From contig CAVVTC010000005.1 of assembly GCA_963751025.1 (NCBI GenBank), positions 312,304 to 376,303 on the forward strand: a stretch of 64,000 nt of DNA. The letters are read 5' to 3'. A model generated the notes under the pieces. It saw only the letters and a list, made by a program, of their open reading frames with translations. It had not been told where the DNA came from and searched no databases. This document shows positions 1 to 64,000 of this stretch, piece by piece. The stretch is from an uncultured Acidobacteriota bacterium. GTDB taxonomy: Bacteria; Acidobacteriota; Vicinamibacteria; Vicinamibacterales; UBA2999. The translations under genes and the position numbers were made by a program. The stretch's first letter is position 1. Each line of letters begins with the position of its first letter.

Positions 1-2231
1 GACGAGCGGTCCTTCGATCTGGTCTGGCGTCTCGCCGACCTCGATTGGCGCGCCGACGCGCCGATGCCGGACGGCGCGATCTCCCGCGACGACATCATTC
101 AGATCATCTTCACCTCCGGCGCCACGGCCGAGCCGAAGGGCGTCGTGATTCGGCATCGCAACGTCCTGGCGAACATCGTCCCGGTCGAACGCGAGGTGAT
201 GAAGTACCGCGAGTACGCGCGGCCGTTTCATCCGCTCCGGTTCGTGAACCTGCTTCCACTCAGCCACATGTTCGGCCAGTCGATGGCGAGCAGCATTCCG
301 CCGATGGTGCGCGGAACGGTGATCTTCACCCGCAGCTTCAATCCGCACGACGTCCTGCGGCTGATCAAGACGCGGCGCGTGTCGGTGCTCGTCTGCGTGC
401 CGAAGATCCTCGACGTGCTTCGCGAGCACGTCGTGCACGCCTTTCCCGAAGCCGCCGAGGCCCCACCCCAGGGCATCTCGATCCCGGGGCGCTGGTGGAG
501 GTACCGCCGCGTGCACGCCGCGTTCGGCCTGAAATTCTGGGCCTTCGTCGTCGGCGCTGCGCCGCTGCCGCCCGATGTCGAGGAGTTCTGGCGGCGGCTC
601 GGCTTCGTCGTCATTCAGGGCTACGGCCTGACCGAGACCGCGCCGATCGTCACGCTCAATCACCCGTTCAAGACGAGCAAGGGATCCGTCGGCACGCCAA
701 TCGAAGGCGTCGAGATCCGGATCGCCGACGACGGCGAGATTCTCGTCCGCGGCGAGAACGTGACGACCGGTTACTACGTCGCCGAGAGCCGAAAGCCCAG
801 AGCCCAGAGCCATGCCGCGAACGCAGAGAGCGTGTTCGACAGCGAAGGCTGGCTGCACACAGGAGACATCGGCGAGCGCGACGCGCAGGGACGGCTGTTC
901 ATCAAGGGCCGCAAGAAGGAAATGATCGTGACGCCGGACGGCCTCAACGTCTTTCCCGAAGACGTGGAGCGCGTGCTCGACGAGCAGCCCGGAGTCCGCG
1001 AGTCGGCGGTCGTCGGCGCCGTCGACGGGGCACAGGAGCGCGTGCACGCGGTGCTCGTCGTCGATGCAGGCGCCCAGGTGGATGCGATCATCCGCGAGGC
1101 AAATGCGCGGCTGCAGGACCATCAACGGATCCGCACGTCATCGGTGTGGCCGGGGACGGAGCTGCCGCGGACAGAGGGCACGCGGAAGCTGAAGCGGCGG
1201 GCGATCCGCGACTGGGTGCGAGCGGGCGGAGCGCCGGTCGCCGCGCAGACCGGAGACTCGATCGAATCGCTGATCTCCCGCTTCGCGCACGGCCGCGGCG
1301 TGAGCGGCGCCACCACACTCGACGAGTTGGGATTGAGCTCGCTCGAACGCGTCGAGCTGATGGTCGCGCTCGAGGATCGCTTTCAGACGCGGATCGACGA
1401 GGGGCGCTTCTCGGAAGTCGCCAGCGTCGAGGATCTCAAGCGTCTCGTCGAGGCGCCGGCCGCGGTCGATGGCGTCGAGGAGCCGGTCGAGTTCCCGTCA
1501 TGGAATCGCACGTGGCCCGTGAAATCTGATCCGCCGGCTGTCACAGGCCACGTGGATCGTGCCGCTGACCCGCGCCTTCGCCTATGCACGCGTCGAAGGA
1601 CTCGAGCACCTGCGTGGCCTCGATCGGCCGGTCGTGTTCGCCTCGAACCACCAGAGCCACATGGACGTCCCGGTGATCCTGTCGGTGCTGCCAGGTCATC
1701 TCCGCGCGCGTGTGGCGCCGGCCATGGCCAAGGAGTTCTTCAAGGCCCACTTCTTTCCCGCCGAGCACACCTGGCGGCAGTGGTTCACGAACTCGCTCAA
1801 CTACTATCTGGCGTCGTTCTTCTTCAACGCCTTTCCGCTGCCTCAACGCGAGGCCGGCGCCCGGCACACGTTGAAGTACATCGGCGAGCTGTCCGGAATG
1901 GGCTGGTCCATCCTGATCTTTCCCGGAGGGCATCCGGTCGCCGACGGGACAGATGAAACCGTTCCGCGGCGGCATCGGCATGATCGGCGCACGGCTGGAT
2001 GTGCCGATCGTTCCGGTTCGCATCGATGACGTGGATGCGCTCATGCCGGTGGGGAGCACGTTCGTCAAACCCGGGCGCGTGCGCGTGGCGTTTGGAGCGC
2101 CGCTTCAGTTGCGTGGCGACGACTACGCCGCGCTCGCGGCGCAGGTCGAGACGGGCGGTGCGAGAGCTTCTGAAACCACACAATCTGATGGATTTGCTTG
2201 CTGTCGTGCAATGTGGCACACTGATTGCTAG
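1..2231 (+). CDS. Tri-domain fusion: acyl-AMP ligase (AMP-binding), acyl-carrier (PP-binding) and PlsC-type acyltransferase. The 5' end lies outside the window. The frame changes near 1523-1530 and 1928-1932. The 3' end is at 2231 or 2274.
   Basis: Frame 1 carries TSGATAEPKGV, GYGLTET and GWLHTGDIG...KGRKKEMI (adenylate-forming motifs), then LDELGLSSLERVELM (phosphopantetheine Ser). Frame 2 carries FASNHQSHMDVP (HX4D acyltransferase) and LIFPGG. Frame 3 carries KPFRGGIGMIGARLDVPIVPV. Frame 1 is open from base 1. Confidence 0.8.
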
Positions 2232-2339
2232 CCGGCGAGCGCTAATTGTTAGCGCCGAGGGTCGCCGTACGTAGCGGAAGCTTCCTAGGACGCCAGAGCG
2301 CAATGCGAGACGGCGGTAGCCTCCGCGAAAGGATGAGTA

Positions 2340-2558
2340 TTGAGTAAAGACGATCTGATAGATATGCAAGGCACGGTCGTGGCGGTCCACTCGGGCGGCC
2401 TCTATCGCGTGCAGTGCGATGCGGGTCACGAAGTGCTCGCGCAGTTGAGCGGCCGCATGCGCCGCTTCCGGATCAAGGTAGTCCCAGGTGATCGCGTCAC
2501 GGTCGGCGTGTCTCCCTACGATCCGGTCCGCGGCATCATCACTTTCCGGGCCAGATAA
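2340..2558 (+). CDS. infA: Translation initiation factor IF-1
   Basis: An intact 72-aa ORF with a TTG start. The sequence MSKDDLIDMQGTVV..YRVQCDAGHEVLAQLSGRMRRFRIKVVPGDRVTVGVSPYDPVRGIITFR has canonical IF-1 sequence and length. Confidence 0.95.
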   Translation: MSKDDLIDMQGTVVAVHSGGLYRVQCDAGHEVLAQLSGRMRRFRIKVVPGDRVTVGVSPYDPVRGIITFRAR

Positions 2559-2670
2559 AGTCAGACTTTGAGCAGTCACGTTACTCCACCACCTCAGAAA
2601 CGTCGCAGCCGCCGCGGACCACCGCGCCGCCGGGCACGCACCGCAACCGATCGCCAGGCCGGAACCCGCC

Positions 2671-3814
2671 GTGCTCGCCTACGAGCCGTCGGCGTTCGAT
2701 CCGGCACCCATCCCGTTCGACAAGCTCTCGCTCGACGAGCGGCTGCTGTCGGGCATCCGCGATCTCGGCTGGAAGGACACCCGGCCGGTGCAGAGCGGCG
2801 TGATCCCGCTCGCGCTCGGCGGCGGCGACGTGATCGCCTGCGCCGAGACCGGCACCGGCAAGACCGCCGCGTTCCTCGTTCCGATCCTGCAGCGCTTCCT
2901 CAACGAGCCGCGGCCGCTGCCGTCCCGCACGCGCGCCCTGGTGCTGGCGCCGACGCGCGAGCTCGCGGTGCAGATCGAAGATCAGGTTCAGGGGCTCACC
3001 TATCACACGACGGTCTCGAGCATCGCCGTCTTCGGCGGCGTGCCGATGGACGTCCAGGAGCGCGCCCTGCGCGCCGGCGTGGACATCGTCGTGGCGACCC
3101 CGGGCCGGCTGATGGATCACATGCGGCACGAGTCGGTCGATTACTCGGGCCTCGAGATCCTGGTGCTCGACGAAGCGGACCGCATGCTCGACATGGGCTT
3201 CTGGCCCGACGTGCAGCGGATCCTCTCCGGCGCTGCCGACGAAGCGGCAGACACTGCTCTTCTCGGCGACGATGCCCGGGGAAGTGCTGAAGCTGACGCA
3301 GGAGTTCCTGCACGAACCGAAGTACGTGCAGGTCGGACGACGAGGCGGTCCGGCGCAGACGATCTCGCACAACGTGCAGACCGTGGCCGCCGGCGAGAAG
3401 ACGCAGTGGCTCGGCAGATGGCTGCGTGAGGAAGCGACCGGCCCGGTGCTGATCTTCTGCCGCACGAAGATCGGCGCCGAGCGGCTGGCCCAGCGTCTGA
3501 GCGGCATGGGCATCCGCGCGGCGGCGCTGCACGCCGATCGCACGCAGCAGCAGCGGATGGCCGCCGTCGAGGGATTCCGGACCGGGACCTACCCGGTGCT
3601 CGTCGCCACCGACGTGGCCGCGCGCGGGCTCGACATCGATGGCATCGCTCACGTCGTCAATTACGAAGTGCCGGACACGCCCGAGGCCTACGTGCATCGC
3701 GTGGGCCGGACGGGCCGCGCCGAGTCAACCGGAAACGCGTTGACGCTGGTTGCCCCCGAAGAGATACGCGCGCTTCGCGCGCTGGAGAAAGCCGTTGGCG
3801 TCCAACTTCAATAA
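2671..3814 (+). CDS. DEAD-box ATP-dependent RNA helicase (RhlE-like). One frame change lies near 3230-3245. An Arg-rich N-terminal extension from 2568 is possible.
   Basis: GWKDTRPVQ, motif I AETGTGKTAAF, PTRELA and motif II VLDEADRM are in frame 1. The next frame continues RQTLLFSATMPGEV, LIFCRTK and motif VI HRVGRTGRA. Confidence 0.9.
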
Positions 3815-3906
3815 CGACCCGATGGGTCCGCCCGGCGACGATTCGCCCGATCGAGACGCCGACGGCGACCGAGGGCACCCCCTCGCCCTCGCAGTCAACG
3901 GGGTTC

Positions 3907-4095
3907 GTGCGCTTCACGTCCTGCCGGTGGCAGCAGCCAGCCGAGGACGGCAACGCCGCGTTCTGCACGCATCGCGAAGTGAAGCCGTACGCGGGCACGA
4001 CCGGGTTCGATCCCGATGCGTGGTGCAAGGACTGCCAGTACTACAAGCTGCGCCGCGCACCGAAGAAGCGGAATCCGGACGAATACCGCTACTAG
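3907..4095 (+). CDS. Small Cys-containing hypothetical protein (62 aa, GTG start)
   Basis: The only open frame between the helicase stop and the downstream repeat. It contains ..SCRW..FCTHREVKPYAGTTGFDPDAWCKDCQYYK.. with four Cys and a basic tail. I do not recognise a family. Confidence 0.35.
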   Translation: MRFTSCRWQQPAEDGNAAFCTHREVKPYAGTTGFDPDAWCKDCQYYKLRRAPKKRNPDEYRY

Positions 4096-4188
4096 CCGGT
4101 AGGCCGGTAGCCGTGCCGTAGCTAGGCTAGCGGGTGGCAGCGGGTTCGACGTTCTTGCTACCGGCTACCGGCTACCAGCTACCAGCTA
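4093..4188. repeat. Intergenic hairpin whose two arms are themselves ~7-bp tandem repeats. It exactly fills the spacer between two convergent stop codons.
   Basis: The left arm is tagccggtaggccggtagccgtgccgtagctaggctagc. The right arm is gctaccggctaccggctaccagctaccagcta, which is the reverse complement of the same unit. TAG 4093-4095 and the complement of cta 4186-4188 are the stop codons of the flanking genes. Confidence 0.8.
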
Positions 4189-5008
4189 ATCAGAGAATTC
4201 CTTCGCCAGATGCACCCATTCCCCATTGGGTGCCAGTTCCTGATACGCCTTCCAGTGCAGCCGCGCCTCCTGCGACTGCCCGTTCTTCTCCAGCGTCACC
4301 GCCAGATAGAAGTGCGCGTCGGCGTAGGTCGGATTCAGATGCAGCGCGTCGCGGTAGCACGTGCGGGCGTCGGAGTAGCGCCCAAGGTCGTGAAAGATGT
4401 TGCCCAGATTGAAGTGGGCTTCGAAGACCTCGGGCTCGAGCCCAATCGCACGCTCGTAGAGGGCCTGGGCTTCGGCAATCTCGTTCCGCGAGTAGTGGAT
4501 GTTGGCCAGGTTGATGAGCGCCGGAACGAGATCGGGATCGATCTCGAGCGCGCGGCGATACGCGACGAGCGCCTCGTCGAAGTGCCCGGGGTCGCCATCG
4601 TCGATCGTCGATGCGGCGACGAATTCCCGCTCGGCGGACCTGCGCCTCCTGGCGCGGCGACGCATCCATGAGGGCGGCGAGCGGCGGCGGTTCCGGCCGC
4701 CTGAGTTGCAGCACTTTCGCGGGCTCGGCTTCGAGCCGGAAGTCGAACGCGAGCTGGCCAACGCGTGAGGCCAGCAGGTTGCGCATGACCGCGCGGAAGC
4801 TGGCGCCCTCGGCCAGCTCGGCGTCGGCCTGCCTGATGACCGCGATGTCCGCGAACGCGTAGGAGACCTCGCCGTTGCCGCGCTGGGCGGGGTGGATGAG
4901 ACCCCACTTCTGCATATAGCGCAGCTGATCGTCTCGCAGATGCTTGCAGCGCTCGAGCATCTGACGACGCGAGACGGTGGTGGGACCGGGAGTGGCCACG
5001 CGCCACAA
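4186..5008 (-). CDS. MerR-like HTH / TPR-repeat protein, with a frame change near 4625-4640
   Basis: The N-terminal frame carries LRDDQLRYMQKWGLIHP..YAFADIAVIRQ (MerR-type HTH look). The C-terminal frame carries ALINLANIHYSRNEIAEAQALYERAIGLEPEVFEAHFNLGNIFHDLGRYSDARTCYRDALHLNPTYADAHFYLA (TPR units). Confidence 0.6.
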
Positions 5009-5030
5009 CTATAATCCACAGAGATCGTCA

Positions 5031-5999
5031 ATGCTGCTCGCAGGTGATGTCGGTGGAACGAAAACGCTGCTCGGACTGTTCGAGCGGCAGCAGCCGCGGC
5101 CGGTCCCGCACGGCGTCCGCAGCTACGCGACTGCATCGTTTGCACAGTTCTCCGACATCCTCGACGCCTTCGCGAACGATGTGCGCCAGCCCCTCATGGT
5201 CGACGCCGTCGCGCTCGGCGTCGCCGGTCCGGTGGTTGGCAGCCGCGCGATGCTGACCAACGTGGACCTCGAGATCGATGCCGACGAGGTCGGCGCGCGG
5301 CTGGGCGCGCGTCGCGTCCGTCTGCTGAACGATCTCGAAGCGGTGGCCAGCGCCATCGCCGTGCTCACGCCCGACGAGCTCGTCACGCTGCAGGACGGCA
5401 CACCTCTCGAAAATGGCAACCTCGCCGTGATCGCCGCCGGCACCGGGCTCGGTGAGGCGTTTCTGCATCGGGTGGAGGGGGGCTGGCGGCCGGTGGCGAC
5501 CGAAGCCGGCCACGCCGACTTCGCGGCACGCACGGATCGGGAGCTCGACTTCGTTCGCATGCTGCGCGACCGGTACGGGCGGGCCGAGATCGAACAGGTA
5601 CTGAGCGGCCAGGGCCTGCTCAACCTGCATCGCTTCACGCATCGCGGCGGCGAGTGTCCGATCGTGCAGGACCTGGAATCGCCCAACGCTCCGGCGCTGG
5701 TCTCGCAGGCCGCGCTGGGCGGACGCTGTCAGGGCTGCGCCGATGCCTTGAAGATGTTCGTCGCCGCGTACGGCGCGGAAGCCGGCAACCTCGCCTTGCG
5801 GACGATGGCCACGGCCGGCGTCTACATCGGCGGCGGCATCGCCAAGAAAATCCTGCCGGCGTTGACGACCGGCAGCTTCATGAAGGCGTTTCGAGCCAAG
5901 GACCCGATGACGGACCTGGTCGCGAAGATCCCCGTCCGCGTGATCCTCAACGAGGAGGCCGGACTCCTCGGCGCGGCCGTCGCCGCCCAGCGGTTGTAG
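5031..5999 (+). CDS. glk: Glucokinase
   Basis: Intact. Motifs seen are MLLAGDVGGTKT, LNDLEA, AAGTGLGEA, EAGHADFA and GVYIGGGI. Length is typical for Glk. The ATG at 5031 is in frame with ORF 4977..5999. Confidence 0.85.
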   Translation: MLLAGDVGGTKTLLGLFERQQPRPVPHGVRSYATASFAQFSDILDAFANDVRQPLMVDAVALGVAGPVVGSRAMLTNVDLEIDADEVGARLGARRVRLLNDLEAVASAIAVLTPDELVTLQDGTPLENGNLAVIAAGTGLGEAFLHRVEGGWRPVATEAGHADFAARTDRELDFVRMLRDRYGRAEIEQVLSGQGLLNLHRFTHRGGECPIVQDLESPNAPALVSQAALGGRCQGCADALKMFVAAYGAEAGNLALRTMATAGVYIGGGIAKKILPALTTGSFMKAFRAKDPMTDLVAKIPVRVILNEEAGLLGAAVAAQRL

Positions 6000-6002
6000 A
6001 GG

Positions 6003-6063
6003 GGCGGCTGAAGCCGCCGCGAGACACGGCGCACGGCTGAAGCGTGTCCGGCTCTAGCCGGAC
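6003..6063. terminator. Three consecutive GGCT-NN-AGCC-type hairpins between convergent genes. They are REP-like and a probable bidirectional terminator.
   Basis: The hairpins are ggcggctgaagccgcc (6003-6018), cacggctgaagcgtg, and gtccggctctagccggac (6046-6063). The last stem recurs at 12879-12944. Confidence 0.65.
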
Positions 6064-7428
6064 CTAGAGAAGCTCCGAGAAGAACTCGTTCACCATTCGC
6101 CGATCGGGGTCAACGACCCTGAGCCAGTCTCCGAGCTTCTTCCACCGGTCGCCGTACGCCGCGACCACGTGTTCCTTCTTCACGAACGGGCTCTGATTGA
6201 GCAGCGGGACGCCGCCGCGCTGGTGCGCCCACTCATTGAACGCCTTCAGGAAGGTCGGCCAGGCCTCGCGGTCCTTGCTCGCTCGGCGCGTGAATCGGAT
6301 CGAGCGAGATGATGTCGCCGTCCCAGGTGTACGACAGCAGCGAGCTCCTGTCCTTCCGGATGAAGTACGAGCCGAGCGGCATGTTGCAGCGGAATCCTGT
6401 CTGCTTGTAGTAGTCCGTCGGCCCACTTCACGTAGTCCTTGCATGTTCTTCACGTAGTTCGCGCGCGGAAAGGCCCAGAACGTGAACGCGTAGCGAGCTG
6501 ACTGCGGCGTCTTCGAGTAGTTGATCGTCTTGTCCGGACCTTCCAGCGTGAAGCCGCCGCCTGCGCTCAGCAGACGATAGAACGCCAGCTCGACTCCCGT
6601 ATCCGAGCCGCTCCTTGACCTTGCCGATGCCGTGTGCCGCCCGAAGCGATCGCGCAATCCGCGTCCGGTGTAGGCGCCCAGGAAGTTCCACCCGAACTCC
6701 CGCGCGTCGGCCAGCCACTCGTGCTTCAGCTTCCTGGCCTTGTTGCGCGACTGAATCACGATGTCGTCGCCGATCGTCCACAGCACGATGCTCTGGTTCG
6801 ACGAGATCGCCTTCTTGATGGTCGAGTCCTTGAGATCCTCGACGTCGTGCACGTCGTAGTCGAAGCTGATGATCTCGAGCGGCTTGATCTTGAACGTGAC
6901 CTCGTAGACGATGCCGGCCAGGCCGTAGCTGGCTCTGATGTACGGAAGCAGCTCGGGATTCTTCGTCTCGGATGCTTCCATCAGCTCACCCGAGGGACTC
7001 ACCCACTTGATGGCGGTCACGTACGAATTGACCTGCCCGAGCTCGACGCCATCGAGGGCGTCCTTGGTCTGGCAGCACGCCGCTGAACCGAGCGTGATGT
7101 TGCCGATCTCGATGTTCAGCATGAACTGCAGATCTTTCTTGCGGAGCGCCGCGGCAGCGTCCACGAGCTGAAGACCCGCCTGCGCGGTGAACGTCTTCTT
7201 CGCGGCGTCGATCTTCACGATCTTCGTGAAGCCGTCCATGCTGACGACGGTGCCGGTGGACACGGCGCACGGCGTGAGCGAGTGATTGCTCCCCATGGCC
7301 CGAACCGGGCCGGGATACTTCTGTCGATCGCGGAGGATCTCCTGCAGCTCCGCGACGCTCTTCGGATGAACGTGCTGCTGCGGAGTCGAGGTGATTCCGC
7401 CATCGTAGTTGGTGATCGTTGTGCTCAC
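6064..7428 (-). CDS. FAD-linked (PCMH-type) oxidoreductase, sugar-lactone-oxidase-like, with several frame changes
   Basis: PKSVAELQEIL, VRAMGSNHS and GNITLGSAACCQTKD are seen. Between 6250 and 6440 the sensible protein hops through three frames (KDYVKWAD / DYYKQTGFRCNMPLGSYFIRKDRSSLLSYTWDGDIISLDPIH / RRASKDREAWPTFLKAFNEW). More changes are likely near 6560-6640. The GTG at 7428 is preceded by GGAG. Confidence 0.75.
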   Translation of the reverse strand: MSTTITNYDGGITSTPQQHVHPKSVAELQEILRDRQKYPGPVRAMGSNHSLTPCAVSTGTVVSMDGFTKIVKIDAAKKTFTAQAGLQLVDAAAALRKKDLQFMLNIEIGNITLGSAACCQTKDALDGVELGQVNSYVTAIKWVSPSGELMEASETKNPELLPYIRASYGLAGIVYEVTFKIKPLEIISFDYDVHDVEDLKDSTIKKAISSNQSIVLWTIGDDIVIQSRNKARKLKHEWLADAREFGWNFLGAYTGRGLRDRFGRHTASARSRSGSDTGVELAFYRLLSAGGGFTLEGPDKTINYSKTPQSARYAFTFWAFPRANYVKNMQGLREVGRRTTTSRQDSAATCRSARTSSGRTGARCCRTPGTATSSRSIRFTRRASKDREAWPTFLKAFNEWAHQRGGVPLLNQSPFVKKEHVVAAYGDRWKKLGDWLRVVDPDRRMVNEFFSELL

Positions 7429-7531
7429 GGTGTGCTCCGTACGAAGAGTAGAGGCCGCCTTCAGGCGGCCCATCGGATGTGGGGCGCCACATTCTGAATG
7501 AAGCTCGAGCGCGCGCCAAGCTCAGGCGTAG

Positions 7532-10252
7532 CTAATTGCGTGCAGCGAGCGGCCAGTTCATGAGGACGACGTAATCGCGCGCGGGCCGCAGGAAGCAGTT
7601 GACGATGAATCGCTTGCCGTCCAGCGTGTCGTACGGATGGCCCCAGAACTGGCCGTTCATGGGTGGAGACTGCGTCGCGCTTCCCGGACACGGACGGAAC
7701 AGCGCTTGCGCGCGAGGCACGGGACCCTCGAGACGGAGCGTGCTGGTCGCCACCGCGTGAATCGTCGCGTCCTCGGACATGAAGTACAGCTCCTGTCCGT
7801 CAGGACGCCACACCGGAAAGTCGCCTCCGGACTCGGAGATCTGAACTTTTCTCTGCACCGACAGCTCCGTTCGCGAACGGCCGGACAAAGACCTCGAATC
7901 GTCCGGTCTCCTCGGAGGTGTACGCCACCCATTTCCCATCTGGCGAGAATCGAGTCCCGCCGTGGCGCGACGGGTTGTCGAACAGACGCTTCGCCGTACG
8001 GTCACCCGACGAGACGATCAGCGTCCTGGTGGCGCTCTGATCCAACGGGTACTCATCAACGGTAATCCATCGTCCGTCACGCGACCAGTCTGTCGGCGAA
8101 CCGAAGGTCGTCAGCAACTGCGTCTCCTCAGCGGCGGCGTCGATGGCAGCCTTCATGTAGAGCATCGTTTCCGGCTTGCCGCCGCGATCCGAGCCGAACA
8201 GCATCTGTGTGCCGTCGCCAGACCACACCGGGTGCCAGTCGTTCGCGGTGTTTCGAGTGAGTGGCGCGGCGATGCCGCGGTCGATCTCTATCGTCCACAC
8301 ATCGCGATTGCCGTTCTTGGGGTCCGGATACGTGAAGGCGATGCGATCGCCCGCGGGGGACAGCCGTGGCTGCGTGACGTCGCCTGGGGGTCCCACGGTG
8401 CTCACGTGCTGGCCGCTTCGATCGAACCATGTGAGTTGCGTGCCTCCGGCTCCAGGCGGCCGCACGACAATCACACCCCCGAGCGCGGCCGCCTGAAAGG
8501 CGGCGCCGATGCCGGCCGAGTTGTAGTCCACGCCGGCAATCACCGGTTGTGGAGCGCCGAGTGCGTTGCGGTCGGCGTCGAAGGTGCGGGCTTCGAGACC
8601 GCCGTCGCGGTAGTAGAGCAAGGCGCCCGTGCCGCCGCGTCCGGCCGGAAGATAGAGCGCCTTCGATTGCGCGCTCATCACCCGCTGAAGATCCGGTGAG
8701 TCGAGCGATCCGAGATACAGCGTGTTGTTCGCCGCGACCGCGCAGCGCGACGTGAAGAGAAACCGGCGGCCATCGGGCAGGAACGTCGGCCCGCGATGCG
8801 AGTTCTCGCCGAGCGCCTCGTTCAACTGCGTGAGCGGTGCAGGCTCGCCACCGGATTCGGAAATGCGAAACAGCGGCTGACGGTTGCTCGGGCGGAAGAT
8901 GATGACGCCGCTCGAGCCCCACGATGCCTGCTGAAATCCGGGCAACGTGGCAATCGTCTGCGGCTGTCCGCCGTTGACAGGGACCTTCTTCAGTCGTCCG
9001 TCGGCGAAGAAGCCAAGCCACGCGCCATCGGGAGACCAGATTGGCGTTTGTGCGCCTTCGGTGCCAGGGATCGAGCGCGACTCCGACGAATCGATCGCGC
9101 GAATCCAGAGCGACGGCACGCCTTTGTCGTTGGTCCCGATGAAGACAAAGCGGCTGCCGTCGGGAGAAGGCTCTGGCACCGTGCTGATCGCGACGTCTGT
9201 CATCTGCCCCGCGAACGACAGCGTGAACTGCGCGGGAGTGGCAGCCGCGCTACCGCTCGCGCCGAGAAAACGCGCCAAGCCGGCTCCCGCGATCGCCGCC
9301 ACACCGATCGCGGCAGCCGCCCACAGCCAGACGCGCATGCCTTTTGGGGCGGCGGACACCGCGGCACTAGTGGAATCGGCCGTCACCGCTCCCGCGAGGA
9401 TCTCGTCGATCTGCAAGCGCGCATCGCCAACGTCGCGCAGACGCTGCCGGGGATCCTTGGCAAGGCAGCGCTTGACCAGACTCGACACGCCGGCAGGTGC
9501 AATGGCGCGCAGCGAATTCCACTCCGGATCGTGATCGAGGATCGCGGCGATGGTGTCGGAGATCGTCTGGCGGGCGAACGCGGGGCGGCCAGCGATCATC
9601 TCGTAGAGCAGGCAGCCGAACGCCCAGATGTCCGTGCGCTTGTCCAGTGACTGACCGCGCATCTGCTCGGGGCTCATGTAGGCCGGCGTGCCGACGACGA
9701 GTCCTTCCTGCGTCGCGAAGGCGGTCACGGTGGACGCGTCTGCGTCATCGGGTTCGAGCTCATCTCCGGCGACGGCCTTGGCCAACCCGAAGTCCAGCAC
9801 CTTCACCAGCCCCGACGATGTCACCTTGACGTTGGCGGGCTTCAGATCCCGATGGACGATGCCGCGCTCGTGCGCGGTGTCGAGCGCGTCGGCAATCTGC
9901 CGCGCCACGGCAAGCGCCTCGGGAACTGGCAGAGTCCCGCGCAGGAGGCGCTCCGCGATCGTCTCGCCGTCGACCAGCTCCATGACCAGGGCGTGGATGC
10001 CGTCGCCGTCCTCCACGCCGTGGATGGTGGCGATGTTCGGATGATTCAGTGACGCCAGCGATGCGCGCTTCGCGCTCGAAGCGCGCGCGCCGATTCGGGT
10101 TGGCAGTGAACGCGTGCGGCAGGATCTTGATCGCCACGTCGCGCTGCAGGCTGCGTGTCGCGTGCGCGATAGACCTCGCCCATACCACCTGCACCAACGC
10201 GCTCGTGCAGCTGGTAGACACCGAGGCGACGGCCGGTCAATTCAGCATTCAT
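7532..10252 (-). CDS. Ser/Thr protein kinase fused to a TM segment and a TolB-like beta-propeller, with at least 3 frame changes (about 10150, 10030, 7830)
   Basis: Kinase motifs are GAGGMGEVY, VAIKIL, HRDLKPANV, DFGLAK and GTPAYMSPEQ. A hydrophobic segment WLWAAAAIGVAAIAGAGL follows. Repeated SPDG / WSPDG / FSPDGKWVAY propeller blades then run to the C-terminus. Confidence 0.85.
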
Positions 10253-10346
10253 ATTCTGAGCTTGCCTCGCCGGACCCTCGGCGGAGTGCGGGAGGCGGCG
10301 AAATTGTACCGTGTTAGCGCGCCAAACTCAGTGTATTGATGAGCGC

Positions 10347-10673
10347 TTAACGCGGACCCGCGGCTTGCCGGAGGAGCGCGGCAAAGGCTCGCTCGTCGAT
10401 TCCGGACGAGGTTCGCACCTTCGTGTGGCGCACGTATCTGCCCGAGCCTTCGAGCAGTCCCTGTGGATCCTTCAGGGACGATCCGCGGAAGAAACCGAAC
10501 TGGACGTACCCCGTGGCGGAGTAGACGTACGCAACGGGTCCGTCGCGGCCGAGCCAGCAGCCGTTTCCCCACTTGACGGCTTCGTCGAGCCCAGGCTGGA
10601 CGCGCTTCACGAAGCGGCGAAGCGCACGAATGATGGCCTGGTTCTTCGGGCTCTGATCCTTCAGGGTACTCAT
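10347..10673 (-). CDS. DUF1801 (YdhG-like) domain protein
   Basis: An intact 108-aa ORF with LRRFVKRVQPGLDEAVKWGNGCW..YVYSATGYVQFGFFRG.. Confidence 0.65.
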   Translation of the reverse strand: MSTLKDQSPKNQAIIRALRRFVKRVQPGLDEAVKWGNGCWLGRDGPVAYVYSATGYVQFGFFRGSSLKDPQGLLEGSGRYVRHTKVRTSSGIDERAFAALLRQAAGPR

Positions 10674-10737
10674 CGAAGCTGGCGTAGGTCTTCATCTTCA
10701 TCGCGATTCGCTCGCCGGACGCAAAGCCAGGCGCCTC

Positions 10738-11087
10738 CTACTGTCGTGCAGTTCGGCGCGCACGCTGCTTCGGCGACACCGACTTGATGACGAGACGACC
10801 CCGGCCGCTTCGCGGCAGTGGCGTGTCGCTTTCTTTGATGGCCGCGGTCACCAGGTCCTCGATCTCGGGCCGATCGAGCATGGCAGCCGACTCGAGTCGC
10901 ACGAACCGTCCCTGGTTGCCGCTTCCGAGCAGCAGGCGATTCGGATCGGGAAGCGCCACACCGTACATGAAGTAGAGGCTCACGCCGCGCGCACGACCTT
11001 CTGGATCGCCGGGTCGAACCGGCCAATGAATGTAGTGAGCTGCTTAGCCGGGGAGAGCGCCGTCGCCGCGGGCGCGCTTCGCTTCAT
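10738..11087 (-). CDS. Second DUF1801-like protein, with a frame change near 10985
   Basis: ATG 11087 opens MKRSAPAATALSPAKQLTTFIGRFDPAIQKVVRAAR. A different frame continues SLYFMYGVALPDPNRLLLGSGNQGRFVRLES..RLVIKSVSPKQRARR. The total length is not a multiple of 3. Confidence 0.5.
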
Positions 11088-11185
11088 GTGAGTCAAGGCT
11101 CATGGGAAGTCTAATTCGGGCTTCGCAACCAGCAGCACGGCAGAAACGCGGATCACGGTGAAAGCCATCAACATCTCTCCAAGGT

Positions 11186-12822
11186 TCAGTGGCGCATGGC
11201 GTCGAGCGCGCGGACGCCTGATCTCATCGCCATCCACCATGTCCCCATCCCGATCGCGACCACTGCGCTGAAGCACGCCCCGATGATCGCCTGGCGTCCG
11301 GGTGTCAGCCGGAATCGGAACTGCCCGGTCGTGGACATCATGTAGATGGACGAGGACCAGCCGAGCAGGACGATGGTGACGATGATGAACAGGACAGCGA
11401 GGATCATGAACATGACGCCGCCGTAGGAGCCGGCCGCCTGCGTCGCGTCGGCGCCGAAGCGCGGGTACCGCGCGCCAAGGCCAGTGGCGAGACCGACGAG
11501 CGCGAACGTCATCACGATGATGCCCCCCGCCGCGACGACCTTCAGGAACGGATCGACGCCGAGCAACTGGTTGGCCGCGATGGTCAGCACTTCGGTGAAG
11601 AGCAGGACGGGCACCAGCGCGGTCCAGAACTTCGACCACAGAAAGTCGTGCATCGAGATCGGCGACGTCCGGATGATCCAGAATGCGGATCCCTCGGCCG
11701 AGACCGCCGGAAAGACGAACCGCACCGCGACGGTCGCCATCACGAACCCGGCCATCCCGAGATTCACGAACGCGTAGATGTTCTTGACGAACCGGCCGAC
11801 GAACGGCATGCGCTCCAGGTCGAGCACCTGGAAGTTGTAGAGATAGAGCAGCACGAGCGCGAGCAGCGGCAGCAGCTGCACCCACTGGCTCACGTCGCGC
11901 AGGAACACCTTCACGTCCTTGACGAGCAGTTGACGCCGCACGGGCGACAGCGGCAGCGTGGCCGCGACGACATCGAGCGAGCGGAACTTGGCGAAGCGTG
12001 TCTTCGGCGCCTCCTGCGATCGACTGTAGCCGGCGAAGTGCCAGCGTTCGTGAGCGCCGGCGAGCAACACGGTGAATGCGCCGGCCGTCGTCCACAACGC
12101 GCCCTGGTGCACCCAGTCCACGCCGCCCTGAATCCCCGCGAACAGCGCCTCGCCGGCCCAGAACGACGGCAGCAGCGGCGTGATCGGCGACTGTAGCGTG
12201 GCGAAGAAGTCCGTGATATCCGGCAGCGACTCCACGCGCATCAGCCGCTCGGGCTGAATGAATCGCAGCAGCAGGACGATGCCGGCTGCGAAGACCAGGC
12301 CCATCAGCATCAGCAGGTCGCGCGCGCGACGGGCGGGAAATACGTTGACGACGAACAGCGTGCAGGCCGACCCGAGCGCGACCGGAATGATGGCGAACGG
12401 CACGACCGTCGCCGCCGCCGTGAGATAGAACGCCAGCGGCGCGCACCGGCCGACGCCGATACCGGCACAGCACCGGGCGTCATGAAGATGATCACCATCC
12501 ACGACGCGGATCCCAGCGTGCGCGTGAAGCGCGCGGCAAAGAGTCTGCGCGCCGCAATCGGACTGGTCATCAGCAGCCGCAGATCGTCGGACAGGAAGAA
12601 CGAGGACAGCGCCGTCACGATGCCGCTGAACGCGAGGAAGGCCAGGAACGAGAGGAAGAGCCACGACAGGCCGAGGCGCAGCAGGTAGTCGCCGAATTCT
12701 TCGTAGGCCGCGAGCTGCGGGGTCAGCCAGTACGCACCCCAGAACAGCGCCCCGACGACGACCAGCCCGACGCCGCCGAACAGCAGGCCGCGCAGCGAGT
12801 CGCCCCGCTCGCGCCGGAGCAT
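11186..12822 (-). CDS. Large ABC-2-type exporter permease, with a frame change near 12470. The start may lie upstream of 12822.
   Basis: A polytopic hydrophobic protein sits directly downstream of the ABC ATPase gene in the same orientation. The two ORFs (12310..12822 and 11186..12664) join sensibly. Confidence 0.6.
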
Positions 12823-12878
12823 GCGATTGCGCGCCGCCCAGTAGGACGGCAGCAGGAGATACGGGAAGGCAAGGTCGC

Positions 12879-12944
12879 GGTCCGGCTAAAGCCGGACACT
12901 ACGACAGAGCCGGGCGCCCCGAAGTGTCCGGCTTTAGCCGGACC
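12879..12944. repeat. Pair of inverted GTCCGGCT-NN-AGCCGGAC hairpins (BIME/REP-like) between the ABC ATPase and permease genes
   Basis: The sequence ggtccggctaaagccggacac ... gtgtccggctttagccggacc has the same 8-nt stem as 6046-6063. The two hairpins also pair with each other. Confidence 0.8.
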
Positions 12945-12948
12945 GATG

Positions 12949-13702
12949 TCAGATTTCATCGATTTCCTGCAGACCGCTGCCGCCCGTGAGTTTCAGGAAG
13001 ACCGACGTGAGGTGTTCGTCGTTCGTGCTGCCGGCAATCTGCTTCACCTCATCGACGGTGCCCTGCGCGATGATGTGGCCCTTTTGAATGATGCTGACCC
13101 GGTGGCACATCTCCTGTGCGACTTCGAGCGTGTGCGTGCTCATGAGGATCGCGACGCCGCGCTCGCTCATGCGCCGGAAGACGTCCTTGATCAGCCTCGC
13201 TCCGCGGGGATCGAGTCCGACCATCGGCTCGTCCACGGCCACGGCCTGCGGGCCGATGAAAGAACGCCGAGCTCATGACCAGCCGCTGCTTCATCCCGTG
13301 CGAGAAGCTCTCGATCAGCTCGTTCTTCCACTGACTGAGCTCGAACAACTCGAGCATCTCGTCCACGCGTCCGCTGACGTGGCCGTTGGTCATCCCGTAC
13401 AACCCGGCGTGGAACGAGAGGAACTCGCCGGCGGTGAGCTTGTCGTAGATGAACGGTCGATCGGGGATGAAGCCAAGCGACGCTTTCGCGGCCTCGGGCT
13501 CCTTCTCGAGGTCGTGGTTGTTCACGAGGATCCGGCCGGACGAAGGCTTCAACAGCCCGGCAATCATCCGCATCGTCGTCGTCTTGCCGGCGCCGTTGGG
13601 ACCGAGGAAGCCGTGGATCTCGCCCGGCGGCACGCTGAGCGTGACGCCATCGACCGCCTTGAAGCGGCCGTAAATCTTTACCAGGTTCTGCACCGCGATC
13701 AT
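12949..13702 (-). CDS. ABC transporter ATP-binding protein (ABC-2 exporter type), with a frame change near 13250
   Basis: Walker A GPNGAGKTT, signature FSHGMKQRL, then in the next frame Walker B VDEPMVGLD and H-loop STHTLE. Confidence 0.9.
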
Positions 13703-13735
13703 GTGTTGGTCTCCGGCCCGTTCACAACGACGGCC

Positions 13736-15368
13736 CTACTTCCTCGAGCACCGGCAGGACCCGGACTGCGCGGATGGCGCGACCGTCGCCAGCGAACCCA
13801 GATCCAGCGCTTCCGGCGCGCGGCCGACGATGACGCGGTTGGCGGCCGGCGCGAGCTCAAGGTCGAGGACGGTCATCTTCAAGCGCCCGATCAGCGGCAG
13901 CACGACCGCCTGCTTGTCCAGGCCGCCTCGCGTCAGCCGCACGTGCGTCGCGTCGGCGGGAAACTGATTCAACGTGGGATCGACGGGAAGCCAGAGGCCC
14001 TGACCACTCTTCTCGGCGACGTACACCTCGGGCCACGCGTGGTAGTAGAACGCGCCGTGCATGAAGACCAGGCCGACCGCGATGCGCGCCGGCATCCCGA
14101 TGGATCTGGCCATCGCGACGAAGAGCGCCGTGTGCTCGTTGCAGTCGCCGACCTTCGTGCGCAGGACCTCGCGCGCCGAGGGCAGGCTGACGGTCGGCTT
14201 CTTGTCCAGCAGTCCGTTCACGTAGCGCGTCAGGCGTTCGGCACGCGTGCGATCGTCGGACGCACCGCGGATGGCCTGCTCGGCCTCGGCTCGAATCTCT
14301 GGCGCATCGCTCTCGATGAGCGGCTCCGCGGCCAGATAGCGCTCGGCGTCCGCATCGCGTGGCCCGGGTTGCAGCGACTGCGGATCGACGATCTCGATCA
14401 CGTTCGCGTCGGCGCTCTGCCCTGCTCCGTCGAGCTCACCAACAGGCAGATCCACGCCGTCGAGCCGCAGCTTGAGACGCCGCACGTCACGCGGCTCATC
14501 GATCCGTCCTTTCATCGTCGGGACGATCGCGGCCAGCCTGGAGCAGATCCGCCTGCACGCGACCTGGAACGGCGAGGCCACGGGCGCGTTCAGGTGATTC
14601 GCGGATGGTCATGAGGCCGAGCGGACTCTCTTCGCGAACGACCTCGCCGGTGTCGGTCACCCACGACGTCGTCTTCAGGCCGCGGAATTCCGTCTCGACG
14701 CGGAACGCCGGCATCACCGTGTCGTTGGCCCGCACGACGCCACGATCGCCGACGGTCACCGTCATCACCGCGCTTTGCAGCGTGGCCGGGTCGAGCACGG
14801 TCCGCTTCAGGCTCGTGCCCGGGACCAGTCCGCCATTGGCGAGCAGGCGCGAGAGGTTCAGCGACAGCACCGGGGCCTCCGGCAGCTCGCGCGTTTCGGT
14901 GCGCGTGCCGCCGCCCGAATCGATTGCCAGCGTCAGCCGGTACGATCCGCCGGGCTGCGCCGGTCGATCGAGCGTGCCCTTCACCGTGATCGGGCCGGTG
15001 CCGGGATCGAGTGAGAAGTCGAAGGACCGCAGCATGAACGAGGTGTCCACACGCGCGGTGGTGCGAATCGTCGCGGCAGTGTCCTGGCCGAGCAGCAGCA
15101 TCTGCAGGCGGCCGTCCTCCTGCAACTCGAAGCCCTCGTCCGTGCGCGTCGTCTGGCTGACAGTGAAGCCGATCTTCTCGCCGCGGTAGTAGACGCCGCG
15201 CCAGACGGCCGTCGAGCCGTAGCGCGCGAGGTCGGTCGCGAGATTGGCCGGCGACGCCTGCACGTACGAGCGATTGACGAGGACCGCCATCACGGCAATC
15301 CACGCGACGAGGACGAGCAACGCGAACGGCCGGGTCAGCGTGCGGGGCAGGGGCCTGAAGAGGGTCAT
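13736..15368 (-). CDS. Membrane-anchored transglutaminase-like cysteine protease family protein, with a frame change near 14550
   Basis: The N-terminal TM is FALLVLVAWIAVMAVLV. The C-terminal core is GDCNEHTALFVAMARSIGMPARIAVG...YYHAWPEVY...DPT (Cys-His-Asp). Confidence 0.75.
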
Positions 15369-15465
15369 CGCAGATGGATCTACGATTCGTTTATCGGCCC
15401 TTCGACGGGCCGGGGGCAGGCCCGGGCCTGGCCTGTGCCAGGCCCTCACAACCCCATGGCTTACC

Positions 15466-15702
15466 TTGACTTACGCGGATTTCGAGCAGTACGCTGACCT
15501 TCTGACTATCATCCTGAACGGCGAGCGCTACGAGTTGGACGAGCCGATCTCGGTCGCTGGTCTGCTGGCCAGGCTGGAGATCGATCCGCGCCGCGTCGCC
15601 ATCGAGCACAATCTGACCATCATCAAGCGCCAGACCTTCCCCGAGGTCGTCATCGGCGAAGGCGACAGGCTCGAAATCGTGAACTTTGTCGGAGGCGGGT
15701 AA
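15466..15702 (+). CDS. thiS: Sulfur-carrier protein ThiS. The start is uncertain; TTG 15466 is the first in-frame candidate.
   Basis: ..ILNGERYELDEPISVAGLLARLEIDPRRVAIEHNLTIIKRQTFPEVVIGEGDRLEIVNFVGGG ends in Gly-Gly and lies immediately upstream of thiG. Confidence 0.8.
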   Translation: MTYADFEQYADLLTIILNGERYELDEPISVAGLLARLEIDPRRVAIEHNLTIIKRQTFPEVVIGEGDRLEIVNFVGGG

Positions 15703-15708
15703 GACCCA

Positions 15709-16489
<781 letters not shown>

Positions 16490-16500
16490 GTCGCCGGCGC

Positions 16501-17648
16501 ATGAGCGACACCGACGCCCGGGCGCGCAGCCAGCATCTGATCGAGCAGCTGAACACCCTCTGGCGCGTCGGTGAGTCCGAACCCGGCGCTCCCCCGTCCC
16601 TCGCGTACGGCGACTCCTCGCGCTGATTCGCACGAACCTGCTGCGTCGTCAGGAAACCTTCAACTCGGCCACCGTTCAATACATCAACGAATACGGTCCG
16701 GCCGCTCGAGCTGTCCATCGACGAGTACAAGACTGCCCGCGACGACGTGCGGCGGTTTCAGGAGGCGCTGGCTGCCCGCGAGCGGCGGATGGAGGCGCAC
16801 ATCGATGCGATCCGGACCGAGCATGCCGAGATCCGGACGTCGCTGGGCGTGCTGCAGCAGGCCACGCACAATCTCGCCAAGGAGCAGTCCGGTCGCGCGC
16901 GGACCAGCGTCACGCCCGCTTCAGCGACTGCCGCGGTCACGGCGGCGTCATCGACCAGCGTGGAGACGCTCAGCCACAAGTACGTCGGCTTCGAGGACGC
17001 CTTTCGCGGATCGAGCGACGACATCCAGGCCCGGCTGCGGGACTACGTGCCGATCTTCGCCGGCGCGTCGGACGTCCTCGACATCGGCTGCGGCCGCGGC
17101 GAGTTCCTCGGTCTTCTGCGTGAGGGCGGCGTCAGCGGGCGCGGCATCGATCTCAACGACGCGATGGTAGCAGTGTGTCGCGAGAAGGGGTTCGAGGCGA
17201 CGAAGGCCGATGCGCTTTCCTATCTGCGCGGACTGCCGCCCGGCTCACTCGGCGGGCTGTTTGCTGCCCAGGTCGTCGAGCACCTCGACCCCGCGTATCT
17301 GACGCGGCTCTCGAGGCCGCATTCGACGCGCTGCGGCCCGGCGCGCCGATCGTGCTCGAGACGATCAACCCCGCCTGCTGGTTCGCGTTCTTCGAGAGCT
17401 ACATCCGCGACATCACCCACGTGCGGCCTTTGCATCCCGACACGCTGAAGTTCCTGCTCATTGCCAGCGGATTCCAGCAGATCGAGATTCAGTACCGCGC
17501 GCCGTATCCCGAGCACGACAAACTGCAGCCGCTCGCCAGGTCAGATCGGCTCGGGGACTCGGTGGACACGCTCAACGCGAACGTCGAGAAGATCAACCGC
17601 CTGCTGTTCACGCATCTTGACTACGCCGCAATCGGCCGGCGTTCGTGA
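16501..17648 (+). CDS. Class I SAM-dependent methyltransferase with a coiled-coil N-terminal region, with at least 2-3 frame changes
   Basis: [23 protein letters not shown].., then ..[16 protein letters not shown].., then motif [20 protein letters not shown], and in another frame [12 protein letters not shown]...HPDTLKFLL. Confidence 0.7.
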
Positions 17649-17655
17649 ACCTGCC

Positions 17656-18946
17656 ATGCTCCGTCGGGCCCTCTGGGTCATCGTCGTCAACGTGGTCGTC
17701 TTCTGCGTGCTCGCGGAATCAGTCGCGCTCTTCATTTTCTACAACCAGACCGGACGCCTGTTTTACACCTACCGGAAGCCGTACGAGCCGATCCCTGAAA
17801 CGCAGCAGGGCCGGATCACCGGCGACGGACTTCATCCCTACTTCGGCCCGACGCATCGGCAGGGTCACCCGTTCGACATTCCCGAGACGCTCCGTGAGCG
17901 CTCAACGACACCAGCGCGCCTGACGACGAACAACTTCGGGTTCGTGGCGGCGCACGACTACCCGTTCGTCAAGACCAACCCGAACCAGTTCGTCATCGGC
18001 ATCTTCGGCGGGTCGGTCGGCGCGTGGTTCTGCCAGATCGGCATCAACCGGCTCCTCGACGACCTGAAGGCGAACCCGTACTTCAAGGGCCGGGAGCTCG
18101 TGCCGCTGTGCCTCAGCCACGAGGGCTACAAGCAGCCGCAGCAACTGCTGGTGCTGTCGTACTTCCTGTCGATCGGTCAGGCCTTCGATCTCGTCGTGAA
18201 CATCGACGGCTTCAACGAGGTGGCGCTCGCCAGCCTCAACCACCAGCGCGGTCTCGACATCTCGATGCCGAGCGCCATGCACCTGGAGCCGCTCGTCAAC
18301 CTGGTGAATCAGTCATCGCTTACGCCGGAGAAGCTGCAGTCCCTGGCGGCGATCAGCGAGTACAAGGAACGCATCAACTATCTGGTCGGACGACTGCAGC
18401 AAAACCGCATCGCGGCGATCAACGTCGTTTTGGAGCAGCTGCACGCGAGCGCGACAGGAAGCTATCAGGCCGAGCTCGGTCGCTTCGGCAGCCTGCCGTC
18501 GAATCCGTCGAACGCGTCGTTGATTCTCGCGACGCCAAGCGTGACCGCTCGGGACGAGGCACGCGCGCTGGCGGACGCGGCGACAAACTGGTCTGAAGCG
18601 TCGGCGTTGATGCAGACGATGCTCGCGGCCAGGGGGGTGACCTACTTCCACGTCCTGCAGCCGAACCAGTACTTCACGACGCGAACGTTCACCGCGGACG
18701 AAGCAAGGTCGCCCGTTCAGACTCCTCGCCTTTCAAGACAAGTGCCGAGGCCGGCTATCCGGCGCTGATGAGAGAGTCCGCGGCGCTGAAGACGCGAGTC
18801 AACTTCCTCGACGCCACGGGCATCTTCGATCGCGAGGCGTCAGCCGTGTATATGGACGACTGCTGCCACTACACGTTGCGCGGCAATCAGCTGCTCGCCG
18901 ACGCTATCGCCGGTCGGATCTTGACTTCAAAGGGACCCTGGAACTG
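17656..18946 (+). CDS. N-terminally anchored hypothetical protein, possibly an SGNH/AlgJ-like acyl-esterase or O-acyltransferase, with a frame change near 18710
   Basis: The TM is LWVIVVNVVVFCVLAESVALFIF. After the frame change the C-terminal end reads YMDDCCHYTLRGNQLLADAIAGRI, which resembles SGNH block V (DxxH..G..LA). Confidence 0.45.
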
Positions 18947-19474
18947 AACCGAGCCTCCCGACATTTACGCAGCCATCTTGCTACGCCTCAACACTCGACG
19001 ACGCTCGCCGACCGGAAGGTGCCGGACGAAACAGACGATCAGGTGACGAAGCATCAACCATCTGGGAAGCTGGTGGCGTCTGCACAGCGTCGCAAACATC
19101 GCGCGTGTATCGGGAGGAACGCGGTACGGTCAAGACCGGGTAGTCGCGCAATCGCTCGCCTCGCCGCACTCCTCCCCGGGGTCGCCCTCGCTTTCGCGCG
19201 GTCCTTGCGGTGTCGTCTCGCATGACCGAGTCGTCAGCAAATGATTTGCCAAGTTCTTTCGGTCAGTCAGACGGCCAGACCATCGGCTTTGACCAGCAAT
19301 TCTCTCGCCGAGCCAGGCAGGTGATCCGTGGATCGCCTCCACAGGGTGAGCGTATGCACTGAGGCGGCGAGGTTGAGCAGTGGCGTTCCTGGTGACTCGC
19401 AATTGTGGATGCACAAAATTGACGAGCGCTCGAGGCCCGCATACCGTAGAGGCGCTCGCGTCCAAGGAATTCGA

Positions 19475-19687
19475 ATGCCCGATCGACCGTGCCCACGTTG
19501 CCGCAAGACTGGCCGCTTTCTTGTGGACTCGTCCGCGAGCGCGACCGTGGACTACTTCCGCTGTGATGGCTGCGGCGAAGTTTGGGTGCTCGACCGGACC
19601 GATGCGTCCAAGCCGCCGCGGTCGGTGACGCTCCCGAAGCGCGACTCGGACGACCGGCCCGCTGCGAGCGAACCATTCACCGAGTAA
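19475..19687 (+). CDS. Small zinc-ribbon protein (70 aa)
   Basis: AAGGA lies 6 nt upstream of the ATG. The sequence MPDRPCPRCRKTGRFLV...YFRCDGCGEVWVLD has two CxxC pairs. Confidence 0.5.
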   Translation: MPDRPCPRCRKTGRFLVDSSASATVDYFRCDGCGEVWVLDRTDASKPPRSVTLPKRDSDDRPAASEPFTE

Positions 19688-19700
19688 CTCAGTCTCCCTC

Positions 19701-20192
19701 TCACTCAGGCGCTGCTGGACGCAACAGACTGATGTTGCCGGGCGTCTCGACGCTCTGCGCCAGCACCAGCGGATAGCGACTCAGCGCGTCCCGTTCCGTC
19801 TCGGTGAGCGCACTCGTCCGCGGGAGGGCCCCGGCGACCTGTGCCCCGCTGAAGGTGCCCGCGGGGCCGGTGACCGTCACCGGCATGTGCTGCACCACGC
19901 TCGCCGTTCCGGACTCCACGACGACGCCGACCCGGTCGCGGCCGCCGAGGCCGGCGACGTCCCGATGACCCACCAGGATGAACACGCGAGGGCTCACCAC
20001 ACGGTCCACGATCGCATCGGCCACACGTACTCGCAGCCCGGCGAACTGGACAACGTGCATGGAGAGATTCTCGACGCTCACCCTGATGGCGGCCGGGTCG
20101 GTCGGGGTGATCCGCAAATCCTGCCCGCTCAGCCGCACGCTGGTCGCAGCCATCCACGTCAGCATCACCACAGTCGTGGTCAGGCGATTCAT
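19701..20192 (-). CDS. Secreted hypothetical protein
   Basis: Intact, 163 aa, with a signal-peptide-like N-terminus MNRLTTTVVMLTWMAATSV. I do not recognise a family. Confidence 0.5.
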   Translation of the reverse strand: MNRLTTTVVMLTWMAATSVRLSGQDLRITPTDPAAIRVSVENLSMHVVQFAGLRVRVADAIVDRVVSPRVFILVGHRDVAGLGGRDRVGVVVESGTASVVQHMPVTVTGPAGTFSGAQVAGALPRTSALTETERDALSRYPLVLAQSVETPGNISLLRPAAPE

Positions 20193-20211
20193 GTGCGGTA
20201 CACCAAATCGT

Positions 20212-20973
20212 CTACCGGGAGAGGCGGCGCCTGAGAGTCAGTCCCAGCCCCGTCCCGAGAAACATCAGGCTCGTGAGTCCGATGAGAGGCCACGAACTGG
20301 CTGTCGACGGCAACGTCGCCCTTGCCTGCGCCGGTGGCGCTGGCGGCGATGCCGGTGGCGGCTCGGCCGCTCGCGGAGGCGGGGCTGGGGCCGCAGGGAC
20401 CGGTCGCGGCGCAGGAGGTGCGGCCGCGGCGACCGCCGGATCGAGTGTTGCCTTCACTTCCCGTTCGGTCAGGGTCTGCGGCTGCCTCGTGGTGATGATC
20501 GTCGCGCTCAGTACGTCGCCTTCACGGAAATCCGAAATTTCCGCAGGCTGGCCATCGCGCACGATCTTGATCCCGCGCTTGTCGATGTCCGACTGCGAGA
20601 ACCGCTTGACCGAATTGTCGGGCATCCGCACGACGATGGTCCCGCCACTTCTCTGCACGACCGTGCCGTTCTTCACCTCGGTGACGGTGACCGGCGTCAT
20701 CGTCGTTTTCGTCGTGATGGTGGCCGAGCCCTTCATGCCCACCTTCAACTCACGCACGGACAACGGCTGTCCGTTCACCATGAAGCGAAATTCATCTGGA
20801 ACGGTCAGCTCCCTCGTCCCTTCCGGCAGCCTGACAACCAGCTGGTTGCCGTCCACTGAAAGCACTTCGAATGTCTTCGTCTGCGTGGAGGCCGTCGTCT
20901 GCGCCTCCGACACGACGGCGGTGAGACATACGGCCGCAACGGCCAGCACTATCCGATTGATTGCACGTGTCAT
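20212..20973 (-). CDS. Predicted sortase substrate: signal peptide, beta-rich domain, Pro/Ala-rich stalk and an LPSTAS sorting signal
   Basis: The signal peptide is MTRAINRIVLAVAAVCLTAVVSEAQ. Later comes ...APPAPRPVPAAPAPPPRAAEPPPASPPAPPAQARAT. Then LPSTAS + WPLIGLTSLMFLGTGLGLTL + RRRLSR. The gene is directly downstream of a sortase gene. Confidence 0.65.
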   Translation of the reverse strand: MTRAINRIVLAVAAVCLTAVVSEAQTTASTQTKTFEVLSVDGNQLVVRLPEGTRELTVPDEFRFMVNGQPLSVRELKVGMKGSATITTKTTMTPVTVTEVKNGTVVQRSGGTIVVRMPDNSVKRFSQSDIDKRGIKIVRDGQPAEISDFREGDVLSATIITTRQPQTLTEREVKATLDPAVAAAAPPAPRPVPAAPAPPPRAAEPPPASPPAPPAQARATLPSTASSWPLIGLTSLMFLGTGLGLTLRRRLSR

Positions 20974-20990
20974 GACTCTCTCTCCATTTC

Positions 20991-21713
20991 TCAATGCTCT
21001 ACAAGAGGTGAGCGGACCACAACGCCGCGAGCAAGCGAAGACGTCGGTTGGTTGCTCACTCTCACGGCACGCACGATGAAGCGCTGGGGGGCCGAGCCGA
21101 CGAAGTAGAAGGGATAGCAGGTGACGAGCGTCAAGACCCGACCGGGCGCCGGGTCGAGGACCGACACGTCTTCCGGGTTGACGATCCACGTTCGCTCGAC
21201 GCGATACAGCTCTGTGCCGCGGAGCGTGTCCAGCTCGATCGCATCACCCAGGGCAACGTCTTTCAGTCCCCGGAAAAAACCGTCACGATGGCCGGCGATG
21301 CCCGAGTTCCCGTCCGTTCCAGGTTGTGCGGTGTCCTCGATGTGGCCGAGACCACGGTCGAGCGTGCGGTCGGCAGTGCCCTGCAGCACGGGCACCTCGA
21401 GTCCGATTCCCGGGATTCGCAGCACCGCGAGCGCAAGCTGGGCTGGTTCGCTCAGCGTCTTCCGCCACGAGTTGACGCGAATCGAGGACCACAGCGTTTG
21501 ATCGGGCAGCCCGGCGCGCATCACGACAGACTGGAGGGCGACAAAGCGCTCCAGATGACGCCGCGTCGCCGAGGCGGCCTCGATGTGGAAGGCGCCCCAG
21601 CACACCAAGCCGACCAGGCCGAGAGCCCAGCTGAGCCGCTCGGCGACGAGCAGAAGCCGGCGGAAACGGAGTGGATCCATCGTTCGAGCCACAGAATCTG
21701 CCTCTGTGGCCAC
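20991..21713 (-). CDS. Sortase family transpeptidase. An alternative start at about 21680 is possible.
   Basis: Intact, with an N-terminal TM. The catalytic His is in IAGHRDGFF, the Cys is in LTLVTCYPF (TLxTC), and the Arg is in QRFIVRAV. Confidence 0.85.
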   Translation of the reverse strand: MATEADSVARTMDPLRFRRLLLVAERLSWALGLVGLVCWGAFHIEAASATRRHLERFVALQSVVMRAGLPDQTLWSSIRVNSWRKTLSEPAQLALAVLRIPGIGLEVPVLQGTADRTLDRGLGHIEDTAQPGTDGNSGIAGHRDGFFRGLKDVALGDAIELDTLRGTELYRVERTWIVNPEDVSVLDPAPGRVLTLVTCYPFYFVGSAPQRFIVRAVRVSNQPTSSLARGVVVRSPLVEH

Positions 21714-21827
21714 TCGCGACTATGCCGTTCCGGCACACCACGGGCCCACTCCCCTTTTCGGAGATCTACAGATCAGACGGTCGGCGAACTCGAGGGGTTG
21801 GCGAGGAGGGACGCGTCGAGGCCGGCG

Positions 21828-22826
21828 CTATCTCGGAATCCAGTGTGTCCTGGGTGGCGCGGACGGCCCGGACAGCTTGGCGATGTCGGCGTCCACCATC
21901 ATCGCGACCAGCCCCTCGAACGAGACGGTCGGCTGCCACCCGAACGCCTGCGTCGCCTTCGCGGCGTCACCGATCAGGTGATCGACCTCGGCGGGGCGAA
22001 TCAGCGACGGGTCGGTGCGGACATGCTTCTGCCAGTCCAGACCGGCGTGGCCAAAGGCCGCCTCGACGAGGTTCTTGACGGAGTGGCTGACACCGGTCGC
22101 GATCACGTAGTCGTCGGCCTTGTCCTGCTGCAGCATCAGCCACATCGCCCGCACGTAGTCGCCAGCAAAGCCCCAGTCGCGGCAGGCGTCGAGGTTGCCG
22201 AGCGACAGGTGATCGGCCAGGCCGAGCTTGATGCGGGCAACCCCGTCGGTCACCTTGCGCGTGACGAACTCGTGCCCGCGGCGCGGCGACTCGTGATTGA
22301 ACAGGATCCCCGACACCGCAAACATCCCGTAGCTCTCGCGGTAGTTCACGGTGATGTAGTGGCCGAACACCTTGGAGACGCCGTAGGGACTTCGCGGATA
22401 GAACGGCGTGAGCTCGGTCTGCGGCACTTCCCTGACTCGTCCGTACATCTCGCTCGAAGACGCCTGATACAGACGGATCCCGACGTCCACCTGCCGAACG
22501 GCCTCGAGCAGGCGCGTGACGCCCATCGAGTTGTAGTCGCCGGTCAGCAGCGGTTGATCCCAGGAGGCCGGCACGAACGACATCGCCGCCAGGTTGTACA
22601 GCTCATGGGGCTTGACGTCCGACACGATCCGCATCAGCGACTGCTGATCCAGCAGATCACCCGGACGCAGCGTGATGCGATCGAGCAGGTGCTCGATCCG
22701 CCACAGATTCGGGGCGCTCGAGCGGCGGATGACGCCGGTGACTTCGTAGCCCTTTTCGAGGAGCAGCTCCGCGAGATACGAACCGTCCTGCCCGGTGATT
22801 CCGGTGATGACCGCGCGCTTAGACAT
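21828..22826 (-). CDS. gmd: GDP-mannose 4,6-dehydratase
   Basis: Intact, 332 aa. Motifs are [43 protein letters not shown] and [10 protein letters not shown]. Confidence 0.95.
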
Positions 22827-22837
22827 GAACTGTCATT

Positions 22838-23701
22838 CTATCCTCGTCCCTCCAGCCATCGCCGGAGCGCATCGCGCCACGTCGGCATCGCGAACCCGGT
22901 CGCCGCCAGCTTCCTGGTCGAGAGCGCGCAGTAGCGCGGGCGCGGAACCTTCAGCGGCATCTGGTCCACGGTGATCGGGACCAGACGCGGCTCGATGCCG
23001 AGAATCGCCGCGACCTCGCCGGCCACCTCGAACCAGCTCGCCTGTCCGTCGTTGACACAGTGATACAGGCCAGCCGGCGCCTCGCTCGCCACGAGATGCC
23101 GGGTCGCCGCGGCGACATCCTTCGAGTAACTGGGCGAGACAATCCGGTCGGTGAACACCTTCACGTCCCGCCCCTGCCGGATGCCATCGACGATGTGATC
23201 GAGGGTGCCGCGGCGGCCGGTCCAGCCGGCCGGCGATCCGAACAGGCTCTCGACCCGGAGCACATACGCCCGCGGGACCTCGAGCGCGAACCATTCGCCC
23301 AGCAGCTTGGACGAGGCGTACACACCGGAGGGCGACGGCCGTACGTCTTCGTCGTGGGGCTCGGTGCTCTGGCTGTTGAGGACGAAGTCGGAGCTGTAGT
23401 GCACCAGCATCGCGCCCGCGGCCTCGGCCGCGCGGGCCAGGCTGCGCACGGCCAGCGCGTTGATCGCCAGCGCCTCGCTGGCCCGGTTCTCGGCGCCATC
23501 CACATCGTTGAACGCGGCGCAGTTGACGATGAGGTCTGGCGCGGCGGCGGCGACCGCCGCAGCCACAGCGCCGGCATCGGTCACGTCCAGCGACTGGCGC
23601 GTGAACGCCGTCACCTCGCGATCGGCAAACGCCTGGAGGATAAAGGCGGCGAGCTGTCCGTTGGCCCCTGTGACGAGGACGCGATCGATCGGCAAGATCA
23701 A
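22838..23701 (-). CDS. RmlD-fold NAD(P)-dependent 4-keto-6-deoxy-sugar reductase. Next to gmd, it is likely a GDP-4-keto-6-deoxymannose reductase.
   Basis: TTG start at 23701. Motifs are [31 protein letters not shown] and YASSKLLGE. The frame is intact. Confidence 0.75.
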
Positions 23702-23717
23702 TAATCGTAATTCAGAG

Positions 23718-24809
23718 ATGGAACAGATCGACACCGTCGTGATCGGCGCCGGCGTGGTCGGACTCGCGGCGGCGTGGTCGCTCGCCGAGCGCGGCCACAG
23801 CGTCTGCGTCCTCGAACGCGAGCCTCGCGCCGGCATGGGCACGAGCACGCACAACAGTCAGGTCATTCATGCCGGCATGTACTATCCGGCCGGCAGCCTC
23901 AAGGCGCGCCACTGCGTCAACGGCGCGCGAATGCTGTACGAATTCTGTGGCAGGCACGGCGTGCCGCACGCCCGAAGCGGCAAGCTGATCGTCGCGCACG
24001 ACGACACGGAGGTCGAGGCGCTCGAGGCGATCCGGCAGCGCGGCGAGGTCAACGGCGTCGAAGGCCTCCGGCTGGTGGACCAGACATTCATCCGCGCGCG
24101 CGAGCCGCACGTGGCCGCGCGCACGGCGCTGTTCTCGCCGAATACCGGCATGCTCGAAGCGGAGGCGCTGGTGCGGACCCTGGTGCGGCTCTGCACCGAT
24201 CGGGACGTGGCGGTGCTTCCCGGCTCACCGCTCGTGGGCGCCGATTCGCGGGCCGACGGCGTCGAGCTGCGCACGAGGGCGGAAACGATCGTCGCGCGAG
24301 CGGTCGTCAACGCCGCCGGCCTCTACGCCGACGAGGTCTCGGCCATGCTCGACGGACAGACGTTCCGGATCTACCCGTGCCGGGGCGAGTACGCCGAGCT
24401 CGTGCCCGCAAAGCGCGGGTTCGTGAACGGCCTCGTCTACCCTCTGCCGCACACGCACGGCCTCGGCGTCCACCTGACCAAGACCATCGCCGGCAACGTC
24501 ACGCTCGGTCCGACGGTGTGCTATCAGAACCGGAAGGACGACTACGAGGACAACCGGCTCCCGATCGAGGCGTTCCTGGAACCGGCACAGCGGCTCCTGC
24601 CCGAGCTGCGGCTGGACGATCTCCGGCTCGGTGGCAGCGGCATTCGAGCGAAGCTCCACCCTCCTGAGCAGTCGTTCTCGGATTTTCTGATTGCGAGGGA
24701 TGAGAAGAACCCGCGCCTGGTTCAGGCCGCGGGCATCGAGTCGCCGGGGCTCACGTCATGCCTGGCGATTGGGGAGCACGTGGCGGGGCTGGTCGAGGAG
24801 ATTCTGTGA
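23718..24809 (+). CDS. FAD-dependent oxidoreductase, L-2-hydroxyglutarate-oxidase-like (LhgO/DAO family)
   Basis: Intact. Motifs are [29 protein letters not shown] and [17 protein letters not shown]. This is the only plus-strand gene in this stretch. Confidence 0.75.
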
Positions 24810-24987
24810 CTGCGCTGCTTCTCACGGTGACTGCACGTGACTGCTCATGTCACGAAACCGCCGAGGCACTGAGGCACGGAGCTTTTTCTTGGACGACTGC
24901 ACGTGCAGTCATGACCAAGACAAGCCTCCGCGCCTCCGTGTCTCCGCGATGTCGTGCGACGAGCGAAGTCATGTGAAGTCACTGCTA
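24806..24987. repeat. Copy A of a ~180-bp palindromic intergenic element whose arms contain 8-bp CCTCCGCG-type tandem units. It spans stop codon to stop codon.
   Basis: The sequence is gtgactgcgc..gtgactgcacgtgactgc..cgaggcactgaggcacggag..gactgcacgtgcagtc..cctccgcgcctccgtgtctccgcg..gaagtcactgctag. It aligns by eye with the reverse complement of 27959-28151. The flanking stops TGA 24807-24809 and TAG (complement of 24985-24987) lie inside its termini. Confidence 0.85.
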
Positions 24988-25840
24988 GACCTTTCGCAGC
25001 TGCCACCAACAGCTCGCGTCGAGCAGCACGCGCGCGAGTACACGCTTCGGATTGAGCGCACCCGGCGCCACATGCGTCGCGTAGTAGAGATACGCGCTCT
25101 CGTGGAACGCCTTGATCGACGCCGCGCGCGCCGTTCGGCTCGAATGGCCGACGCGATGCACCGCGGTGGCTGCGGGCACGTAGCGCACCTCGTGGCCGCG
25201 CGCACGCAGGCGGCGGCAGAGGTCGGCATCCTCCCAGTAGAGAAAGTAGCGCGGGTCGAACCCGTCCACCTCGTCGAACGCACTCCGGCGCACGAGCATG
25301 CAGGCGCCCGACACCCAGTCCACGACCGTGCTCTCGCGGCCGCTGGCCGTCGTGACGACATTGCGCGTTGCGGCCGACGATGATGGCAGCAGTCGCCGCA
25401 GCGGGCTGGTGCGACCGAAGAGTCCGGTGAGCATGTCCGGATCGCCGCGCGCGCTTCCCTGCACCGAGCCGTCAGGGTCGAGCACGCGCGGTCCGACGAT
25501 CGCGCGCCGCGGATGCGCCTCGAGCTCGGCCCGCATCGCGGCGACCGCCCCGCGCGCGAGCGCGGCAGTCGGGGTTGATGATCAGCACGAGCGGCGCGCT
25601 CGACGCGGCAACGCCCTGGTTGACGCCGCGGCCGAACCCGACGTTGGCCGTGTTCCGCACGATGCGCGCGTGAGGCGCGAACTCCGCGGCGATGTCGGCG
25701 CTGCCGTCCTCCGACGCGTTGTCCACGACCACGGCTTCCCATGCCCGGCCGGTCATCTCGTCGGCAATCGATCGCAGCGCCGCGCGGAGCTCGTCCCCGG
25801 CGTTGTAGTTGACGATCACCGCCGCCAGCTCCGGCGTCAC
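24985..25840 (-). CDS. Family 2 glycosyltransferase (second of a pair), with a frame change near 25540
   Basis: GTG 25840 overlaps the upstream stop (GTGA). Motifs are AAVIVNYNAGDEL, VVVDNASEDGS, ANVGFGRGVNQG and IINPDC, then YWEDADLCRR in the next frame. Confidence 0.8.
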
Positions 25841-26845
25841 CGGTTGTCTCCGGCCAGATCCAGATCGAACTGCTTCTCGCGCCGCTTCGTCGCCAGCCAG
25901 CGCGGCTCGAGGAGCGGCCAGATCGCATCGGCGCCCACGCGTCGTGTCCGCTGGACGTGGCCGCGCTTGCGAAGCAGACGCGGCAGGCCCGCGAGCGCCG
26001 ACCACTTGGCGCGGAGAAAAGGACCGAGCAGGCCCGATGCGCGTGAAGTGCACGGCCGCGGCGGCCGTGTAGACCAGGTGCCCGGGCATCGTCCGCAGCA
26101 GCAGCCACGCCGGCGTGTTCTTGAGATACATCCACTCGAGGTTGCGCTGACCGTGAAAGACGGCGAACGGGCTGATGCGTCCGAGCGTCGCGCTGCCGTG
26201 ATGCCGCACCACGGCGTCGGCCACATAGCGGCACCGGTAGCCGAGCAGCCGCGCACGATAGGAGAGATCGACGTCCTCGTGCGAGACGAAGAAGTCCTCG
26301 TCGAATCCGCCGAGCTCGTCGAACACCTGTCTGGGAATCACGCACGCCGCGCCGCAGACGCCGAACACCTCACCCGATTCCGTGGCGGCATCGACGCTGG
26401 CGCCGTGGTGCCGCTTGAAGGCGCCGCCCCATCGCAGCAGGCCGTCGCCGGCGCTGTCGATGACACGTGGATCGTGCATGTAGACGATGCGGGACGTCGC
26501 CAGCGCGTTGGGGCCACCGGCGTCGCGGCCGCGCAGCAGCGCCTGCAGCCATCCGGGCTCCGGCACGGTGTCGTTGTTGAGCAGGACCACGAAGCGGCCG
26601 CGCGCCTCGCGCACGCCGGCGTTGTTGCCGCCGGCAAAGCCGCGGTTGTCGTTCAGCGCGACCAGCCGGACCCACGGGAACCGCTCGCGCACGAACGCGG
26701 CCGTGCCGTCAGTGGATCCGTTGTCCACGAGAAGCGTCTCGGCATCCACGCCCTGCTGGGCGGCGACTGCCGTCAGGCACGCCTCCAGATACTGGCGCCC
26801 GTTCCAGCTGACGATCACGATCGAGGCGAGCGGCTCGTTGCTCAT
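25837..26845 (-). CDS. Family 2 glycosyltransferase (first of a pair), with a frame change near 26035
   Basis: Motifs are SIVIVSWNGRQYLEACL, LLVDNGSTDGT, NDNRGFAGGNN, LLNNDT and HEDVDLSYR. The C-terminal end continues in the frame of ORF 25837..26256. Confidence 0.8.
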
Positions 26846-27958
26846 CGCGCCGGACGACTGTCCGCAACCTGTCGATACACGTCGAGGGTGAGGCGTGCCG
26901 TGCGCGCCCACGTGAACTCCGACGCCCGCGCCAGGCCGGCCGCGCGCATCCGTCCTCTGTGCCACTCGTCAGTGATCACCCGCGCAATCTCCGTCCGCCC
27001 AGCCGGGTTCGTCGTCGGGATCCAGCAGCACACCAGCCTCGCCGAGCACTTCGGGGATCGACGCGGCACGCGACGCGATCACCGGCGTGCCGCAGGCCAT
27101 GGCCTCGAGCACCGGCAGACCGAAGCCTTCATAGCGCGACGGATACACGAGCGCCGCCGCACTTCGATACAAGCGTCAGGAGTTGGGCGTCGGTCACCGT
27201 GCCGAGACAGACCACCGCGTCAGGCGAGTTCGCCTCCCGTGCGTACGCCCGTAGACGATCGCCGATGCCGCGATCGACGCCCGCCAGCGCCAGTGACAAG
27301 CGGCGGCATACCGGGGCGTCGCTGCGCCTCGAGCATGGCATCGAACGACCAGCGGCAGGTTGCGCCGCTCGTGCAGGTCGCCGACGTGCAGCAGGAACGG
27401 CGTCGTCAGACCTGCCGGCAGCGCGTCCCTCGTCGTGCCGTCCGCGGGTGTGAAGTGACTGGACACGCCCAGCGGCGCCACGGTGATCCGTTCGCGCGGA
27501 ATCGAATACGCGGCGGCGATCTCGCCGGCCGAGAACTCGGAATCGGTCAGCACGTGCGCGGCCGCGTGTGCGCTGCGGCGATAGAAGAGGCGGCGCAGCC
27601 CGTCGCGGCGGTACGGATACCACTCCGGGTGACGCTCGTAGCTGACGTCGTGAATGGTCACGACAAGGGGAACGCTCGACCACAGTGGCGCGGTGTACGC
27701 CGGGGCATGAATCACATCGACGCGGGCCCGGGCTGCCGCGCGCGGGAGGCCCACGGTGCTCCAGCCGAGATTCGTCGGCGGATGCCGCGGCTCGTCGATA
27801 CGACCGAGACCCGCGGGCACGGCATCGCGCGATCCGCCGAGCGCCACCAACTCGAGATCCCCGCCCACGGCTCTCAGCGCCGGTACAAGCCCGGAAACGT
27901 ATCGCCGCACGCCGGCCGCCGGTGAGCTGAAACTGCGGCCGTCGATGCCGACGCGAAG
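26842..27958 (-). CDS. Family 4 (GT-B) glycosyltransferase, with at least 3 frame changes and no canonical start at the conserved N-terminus
   Basis: [21 protein letters not shown].. begins directly after an in-frame TAG at the edge of repeat B. Later come [11 protein letters not shown] and [26 protein letters not shown] (E-x7-E). The stop overlaps the next ATG (ATGA, 26842-26845). Confidence 0.75.
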
Positions 27959-28151
27959 CTACCTGACGTGACTGACTGCGCATGACTTCACATGTCCACG
28001 AACCGCGGAGACGCGGAGACGCGGAGGCTTTCTTCCGTCAATGACTGCACGTGCAGTCACCAAGAAAAGAATCCTCCGCGCCTCCGCGCCTCCGCGGTTT
28101 CGTGAACAAGAGCAGTCACGTGCAGTCATCGTGAGCAGCATGTGCGAGTCA
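27959..28151. repeat. Copy B of the ~180-bp palindromic element, inverted relative to copy A
   Basis: The sequence is gtgactgactgcgcatgacttcacatg..cgcggagacgcggagacgcggagg..gactgcacgtgcagtc..cctccgcgcctccgcgcctccgcgg..cagtcacgtgcagtcatcgtgagc..gagtcac. It occupies the whole spacer between the GT4 N-terminus and the stop at 28149. Confidence 0.85.
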
Positions 28152-29942
28152 CGTAATCTCCATGTGAAGCGGCGCACTGGCCGCTCCAGCGCCGCGCACA
28201 CCTGCCGGATCTGCACTTCGACGTTGCCGTTGATCGCCGGGCTGCTGAGGACCACTTCGTCCACCCTGTAGGCGCGCATCACCTGCTCGAGCTGATCGAG
28301 CGGACCGTGCACCGGCACGCCGACGATCCAGCGGTGCGCCTTCAGCGGGTCGTCGTCGATGAATCCAATCGGGTTCATGCTCCAGGCGGCATTGGCGCGC
28401 ATCTCGCGCACCAGCAGCTGGCCGAAGCCGCCGGCGCCGTAGACGAGGACGCGGCGGCTCTGCTTGTTGCGCGTCCGAGGCCACCAGGTTCATCATCTGG
28501 AACGACACGCGCGTGGTGATGATGGCCGCGGCCAGCAGCAGCGCGTCGAGGACGAACACGACGCGCGAGAACCCTCGCCGCGATAGAGGTAGTACGAGGC
28601 CACCACCGCCAGCAGCGATCCGATGCCCACGCCCCGGACGACCGCCGTGAGATCGCGCAGGCCGAACGTCTCCCACGATCGCTGATAGAGACCGGAGCCG
28701 TAGCAGCGCCGCGAGCTTGCACCCGAGCACGACGGGCAGCGAGGCGGTGAAGTACGGCAGGAACGGGTCGAGGCTCTCGCCGTCGAAACGCAGCCGGTAG
28801 GCGGCGTAGTAGCACACCGTGATGAGGACGAGATCGAGCAGCACCTGACCGGCATGCCAGCGGAACGCCAGGTCCTTGAGAAACGGCGCGAACGACGACT
28901 TCTGCAGCGCGACGAAGTCCTGCGCGTTGTAGGCCGGCACGCGCGCGAGGTAGATGCCGATCAGGATGACGATCACGCCGAACAGCGCGACGAACGGCAG
29001 CATCGGCTCGACGGCGCTGAATTTCTGCAGCCCCCACGCGGTCATGCCGCCGACCAGGCCGAAGAGATACAGAATCCGCACCGCGCTCCGCTCGGAGAAG
29101 CCGAGCGACACCAGCCGATGCGAGACGTGATCGGTGCCGCCCTTGCTCGCCTTGCGCCCGGCGAGCCGCCGCAGCACCAGCACGAACGCCGTGTCGAACA
29201 GCGGCACGACGAGGATCAGCACGACGAGCACCGCCGGGCTGACGAACGCGACGCGGGCGTTGAAGATCGGCACGAGCGAGGCGCCGGCCAGCACCGCGCC
29301 GATGAACAGGCTTCCGCAGTCGCCCATGAACAGCCGCGCCCGCGGACGGTTCCAGTAGAGGAACCCGACCAGCGCGCCGGCCAGCGCGACGAGCAGCAGG
29401 ACCAGCATCGAGCCGAGCGAGGGAGCCAGGAGCGCGGCGAGAAACGCCGTGGCGATGAGCGCCACGCCCGTCGCCAGGCCGTCCATGTTGTCGAGCAGGT
29501 TCAGCGCATGGCACATGCCGGCGAACCACACCGTACCGAGCAGCGTGTAGCTCCACGGCAGCGCGCCGGCCGGCTCCGCTCCCGCGAGCGCGAAGACCAG
29601 GAAGGCGCCGATCGCCAGCGACGCGACCAGCTTGGCAATCGGCGACAGCTGCAGGCGGTCGTCGAAGAAGCCGACCACGAACATCGCCAGCGCCGCCAGG
29701 AGCACCCACGCCCACGCCGACGCCTGCGACGCGGAGTCCGGGCTGATCAGGCCCACGATCGTGAACCCGACGATGGTCGCCAGCGCGATCGCGATCCCGC
29801 CCATCGTCGGCGTCGGCTTGGTGCTCCAGCGATCCGGCCGCGGCGGGACGACCGCGCCGATCACCGGCGCGACGCGGCGCACGGCGGCACCGAGCGCAAC
29901 GGCTGTCGCCGTGGCGATCACGAAGCTGAGGAGAGCAATCAC
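28149..29942 (-). CDS. WecA/MraY-family polyprenyl-phosphate N-acetylhexosamine-1-phosphate transferase. It is fused to a C-terminal TM + Rossmann-like extension. There are at least 3 frame changes and the 3' end is ambiguous (28149, or read-through to 27959).
   Basis: Motifs are FFDDRLQLSP, NLLDNMDGLA, FMGDCGSLFIG and VPLFDTAFVLVLR. Extra TM helices follow. Then RRVLVYGAGGFGQLLVREMRANAAWSMNPIGFIDDDPLKAHRWIVGVPVHGPLDQLEQVMRAYRVDEVVLSSP. Confidence 0.8.
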   Translation of the reverse strand: MIALLSFVIATATAVALGAAVRRVAPVIGAVVPPRPDRWSTKPTPTMGGIAIALATIVGFTIVGLISPDSASQASAWAWVLLAALAMFVVGFFDDRLQLSPIAKLVASLAIGAFLVFALAGAEPAGALPWSYTLLGTVWFAGMCHALNLLDNMDGLATGVALIATAFLAALLAPSLGSMLVLLLVALAGALVGFLYWNRPRARLFMGDCGSLFIGAVLAGASLVPIFNARVAFVSPAVLVVLILVVPLFDTAFVLVLRRLAGRKASKGGTDHVSHRLVSLGFSERSAVRILYLFGLVGGMTAWGLQKFSAVEPMLPFVALFGVIVILIGIYLARVPAYNAQDFVALQKSSFAPFLKDLAFRWHAGQVLLDLVLITVCYYAAYRLRFDGESLDPFLPYFTASLPVVLGCKLAALLRLRSLSAIVGDVRPARSHGGRPGRGHRIAAGGGGLVLPLSRRGFSRVVFVLDALLLAAAIITTRVSFQMMNLVASDAQQAEPPRPRLRRRRLRPAAGARDARQCRLEHEPDWIHRRRPAEGAPLDRRRAGARSARSARAGDARLQGGRSGPQQPGDQRQRRSADPAGVRGAGAASAPLHMEIT

Positions 29943-29958
29943 AAAGCGGATGTGTAAA

Positions 29959-31675
29959 TCACGAATTCACAAGCTGCGGCGTGCGCGCCGCCTTGTCGCG
30001 GAGCACGAAGGGCCCCCTGCCAAGGATGCCGTCGCAGATTGTATCCAGTCCGTCGGACTCCCCGGGAAGCAACTGCCGCAGGCGTCGAGCTTGAGCCGGT
30101 AGATCGGATAGCCCGCCTTGGGCTCGATAAACGGCAGCGGAATCATCCGGTTGAAGAAGAAATGGTAGGCGTAGCGCCGCGCCCGTGAGAGCTGGGCCGG
30201 GCCAAGCCGCTCCGGGAACGGCAGACGCTCGAGGATCCGGAAGTATTCCTCGGGTGTCTGGCGTCGTGGGTCAGGCCCTTGTTGCGAATCCACGCCTCGC
30301 CGGCGACGATGACCGGCAGCCCCACGCTGGTCAGCTCGACGCCCATCTTGGTGCCGTAGATGATGGCGCTGTTGCACAGCGACATCAGCGCGTAGGTGCT
30401 CATCCCGCTCTCCGGCGGCACGACGAGGATGTTCGGCGCGCAGCACGGGTATGTGCTTGCGCAGCTCACCGAGGATCGGCTGCCGCGAGGGCGGGAATCC
30501 GCTGATCTCCGCGGGATGGACCCGAACGAGCAGCTGCAGATCGGGCCGCGTCGCGAAGTACCGGCACGTCTGGACCAGCCACTCGAGCATGTTCGGGAAC
30601 GCGTTGGCCGGGTAGTGCAGCTGCGCGTCCCACGACACGTTCGTCAGCAGGCCGATCACCGGACGGTCGGCGATCGAGCCCGATCGTCGTCGCGATGTCC
30701 GGCGCGTCCTGCGTCGTCGGGCGATGGAACACGATCCAGTCGAACATGCCCTCGCGCCGGCTGGCGAGGTACTGCATCAGCTCGCGCTCCTGCGCGGCGG
30801 TGAGCTCGTGGCCCTCCCACTGCGACGTCGGCTCGGTCATCAGCGTGTGGTGATAGGTGTCGTCGTGGCTGAAGATGAAGCGCCGCTTGCGGTAGGCGAC
30901 GTTCCAGGTGGAGACGCTGACGCGCTCCTGCCGCGCGACCTCGCCGACGAGGCCCCACGGCACGTAGATGCCGTGCGTGAAGACCGCCGACGAGAACCCG
31001 ACGGCCTTGATCAGCCGGCGGGTCGCGAACGTCGTCAGCAGCGCCGACTCGAGATAGCGGCGCAGCACGGCCTCGCCGCGCGGCTCGTCGTCGAGCGAGC
31101 CGGTCGCGAAGAATCGCAGCGCGCCGGCGTGGGCGTGCTCGCCGATCGCCAGGCCGTCGCAGCGTGAAGCCCTCGATCTGATCGTGCGGCAGCGTGGTCG
31201 CCATGCGCCGCGCCTCGGCGCGATGGTCGGCGGTCAGCCAGTCGCCGTAGCGATGGACCTTGAGCCCGAGCTGCGCGTAGACGCGTTCGGCCGGCCACTG
31301 ACAGTCGCGGCACAGATCGCGCGACGGCCCGTGCTCGACGAACCTGGCGACGTTGGGATAGAGCGAGGCTTCGCACTCAGCGCACGCCGTCATCGCGCCG
31401 TCGCAGAGCAGCGCGTGCACCTCGGCGCCGCGGAAGGTCAGGGCCGCGGCCAGCGCGCTTTCGAGCGTCACGGCATGCGCGTACGAGCCGATCGAGGTGG
31501 CCATCAGCACGCGCGGGCCGCCAGCCGCGGCGGCGCGCGCGGACTGCCAGCGCTCCGGATCGGCGGCGACCAGTTGACGCCAGTCCGGATAGGCGCCGGC
31601 ACGCGCGTGGTACCAGCGCCGCGCCAGCCGCGTCGCGCGCCAGAGCCGCGGGAAGCGGCGGATGCCGTGCTTCAT
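29959..31675 (-). CDS. Capsule-polysaccharide-biosynthesis-type (KpsS/KpsC-like, GT-B-like) protein with a Cys-rich N-terminal region, with at least 5 frame changes
   Basis: ATG 31675 opens MKHGIRRF... Later come LLCDGAMTACAECEAS..LCRDCQWP, ..LLVRVHPAEISGF.. and ..STYALMSLCNSAIIYGTKMGVELTSVGLPVIVAGEAWIRNKGLT. The sensible tail LLPGESDGLDTICDGILGRGPFVLR ends at TGA (complement of 29959-29961). Confidence 0.45.
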
Positions 31676-32358
31676 GCCGGGCGCGCCCCGATCGATCAGG
31701 CGGGCAAACTCCTCGGCCGACGGCAGCTCGCTGAAGGCGCGCCACGGACGATGCGATTCGAGCTCGTCGAGCGTGTAGCCGCCGGTCGCGACCGCAATCG
31801 TCCTCGCGCCGATGGCGTTGGCGCACTCGATGTCGTGCGGCGTGTCGCCGATGACGAACACGCCATCATCGGCAACCGGACCCGCCGCGCGCGCCAGCTC
31901 CAGCGCGCGTGTGGCAATGCGTCGCCCGGTCGCCCGCGTCCTCGGCGAACGCGCCGTCGAGGAAGTAGTGGAACAGGTCGTAGTGCGTGAGCTTGGCGCG
32001 GGCGCCGCCGCGCGTGTTGCCGGTGAGCAGGTACGACCGGACGTCGGTCCGGCCGCGCAGGTGCTCGAGAATCTCGCGCACGTTCGGGAGCACGCGGCCC
32101 TGTTTCTTTGGCAGCTCCGTCGGCAGCAGCTCCTCGTAGCGGCCGACCATTCGCCGGATGGTCGCCTCGTCGGCTGGGACCTCGAGCATCTCGAACGTGC
32201 GAACGGCGATCTGATAGTCGGTCAGGCCGGCCACTCGAAACGACGACAGCTGGAAATCCCGCTGGACGATCTCGTAGACGGCCTGCTCCCACGCCGGTAC
32301 GCCTGCCTTGCCGGTCGTCAGCAGCGTGCCGTCGATGTCCCAGAACAGATACGATCAT
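31672..32358 (-). CDS. HAD-superfamily phosphatase, with at least 2 frame changes. The stop is inferred from the ATGA overlap at 31672-31675.
   Basis: ATG 32358, then after a shift YLFWDIDGTLLTTGKAG (DxDxT), LLTGNTR and VIGDTPHDIECANAIGARTIAVATG. Confidence 0.7.
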
Positions 32359-34306
32359 GCGATCTGAGGGACCGCCCGCCGAAGGCTCGACACCAGACTC
32401 GCCACGTCCAGCTTGTGATGCGCGAGCACCTCGTCGTTGGTGCCGCACTCGGGAAGCGCCATCACGCCGACGCGCGCACACGCGCGAGGCCGGCTCGAGG
32501 CCGAGCTCGGCGATCGCCGTGGCGACCATCTCGCCCTGCCCGCCCTTCAGGTAGTGATTGTCGAGCGTGACGATCGATCGACGGCCGCCGACGATTTCGC
32601 GCAGCCACCGCAGGTCGATGCGGTTCAGCCACGGCAGGTTGACCAGGCGGATGCTGGCGCCGGTGCTCTTCTCGATCTCCTCGGCCGCCTCGAACGCGTT
32701 CGACAGCAGCCATGGGCCGTAGCCGAAGCAGATCGCATCGTCGCCATCGCGGACGATCCAGCCCTTGCCGATCTCGACCTTGTGGTGCGACGGATAGTCA
32801 AAGGGCATCGGCCACTTCACCGACACGAGGCGGAGGTACACGCTGTCGATCGCCGAGTTGACGAGCGTAGTCGACGAGCGCGCCGACCTCGGCCTCCATG
32901 CACGGCTCGAGCAGCGACGAGGTTCGGCACGCCGCGGAGCGCCGAGATGTCGCGCACCGACTGGTGCGAGTGGCCCGGACCGCCGGGCAGCAGGCCGGCC
33001 AGCGAGCCGACGTAGATGACCTTCGTGCCCTCGCTGCACTGGTTGTAGATCTGCTCGTTGGGCCGCGCCGACAGGAAGCAGGCGAACGAGTGCACGATCG
33101 GCAGCACGCCGCGGCGCGCCATGCCGCCGGCCATCGACACCATGTCCTGCTCGGCGATGCCGCACTCGACGAAGCGATCGGGGTAGCGCTTCGCGAACTG
33201 CACCAGCCCGCAGTCCTTCACGAGATCGGCGTCGAGCGACGATCAGGTTCGGTGGCGCTCGCCCTGCCAGAGCAGCGCCTGCTCGTAGGCGGCGATCAGG
33301 TTGTCGGTCTGCCGCGGCTCGCGGCGCGGATTGCGCAGACGCGTCTCGGTCTTCACCGTCGCCGAGGCCGAGCTCGGCGAACAGCGCGTTCGCGGTGACG
33401 AGCAGCTCCGCCAGCCCCTCGGTGTACTGCTGCTCGCCCGGCGCGCCCGAGTGATAGCCGTACAGCTCACCCGCCGCCATCGCCGGACCTTCCATGAAGG
33501 AGACGCCCTTCCCCTTCACGGTGTCGGCGATGATCACCTTCGGCAGGTTCTCCACCTCGTCGAGCGCGCGGAACGTCCGTTCGAGCGCGGCGACGTCGTG
33601 GCCGTCGCAGCGGACGACGTGCCAGCCGAAGGCGCGGAACTTGGCCTCGATGTCGCCGAGATCGCTGACGCTGCGGACCCAGGTGTCCGACTGAATCTTG
33701 TTGTGATCGACGATCGCGACGATCTCGCCGAGCCCGCGATTGGCGGCCGATCCCAGCGACTCCCAGAACTGCCCTTCCTGCAGCTCGCCGTCGCCGGTGA
33801 GCACGAAGACGCGGCGTTCGTTGCCGGCCAGACGGTTGGCGAGCGCCATGCCCTTGGCCTTCGAGATGCCCATGCCGAGCGAGCCGGTGTTGGCCTGGAT
33901 GTACGGCGTCTCGACGTGCGGATGCCCCGGCAGGCCGTGCAGACGACGCAGCTGGTGCAGCTTCTCGTCGGGCAGCAGGCCGAGGCCGATCAGCACGCTG
34001 TAGAGCGCGGGCGCGTCGTGCCCCTTCGACGAGAAGAAGACGTCGCACGCCTGCGGGCCCTTCGTCGAGATCGCGAATCTCGTTCAGGAACAGCCAGCTC
34101 ATGATCTCGAGCGAGCTGAAGCTGGTGCCGATGTGGCCGGACCACGCGCCGGCAATCATGTACAGCGTGTTGATGCGCGCCAGCGCGGCGAATGCGCTGG
34201 CCCGGGCCACGTCGGGCACGTTGGCGTCGAGCAGGCGATTGAACTCGTCAACGGGAACGAACTGAAGCTCGAGCGCTTCGCCCTGGTCGGTCTGTATGTC
34301 ACCCAT
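32355..34306 (-). CDS. Fused transketolase-like TPP enzyme (N-terminal TPP-binding plus C-terminal Pyr/C domains in one gene), with about 8 frame changes traced
   Basis: Motifs are GHIGTSFSSLEIM, SSKGHDAPALY, GSLGMGISKAKGMA, LTGDGELQEGQFWE and VDHNKIQSD. The second half carries ECGIAEQDMVSMAGGMA, GPGHSHQSVRDISALRGVPN and LVNLPWLNR. The stop overlaps the HAD start (ATGA). Confidence 0.8.
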
Positions 34307-34346
34307 CAGCGTCGGGCGGGTCCTGCCTTTCGGACCCGCCGGTCCT

Positions 34347-35160
34347 TTATGTTCTCACTGTTGCGAACGGTTCCTGCGTCAGCTTCGGCAGCGCGACGGT
34401 TCCGTCCGCGAGCAGGCGCTCGGCCACGATCCAGTCAAAGCGCATCGTTGATGTCGAAGCCTTCGTAGCCTTCGGTCAGGAACGGCACGAGCACGTCGCC
34501 GGCAATCGTCCGGCGCTCGCGGACGACGCGCGTCCAGGCGATCTCGAGCGACGCGTTCTGCACGTAGACCGGCGGCAGCGCCTGATACGGCGTGCTGTGC
34601 CACGGCTGTTCTTCGCGTGGGCCGCCTTCGTGGGGGCCGCCTTCGTGGGGGCCGCCTTGCAGGCGGCCCTGCCGTGCCGAATGGCAGCAGCGGAAACATC
34701 CGCTGCCCCCGCACCACCCACATCTTGCCCGGATGCTGGGCGCACTGCTCGACCGCACGCAGCGAATCGACGCCCGGCTGCGACGTGAACGCTGCCCACG
34801 CCCGCCGAATCGTCGCCGCGGTGCGAAACGGACTGGTCGGGCGCAGCAGGCTGAAACAGTCCCACGTGCGGCCCCGCGCGCCAAGCTCGGCAAGCGTGTA
34901 TTCGAGCCACTCGATGTCGGGCGACGTGTCGCTGGCGAGCGCCGCCGGACGCAGGAACGGCACCTCGGCGCCGTAGTGGCGCGCAATCGCCGCGATCTCC
35001 TCCGAGTCGGTCGAGACGATCACGGAGTCGAACACCTGCTCTCGAGCGCCGGCGCGATCGTGTAGGCAATCATCGGATGCCCGCCGAGCACACGCACGTT
35101 CTTTCCCGGCACGCGTTTGGAGCCGACTCGCGCCGGGATGAAGGCAACCGCTGACGGCAT
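34347..35160 (-). CDS. Acylneuraminate-type (NeuA/KdsB fold) cytidylyltransferase, copy 1. The frame changes at the internal tandem repeat (34617-34669) and near 34438.
   Basis: Motifs are AVAFIPARVGSKRVPGKN, IVSTDSEEIA, LLRPTSPFR and PWHSTPYQALPPVYVQNASLEI. The tail FDWIVAERLLADGTVALPKL ends at TAA (complement of 34347-34349). Confidence 0.8.
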
Positions 35161-36638
35161 CAGACCTGACTCGGATTGTGATTGATGTAGATCGTCTTGA
35201 GATCGGAGTAGACGTCGAGCGCCTGCGTCCCGGCTTCGCGCCAGCCGTTGCCGGACTGACGCAGGCCGCCGAACGGCATGTGCGGCTCGCTGCCGTAGGT
35301 GCCGCCGTTCACGACCGCGACGCCGGACTGAATCCGGTTGAGGAACGTCATCGCCCGGTTGATGTTCTGCGTGTGGATCGACGCGGTGAGCCCGAACGGC
35401 GAATCGTTGGCCAGCGCGATGGCCTCCTCGAAGCTCGAGACGCGATACAGACACGTGATCGGACCGAACAGCTCGCTGCGCGTGATCTCGTCGTTGGCGC
35501 CGACCTGCTCGATGATCGTCGGCGCCACGAAGTACCCGTCGCCGTACGCCGCGCCGGTGAGCCGCTGGCCGCCGGTGAGCACCGTGGCGCCGCGCCGCCT
35601 TCGCGCGCTCGACCGCGCCGAGCATGTTCGTCATCTGCTCTTCGTTGATCACCGGCCCGTAGTCGTCGGTGTCGGCCGTGCCGACCTTCAGCTTCTCCGC
35701 CGCGTCGACCAGCATCGCCTTGAAGCGATCGTATACCCCGTCGAACACGATGATGCGGCTGCCGGCCGCGCAGCGCTGGCCGGCATTGCTGAACGCCGAG
35801 CCGAGCGTCCACGTCACCGCATTCTGCAGATCCGCATCGTCGCAGACGATGAGCGGGTTCTTGCCGCCGAGCTCGAGACAGGTCTTGGCCAGCCGGCGCC
35901 CCGCCGTCTCGGCGATCCAGCGCCCGACCTCGCACGACCCCGTGAAGCTGACGACGGCGACGTCCGGATGCTCGACGAGCGGCGCGCCGGCCTCCTCGCC
36001 GAAGCCGTGCAGCGTCGTGTAGACGCCTTCGGGCACTCCCGCTTCGCGCGCCAGCACGCCGAAGGCCCAGGCCGAGAGCGGCGTGTCCTCCGCCGCCTTG
36101 AGAATCGCGGCGTTGCCGCAGAGCAGCGCCGGAAACGCTTTCCACGCGACGTTGGCGATCGGCGTGTTGGCGGCGATGATCAGTCCGGCGACGCCGAGCG
36201 GCTGCCGCACCACCATCGCCGCTCTTGTTCGGCACCGCGCTGGTCGTCGTCTGGCCGTAGAAGCGGCGGCCCTCGCCGGCGACGAAGAACCCCATCTCGA
36301 TCGCCGCGTCGGTCTCGCCAAGCGCGTCCTTGCGCGACTTGCCGGTCTCGCGCGCGACCAGATCGGCGATCGCGCCGCCGATGCTCCTGCATCAGCATCG
36401 CGATCTGGCGGAGGATCTCGCCGCGCTTGACGACCGTCGTCGCCGCCCACGCCGGCTGCGCCTTCTTCGCGCACTCGACGGCGGACTGGACGTCGGCGGC
36501 GCTCGAGCGCGCCACGCGGCAGCACTCGCGGCCGGTGGCCGGATCGATCTTCGAAAAGGTGCGGTTGTCGGCGGCGGCACGCTCGTGGCCGCCGATCTGG
36601 TTCGGGACAGTCGCCGGGATCGAGAGATCGATGCTCAC
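35160..36638 (-). CDS. NAD(P)-dependent aldehyde dehydrogenase, with at least 3 frame changes. The start is GTG 36638 or ATG 36686.
   Basis: Motifs are KKAQPAWAA, ANVAWKAFPALLCGNAAILKAAEDTP, FTGSCEVGR, ELGGKNPLIV, FSNAGQRCAAGSR (catalytic Cys) and GSEPHMPFGGLRQSGNG. Confidence 0.85.
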
Positions 36639-36728
36639 GTAGTCACCACTGGAGCATTGTTGATCCAGGCGTAGTAGGGGAACCACTCCGTAAAGTACCG
36701 TCTGGACGCTGCGACGCAGCGCCGGCTA

Positions 36729-37544
36729 TCACCACGCGGTGAAGCCCCCGTCGACGCGCAGCTCGTGGCCGGTGACGTACGACGAGGCCGGCGAGGCGAG
36801 GAAGATGAGCGGGCCCTTGAGATCCTCGGCATCGGCCATGCGACCGAGCGGCACGCGCGCGCCGTACTTCGCCTTGAACTGATCGTCCTGACCCGCCAGC
36901 ACGCCGCCCGGCGACAGCGTGTTCACGCGCACGCCGCGGCCGGCCCAGTGCGTCGCGAAGAACTTGGACAGGTTGACGACCGCCGCCTTCGACGCGCCGT
37001 AGGCCGGCGACTTGATGAACGGCGCGTTCCCGGCGAGGTGATCGTAGAAGTGCGGGTCCGGCGACACCGAGGCGTAGAGCGAGCCGATGTTGATGATCGA
37101 CCCGCCGCCGCGCTGCCGCCATCCGCTCGCCGAACACCTGCGTCACCTGAAACGTGCCGAGCAGATTCACCTCGACCATGCGGCGGAACTCGTCGATCGG
37201 CAGCTCGTGCAGATGGTGCCGGCCGCCGGGACTGTCGGGCGGCTGGTCGATGCCGGCGTTGTTCACGAGGATCGACGGCTCACCGAGCGCGCTCGGCGAC
37301 GCGCCCGCGGCGGCCTCGATCGACTCGCGTCGGTGATGTCGCAGTCGAAGCACTGGAGCGCCGTCGCCGGCGCAGCCGCGTCAGCTCTTCGAACCGCGGC
37401 GGTCGGGGACGCGCTGCCAGAGTCGAGGGCGGCGACGCGCGCGCCCGCTTCGAGCGAGCGCCTCGGTCCAGACGGCGCCCAGCTTGCCGCAGGCGCCGGT
37501 GACGACGGCGATGCTGGTTGTCGAGGCGAAAAGCGTCCGCTCAC
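36729..37544 (-). CDS. Short-chain dehydrogenase/reductase, with at least 2 frame changes. One lies in the homopolymer at 37529-37532 just after the GTG start.
   Basis: Motifs are IAVVTGACGKLG, ILVNNAG, YGASKAA (YxxxK), VRVNTLSPGG and SSYVTGHELRVDGGFTAW. GTG 37544 overlaps a TGA (GTGA). Confidence 0.8.
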
Positions 37545-38621
37545 GAAGCGCGCGAACTCGGCGTTCGGACTTGCTCAGCACGTCGAACGACAGGAAGTCG
37601 TCCTCGTGGAGCGGCTTGAGCGTCGTCCGGCCGATCACCGTGTCGAGCTCGTACGGCGGAATGCCGCCGCCCGGCGACTTCATGACGATGTCCTCGGGGC
37701 CGAGCACGTGACCGCTCGGCAGGTCGCGCGCGACGACCAGGCTCTTGCCCATCTTCACGATCGGCGCACGCTCGCTGTCGTAGATCTTCTTCGTGCCGTC
37801 GCCCATCGCCTTGAACGTGCGCTCGAGGTCGCGCACCATCTTGCGCAGACCGACCGGCTCGAGCGAGAACGCGTGGTCGGTGCCCTTCATCGCGCGGTTC
37901 AGCGTGAAGTGCTTCTCGACGATCCGCGCGCCGAGCATGTAGGCGGCGACCGGCATGGCGATGCCGTTGTCGTGGCTCGAGAAGCCGATGACCGCGTCCG
38001 GGAAAGCGATCGCGGTAGGTCGAGATCACGCGCAGGTCGAGCTCCTCGAACGCCGCCGGATACCCGGCGGTGCACTGCAGGATGGCCAGCTGCGGGTTGA
38101 TCGGCATGATCGCGTCGTAGGCGCGCTGCACGTCCTCGAGCTGCGCCCCGCCGGTCGAGACGATCATCGGCTTGCCGAACGACGCGACGTGCTTCAGCAG
38201 CGGCGTGCTCTTGAGGTCGCCAGAGGCGATCTTGTACGCGGGGACGTCGAGCGCTTCCAGGAAGTCGGCGCTGGCCATGTCGAACGCCGTCGCGAAGAAG
38301 TCGACGCCCAGCTCTTTCGCATAGGCCTGGAGCTCGATGTACTCGTTCGCGACCGAACTCGAGGAACTCGCGATGCTCGCCGTAGGTCGCGCCGAAGCTG
38401 TTCTCGTTGTCGTACGGCTTGTCGTAGGCGGCGCGGGTGTAGAGGCCGCGGTTGTCGCGCTTCTGCAGCTTGACCGCGTGCGCGCCGGCCAGCTTCGCCT
38501 CGCGGAACAGCTCGCGCGCCTTCTCGAGGCTGCCCTGATGGTTGTGGCCGATCTCGGCGATCACGTAGCACGGCGTGTGATCGCCGATCGCTCGCGAGCC
38601 GATGTTCAGTGTCCTGGCCAT
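37541..38621 (-). CDS. NeuB-family ulosonic acid synthase (N-acetylneuraminate/legionaminate/pseudaminate-synthase-like), with at least 2-3 frame changes. The 3' end is inferred from the GTGA overlap.
   Basis: GGAGA RBS followed by ATG 38621. Motifs are CYVIAEIGHNHQGSL, AHAVKLQKR, YKIASGDL, MIVSTGG, LQCTAGYP, GFSSHDNGI and ARIVEKHFTL, followed by a SAF-like tail ARDLPSGHVLGPEDI. Confidence 0.85.
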
Positions 38622-38632
38622 AGTCGTCTCCG

Positions 38633-39558
38633 TTAGGTGCGAACCACGGGCCGCAGCTGCGCCACCAGCTGATCCCATCCGTACTCGGCCGTGCGCGATC
38701 TCGCGCGCCGCGCGGCCGATCCGCTGCGTCTGCTCGACGTCCGGCAGCCGGTCGCACAGGTTGATGTCGATCACGTTCTGCATGTGGGCGAGCCCGGCCG
38801 GCGAGTGCTCGTCGAGGTTGGTGATCACCGCGCAGCCGACCTCCATCGCCGCGTTGACGGTGGTGTTGTTCGCGCGCAGGCCCTTTTCGAAGAACGCCGC
38901 GAGGAACGTGCAGTCCATCAGGTGATTGAAGACCGCCGTGTCGGACAGGTAGCCCATGAAGTAGACCTGCCCGTTGAAGATCGACTGCAGCTCCTCGAAC
39001 CGCACGACGAACGAGCCGTCGAAGCTGGTGTTCTCGTGCAGCGCCGTCGAGACGTACACCGAGTAGCTCTGGCCGGTGGCGTCGAGCAGGTCGCGCAGCC
39101 GGCGGTAGAGCGGCACGCGGATCTTGTGCGCCATGCCGAAGGTGAACACCGACAGCTCGGTCCGCTGGAACCGCTGCGGGTTGAGGATCGTGCCCGGGCA
39201 GAACAGCTCCTGGATGTCCGGGCGCATCGGCCGCAGCTGGGTGAAGAGCTCGCTGTTGCCGCAGTACACCTTCGCCGCCGCGGCGACCAGCCGCTGCTCG
39301 ATCTCGGTCCCGTCGAACGCGTGCAGAAACAGCTCGAACTGGCCCGACCGCGAACTGGCCCACAGGTCGAGATCCGCCGCATCGGCCGAGTCGAACTCCG
39401 AGAGCTTCAGGGACAGGAGCGGGCGGCGATGACTGCCGAGCTCGACGGCGCGCAGACCCGACCACGGGAACGTCGAGATATTTGGCCAGAATCGCGTTGA
39501 ATTTCGCGATCCCGCACGTCCACGGGTTCAGGTGATAGCCGGCGATACAGTCGATCAT
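38633..39558 (-). CDS. Hypothetical GT-B-like glycosyltransferase-type protein, with at least 2 frame changes
   Basis: MIDCIAGYHLNPWTCGIAKFNAILAKYL.. Later comes VYVSTALHENTSFDG.. Then NTTVNAAMEVGCAVITNLDEHSP (GT-B C-terminal look). The tail EYGWDQLVAQLRPVVRT ends at TAA. Confidence 0.4.
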
Positions 39559-39594
39559 CGTGTGTTTGGAAACTCGTCTGGCGAACGGTCCATC

Positions 39595-41298
39595 TTACCG
39601 AAAACACGGCAGGCCGGTCATGCGGTAATGCCCGGCCGCGGCGCGTCCCCGGAGCGTGAACACCTGAACCGGAGGTCCGGCTGGCGCCGGCAGGACGCCC
39701 GCGCGTTCGTACGACGCCATCACGTGATCGTGGATCAGCCGGAACTGCGGAACGAAGTGCGAGCTGTACGAGCGCTCGTCATCGAGCAGCACCACGGGAA
39801 CCGATTCGCGTCGCATCCGCGCGAGCGTGAGCTGCTGATCGCTCTCGAGCGTATAGAAGCCCGGGCGGAACGTCGGCTGGCCACCGGCGAACGAGCGCCC
39901 GGCGATCGCCAGAATCTCCGGCGCGTCGGCGACGACGAGCACACGGTCGGCGGGAGCCGTGCACAGACGCACGTACTCCGCGGCGTTCGGTTCCGGATCG
40001 GCTGGAGCGCCCGCGGGTGAAGACACAGGTGGAGGCAGCGCGCGAAGCTCCGTGGTCACGGCCGCGAGCCGCCGGCCGATCTTCTTGACGCTGTCGCCGA
40101 GTCCGGTCGTGTCGAGCTCGTGCCACACGCTGCCCGTGGTGGCGAGCGCCATCATCGTCGGCACCAGCACCAGCGCTGCGGTCGTCCACACCAGCCCACG
40201 CAGCCATGGCGCGCCATCCTGAAACCGTGACGGCAGCCAGGCCGCGAGGATGGCGAGGGGAGCGCCCAGATCGCCGAATCTGGCGCCGAAGTTGTTCCGC
40301 AGGAAGAAGCGATCGAGGATCAAGGCGAGCACGGCCAGGCTGGCGATCACGGCGCGGGTTTGCCGGGTGTCGAGATTCCTGGCGCGGGGTGCGCCGATGA
40401 GGACGAGCAGCGCCACGATCGGGATGGCGACACTGACGTCGTAGAGCCACGCCACCGCGTTGCCTTCCTCGGACAGAACCGACCAGATGCCGCCCGTCGA
40501 GGGCCCGAAGTGCGGCCAGCGGAACGTCGTGCGGTTGGCCTCCTGGGCGACGAGCGCGCGAGCCGTTTCGAGATAGGAGCCGATGCCGACGTAGTGCTGG
40601 ATCGAGTAGACAGGTAAGGCGAGCAGCAGCACGACCGTGCCCGCGTAGACCGCCAGCCGGTCGAACGCCTCGCGCCAGCGCGGCGTTCCCAGCAGCATCA
40701 GGATCGCGACCGGCGGTGCGAGATAGACCAGAAAGTCGTGGCGAAACAGGAACGCGACCGCGGACCACGCGCCGAGCTGCGCCGCACGCACGCGAGTCGG
40801 CTGCCGCACGTAGCGGAGGAACAGCGCCGCCGCGACGGCAAACACCAGTACTTTCGAATAGCCATACAGCTTGGTGGAGGCGAACAGCGTCGCGATCGTC
40901 GCGATCACCGCGGTCGCCCTGCCCGAGAGCTCGGTGGCGGTGCGAGCCGTGAGCGCGAGCGCGAATGCGAGCAGACCCACGGTGAAGACGGCTTCCGCGA
41001 AGAACGTCTCGCCGATCACGCGCTGCGCGAGCGCCGGCAGCTCGTAGGTCAGCGCCGGCCACGCGCCCATGACGCCGGCATCGGCGAAATCCCTGAGCGG
41101 ACGCTCGCCGTGCGCAACGGCCGACGCGCCCAGGGAGTAGATGAAGTGATCGCCGTCGAAGCCGCCGAGCGCGCCGCCGAGCGCGTTGAAGCGGTACAGG
41201 AAGGCCAACAGGAAAATGGCGATCGGTACGACCAGCGCGTGTCTGGCTGCGCGAGCAATCGCCTGACGGAACCCGGGCCGCCTCAAGGCGGCCCCCAC
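39595..41298 (-). CDS. P-family polytopic membrane protein, paralog P1 (567 aa, intact). Function unknown; proposed to be GT-C-like.
   Basis: Family motifs are YRFNALGG..GGFDGDHF, GERPLRDFAD, KLYGYSKV, AFLFRHDF, LRNNFGARFGD, CTAPADRVLVVADAPEI..RSFAGGQPTFRPGFY, and a terminal TGLPCFR. Confidence 0.7.
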   Translation of the reverse strand: MGAALRRPGFRQAIARAARHALVVPIAIFLLAFLYRFNALGGALGGFDGDHFIYSLGASAVAHGERPLRDFADAGVMGAWPALTYELPALAQRVIGETFFAEAVFTVGLLAFALALTARTATELSGRATAVIATIATLFASTKLYGYSKVLVFAVAAALFLRYVRQPTRVRAAQLGAWSAVAFLFRHDFLVYLAPPVAILMLLGTPRWREAFDRLAVYAGTVVLLLALPVYSIQHYVGIGSYLETARALVAQEANRTTFRWPHFGPSTGGIWSVLSEEGNAVAWLYDVSVAIPIVALLVLIGAPRARNLDTRQTRAVIASLAVLALILDRFFLRNNFGARFGDLGAPLAILAAWLPSRFQDGAPWLRGLVWTTAALVLVPTMMALATTGSVWHELDTTGLGDSVKKIGRRLAAVTTELRALPPPVSSPAGAPADPEPNAAEYVRLCTAPADRVLVVADAPEILAIAGRSFAGGQPTFRPGFYTLESDQQLTLARMRRESVPVVLLDDERSYSSHFVPQFRLIHDHVMASYERAGVLPAPAGPPVQVFTLRGRAAAGHYRMTGLPCFR

Positions 41299-41311
41299 GT
41301 CAGAGTCGTAT

Positions 41312-41812
41312 TCACCACCAATCGCGGCGCGGATTCGGATCGGTACGCGCCACGGCTCGCGCGGCGCTCATGAGATTGTCGATCGATCCCGGACCGCACG
41401 CAGGCCCGGCCGCGGCGGCCATTTGCTGAATGCCAATGAGCGCCGCGGGGATCGCAGCGGCCCGGTCGTCGCCGATCACCGTGATACCGTAAAGATGCCG
41501 TGCCAACTGCGTGCGCTGCGATTCATCGAGCCAGGTGGTTCCACATGCGACGAGCGCTTCGGCGAGCGCGCGGCTCGCCTTCGCGTCGGGCGGGAACGGC
41601 CCGAACGAGCGCAGTCGTTCGTCGATGTCAACGGCAGTGGACGACGGCGATCCCAACCGCGCTGCAAGGTCGATGATCTTCGCCTCCTGTTCCGGCGATG
41701 GCGGCGGCTCAGCCGTGGGCCGCCAGAGGGCAAGCGCGAGCGCCGCGATGACGACCATCGGCAGTGCCTGCAGCCACCCCGCGTACGGGTTGTGATCCGA
41801 CGTTTCGTTCAT
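41312..41812 (-). CDS. Small N-terminally anchored hypothetical protein upstream of P1
   Basis: Intact, 166 aa. The TM is LQALPMVVIAALALALW. The soluble part is Ala/Leu-rich. I do not recognise a family. Confidence 0.45.
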   Translation of the reverse strand: MNETSDHNPYAGWLQALPMVVIAALALALWRPTAEPPPSPEQEAKIIDLAARLGSPSSTAVDIDERLRSFGPFPPDAKASRALAEALVACGTTWLDESQRTQLARHLYGITVIGDDRAAAIPAALIGIQQMAAAAGPACGPGSIDNLMSAARAVARTDPNPRRDWW

Positions 41813-43302
41813 CTCGCGTCGCGGCTCGCTCCCCGACTCGTCTGTGTCGCGTGCATACCCGTTCTGACCATTGTGCTCGTCCGCTGGCTCTTTGGTGTAT
41901 CGGTCTCAGCATTCCGTCCCGTACTCAGCGACGAGGTCTATTACTGGCACGAGGCGCTCACGTTTGCGCATGCCGGCCTTCGGGGCGGTTACTACACACT
42001 CGAAGAAGTCACCAATCCGTCCGGATTCACGCCGTTCGGCCCGCACGGCGCGGGCTTCGTCATGCTTTACGGTCTGTTCGGCAAAGTGTTCGAATGGCAC
42101 CGCCACAGCATCCTCGTGCTGAATCTCGTCGCTATCGGCGCGGCGGCCTGGGTGTGGACGGCCTGCGCGCGGCTGTCGAACGCCAAGCTGTGGATGTCGG
42201 CGCTCCTGCTCGGCACGTTCTGGCAGATGGTCTTCTGGGCCTCGACCGGCATGCAGGAGTCCCTTCACCATGCCGGCGCCATCGTCATGGCGGCGCTGTT
42301 TGCGAACGTGCTCGCGTCGCCGCCGCGAACCTGGATCACGGTGACCGGCGCCGCGACGCTGTGTCTATTGGCTTTCGTCCGGCCGACGTGGATCGTCATC
42401 ATGCCGCTGTGGGCGCTCATCACCAACCGATACGCCAGCCGCACGCGCACCATTGCAGCGGTGGCGGCGTCACTCGCCGCCGCCGCCGTGATGCTGATGA
42501 TCTTCAATCGCACCGTCGCTCCGTACTCCCGCGGCTTCTCGTTCGTCGAGGTCTTCAGCCTGTCTGTCGGCACACGGTCCGTCCTCGAGAACCTGCTGTT
42601 CAATCTGAACCGGACCGTCACCTTCTCGGAATACGACGACCTCGAGATCCTGCACCGCGTTCAGGTACCTGGGGCTTTCTCGTCGCCTCGCTGGCGCTTG
42701 CGGTTGCACTGTGGTGGCGTCGGCTGAACTGGCGCTCGGGGCCCCTCGCGCACCTGGCTGTCGCGACAACGGCGATGTTCACCATCCTCGGGCTGATGCT
42801 GGTGCTGTATTCGCTCACCAACTGGGCCGAGCACCGGGTGCTGTCGGCATTTCTTCTGTTCGGCGCCCTGCTGACGCTCGCCGCCCCGGGACGCGCCCCT
42901 CTCGTGCTGGTCGCGGCGCTGATCGTCTCGAACGTGGCCACCGCCGGTACGTTCGTCCGCGTCTTCGAGGCCAAGCGACAGGAGCAGTTCATCTGGGATC
43001 ATCGCGGCGTGAACGTGTTGCAGGAGACGCTGGAGGCAAACCGGGTGGTCTACCGCAAGGACCAGTCACGCTGGTGCAACACGTTGTTGACCGCACAGGA
43101 GCCACCACACTTGATCGCCGTGCCAGCCGGAATCGGCATCTCGGTCGTCCGCGAATCCGATCAGATGTCGATGCCGCCGCGTTCGCGCTACCTGCTCCTC
43201 GACGAGTCGGCGCTCGCACATTTCCAGCGGCCGGTACGCGTGCAGCCGCTGGCGACACTGCCGTACGGCACGCTCTATCTGAACCTCGAATCGGGCTGCG
43301 AT
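41792..43302 (+). CDS. Polytopic membrane protein with an N-terminal DE motif (GT-C/ArnT-like look), with a frame change near 42660-42700. The start is uncertain and the open frame runs on into the MITE.
   Basis: The first TM is ..VCVACIPVLTIVLVRWLF. Then SDEVYYWHEALTFAHAGL follows. Many hydrophobic segments come next. The soluble tail ..FIWDHRGVNVLQETLEANRVVYRKD..LLLDESALAHF.. has no stop until 43449, inside the repeat. Confidence 0.5.
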
Positions 43303-43449
43303 GAGTGGACCGTATCAACTGGAAGAGTACCGCTCACAACCAGCCTCGACCGCGGTTTCCCGGCCGCGACAACCCGTCCCGGGCGCACGCATGCGCGCTG
43401 GGGTGGGAGCGGAGCGGCCGGTAGTGAATCGGGAAGGACATACCACTAG
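43302..43449. mobile_element. MITE-like element, copy 1 (~148 bp), inverted relative to copy 2
   Basis: Its reverse complement, ctagtggtatgtccttcccgattc..ccggccgctccgctcccaccccagcgcgcatgcgtgcgc..gttgtgagcggtactcttccagttgatacggtccactca, matches 48217-48369 at roughly nine of ten positions by eye, with small indels. The terminal CTAG supplies the stop codon of P3. Confidence 0.85.
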
Positions 43450-45103
43450 TATCCGAAGCACGGGAGCCCATTCGGACCCGACGGCGTCCCAACCAGTCCA
43501 CGGCGAACCAGCACACGAAGCGAGCCTTCGGTGATCGAGACGCTGCCGACCTCGTCGTACCGCAGCGAAGTACTCGGCCAGCCCGAGTCGCGGGTCGTCG
43601 AGCAGTTCGCCGCCCAGAACAATGGGAACCGACTGCGAATCGAGCATGGCGATGGTTTCGCGCGCATAGCGGGGATCGGCGTAGTAGCCGACGACGAAGG
43701 TCACGCGCCCGCCGGCGAACAATCGATCCGAAAACGCCGGCACGTCGGGGTAATACCCGATCGCAATCACTCGATCGGTCGGCCGCGTACATCGATGCAG
43801 GTAGTCGGCGGCCTGTGCCCGATCGTTCCCCTGGCTCTGCCGGAGCGAATGCGGCATCTCAGCCAGATCTCGAGACGCCTGCTGGACACGGCGCACGACG
43901 TCGAAGGGCTCGAGCAGTCGCGCGGTCCGCAACTCTCCGCTCACGCTCCCCAGCTGCCAGATGCAGGCAACGGTCACCGCCAGGATCGCAACCGCGGGCG
44001 CGCCGGACGCCAGGACGCGTGGCCAGGGCCGGTGACCTGCCGTCGCCATCGACAACACGTACGCACCGAGCACTGCGACCAGTGGAGCCATGTCCCCGAA
44101 CCGCGCTCCGAGGTTGCCGCGAAGCAGGAAGTGCCAGGCCACCGCGCTCATCAGGCTCAAGGCGACGAGCGCGGCCGCGTGCGTGTCTTCTTCCGCGCCG
44201 CCACGCATGCGTCTCCGCAGCGTGATGACTGTGACCACAATGGGCACGCTCAGGAAGAGGTAGTAGATCCACGCCTCGCTGTTGTCTTCGTTGTCGAGCG
44301 TCGCGGACGGTGAACCCTCGAGCGCGACACGAGGCCAGCCGATCCGCGTGCGCTCGGTACTCGTTCGCGCTCATCTCGCGCGCGTTGCGCACGTACTCGG
44401 TCAGGCCGCGATAGTGCTGAATCCACCAGAACGACGGAGCCAGCAGGACCAATGTGATCACGCCGTACGCGGCGACTCGTCCGATCCGATCCCGCCACAC
44501 TGCGTTGCCTGACAGCGCGATCAACGCGAGAAACCCCACCGCGCAGTAGACCGCGTAGTCGTGCCTGAACAGAAACGCCACGGCCGTCCACGCGCTCATC
44601 AGCGCCACGCGCCGCCAGGTCGGCAATCCGCGGCAGCTGACAATGAGCAGCGCCGCCACCGCAGTGGTCAATACTTTCGGATAGCCATAGAGCTTGGGCG
44701 ACATCAGCGCGGACAGGAGCGCCATCGCCAGCGCCCACGGCCACCGCGCCACGACGCTGCCAGCCAGGAACGCCACCGCCGTGCCAAGCGCCATGCCTCC
44801 AACGGTGAGCCAGGCTTCCGAGCGCAGGTTGTCGCCGAAGTAGCGCTGTGCGGCCGCCGAGAACTCGTAGGTCAGCGACGGCCAGGCTCCGTGCATCGCA
44901 TCGTGGAAGTCGCGGAGCGGCTGCTCGCCCGCCTGGACCTGCTTGGCGAGCGCGAAGTAGAGGAAATGATCGTTATCGAATCCGCCGAACGCGCCGCCGA
45001 GCGTGTTGAACCGGTACAGAAACACCCAGCCGAACAGCAGGATCGCGACGACGCCGACGACGATCCGGCGCGAGAGCGGCTCAGAGGCGCGCTGATCGAG
45101 CAT
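43446..45103 (-). CDS. P-family polytopic membrane protein, paralog P3, with frame changes near 44330 and 43560
   Basis: Motifs are YRFNTLGGAFGGFDNDHF, GEQPLRDFHD, KLYGYPKV, AFLFRHDY, LRGNLGARFGD, CTRPTDRVIAIGYYPDV..RLFAGGRVTFVVGYY, and a terminal NGLPCFGY. Confidence 0.7.
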
Positions 45104-46029
45104 CGATCGAGACGGTCGGACCGGCCGCAGCCTCGATCACATATAGCGGCCGGCGCCGCGACTGGTCGAGTGATCGCCACACATACTCGCCAACCATGGC
45201 GATGGCGGACAGGACGACGCCGCAGCGCACCCGCGATCGCCCCGAGGAGAACGACGACCGCCGCCTGCAGGCTTTCGAACCACACCAGGCCGACGATCAC
45301 GGCGGCCAGACCGATCACCATCAACGCCGCGCCGGCGAGCCAGCAAGCCTTGATCGGGCGCGTCGGAGAACGCGGTGATCGAGTCGATGACCAGCTTGAT
45401 CTTCCTCGCGATGGTCCACCCCGAGCGGCCGGCGGCGCGAGGCAGCTTGTCGTACTCGATGTAGTCCTGGCGGAACCCGAGCCACGTAATCAGCGCAAAC
45501 ACGCTCACGTGCTGCTCGTCGCAGCGCCGGAACGCGTCAATCACCACGCGGTCCACGAGGAAGAAGTCGGCGCCGCGGGCCGGGATCTCCTTCATGCCGA
45601 CGATGTGTCGCATCACCCAGTAATAGAGCGCCGCAAACCCAGCGTGCGTCTGATCGCCCGGCCGTTCGCGCCGCGTCGCCCAGACGACCTGGGCGCCGGC
45701 GCGCCACTTCTGGAGCAGGGCGCCGAGCGTCTCCGGCGGATCCTGCAGATCCGACGCCATCATGACGGCCGCATCGCCGCGCACGTGATGCAGGCCGCAG
45801 GTAATGGCCACATGCGATCCGCGGTTCCGGGCGAGCCGGACGCCGCGCACGCGCGAGTCCACGACCGCCAGGCGCTGGATCACGGCGAAGGTGTCATCAC
45901 TCGAGTGGTCATCGACAATCAGCCACTCCCAGTCCTCCCCCAGCTGCGCCATCGTCTGCGTGAGGCGCGCGTGCAGGGCTTCGAGGTTGGTGGACTCGTT
46001 GAATGCCGGAGTGAGAATCGAGAAATCAT
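45081..46029 (-). CDS. ArnC/polyprenyl-phosphate-sugar-synthase-like family 2 glycosyltransferase with two C-terminal TM helices, with about 3 frame changes. One is in a T-run right after the ATG.
   Basis: ATG 46029 overlaps the upstream stop (ATGA). Motifs are SILTPAFNEST, WLIVDDHSSDDT, ARNRGSHVAI and MASDLQDPPE. The C-terminal TMs are AALMVIGLAAVIVGLVW and VLSAIAMVGEYVWR. Confidence 0.8.
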
Positions 46030-47189
46030 CGCGATACGGCCTGCTTCAGCGACGACGCGACCCGCTGCTGTTCCTCGTCGGTCATCTGGTGATAGAGCGG
46101 CAGTACGATCACCGTGTCTTGTGCCTGCTCGCCGCGGACCAGTGGTCCGGCCGAGCGCCATGAACCGGCCGGGTATGCCGGCTCGCGGTGGGCGTTCATC
46201 ACGCCGCGCCGCGTGGACACGCCCTCGTCCAGCATGCGCTGCATCACGCGACGCTGATCGAGCGGCGGCTCGAGACGAACGGTGTAGCTTTGCCAGTTCG
46301 TCCGCGCCCACGCGGGCTCGACCGCTGGGATCACACCGGGTGTGCCGCGCAACAGCTCTCCATATCCAGCCGCGAGCGCGCGGCGCCGCTCGACGATGGT
46401 CGAGAGGCGTGCGAGCTGTTCACGGCCGATCGCCGCCTGGATATCGGTCATCCGGTAGTTGAATGCCGGAACCGCGTATTCCTCGAACACGACCTGCGAC
46501 GAGGCGTGCCTGACGGTATCGGGGACCGTCATGCCGTGCTGGCGCAGAAGGCGGAACGTCGCATCCAGCTTCGGGCTGCGCGTGGTCAGCATGCCGCCGT
46601 CGCCGGTGGACAGCAGCTTGCGCGGATGGAACGAGAAGCACGCGATGTCCGCATGCGGGCGGCCGACTCGTTCCCATTGCCCTTCCCACAACAGCTCGCT
46701 GCCGATGGCGCAGGCCGCGTCTTCGATCACCGGCACACCGCGCCGCCGGGCAACCGCCAGGATCGGGGCCAGCTCGCACGGCATGCCGAGCTGGTGCACG
46801 ACGAGAATCGCCTTCGTGCGATCGGACATCGCCGGTTCGACGAGCGATGGATCGATGTTGAAGGTGTCGGAGGTGACGTCCACGAACACCGGCGTCGCAC
46901 TGCAGCAGCGGACGGCGTTCGCGGTGGCGATGAACGAATGACTGACCGTGATCACTTCGTCGCCGGGCCCGACGCCGACCGCCAGCAGGGCCAGATGCAG
47001 CGCGGTCGTGCAGCTCGAGACCGCGCAGGCGTGCGGCGCGCCGAGCGCGGCGGCGAACTCGCGCTCGAATGCGGCGACTTCCGGACCCTGCGTCACCCAT
47101 CCCGACAGGATCGCGCGGCGAGCGGCTTCGGCGTCGCGCTCGTCGAGCCAGGGTCGAGCCACAGGAATGAGCGCGGTCGTTCTGGTCAC
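46026..47189 (-). CDS. DegT/DnrJ/EryC1/StrS-family sugar aminotransferase (ArnB-like)
   Basis: Intact, 387 aa, with a GTG start overlapping the upstream stop. Motifs are ARPWLDERDAEAARRAILSGWVTQGPEV, SHSFIATANAV and FSFHPRKLL (PLP Lys). Confidence 0.9.
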   Translation of the reverse strand: MTRTTALIPVARPWLDERDAEAARRAILSGWVTQGPEVAAFEREFAAALGAPHACAVSSCTTALHLALLAVGVGPGDEVITVSHSFIATANAVRCCSATPVFVDVTSDTFNIDPSLVEPAMSDRTKAILVVHQLGMPCELAPILAVARRRGVPVIEDAACAIGSELLWEGQWERVGRPHADIACFSFHPRKLLSTGDGGMLTTRSPKLDATFRLLRQHGMTVPDTVRHASSQVVFEEYAVPAFNYRMTDIQAAIGREQLARLSTIVERRRALAAGYGELLRGTPGVIPAVEPAWARTNWQSYTVRLEPPLDQRRVMQRMLDEGVSTRRGVMNAHREPAYPAGSWRSAGPLVRGEQAQDTVIVLPLYHQMTDEEQQRVASSLKQAVSR

Positions 47190-48216
47190 ACGGTGTTGGA
47201 GGCGGGAATCCAGTTGCGGACGATCTCCTGCTCGAGGAGCTCCTCCGGCGTCTTGTGCTGATCGCGATACCAGTGCAGCAGCCGCTGCAAGCCTTCGGAC
47301 AGGGAGACCTTCGGCGCGAAGCCGAGGAGCGTACGCGCCCTGGTGACGTCGGCGATCAGCCGGTAGACGTCGCCGGGCCGCGGCTCATCGTGCTCGACGA
47401 CCGCGTCCGGCCTGCCGGTTTCAACCGCCACGAGTCGAGCGAGATCGTTGAATCGTCAGATCGACGCCGGTGCCGATGTTGATCGTCTCGCCCACCGCAT
47501 CCGGATGCTCACCGGCGAGCAGTATGCCGGCCGCGGTGTCGCTCACATAGGTGAAGTCACGGGACTGCGAGCCGTCGCCGAAGACCACCATCGGGCGCCC
47601 GGCCAGACAGCGGAGGAGGAACTTGGGAATCACTTCCCCGCTGTCGCCCTCGTGGTGCGATCGCGGACCGTAGGTGTTGAACGGACGCACGACGACGGTG
47701 GGATAGCCATAGGTGCGGAAATACGCACGGGCGTACGCACTCGCCGGCGAGCTTCGAACCACCGTAGACGGTGCAGGGAAAGGCCGGGTAATCCTCGCCG
47801 ATGCGTTCCCCCCGGATCGGCGTGGACTGCACGCCGCCGTACACCTCCGAGCTCGAGACGCAGACGAACCGCGGCACGTCGGCCTGCCGCGCGGCCGCGA
47901 GCAGCTGCAGCGTGGCAGTCGCGTTCACCTCGTGGTTTTCGTGAGGCGAGTGAACGGAATGGCGCACGCCGAGGCAGGCGAGGTGATACACGGCCCGCGT
48001 CTCGTGCAGATGCGGCGCGATCGCCCCCACGTCCCTGATATCCGTCACGAGCAGCGTCACGTGCCGCGACAGTACGTCGGCGACGTTCTCGCGCTTCCCG
48101 TTGACCAGATTGTCGACGATGACCACGCGCTCCCCGCGCGCGGCGAGCTGCCGTACCAGCTCGGAGCCGATGAACCCGGCGCCGCCCGTCACCACCACCG
48201 TCGATCGATCGGCCAT
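47186..48216 (-). CDS. NAD-dependent sugar epimerase/dehydratase, with 2 frame changes (about 47760 and 47430)
   Basis: Motifs are VVVTGGAGFIGSELV, VSSSEVYG, YGGSKLAGE, VVVRPFNTYGP and RDFTYVSD. The ATG at 48216 directly abuts MITE copy 2. Confidence 0.8.
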
Positions 48217-48369
48217 CTAGTGGTATGTCCTTCCCGATTCGTAACCGGCCGCTCCGCTCCCACCCCAGCGCGCATGCGTGCGCGCCGGGGACCCCGGGTT
48301 GTCGCGGCCGGGACATCGCGGTCGAGGCTTGTTGTGAGCGGTACTCTTCCAGTTGATACAGTCCACTAG
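48217..48369. mobile_element. MITE-like element, copy 2 (~153 bp) with CTAGTGG terminal inverted repeats. It fills the whole intergenic spacer.
   Basis: It starts ctagtggtatgtcc and ends gatacagtccactag. It contains an internal palindrome gcgcgcatgcgtgcgcgc. The left end touches ATG 48216. The right-end CTAG contains the stop of the upstream methyltransferase (complement of 48366-48368). Confidence 0.85.
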
Positions 48370-49136
48370 ACCCGCCGGGTGAGCACGAGGAACGCCACGC
48401 GGCTCACCGCTCCGAAGTCCTGCAGGTGCACCGCCAGTTGCGCAGCGGTGCGGTTGATCGGGGAATCATAGACCGGCGACTCCGGCGCCACGGCCATCGG
48501 GTGCACGATCCGCGAGACGAAGTCGTAGACGCCGAAGTGGCGTCGCGCCTCGACGGTGAAGAACCGATCGAGCCACGGCAGCAGCGTCGTCTCCTCGAAG
48601 TCCACGTTGTGCCACACCGCCGGCATCTCCGACAGTCCCATGCGCGTGCGCATCGCGTTCAAGGCGCGACGCCCGTCGGCCAGGCCCTCGACGAAAATGA
48701 ATCGCGAGCCGGGCGTGAGCAGACGGGCAATGTTCTCAATCGCGCGCTGCTGCAGCGCCCAGCTCTCGAGGTTGATCAGGCAGCGGATCGAGAGCGCGAC
48801 GTCGAACGTCCCGAGGGACGCGGGATCGAGGTCGAGCGCGTTGCCGACCTCGAAGCGCAGGCTCGGGTTGCCGGCAGCCGCGGTGCGGGCGCGGGCGATC
48901 ATCGATTCGCTGAAATCGACGCCAAGCGTCTCGCGGACGAGCGGCGCCAGGAGTCGCGTGGCGTACCCGGATCCGCACCCGACATCCACGACCCGATCGC
49001 TCGGCTCGAGAAACGGCTTGATGGTCTCGATCTCGAGCCACCGCTGCCAGACGTCGTTATGGGTCGCCTCGGCGTCGGTCAAAGATTGATCCTGGGCTCG
49101 TGTCTCCCAGAACTGCTTCACTCGCGAGTCGTGCAC
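48366..49136 (-). CDS. Class I SAM-dependent methyltransferase
   Basis: Intact, 256 aa. Motif I is VVDVGCGSGYAT, with later FDVALSIRCLINL. Confidence 0.8.
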   Translation of the reverse strand: MHDSRVKQFWETRAQDQSLTDAEATHNDVWQRWLEIETIKPFLEPSDRVVDVGCGSGYATRLLAPLVRETLGVDFSESMIARARTAAAGNPSLRFEVGNALDLDPASLGTFDVALSIRCLINLESWALQQRAIENIARLLTPGSRFIFVEGLADGRRALNAMRTRMGLSEMPAVWHNVDFEETTLLPWLDRFFTVEARRHFGVYDFVSRIVHPMAVAPESPVYDSPINRTAAQLAVHLQDFGAVSRVAFLVLTRRV

Positions 49137-49172
49137 GCGTACTCCTCGAAGGGTTCGAACGGCTCCGTCATT

Positions 49173-49600
49173 CTAGTCGAGCGCACGCACGTCTCCCGTT
49201 CTCCATCCACACCACGAACGACTTGTCGCCGGCGATCGCGAACCGCTCGGCTTCGTGGTAGTGCTGCCGACGTGAGCACCGATGCGCGGATAATCGTCGA
49301 GCATCTCCTGCTGCGTCTGGCTGTCCAGAATGACCAGCGGCACGTCCTCTGCCGGCAGCAGATCACGCGGCGGGCTCGGCGTTCGCGACTTACGTCGAGC
49401 TCGGCATCCCGCGATGACTGCGCTTTCGGCAGGCGCGCAGGTCGGCTCGGCGAAGGTTTGCGATCGGAGCTGATCGCTGCGCGATGGAGAGGTGCATGTA
49501 GTGGTCGTTCGAACTCCTCGAACGACAAGGACCGGTACACAAACGTGAGCACGCCGAGCGTGACCGCGCAGGCAGCCACGCGATAGCCGCGGCCGCCGGG
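49173..49600 (-). CDS. Fragmented small hypothetical protein, with several frame changes and low confidence
   Basis: Pieces in three frames read plausibly: AAIAWLPA..VTLGVLTFVYRSLSFEEFERPLH / DLLPAEDVPLVILDSQTQQEMLDDYPRIGAHV / HYHEAERFAIAGDKSFVVWMENGRRACARLE. No family is recognised. Confidence 0.25.
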
Positions 49601-49601
49601 A

Positions 49602-50697
49602 TCACGCGGACAGGATGCCTTCCAGACCGAGACGTGTCATGCCACGCAGATCGAGCGGGCTGAACTCGGCGGCGCCGGCCCGGGCTCCGGCCTGCCGCGC
49701 CACGAGCAGGTGCGGCGCGAGCAACTGGTCGGTGTCGTAGACGGCCACCGTCGGCACACCGAGGAACGGCGCGAGCCACGCCAGCCCGCCACAGGTGCTC
49801 AGGAAGAATCGCGATCGGGCAATGAGCGCGATCTGCACGCCGAGATTCGTCCGCGCATGCATCAACGAGCGCGCGCTCGTCACGCCGGGGATGTCACCCA
49901 GCTCCAGATCGCGATGCTCGTCGATCCCGAGATCGACGTCGAGCAGCAGCACCGGCGCGATGGCCGCGGCCCTGGCGACCAGGTGTCGCAGCGGCTCGCG
50001 CGTCCGATCGCTCATCGACAGAGCCGGTCCCGAATACAGCTTCACGGCGATGAAATCATCGGGGACTGGCAGGATCCCCGGCGCAAGACGATCGACCGAG
50101 TACCGGGTACGCCGCCACAGGAGGTCCATCGGCAGGTTGCCGTGCCATACCTCTCGAAACAGCTTGAACATCAGCGACGGATGACACACGCGGGCGTCAG
50201 TCAGGTCGAAGCGCGTACTGACCGCCTCCAGCAGCTCATCGTCGAACGCGCTCGACCCGGACTGTTTCTGACCGCCGCCCTCTGCGCTGGTGCGGCGCTG
50301 TTGGTTTCGAGCCGCGAAGTCAGACGGCGTCGTCAGATCGAAGAGATCGACGTAGCGTCCGGCGATTCCCGCGTAGGCGCTCTCCATCCCGCCGCGTGAC
50401 ACGACGATGAAGCGGTCGCTCGGGATCCCGTGCGCATCCTGAAACCAGCGGAGAAACGGAATCCAGTAGAGCACCTCATAGCCGACCTCGGCCAGCCAGG
50501 GCCCAAGGATGATGGGAGCCTTTCCCTGAGCGAGGCCCGCCAACGTCACCTCGATCTCCTCGGCGTCGCGCCGAAACGCGCGGTGTTCCTGCTCGCGCGC
50601 CTGACGTCGCATCATCCGCACGAATGGCTTCGGCGCGGCCTGCAGCCGCCGGGCGGCCTTGAGTCCGAGATTGCGCACGGCGTCGAATCCGCTCATG
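49602..50697 (-). CDS. R-family hypothetical protein, paralog R1 (intact); possible GT-B-like enzyme
   Basis: The probable start is MSGFDAVRNL (ATG 50697). Motifs are ILGPWLAEVGYEVLYWIPFLRWF, FIVVSRGG, GGGQKQ and FLSTCGGLAWLAPFLGVPTVAVY. It is paralogous to 60128-61177. Confidence 0.6.
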
Positions 50698-50712
50698 AAG
50701 AAAATCCCATCG

Positions 50713-50830
50713 CAGAGGACGCAGGGGAGCAGAGGTACGCAGAGGCTTGCGACGGGTGGACCCGCGCGTAGCGCGGGCATGGATCGAGCCCGCGCCTCCG
50801 CGATCTCCGCGATTGGTTTTCTCCGTGACA
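50713..50830. repeat. Degenerate third copy of the periodic-arm palindromic element
   Basis: The left arm is gcagaggacgcaggggagcagaggtacgcagaggc. The centre is cccgcgcgtagcgcggg. The right arm is gcgcctccgcgatctccgcgattggttttctccgtgac. It has the same 8-bp CTCCGCG periodicity as copies A and B. Confidence 0.55.
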
Positions 50831-50839
50831 TCTGTCCGC

Positions 50840-51277
50840 TCATGGCCGGTCGATTACTGCCTGCAATGCGACACCGGGCGGACATGTCGGCGCGTCGGCA
50901 ATCTGCGTGCGAACCGCCCGCGCACCGACGTCGCGCGCGAGACAGCTGAGATCGGGAGTCACACTCGCCCCGCGCGACCTGAGGTACTCGAACGCCGTTG
51001 CCGCGTCCACCAGCACCGCGGCCTCGAGCGGTGTGGCCAGTACGGGCTGGCTCGAGAGAATCCCCGCGCGAATCAACCCGATCGCATCGACGCCGTCGCC
51101 GTCCTCGAGCAGCCGCGCGGCAGTGGCCTCGTCTTTGAGCGCGATCGCTTCAGGCACGCTCCGCGGCGCACCCATCGTCAGGGGATGCGACCCTGACAAC
51201 TCGGCGCCGGCAAGCGCCGCGAGCCCGATCGTCACGACGAGCGGAGGCGCCACGAGAAGCACGCGTGTGAGATTCAC
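50840..51277 (-). CDS. Small TM-anchored ankyrin-like protein, copy 1
   Basis: GTG 51277 overlaps the Q1 stop (GTGA). The TM is VLLVAPPLVVTIGLAALAG. Then ..EAIALKDEATAARLLEDGDGVD....ATPLEAAVLVDAATAFEYLRSRGA follows. It is paralogous to 55959-56402. Confidence 0.5.
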   Translation of the reverse strand: MNLTRVLLVAPPLVVTIGLAALAGAELSGSHPLTMGAPRSVPEAIALKDEATAARLLEDGDGVDAIGLIRAGILSSQPVLATPLEAAVLVDAATAFEYLRSRGASVTPDLSCLARDVGARAVRTQIADAPTCPPGVALQAVIDRP

Positions 51278-52682
51278 CAGTCGATGTCGAACCACGCCGC
51301 CCAGCTCGATGGCGGCTGATAGGGCGTCGGATGATTCCACAGCGCGTCGCGCCTGAGCGCGTCGCGAAGCGCCGGACCATCTGCGCCACGAAGCGCGATG
51401 CGCTGTCGATCGAGCCAGGAGTCAACCGATACCCACGCCGCACGCTGCTCGGCCGCCGTCCAGCGCAGGTTGTAGTGATTGCCGGCGACACGGTAGGCCC
51501 ATCCGCAGGTCAGGACGGCGAAGAGCACCAGCGTCGGCACGATGCGCGCCGTCGCGGTGTTGCGAAACCATTCGCGCGAGGCGACGCTCACCGCGAGCCC
51601 GAAGAACACGCCGGCCGGACTCATGATGACGTTCTTCGTATAGGGAAAGCTGATCGCCGCGTTGGCAGCAAGGACGACGAGAAAGAGCGCGACCAGACGA
51701 TCGCCGTGATCGAAATTCCAGGTCCGAATCCGATCCCGACCGCGTCCACAGGAACCAGGTCACGAGTGCCGTTGCCGCGGTTGACGAGACGACCGACACG
51801 GCGCTCCACGGATGGATCGTCCCGGTCGTCAGCTCGTAGACGAAGCGCCACACGCCACCCTTCGGCTCCGCGAACAGCACCGTCGAAATCGAGCTCACGA
51901 CGTTGTAGGCGTAGAACGGCCAGGCCCGGCCCTCGAAACGCGCCGTCAGATCGGACGGCTCGAGAATACCGAACCCGAAGCCTGACGCGCGCTCCGCGAG
52001 CGTTGGAGTGCCGACGTCGAGGACGAATGCGCGGGCAACGAGATACGTCACCAGGCACGCGGTCATCGCCAGCACCGCTCGCCGCGAGACACCCCGGGCG
52101 CCGAGCGCATAGGCAGAAACACAGATCACCCAGACGAGGACCCCGGACTCGACGGTGAGCACCGATCCGACGAAGAGCGCGATGGCCAGAAGGTCCCAGT
52201 ACCAACGCGATCGTTCCCGAAGAGCCAGCGTCGCCACGGCGACACAGCACACCGCCATCGTGAGGAAGCCATTGATCGGGAAGGCCTCGCGAACCATCGG
52301 GACGAACGTGTGCGCACCGATCAGCACGGCGAGCGAGAGCGGCACGAGTGCCGCGTCGAGCGCGGTCCTCGGTCGCACCAGATGCACGAACAACACGATG
52401 AGCAGCAGGACCTGGGCGAAGTGAATGCCGCGGAACCAGAGAAAGTAGTGCCCGCCCGACAGCTCGTAGACGATCTTCAACTGGGCCCAGAGCAGCGGCC
52501 TGAGATACGCGCGTTGCGAGAACTGATCGCGAACCAGCTCGCCGAGCGTCGGCGTCTGCACCGCAAGCAGATTGCCGAAGCTGTCGCTGACCTGGATGAC
52601 GAGGCCGAACAGAAAGTAGCCGAGCACCGCCGCCACGAGCAGGGCGTAGGCATAGGCGAGCCGCGTCCACCTCCTGCGTCAC
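51274..52682 (-). CDS. Q-family polytopic membrane protein, paralog Q1, with frame changes near 52650 and 51620
   Basis: GGAGG lies 4 nt before GTG 52682. Motifs are YLRPLLWAQLKIVYELSGGHY, REAFPINGFL, TVESGVLVWV, PTLAERASGFGF, LEPSDL and FYAYNVVSSISTVLFAEPKGG. The tail is ..WNHPTPYQPPSSWAAWFDIDW. Confidence 0.6.
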
Positions 52683-54305
52683 GTCGCCTCCGTCGTACCG
52701 CGTGAAGCATGGCCAGCCGGTCGTCTGGTCGATGCGGCTCGGCGGCAGACCTGTATGCACGAGGATCCGGACGCTGCGCTCCTCATCAATCGGGATCTCG
52801 GCAAGCTGGCGAAACCGGCCGGCGACGAACGTGTCGAGCTCGGGGAGGTTTCGTTGCCAGTCGTCGTACTGGTCGGTCATCACCAGCGTGAACGCCACGA
52901 CCTGCTCCTGCACACGGGTGAGGAGACGTTGGCGATCGGCGTCCGACTGGTAATAGCCTTCGATGAAGCTGCTGTGCCCGGCGGCGAATGGCCGCTGCGC
53001 GTAGACGTAAATCTCCGGTGCGTTCCCGGTGACCAGCAGGCGATGACGCCCGGTCGTGCAGCGTTCGAGATAGTCGAAGAACGGAAAGAGCGGGATGAGG
53101 CGGCCGTCCGGGAGTTGCCGTCGCGAAAACCTGTCCGTCAGCTGGGCGGTCTTCTCTCTCAGCAGGCGCGGTACCTGACCGACACCGACCCACAGGTCGG
53201 TACGATGCAGCTGCTCGCCGGCCCGGCCAACCGCCGACACGGTGACCAGCCCTCCGACCCACATCACGGCGACGAGCGCCGTTGCTCCGACGCGGGCGAC
53301 GAGGGACCGCATGCGAAGCGCCTCGCCCGTCAGCCACGCGCCGACGAGCACGGCCGGCACGATGACATCAGGAAGCCGCGCCGCCAGCGGATCGCGAAGG
53401 AAGTTCCAGTTCACGAGCACCGCGCTCACGACGAGCGCCGCGGCGATCGGCACGTCGGTCGATCCGCGCCTGTACCCGAGCCACACGCACGCGGCCGCGA
53501 CGAAGGCCAGTACGTGCACACCGTAGTAGAGCCACGCCTGACTGCCGCGTTCGATCATGCCGAAGTGAAGTTGGGTGCGGTCGGCTTCACGACTGGAAAA
53601 CGTCAGCGACGAGACCGCGTACTGCCACAGCCCCTGGTGCGACTGGACGAACGCGAGATACGGCAGCAGCGCCAGCACGACGAGGCCACCGAACACGAAC
53701 AGCCGGACCAGCCGTGTGCGCCGATCCATCGGCGGCGTCAGCAGAATGGCCGCGACCGCCGCGGCACCGAGATAGAGGCCGTGGTCGTGGCGAAACAGGA
53801 ACGCCATCGCGACGAGGATCGCAGGCACGACGAGCCGTCGATGAGCGGGCGACCGCACCCACGCATAGATGGCGAGCGGCACGACCGCATAGAGCAGCGC
53901 CTTTGGATACCCGTAGGGTCGTGGAAAGGCGAGCATCGACACGATGCTCGCAATCACGCCGACCGCAACCGACCGCGACACCTGCCATCCGGCGATCGCC
54001 ACGCACGCGGCCGCCAGTCCGAAGGCCAGCGAGGTCATCAGCGCCTCGGCCAGCAGCGTGCGCCCGAGCACCAACTGCGCGCCGGCTGACATGGCGAACA
54101 TCAGGGGCTGGCCGGGATCGACGAAGTCTCTCGTCGGCAGTTCGCCCATGAGCATCTGCTGCGCGCCGGCCAGATACTGGTAGTGATCGTTCGACAGGCC
54201 GCTGAGCGACAGGTAGCGAATGAACGCGGTCGCCAGCAAGAGGCACACGGACGCGGCGACGATGGGCCACGTGATGCGCTGCCGCGTGTGATCGGGAGTC
54301 GTCAT
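52679..54305 (-). CDS. P-family polytopic membrane protein, paralog P5. The 3' end is inferred from the GTGA overlap at 52679-52682.
   Basis: Motifs are IRYLSLSGLSNDHY, GELPTRDFVD, RPYGYPKA, AFLFRHDH, LRDPLAARLPD, CTTGRHRLLVTGNAPEI..RPFAAGHSSFIEGYYQSDADRQ and TTGWPCF. Confidence 0.7.
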
Positions 54306-55968
54306 CACACTGCGCCGGCCGCGGTCGGCAGCGGCACGAAACACGGCCAACCCGTCGGAACGTCTATCGCTATGCGCGGGCGGGCCCGCTCGACGAGGAT
54401 GCGAACGCCCTTCAATCCGTCCACCGGGATGTCGGTCAGCACGTCGTACGCAGCGGTCAGGTGCGCCAGGATGTGCGGGAAGCTCCGGGCGAACGCATCC
54501 TGATCGTCGAGCGGCAGCACGACGAAGGGAACGGACTCGCGCTGTCATTCGTTCCAGGGTCAGCCGCTGATCGGCGTCGGAGTGATAGAAGCCTTCCGTG
54601 AACCCGATGTGCCCTCCCGCGAACCCGCGACGGGCGAGGACGAACACGTCGGCATACGGGCCGGAGACGAGCAGGCGATCCGTCGTGGCGGTACAGCGAT
54701 CCAGGTAGCGGAAGAACGGCAGCAGCCCGGCGGAGACGCGGCTGGGCAGCTTACGCGCGTCCATTTCGGGCCGCGTGAGCGCGTCGACAACGGCCGCGGT
54801 GTGCTGCTGCAGATGTTCGAGGTCGTCCTCGAACACACCGACCTCGTCCAGCTTGTCGTGCACGTCGCCGACACGCCAGATGGCGACTGTGGTCACCGCG
54901 AGCAGGACGATCGCCGCGAGACGAACCGGAATCACGATCGGGAGACGGCCTTTCATCGTCCACGCGAGGCCGAGCAGCCACGCGCCGAGCAGGCATGCCG
55001 GTACCGTGGCGTCAGCGAGACGCGTCTCGAGCGGGTTGCGAAGAAAGCTGGCGTCGAGGGCCAGGCCGATGAGTGCGATGGCACCGACGGCAACAGACTC
55101 GCCCGCCCATCCCTCACGTCGCGTGATTCGACGCCACACAGCGAGGAGCAGGCAGACACACGCCAGAGTCCAGAACAGGTAGTACAGCCACGCATGCACG
55201 TTCTCCCTGCGTCAAGCCAGCGGAGAGCTGCAGGTATGGAAGGTCGCGCAGGATCGAGATGTCGGCTTCCCGGCGCGACACGGCGATTCCCGTCTCGAAG
55301 TACGGAACCAGTCCCTGGTAGTACTGCACCCATGCGGCCCAGGGCGCCAGCACGACGGCGACAACGGCGGCAAAGATCGCCATCCGTCGCGCAGCCTCGG
55401 CGAGACCCGACGCGCTGAGCACGATCGCGACCGCACATGCCGCGCCGATGAAGAGACCGTGATCGTGGCGCATGAGGAACGCCACCGCCGTCAGGACCGC
55501 CGCGGTGATGACCCGCGCGCGTGAGGCATGCGCGGCGACGGCAACGATCGCGCAGCCGGCGAGCCCGTAGAACAGCATCTTCGGATAGCTGTAGCTGCGG
55601 GGCGAGGCGAGAATCTCGAGCAGGGTGACGCCGACGCCGACGATCGTCGAACGCGCCAGCCACGACGCGGCAACGGCAGTCGCCGCCGCGCCGATGCCAA
55701 CGCCCGTCGCCACCACGAGGAGCTCGGAGCCGGCGACGTCGCCGAACATCCATCGCGACAGGGCGGAGGGCACGTACATCAGCGGCGCACCGACATCGAC
55801 GAAGTCTCGAATCGGCCAGTCGCCGAGGAGCATCTGACGCGCCCGCGCGACATGAAAGTAGTGATCGTTGGGAAAGCCGTTGTAGGTGAGGAACTGCCAG
55901 AGGACGGCGAGCAGAAACATCGCGAGCGCCGCCGCCCAGATCCGGACGCTCGACTGGACTACTTCCAC
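54305..55968 (-). CDS. P-family polytopic membrane protein, paralog P4, with frame changes near 55150-55200 and 54530
   Basis: Motifs are WQFLTYNGFPNDHY, GDWPIRDFVD, RSYSYPKM, AFLMRHDH, LRNPLETRLAD, CTATTDRLLVSGPYADV..RGFAGGHIGFTEGFYHSDADQRLTLERM and PTGWPCFVPLP. The stop overlaps the P5 start (TGATG). Confidence 0.7.
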
Positions 55969-56402
55969 GGACGCGTCACGCCGCTACACTCGAGCACCGC
56001 CGACTCGGGCTTGTATCGATCGAGGACCTCGCCCATGTCCTCGTCCTCTTCGAGCTGGGCGAGGCATCGCAACTGCTGCCACACCGCCGGCTCCGGCCGC
56101 GGTGCGGACCAGAGGATGACTTCAGCGACCTCCGGCCGCCCGGAGGCGATTGCCGCCTCGAGCGGCGTCAGCTCGGCTCGATCGTTGAACAGGAGATCCG
56201 CGCGTACCTCGCGGCGTTGATAGGGGTCCTCGCCTCGGCGAATCAACCGCACGACCGTCGCCGGATCGCGCAGGGCCGCGGCCTCTGACAGATTGACCGG
56301 CTCGACGCGCCAGAGCGGATGGGTACCAACGACCGCGCGAAGCAACATGCCCGCGGTGAGGACGCCGAGATACGCAGCGGGCAGCGCGGCCGCCGCGATC
56401 AT
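55959..56402 (-). CDS. Small TM-anchored ankyrin-like protein, copy 2
   Basis: ATG 56402 lies within the double stop TGATGA of Q2. The sequence is MIAAAALPAAYLGVLTAGMLL, then ..EAAALRDPATVVRLIRRGEDP....LTPLEAAIASGRPEVAEVIL. Confidence 0.5.
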   Translation of the reverse strand: MIAAAALPAAYLGVLTAGMLLRAVVGTHPLWRVEPVNLSEAAALRDPATVVRLIRRGEDPYQRREVRADLLFNDRAELTPLEAAIASGRPEVAEVILWSAPRPEPAVWQQLRCLAQLEEDEDMGEVLDRYKPESAVLECSGVTRPWK

Positions 56403-57839
56403 CAGTCGCCGTACCACTGGCTCCTCCACTCGGGGACCATCTGCGGATTGGGCACATCGGTGTCGAGCGCGGTCGTCTCTCAGCCCCTCGACGAGCGCCC
56501 GCGGCGCCGCGTCCGAGGGCCATCGGCCTTCCCGCTGCCACTTGATCGGCAACTCCGCCCAGTCGTTGCGCGTTCTGAACGCGTGCTCGTTCATCACGTG
56601 ATGCACGCCCGAGCTGCGCATCGCCCACGCCGATCCGAGCGCCAGCATGGCGATGGACACGACCGCGGCGCGCATGAATCCGCCGCCCTGTCCGTACTCG
56701 AGCACCGCGCGTACAGAGGCAAACGCCGCAATCGCGTAGAACACGCCGGCCACGGCGATGATGTCGTCCTTCGCGTACGAGAAAGACAGCGCGGCGTTGG
56801 CCACCAGCACCACGACAGCGACGATCGCCAGCCGGCCGCTCCGGCCGAGCGTTGCCCGCTTTCTCCACGAGGCTCTCCACCAGGCGAAGGCTGTCCACGC
56901 CATCACGACGGTCATCGCCAGCGACGACAGAACCGTGAGATAGGCATGCGGGTGAACGTCGCCGCCGCGCCACGCGCGGGTCGCGACGAAGAGGCCATCG
57001 CGCGGCTCCGAGAACAGCACGGACAGTATCGAGGCGACGACGTTGTAGGCGTAGAACACGAACGCCCGATCGCCGAACCGCTGCTGGAGCTCCGACGGCT
57101 CCAGGCGTTCGAGAAAGTATCCCGAGGTCCGCTCGGTCAGGGACGGCAGGCCGGTGTCGAGATACCAGAATCGCAGCACGAAGTACCCGGCGAGGAGGGC
57201 GGTCACCAGCACGAGCCCGCGAGCCGAGACGCCGCGCAGCCCGGCCATCCACGCGGTCGCGATCACGACCCAGATCAGCACGCCTGACTCGAGCGTCAGT
57301 GCCGCGAAGACGAAGGTGATCGCAGCCAGCAGGTCGATCAGCCAGCCCCTCCAACCGGCTCGGGGCACGCCGCCATTGGAGAGCGTGAGATTCAACGCGA
57401 TCAGGACGAGGACCGCGATCTCGAGGAAGTGGTTGATCGGGAACGCCTCGCGCAGGAATCCCAGGAAGGTGTGCAGGCCGGTCAGCACCGTCAGCGCCAC
57501 CGCGGCGGCGGCCGCATCGAGCGGCGACTCGATCGGCAGCGCGCGCACGAACAGCCAGATCAGCGCGACGATGAGCAGCGCGTGGAAGCCGCGATAGACG
57601 AGGCGATAGTGCCCCTGGGACAGATCGAAAAGGGCCTTGATCTGGGCGATGCGCAGCGGGCGGAGATAGGACGTCGTGCCGACCGCGTTCCCGAAGGAGG
57701 TGGCGACCGATGGCGAGGCCTGCGCGTCGAGGAGCTCGGTCAGCGCGTCGGAGGGCTGCACCGGCATGCGCCAGAGATCGAACGCGATCGCTGAGGCGAG
57801 CACTCCAGCCAGCACCAGGACGGCGGCGCGGCTGCTCAC
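56402..57839 (-). CDS. Q-family polytopic membrane protein, paralog Q2, with a frame change near 56440
   Basis: Motifs are YLRPLRIAQIKALFDLSQGHY, REAFPINHFL, TLESGVLIWV, PSLTERTSGYF, LEPSEL and FYAYNVVASILSVLFSEPRDG. After the shift the tail reads LDTDVPNPQMVPEWRSQWYGD. Confidence 0.6.
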
Positions 57840-57861
57840 CGGCTCACCGTTGTGTCCGGCG

Positions 57862-58539
57862 TCAGCCGGACCGCCCTTTCACCTTCTCGAGCACGAGCAC
57901 GCGGCCCTTCTTGCCCCAGTCCATCCGCTCCTCGAGATCCGGCCGCGAGCGGCAGCCCTCGAGCACGAACATCAGCCGCAGCATGTCCTTGTTGAGCAGC
58001 GTGATGTGCGAGGGGTCCAGATCGTCGCTCGTGTTGAAGTCGAGCAGCGTCGGCGGGTTCGGGTGGAACCGCGTCGTGACGTAGATGAACTTCGAGGTCA
58101 GGCGCACCATGTTGGCGACCGCCTTCTTCACCTCGAGCACCGTCAGGTGCTCCAGCACCTCGCGGCAGATGACGAGGTCGTACGAGCCGTCCTTCTTGAT
58201 CGAGGCGTCGGTCGCATCGCCGATCGCAATGCGGTCCCTGACCTCCGGCGTCGCCAGCTTCAGGCTCATCTCGTTGTAGTCGATGCCGTCGGCTTCGACG
58301 CCAATCTCCTGCAGCAGGTGCATCAGCGCGCCGGGTCCGCAGCCGAGGTCGATCACACGCGTCGGCTGGAAGACGTCTTTGATGAGCTGCGGATTCTTCG
58401 CCTCGATGCGGCGGCGCGTCTCCAGCGAGTAGTTGTTGTCGCCGGCGCGCCATTCGCCCAGCCAGTAGTTCTCGTCGTAGTGCTGTTGCGCCGTCGGCTT
58501 CTGTGCGAAGACGGCGGCTTCGAACTCGGTGATGGTCAT
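57862..58539 (-). CDS. Class I SAM-dependent methyltransferase
   Basis: Intact, 225 aa. Motif I is VIDLGCGPGALM, with later YDLVICREVLEHL. Confidence 0.8.
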   Translation of the reverse strand: MTITEFEAAVFAQKPTAQQHYDENYWLGEWRAGDNNYSLETRRRIEAKNPQLIKDVFQPTRVIDLGCGPGALMHLLQEIGVEADGIDYNEMSLKLATPEVRDRIAIGDATDASIKKDGSYDLVICREVLEHLTVLEVKKAVANMVRLTSKFIYVTTRFHPNPPTLLDFNTSDDLDPSHITLLNKDMLRLMFVLEGCRSRPDLEERMDWGKKGRVLVLEKVKGRSG

Positions 58540-58989
58540 TGCGTGGTTCTGCTGCTCCTGCGGCGAACTGTTGAAGAAGGCGGCTCGACGAATCCAGCAC
58601 GGTGTCGAGATAGACGATCTCGATGCCGTGCTCGCGGCAGATGACGGCCTGCTCGGGCGGCAGGCCGCGCGCGCGCCAGTCGCTTCCCTTCACGTAGTAG
58701 CGCGGGCGCAGCTGCCGCAGGACGGTCTCGGTGTCGATCTCGTAGATGTGCACGTAGTCGATGTAGCGGATCGCGTCGATGACCGTGGCGCGCTGCGTTT
58801 CGGTCAGCAGCGGCCGATGCTTGGTGCGGACGTAGCGGTCGGACGCGACGTTGCACAACACCGGCACGCCCAGCTCGCGCGCCGCCTTGAAGTACTCGAT
58901 GTGGCCGTGGTGCAGCGGGTCGAAGGCGCCGTCCACCATCGCCACCTGGCTCGCGGTAGTCCACCAGCTGCGTCGAACGTCAGAATCAC
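58536..58989 (-). CDS. Cytidylyl/adenylyl-transferase-like nucleotidyltransferase (TagD/RfaE-domain-II type), with at least 2 frame changes
   Basis: GTG 58989 overlaps the upstream stop (GTGA). Motifs are VDGAFDPLHHGHIEYFKAARELG (HxGH) and YVKGSDW. The stop is inferred from the ATGA overlap with the next gene. Confidence 0.7.
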
Positions 58990-60131
58990 GACTTGACCAG
59001 CAGCCCCTTCTGCTTGAGCTCGTCGAGCGCGCGATCGAAGAAGTCGGTGGCGACGTCAGGCGTGGTCTTCGCCCACTCGACCAGCTCCGAGAATCCCTGA
59101 TCGAGCGTCACCTTCGGCTGGAACCCAAGCGTCGTCTTCGCGCGCGTGATGTCGGCGGTGTTGTGCCGGATGTCGAACTTCCGGCCGGCCTGGGTCACCT
59201 ACGGCTCGATCGACTTGCCCAGGATGCGGTTGAGCGTGTTCGCGATCTCGAGGATCGTCACCGTCTCCCCCGAGCCGACGTTGACCGGCAGGAAGTCGGC
59301 GCCCGGCGTCTCGATCATCAGCACCAGGCAGTCCACGACGTCGTGAATCGACACGAAGTCGCGAAGCTGCCCGCCGTCCTCGAACACCACCGGCTGGCTT
59401 GATCGTTCAGCAGGCGACTCAGCCAGATGGCGGCAACGCCCGCGTACGGGTTGCTCAGGCTCTGCCGCGGGCCGTAGACGTTGAAGAAGCGCGGCGCGAC
59501 CGACGGGATGCCGTAGGTCTTGCCGATGAGCAGCACCATCTCTTCCTGGTGCAGCTTGGTCATCGAGTAGATGTTGTCGCGGTAGAGCGGCTTGTCCTCC
59601 GGCGTCGGGACCGACTGCGACGTGCTCGCGGCACATCGGGCAGCGCTGCTCCCAGTCGCGCGCGGCGAGCTGCTCTTCCGGATCGAATCGTCGGCGCCAC
59701 CGCGCCGTGCGTCGGCGCAGCGATAGGCGCCTTCGCCGTAGACGCCGATCGACGAGGCGACGAGCACCTTCTCGACGTGGTGCTTGGCGTTGACGAGGAT
59801 GTCGAGCAGCAGCGCCGTGCCGCGCGTGTTGACGTCCACGTAGCGATCGACCTGATACATGCTCTGGCCGACGCTCACCGCCGCGCCGAAGTGCACGACG
59901 GCATCGGCCGCGAGCACCAGCGGCTCGAACACCGCGCGGTCGCGCACGTCGCCGCGCACGTAGCGTCGCCTTCGGGTTGGCGTACGACGGCCACGTGCCG
60001 GAGCGATGGACCTGCGGCTCGAGGTTGTCGAGCACGGTGACGCTGGTAGCTCGCGCGCGACGAGCGCGTCGACGAGATGCGAGCCGATGTAGCCGGCGCC
60101 GCCGGTGACGAGGATCGTGACGAATGCTCAT
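58986..60131 (-). CDS. NAD-dependent sugar epimerase/dehydratase with a Cys-rich insert, with at least 4 frame changes
   Basis: Motifs are ILVTGGAGYIGSHLV, VTVLDNLEPQV, SSIGVYGEG, YSMTKLHQE, FFNVYGPRQ and RDFVSIHDV. The insert reads ..YRCA...RDWEQRCPMC.. in alternative frames. Confidence 0.75.
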
Positions 60132-61177
60132 GCGGTGTGTGACTCTCTCGTGGATCGGATCGTGGACGGTGCGTCGGCCGCACGTCGAGCAGCGCGTGCG
60201 GCGCCGATGCGATCGAGCGCCGAGCGCGCCATCACCAGGTGCCGCTGCGAGAAGCCGTCGGGATCGGCAAAGTACGCCGTCGAGCGGACGCCGAGGAACG
60301 GCGCCAGATACGAGAAGCCGCCGTAGGTGCCGACGAACGCCGACGCGCCGGCCGACGACCGCCGTCTGCAGCGCGAGATTCTCACGCGGATGCATGTCGG
60401 CGGCAGCGTCTGCACGCCGATGGCGTCCGCACACGTCACCGTCGTGATCGTCGAGCCGAAGCCCGGTGGCCAGCGAGACGACCGGGCCGCGGTCGCGCAG
60501 CGACCTGAAGCGTGCGTCGCGCGAAGGCGCGATTCTCGCGCGTGTCGGGAAAGCAGTCGTTGAAGTAGAACTTCACCGCGGTGTACGGCGATGCGGGCCG
60601 CCTGAAGGCGGCGCCCACGTTCGGCCCCGGCGTCGTCCGGCGGCGAGCGGCGCGTACGTCGTGAACCGATGCACCCACTCTTCCTGCACGTGTCCCCACC
60701 AGAACGGATTGAACAGTCGGTACATCGTCGACGGGTGCAGCATCGAGCGGCTGTGGACGTCCGTGGTGAGCTCGCGCAGCAGCTGACGCTCGAACGCCAG
60801 CACCTGCGTCTGCTTCTGCTCGCCGTTGGCCGCGACGCGCTCGTCGTGCCGCTGCCGGAACTCCTCGGGCGTCAGATAGTCGAAGATGTCGCGATAGCCG
60901 GCGGCAAACGGCCGATACCAGGCGGCCGTGCCGCCGCGCGAGACGATCAGCAGGCGTTCCGGCGCGACGCGAAACGTTCGGCGAACCAGCGCAGGAACGG
61001 CACCCAATAGAGCAGCTCGAAACCGACCTCGCCGAGCCACGGGCCGACGACGATCGTGTCGCGGCCCGCGGCCAGCCGGCCGAGATCCGACGCCAGGCGG
61101 CTCGCATGGACCTTCGCCAGCTGCGCGCTGATGCCGTGACGGATCGATCGCGGCACGAGCTGCCGCACGATGTTCAT
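60128..61177 (-). CDS. R-family hypothetical protein, paralog R2, with at least 3 frame changes
   Basis: Motifs are VVGPWLGEVGFELLYWVPFLRWF, LLIVSRGG, NGEQKQ, YTAVKFYFNDCFPD and FVGTYGGFSYLAPFLGV. The stop overlaps the next ATG (ATGA). Confidence 0.55.
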
Positions 61178-61208
61178 GGCTTTACGTTAGACGCAGAGAC
61201 GAGGCCCG

Positions 61209-61913
61209 TCACTGAGCGCCCCGATCCTGGAGCCGGCGCTCGGCTTCGGCCCAGTCGTCTGGAGTGTCAATCGACAGCGAGTCTGCGGCGTGGACGAGGA
61301 GCGGCTGGCAGCGCTCGCCGTAGATGGTGCCGAAGCGATCGAGCGTCGCGCGCCAGCACGCGTAGACGGTGCCGTCTCGCGAGTAGGCCGGCCGCGCATC
61401 CTGGCGACGGGTCAGCGCGCGCTCCCTCGGGCAGGAACGGCCGCAGCACGCCCGTCCTCGATGCGCATCACGTAGTCGGGCGACAGATGCCTGGGCAGCT
61501 CGACCACGGTCACGACCGAGTCGGCCTTCGTCTCGCGCAGCATCGTCACGGCGTCGCGCACGTGCGAGGGACGGCGAAGCGGCGAGGTCGGCTGCAGCAG
61601 CACGATCACGTCAGGCGTCCAGCCGCTCGCGGACAGCGCGTCGATCGCGTGCCGCACGACCGGCAGCATCGGCGTGTCGTCGGCGGCCAGCGACGCGGGC
61701 CGCATGAACGGGACCTCGAGACCGGACCGTCGGCCCGCGTCGGCGATCTCGTCGGAGTCGGTCGAGAGCACGATCCGATCGATCACGCCCGACTCACGCG
61801 CGGCGCGCGCGGTGTACTCGATGAGCGGCCGGCCGGCCAGCGGCCGAACGTTCTTTCCGGGCACGCCCTTCGATCCGCCCCGGGCCGGCACGATGGCGAG
61901 GACGTCGACTCAC
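61209..61913 (-). CDS. Acylneuraminate-type cytidylyltransferase, copy 2, with at least 3 frame changes
   Basis: GTG 61913 overlaps the P6 stop (GTGA). Motifs are LAIVPARGGSKGVPGKN, VLSTDSDEIA and LLQPTSPLR. Later come VLRPFLPEGA.. and ..SLSIDTPDDWAEAERRL, ending at TGA (complement of 61209-61211). Confidence 0.75.
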
Positions 61914-63519
61914 CGGTAACACAACCAGCCGGTCGCAGGGTCGTGCCCGACCGCGAGCGCCTGGCTGAACGCGAGCGTGATCCGCGGCCATCCTCCGTGT
62001 TCAGCGCAACCCGGTCGGGGAAGTGTTGCTCGAGATACACCCCGAGTTCGCCAAACCTGGCCACGACGCCCTCGGCCGACGGCGACAGGAGGACCGCGAC
62101 CGGTACGCGCTGCGCTGCGAGCCGGCGCATCACTTCGCGATGGTCCTCATCCCGTGTCAGCAGTCCCGGCTGAAACCACGCCTGCCCGCCAGCGAACGGG
62201 CGGCGGGCCCACACGAACACCTCGGGAGCGTACGCCGGGAGCAGGATGTGATCGCGGCGGTCGAGACACCGATCGGCGTACTCGAGAAATGGCATGAGCG
62301 CCGAGGCCACGGCAGACGGCATCTGGGCCTGCGGAAAGCGCTCGTGCAATTCCGCCGTGCGGGCTCGCGCGTGATCCCACAGTCGGGCCAGGCCGCCAAG
62401 CATCTCGGCCTTCTCGAGTTGTTCCTTCGTGGAGGAGATGACCGTCGCGCTCGCCAGCGTGACCGTGACGAGGGCCGTGGCGGCGACCCATGCCAGGCCA
62501 CGGCCCCTGAGGGAGTGCATTCGCATGGCTCCCGCGAGCAGCCATCCGAGGAGCAGGGACACCGGCACGATCGCGTCCGGCAGTCGAGCCGAGATGGTGT
62601 CCCGAATCAGCCCGGCATTCGCCAGTACCGCCACCACGATCAAGGGCACCACCATCGAGCGTTCGAGTGGATCGGGATGACGGGGCCAGCGCATCCACAC
62701 GACGATGGCCGCGCACACCGGCAGCAGATGAAAGAAGAAGAACAGCCAGGGGACCGCGTTCGAGTCCAGCAGACTGCCATCGAACGCGAACTCCGGTATC
62801 GTGCGGCCTCGCGAGCTCTCGACCGCCTGCAGCTCGATGCCGCGCATGAGGTGCCGCCACAGCCCGTCGTGCGTCGCCACGAACATGATGTACGGCGAGA
62901 GCATCAGGAGCACTGCGCCGCTGAACGTCATCGCGGTGCGCAGGACCGTCTTGCCATCCACCGTCATCCCCACCAGGACGACGGTCAGCAGACTGCCGAC
63001 GCCAAGGTAGAACCCGTGGTCGTGCCGCAGCCCGAAGGCCAGGACGACGACGGCGGCCAGCTGCGCCAGGCGCGACAGCGACGGGCGCTCCACGTATCGC
63101 CACATCACCAGGAAGCCCGCTGCATACGCCAGGATCTTGGGATAGCTGTAGGTCCGCGGGAAAATCACGACCTCGAGCGCCACGACGAGCACCGCGATCC
63201 ACCACGAGCCGGTGAGCCGCCGCGCCGCGTAGAGCGTGAGCACTGCGGCCAGACCGAACATCAGCGCGACGAGCACGGCTTCGCCGAAGAGCGGGGCATC
63301 GGGAAGGGTCCAGAACGGAATCGCCGACAGCAGCTCCATCAGCGGCAGGCCGAACTCCACGTAGTCGCGCGACGGCAACTCCCCCATGGAGATCTGCTGA
63401 CCCGCCGCCACGTGCATGTAGTGATCGTTCGAGAATCCTGCGACTGACAGGTACCGGAAGACCCCGACAAGGAGTCCCAATGCCACCGCGATCGCCACTC
63501 GGATCGTCCGGTGCTTCAT
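61910..63519 (-). CDS. P-family polytopic membrane protein, paralog P6, with a frame change near 61985
   Basis: Motifs are FRYLSVAGFSNDHY, GELPSRDYVE, RTYSYPKI, AFGLRHDH, IRDTISARLPD and CLDRRDHILLPAYAPEV..RPFAGGQAWFQPG. After the shift the end reads ITLAFSQALAVGHDPATGWLCYR. Confidence 0.7.
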
Positions 63520-64000
63520 CGAGGCCCTGGCGCGTTCTGCACGTACCGGATCTCACGAAACAGATCGGCGACGCTGGTCGGATCGGGCAGCGCCTGAGGC
63601 GCCGGCTGCGTCGGGCGGCACAGGTAGCTGACATGCAGGTGATCGGCCGCGTAGGCCACGCGCATGCCTTCGAATCCCGCCCGCCGCAGGTACGCGGTCA
63701 TCGTGTCCTGCGTCAGGTAGTACGGGTGATCGATCTTGGTCGCGTCCTCCACCGACCAGTTCCGCAGATACGCCGCCCGGAAGTCCACGATGTCGATGAA
63801 CAGGTAGCCGTTCGGTGTGAGCAGCTCGCGCACGCGCTTCAGCGTGCCGGCCACGTCCAGCAGGTGATCGACCGTCTGGCAGATCAGCACGACGTCGAAG
63901 CGGCGGCCGCCGAAGTCGTGCTCCTCGACCAGCCCGGTGATCGTCTCGAGACCGAAGGCGCGGGCCTCCTGCACCTCGAGCGGCGCCGGATCGATCAGCG
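63516..64000 (-). CDS. Class I SAM-dependent methyltransferase, C-terminal part. The N-terminus lies beyond the window end.
   Basis: The frame is open to base 64000. Motifs are FDVVLICQTVDHLLD, LLTPNGYLFIDIVDF and IDHPYYL. The stop overlaps the P6 ATG. Confidence 0.7.
   Translation of the reverse strand, partial: LIDPAPLEVQEARAFGLETITGLVEEHDFGGRRFDVVLICQTVDHLLDVAGTLKRVRELLTPNGYLFIDIVDFRAAYLRNWSVEDATKIDHPYYLTQDTMTAYLRRAGFEGMRVAYAADHLHVSYLCRPTQPAPQALPDPTSVADLFREIRYVQNAPGPR

Follow-up and report, generated by a model that had tools for sequence, protein, structure and literature searches.

Two inverted copies of a short foldback element lie 4.8 kb apart in the 64,000-nucleotide stretch of uncultured Acidobacteriota DNA that we analysed (the window). 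Both are most probably members of a young, non-autonomous, MITE-like family of soil Vicinamibacterales (Acidobacteriota). The family is new and active, and as a MITE-like element it is of a known kind. The inverted pair does not delimit a mobile cassette and very probably not an invertible one; its two copies inserted independently of each other into a sugar operon that is old and conserved.

The pair of copies and the anatomy of the element

A repeat search of the window defined the pair by two abutting inverted arms, one of 73 nt at 95% identity (43304-43376/48295-48367) and one of 72 nt at 93% (43378-43449/48217-48288). Copy 1, at the site that we call B (43304-43449, plus strand), was delimited by the inverted arms, by alignment and by a profile match (E=8e-33). 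Copy 2, at site A (48217-48369, minus strand), was delimited by the arms, alignment and profile search. In pairwise alignment they are separated by a 5-nt indel and a few substitutions and have perfect stretches of up to ~39 nt in common, in line with the preliminary description of reverse-complement copies with few substitutions and small indels. One element 22-mer has 2 exact occurrences in the window against 0 expected from shuffles, and a profile search (E<=10) found no third copy there. The internal palindrome GCGCGCATGCGTGCGC reported earlier is present in both copies. The termini given earlier as CTAGTGG...CCACTAG are those of copy 2, which lies in sense orientation and reads CTA/GTGG...CCAC/TAG (slashes mark the ends of the element), but not of the left end of copy 1, which reads TGA/GTGG...CCAC/TAG, its left CTAG not being intact. 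A TTAC variant specific to its site is found in copy 2 and not in copy 1, so copy 1 was not copied from copy 2. An assembly duplication was ruled out, as the copies differ from each other and copy 2 recurs in two independent assemblies.

The family has a short form of ~110 nt and a long form of ~150 nt (109-153 nt measured), without coding capacity, and the short form has stop codons in 6/6 frames. Both window copies are of the long form. The terminal inverted repeat, (CT)AGTGG...CCACT(AG), measures 5-7 bp and has no convincing extension further inward. The 5' half (TCAACTGGAAGAGTACC...CACAAC) is very conserved and predicted to be unpaired, and an 8-bp central GC stem (CCGGCCGC/GCGGCCGG) is kept in all copies of the family. 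The central stem-loop of copy 2 spans 48245-48311 (minus strand), and nested in its loop is the ~42-nt hairpin module of the long form (48257-48298, minus strand; CCCGGGGTCCCCGGCGCGCACGCATGCGCGCTGGGGTGGGAG); the module of copy 1 (43373-43409, plus strand) is 5 nt shorter. Short-form copies lack the module, including the orthologous copy at site A in the contig L013, and it was not found as an independent repeat outside the element. RNA folding, proposed earlier as a check, predicted a stable hairpin for the copy 2 stem-loop (-70.1 kcal/mol, z=-3.2), with z=-1.3 to -3.2 for the foldback structure of the copies. Scans of the element found neither a sigma-70 promoter nor an intrinsic terminator.

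Distribution and insertion polymorphism

Far from being unique to the two sites in the window, the element was found as 13 independent insertions at 12 sites (A-D, L001/8, L002, L003, L004, L005, L010, L011 and L062) in soil metagenomes and Vicinamibacterales MAGs, with polymorphism between strains; truncated copies at L002b and L006 are additional to these. The copies at many other loci support the earlier proposal that the element is short, does not code, folds back on itself, is present in many copies and has TA in its ends. When metagenome contigs were scanned with a 19-mer, 10 true copies were recovered from different loci, and more diverged copies were present in the Vicinamibacterales MAG SMAG_U10141 (L062) and in the JGI contigs L143/L144. 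The host clade was identified via glucokinase relatives. Copies are mostly solitary, with tandem copies in L003 and an inverted pair in L002, and they occur in both orientations relative to genes, also within operons. An exact 21-mer had 0 matches in 185,579 species-representative genomes (the L062 copy differs within that 21-mer), the 44 matches of a 16-mer in IMG/VR were all chance by profile rescoring, and a blastn search of PLSDB plasmids with the short form gave two marginal short matches only (E about 0.9). To bring further strains into the comparison, the GDP-mannose dehydratase and glucokinase of the window were looked up as exact proteins, and neither was on record. Copy number per genome is by extrapolation only.

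Presence/absence polymorphism at orthologous sites was seen at B, C and D among contigs that are 98-99% identical. Site B is filled, by copy 1, in the window only and is empty in the 98-99% identical sister contigs L012 and L013; site C, at the stop of the GT2 gene, is filled in L013 only; and site D holds a copy in L009 and L149 and none in the near-identical strains L147, L148 and L150. At site A the same 98-99% identical contigs differ in form, the window and L012 having the long form and L013 the short one, while in the 87-95% relatives L138, L139-141, L142, L145 and L146 the site is empty. A diverged family member occupies site A in L143/L144 in the opposite orientation, from which it follows that this junction, between a methyltransferase and an epimerase gene, was hit twice.

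We also considered that the element is a cis-acting structured RNA, an operon spacer or a processing or stability element maintained by selection, rather than selfish mobile DNA. The stable predicted fold, the strongly conserved unpaired 5' half and the sense orientation of both window copies relative to the upstream gene fit such a role. So does the retention of the stem, whose substitutions comprise one compensatory change (C:G to U:A, in L062) and two changes that still allow G-U pairing on the forward strand, but sequence variation is too small for a real covariation test of RNA structure. Antisense copies lie inside operons at L005, L009 and L143, and both orientations inside operons argue for DNA mobility over a strand-specific RNA. 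Near-identical strains differ in the presence and in the long or short form of the element, and in L013 one copy truncates the gene P3 at codon 8. Rfam 15 covariance models gave 0 matches at gathering score over the whole window, and at E<=10 the region around copy 2 gave nothing above noise. A structured RNA under selection is thus improbable. Integron attC sites and hammerhead or other ribozymes were rejected because their motifs are absent (by eye and Rfam), and a MIRU-like in-frame mini-ORF because the two terminal stops are mutually out of frame.

The genes between the copies

Pfam assignments were obtained for the GT2, DegT and NAD-epimerase/dehydratase genes between the copies, as described previously, and for the SAM methyltransferase next to them. 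The GT2 resembles PgfS/ArnC-type polyprenyl-phosphate sugar transferases at scores below the curated cut-offs. The remaining bracketed gene, P3, had no Pfam, NCBIfam or PDB sequence match, and the transferase role proposed for it is a guess.

These genes had been suggested to have been acquired or mobilised as a unit. In that case the copies would be the ends of a composite transposon that brought, or moves, epimerase-DegT-GT2-P3, and ~93-95% identical inverted copies do flank 4.8 kb of functionally coherent genes. However, the 98-99% identical sisters L012 and L013 have the cassette in the same place without copy 1. Comparison with relatives also went against the suggestion: in L139 and L142, whose methyltransferases are 90% and 87% identical, the whole order methyltransferase-epimerase-DegT-GT2-P3 is conserved, element-free and continuous with the upstream genes. 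GC content is flat over the boundaries, and the diagnostic variants differ between copy 1 and copy 2. A composite transposon is therefore extremely improbable. The absence of copy 1 from the sisters, the element-free order in relatives and the TTAC difference together indicate that the copies are independent insertions. Where two copies are oriented at random, an inverted arrangement is expected in half of cases.

The preliminary description had offered, as an alternative, a segment that inverts by recombination between the copies and is thereby uncoupled from the operon as a phase-variation switch. Homologous recombination would then turn the cassette away from the operon promoter. Their perfect stretches would in principle be enough for rare RecA-dependent inversion. 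Against this, all six assemblies compared (the window, L012, L013, L139, L142 and L143) are collinear in the ancestral orientation, and only the window strain has both copies, which excludes a conserved switch. Pfam detected no recombinase among the ORFs of the cassette or those directly next to it (39.6-50.9 kb), and the L002 pair has the opposite inverted arrangement, as would fit random orientation. We consider an invertible segment highly improbable.

Insertion at stop codons

The preliminary claim that the element provides stop codons was borne out for the methyltransferase and P3. For the methyltransferase (ORF 48366-49136, minus strand), junction analysis showed that the stop TAG (48366-48368) consists of the flanking TA and the first G of the element. 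The epimerase ATG (48214-48216) directly follows the other CTAG of copy 2, which, with the methyltransferase stop inside its terminal CTAG, fills the whole spacer between the two genes, as had been noted. In element-free relatives the methyltransferase ends GGC TGA, overlapping the epimerase ATG.

Copy 1 lies between the convergent stops of a plus-strand membrane-protein gene and P3, which are 1-5 nt apart in L012 and L013, where copy 1 is absent. Frame-by-frame translation and junction analysis place the P3 stop TAG at 43446-43448 (minus strand), formed by the flanking TA and the terminal G of copy 1 (complement of CCAC). The claim that the right CTAG of copy 1 supplies this stop holds only once two frameshifts in P3 are corrected. 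The last frame of P3 ends ...GLPCFGY and stop, a paralogue ends ...GLPCFR and stop, and in the sister contigs P3 ends GGA TAA or GGG TGA at this position. On the other side, GC3 frame analysis and the sister sequences place the TGA of the plus-strand gene at 43302-43304 (plus strand). The window has GA-TGA where both sister contigs read GAC TGA in frame; with this 1-nt deletion the TGA is out of frame and the ORF gains 48 extra codons through copy 1. The reported read-through of this gene into copy 1 without a stop is thus true of the window and results from the deletion, which is either a sequencing error or a mutation, the window assembly being indel-rich.

The flanking TA and the terminal G make up the stop codon of the neighbouring gene in 9/13 insertions (judged on long high-GC3 ORFs), and junction analysis placed the gene stop just outside the flanking TA in 2 further insertions. 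Each end reads TAG inward (TA/GTGG...CCAC/TA), so that a gene hit at its stop codon retains one whichever way the element is oriented.

The copies lie at the ends of genes, in YTAR-like sites, and the usual flanks are YTA/GTGG...CCAC/TAR. Models with a 3-bp TNA or 4-bp YTAR duplication fitted the flanks worse than TA. Most loci have TA on both sides, and a clean TA duplication was seen in 0/4 comparisons of filled and empty sites. At site C, AGTGG...CCAC appears to have been inserted, with nothing else changed, behind the T of a TGA (CTCTGAGAC becoming CTC TAGTGG..CCAC GAGAC), and site A in L013 reads T/AGTGG..CCACT/GATGG against an empty GGC T/GATGG. Site A in element-free relatives reads GGCTGATGG, not GTCTAGATGG, and sites B and D have 1-3 extra nucleotides relative to their empty alleles. 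Several of the compared assemblies have many small indels and appear to be long-read assemblies; as they are indel-rich, junction details at the single-base level are not fully trustworthy.

These junctions raise the possibility of mobility without TA duplication, in which AGTGG...CCAC(T) would be inserted, conservatively or bluntly, at T/R of stop-codon-like sites, or the hairpin would be recognised by an IS200/IS605-like or IS110-like mechanism. The exact junctions at site C and at site A of L013 favour this, as do the four loci that end CCAC/GA rather than CCAC/TA, the very short TIR with one dominant hairpin, and the fact that every reconstructed target is a TAA, TAG or TGA triplet. Weighing against it are the TA on both sides of most copies, the single TA that the tandem copies of L003 have in common, a left flank without the conserved 4-5-nt target expected for IS200/IS605, a single hairpin in place of separate left-end and right-end hairpins, and the uncertainty of the junction bases. 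We therefore regard it as unlikely. Somewhat more doubtful is a stop-codon-seeking element, moved by some enzyme, that inserts without duplication at T/RR (TAA/TAG/TGA), restores a TAG with the AG at its end whichever way it is oriented, gains and loses a nested GC hairpin module at high frequency, and modulates translational coupling at strain level in surface-glycan operons of uncultured Vicinamibacterales.

Proposed course of insertion

Under the favoured reading, a non-autonomous MITE-like family, copy 2, found in all three near-identical assemblies, would have entered site A first, and copy 1 would have come later and independently, derived from a further long-form copy at some other genomic position. 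A trans-acting transposase would move the element, a TA-targeting IS630/Tc1-like enzyme being the simplest candidate. About 2 Mb of loci were searched for an autonomous partner, defined by TAGTGG and CCACTA separated by 0.6-3.5 kb and by TIR similarity extending beyond them; none was found, and one weak chance pair. Counting against the favoured reading are this negative result, a TIR of just 5-7 bp, the junctions at the four filled and empty sites and the loci that end CCAC/GA. Purifying selection would remove copies other than those at stop codons and the boundaries of genes. When transcribed in an operon, the element would fold into a stable hairpin and may alter coupling or mRNA stability as a side effect.

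An apparently active miniature transposable element is thereby documented in the Vicinamibacterales, abundant and almost uncultured soil Acidobacteria whose co-occurring strains differ by insertions inside a cell-surface sugar operon. In one allele a formerly overlapping stop/start pair is now 110-150 nt of hairpin apart. Such elements are useful strain markers, cause assembly and annotation errors (fused or extended ORFs) and possibly expression variation, and show that a mobile or invertible cassette should not be deduced from a tidy gene set between inverted repeats.

Comparison with known repeat families

The element has the features of a bacterial MITE: a non-coding unit below ~200-300 bp, dispersed copies, presence/absence polymorphism and TIRs, which at 5-7 bp are at the short end of the 4-24 bp range of bacterial MITEs (PMC2229807). 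REPs are 20-40 bp long, carry a GTAG or CGTC tag and are mostly arranged as clustered inverted doublets (PMC3733652). Like REP/REPIN sequences (RAYT, IS200/IS605-like transposases), the element has a GC-rich hairpin, is intergenic and 3' of genes, and may lack an obligatory target duplication. It differs in its 110-150 nt length, terminal inverted repeats and long conserved unpaired arm, and its unit size, single hairpin and mostly solitary copies place it outside REP/REPIN.

ERIC/IRU and YPAL of enterobacteria are imperfect palindromes of ~70-130 bp that end in TA and have TIRs of ~7 bp; they occupy intergenic regions that are transcribed, and may face either way (PMC2229807). The imperfect palindrome, short TIR, TA ends and both orientations recur here without sequence relationship, whereas the exact placement on stop codons and the strain-level insertion polymorphism set the present element apart. 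The pneumococcal RUP is ~107 bp long, with a 9-bp TIR, a TA target, six-frame stops and a high copy identity suggesting recent mobility (PMC2229807). RUP and other IS630-linked MITEs are alike to our element in size, short TIR, TA target, six-frame stops and high copy-to-copy identity. In contrast to the present element in the ~2 Mb of loci, RUP has TIRs that match a known IS630-family element, and a clean TA duplication was seen here in no filled/empty comparison (n=4).

Correia elements have size classes of ~107 and ~155 bp, an internal segment of ~50 bp making the difference (PMC2229807). The Correia/NEMIS elements of Neisseria are likewise non-coding, with TA at both ends and a foldback transcript, are often co-transcribed between genes, and come in two size classes comparable to the ~110 and ~150 nt seen here. 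Their TIR is longer (~24-26 bp, compared with 5-7 bp in our element), they belong to another phylum and sequence homology is not demonstrated, an IHF-site match is absent here (by eye, WATCAANNNNTTR fails at TTR), and the extra segment here forms a GC hairpin within the central stem. The Correia terminus TATAGTGGATT appears to have TAGTGGA in common with the Vicinamibacterales element.

The repeat pair and its family

A repeat search of the window recovered two pairs of inverted arms, 43304-43376 with 48295-48367 (95%) and 43378-43449 with 48217-48288 (93%). These belong to copy 1 (43304-43449, plus strand) and copy 2 (48217-48369, minus strand), which in pairwise alignment are separated by one 5-nt indel and a few substitutions. 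An element 22-mer occurs exactly twice in the window and is absent from shuffles, and a profile search of the window found no third copy. Together these data bear out the preliminary description of two inverted copies of one element. Its CTAGTGG termini hold for both ends of copy 2 (CTAGTGG...CCACTAG) and for the right end of copy 1, but the left end of copy 1 reads TGAGTGG (TGAGTGG...CCACTAG). GCGCGCATGCGTGCGC is present in both. Folding as single-stranded RNA, which that description had proposed, gave an end-to-end structure with a long central hairpin for each copy, with z between -1.3 and -3.2 (copy 2: -70.1 kcal/mol and z=-3.2 in sense, z=-2.3 in antisense; copy 1: z=-2.1 on the plus strand, which is the forward strand of the element, and z=-1.3 on the minus strand).

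Outside the window, scanning JGI metagenome contigs with a 19-mer gave true copies at 10 of 11 loci. The majority of copies are of a short form (~110 nt). The window copies and that of locus L001 are of a long form (~150 nt), whose ~42 extra nt form a GC hairpin within the loop closed by the stem common to the family, CCGGCCGC/GCGGCCGG. One locus appears in two metagenomes, as L001 (long) and L008 (short). L003 holds two copies head-to-tail with a single TA in common, and in L002 inverted copies (19-128, minus; 3522-3641, plus) lie about 3.4 kb apart with their 5' ends inward, the reverse of the window pair. The second L002 copy, cut by the contig end, holds a different, unrelated sequence at the loop position. 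At L006:1045-1080 an 11-nt direct repeat, CGCGGATTAGT, stands directly upstream of a truncated copy and overlaps the element's first bases; this contig ends inside the element. No Rfam family matches the element, and IMG/VR and PLSDB contained no real copies. The window glucokinase shares 85% identity with the one in MAG MFD02360.bin.2.183 and 74-76% with those of named Vicinamibacterales MAGs, and the element's host is a member of the Vicinamibacterales (Acidobacteriota). At one of these MAG loci (L062, SMAG_U10141) a diverged copy, whose stem shows the compensatory change C:G->U:A, adjoins the glucokinase ATG.

At each of two independent orthologous sites the ~42-nt module occurs in one allele and not in the other (window 48257-48298 vs L013:10768-10876; L001:1911-1953 vs L008). 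Its boundaries are identical at both, GACAAC/...GGGAGC/GGAGCGG (slashes mark boundaries), with a flanking direct repeat of <=1 nt, and no occurrence of the module turned up away from the element. Candidate explanations are recurrent palindrome deletion, gene conversion and a nested mobile module.

Strain comparison

Two ENA contigs, the sisters L013 and L012 (331 and 384 kb), encode the window methyltransferase protein without change and align collinearly with the window at 98-99% identity. Site A, between the methyltransferase stop and the epimerase ATG, holds the long form in the window and L012 and the short form in L013; this short copy has the same site-specific TTAC variant as the other two and is therefore orthologous. 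At the same site L143 and L144, whose methyltransferase is 86% identical, have a diverged copy (L143:10768-10879) in the opposite orientation, so the site was hit twice. The L143/L144 copy at this junction is an ~80%-diverged family member. Site A is empty in L138, L145 and L146 (methyltransferase 95%), L139-141 (90%) and L142 (87%).

Site B, occupied by copy 1 between convergent stops, is filled in the window only; in its empty alleles (L012, L013) the two stop codons lie 1-5 nt apart. Site C, at the GT2 stop and also codon 8 of the membrane protein gene P3, is filled only in L013 and empty in the window and L012. The extra short copy there (L013:14005-14114) lies on the GT2 stop codon within the overlapping P3 start, and would leave P3 with 7 native codons before a stop inside the element, unless translation restarts downstream. 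Site D, the L009 locus, is filled in L009 and L149 and empty in L147 (same sample as L012), L148 and L150. Both orientations relative to flanking genes occur. Filled and empty alleles at sites A-D, the double hit at site A and the two orientations together show a recently mobile DNA element rather than a strand-specific RNA gene. A further insertion of ~300 nt, between two DUF1552 (HXXSHH) paralogues (L149:9697-10001 and L150:9706-10001 vs L148:9994-10001), gave no match to the element profile.

Origin of the bracketed cassette

The epimerase, DegT, GT2 and P3 genes bracketed by the copies had been proposed to be acquired or mobilised as a unit. The order methyltransferase-epimerase-DegT-GT2-P3 is conserved, continuous with upstream genes and element-free in L139 and L142, and in L143 its sole element is the reversed site-A copy. 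Both sister strains have the cassette and lack copy 1, and GC content shows no step at either copy. At the position where copy 2 and its orthologues carry GGTTACGAAT, copy 1 shows the family-consensus GGTAGTGAAT, and thus was not derived from copy 2. The pair therefore consists of insertions that entered an old operon independently, and is neither a composite transposon nor a sign of acquisition. A flip of the cassette through recombination between the copies, suggested earlier as a phase-variation switch, is physically possible given their longest perfect common stretch of ~39 nt, but the inverted arrangement is seen in no assembly and both copies occur in the window strain only; these data do not support a switch.

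Insertion sites

Read in the direction of the element, the flanks are mostly YTA/GTGG...CCAC/TAR (slashes mark the element ends), the exceptions being CCAC/GAR at four loci and TGA/GTGG at copy 1; the terminal motifs are TAGTGGAC... and ...ATACCACTA. Single bases are uncertain in the junction sequences of copy 1 (TGAGTGG), L013 (CCACTGATGG) and site C. A long, high-GC3 ORF takes its stop codon from the flanking TA and the terminal G in 9 of the 13 independent insertions, and a gene stop lies just beyond the flanking TA in two more. Since TAG reads inward from either end, an insertion into a stop codon restores it whichever way the element points; all six frames of the short form contain stops.

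In the simplest model, a TA-targeting, TA-duplicating transposase of the IS630/Tc1 type would move the element, and selection would keep insertions at stop codons in this gene-dense, 67% GC genome. A clean TA duplication is absent from the filled/empty pairs at sites A-D, and a search of ~2 Mb of loci found no autonomous partner element. At site C, AGTGG...CCAC is inserted exactly after the T of TGA. Empty relatives read GGCTGATGG at site A and both independent filled alleles GTC TAG...CTAG ATGG, which reflects a hotspot allele (TCTAGA) or else an insertion by-product; at sites B and D the filled alleles depart from the empty ones by 1-3 nucleotides. Some of the missing duplication can be put down to diverged flanks and base-calling errors, and a non-duplicative mechanism may operate instead. 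The methyltransferase/epimerase junction of empty relatives reads GGC TGATGG.

Bacterial MITEs are <200 bp long, with TA ends, TIRs of 4-24 bp and foldback transcripts, and are intergenic or co-transcribed; Correia elements form 107- and 155-bp classes set apart by an internal segment, and RUP carries stops in each of the six frames (Delihas, PMC2229807). The element has the size, copy dispersion, TIRs and mobility of a MITE. It behaves like the classical bacterial examples, resembling Correia elements in its short and long forms and RUP in the six-frame stops of its short form. It is not a REP/REPIN, an Rfam RNA or an attC site. It represents a new MITE-like family of a known kind, apparently active, from an under-studied soil phylum, whose ends tidily preserve stop codons and whose hairpin module is gained or lost.

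Genes around the copies

Pfam searches identified an intact SAM methyltransferase (48366-49136, minus), an NAD-epimerase/dehydratase (start 48216), a DegT aminotransferase (46026-47189) and a GT2 (about 45.1-46.0 kb), the last of which resembles PgfS/ArnC at scores below the curated cut-offs. Third-position GC frame plots showed frame changes in the epimerase, GT2, P3 (43446-45103, minus; about 43.4-45.1 kb) and the plus-strand membrane protein gene (41423-43304). Three-way alignment with the two sisters located window-specific 1-2-nt indels at 49268, 47738, 47449, 46020, 45452, 45355, 45079, 44357 and 43566, and the epimerase, DegT and P3 are called at full length in L012. Because the indels are window-specific and the L012 ORFs complete, we infer long-read metagenome assembly errors rather than pseudogenes. 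CGAGTAC-like contexts surround 3 of the 9 indels, and these could be systematic base-calling errors at a methylated motif; the element core also contains GAGTAC. Elsewhere in the window, overlapping high-GC3 ORFs on one strand suggest additional frame breaks, for example at 13.7-15.5, 25.0-27.0, 28.0-30.0, 37.4-39.5 and 61.4-63.6 kb.

Once its frames are corrected, P3 ends in ...GLPCFGY followed by a TAG stop inside the right CTAG of copy 1, as had been claimed. The reported read-through of the plus-strand gene into copy 1 does occur in the window but stems from a 1-nt gap: both sisters end in GAC TGA, and the window's GA-TGA puts the stop out of frame, so that the ORF continues through copy 1.

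A 1192-aa ORF at 51621-55199 (minus) had no Pfam match at E<=1e-4. Searches of Pfam, NCBIfam and PDB with P3 gave no match, and the same holds for several large multi-pass membrane proteins of the cluster, about 480-630 aa (window 39595-41298, minus; 43446-45103, minus; 41423-43304, plus; L012 genes at 1524-9752). These proteins, P3 included, may form an uncharacterised family of glycan polymerases, ligases or GT-C-like proteins. P3 is paralogous to the product of 39595-41298, with which it has in common an N-terminal ...FLYRFN.LGG..GGFD.DHF... and a C-terminal ...GLPCF.. directly before the stop.
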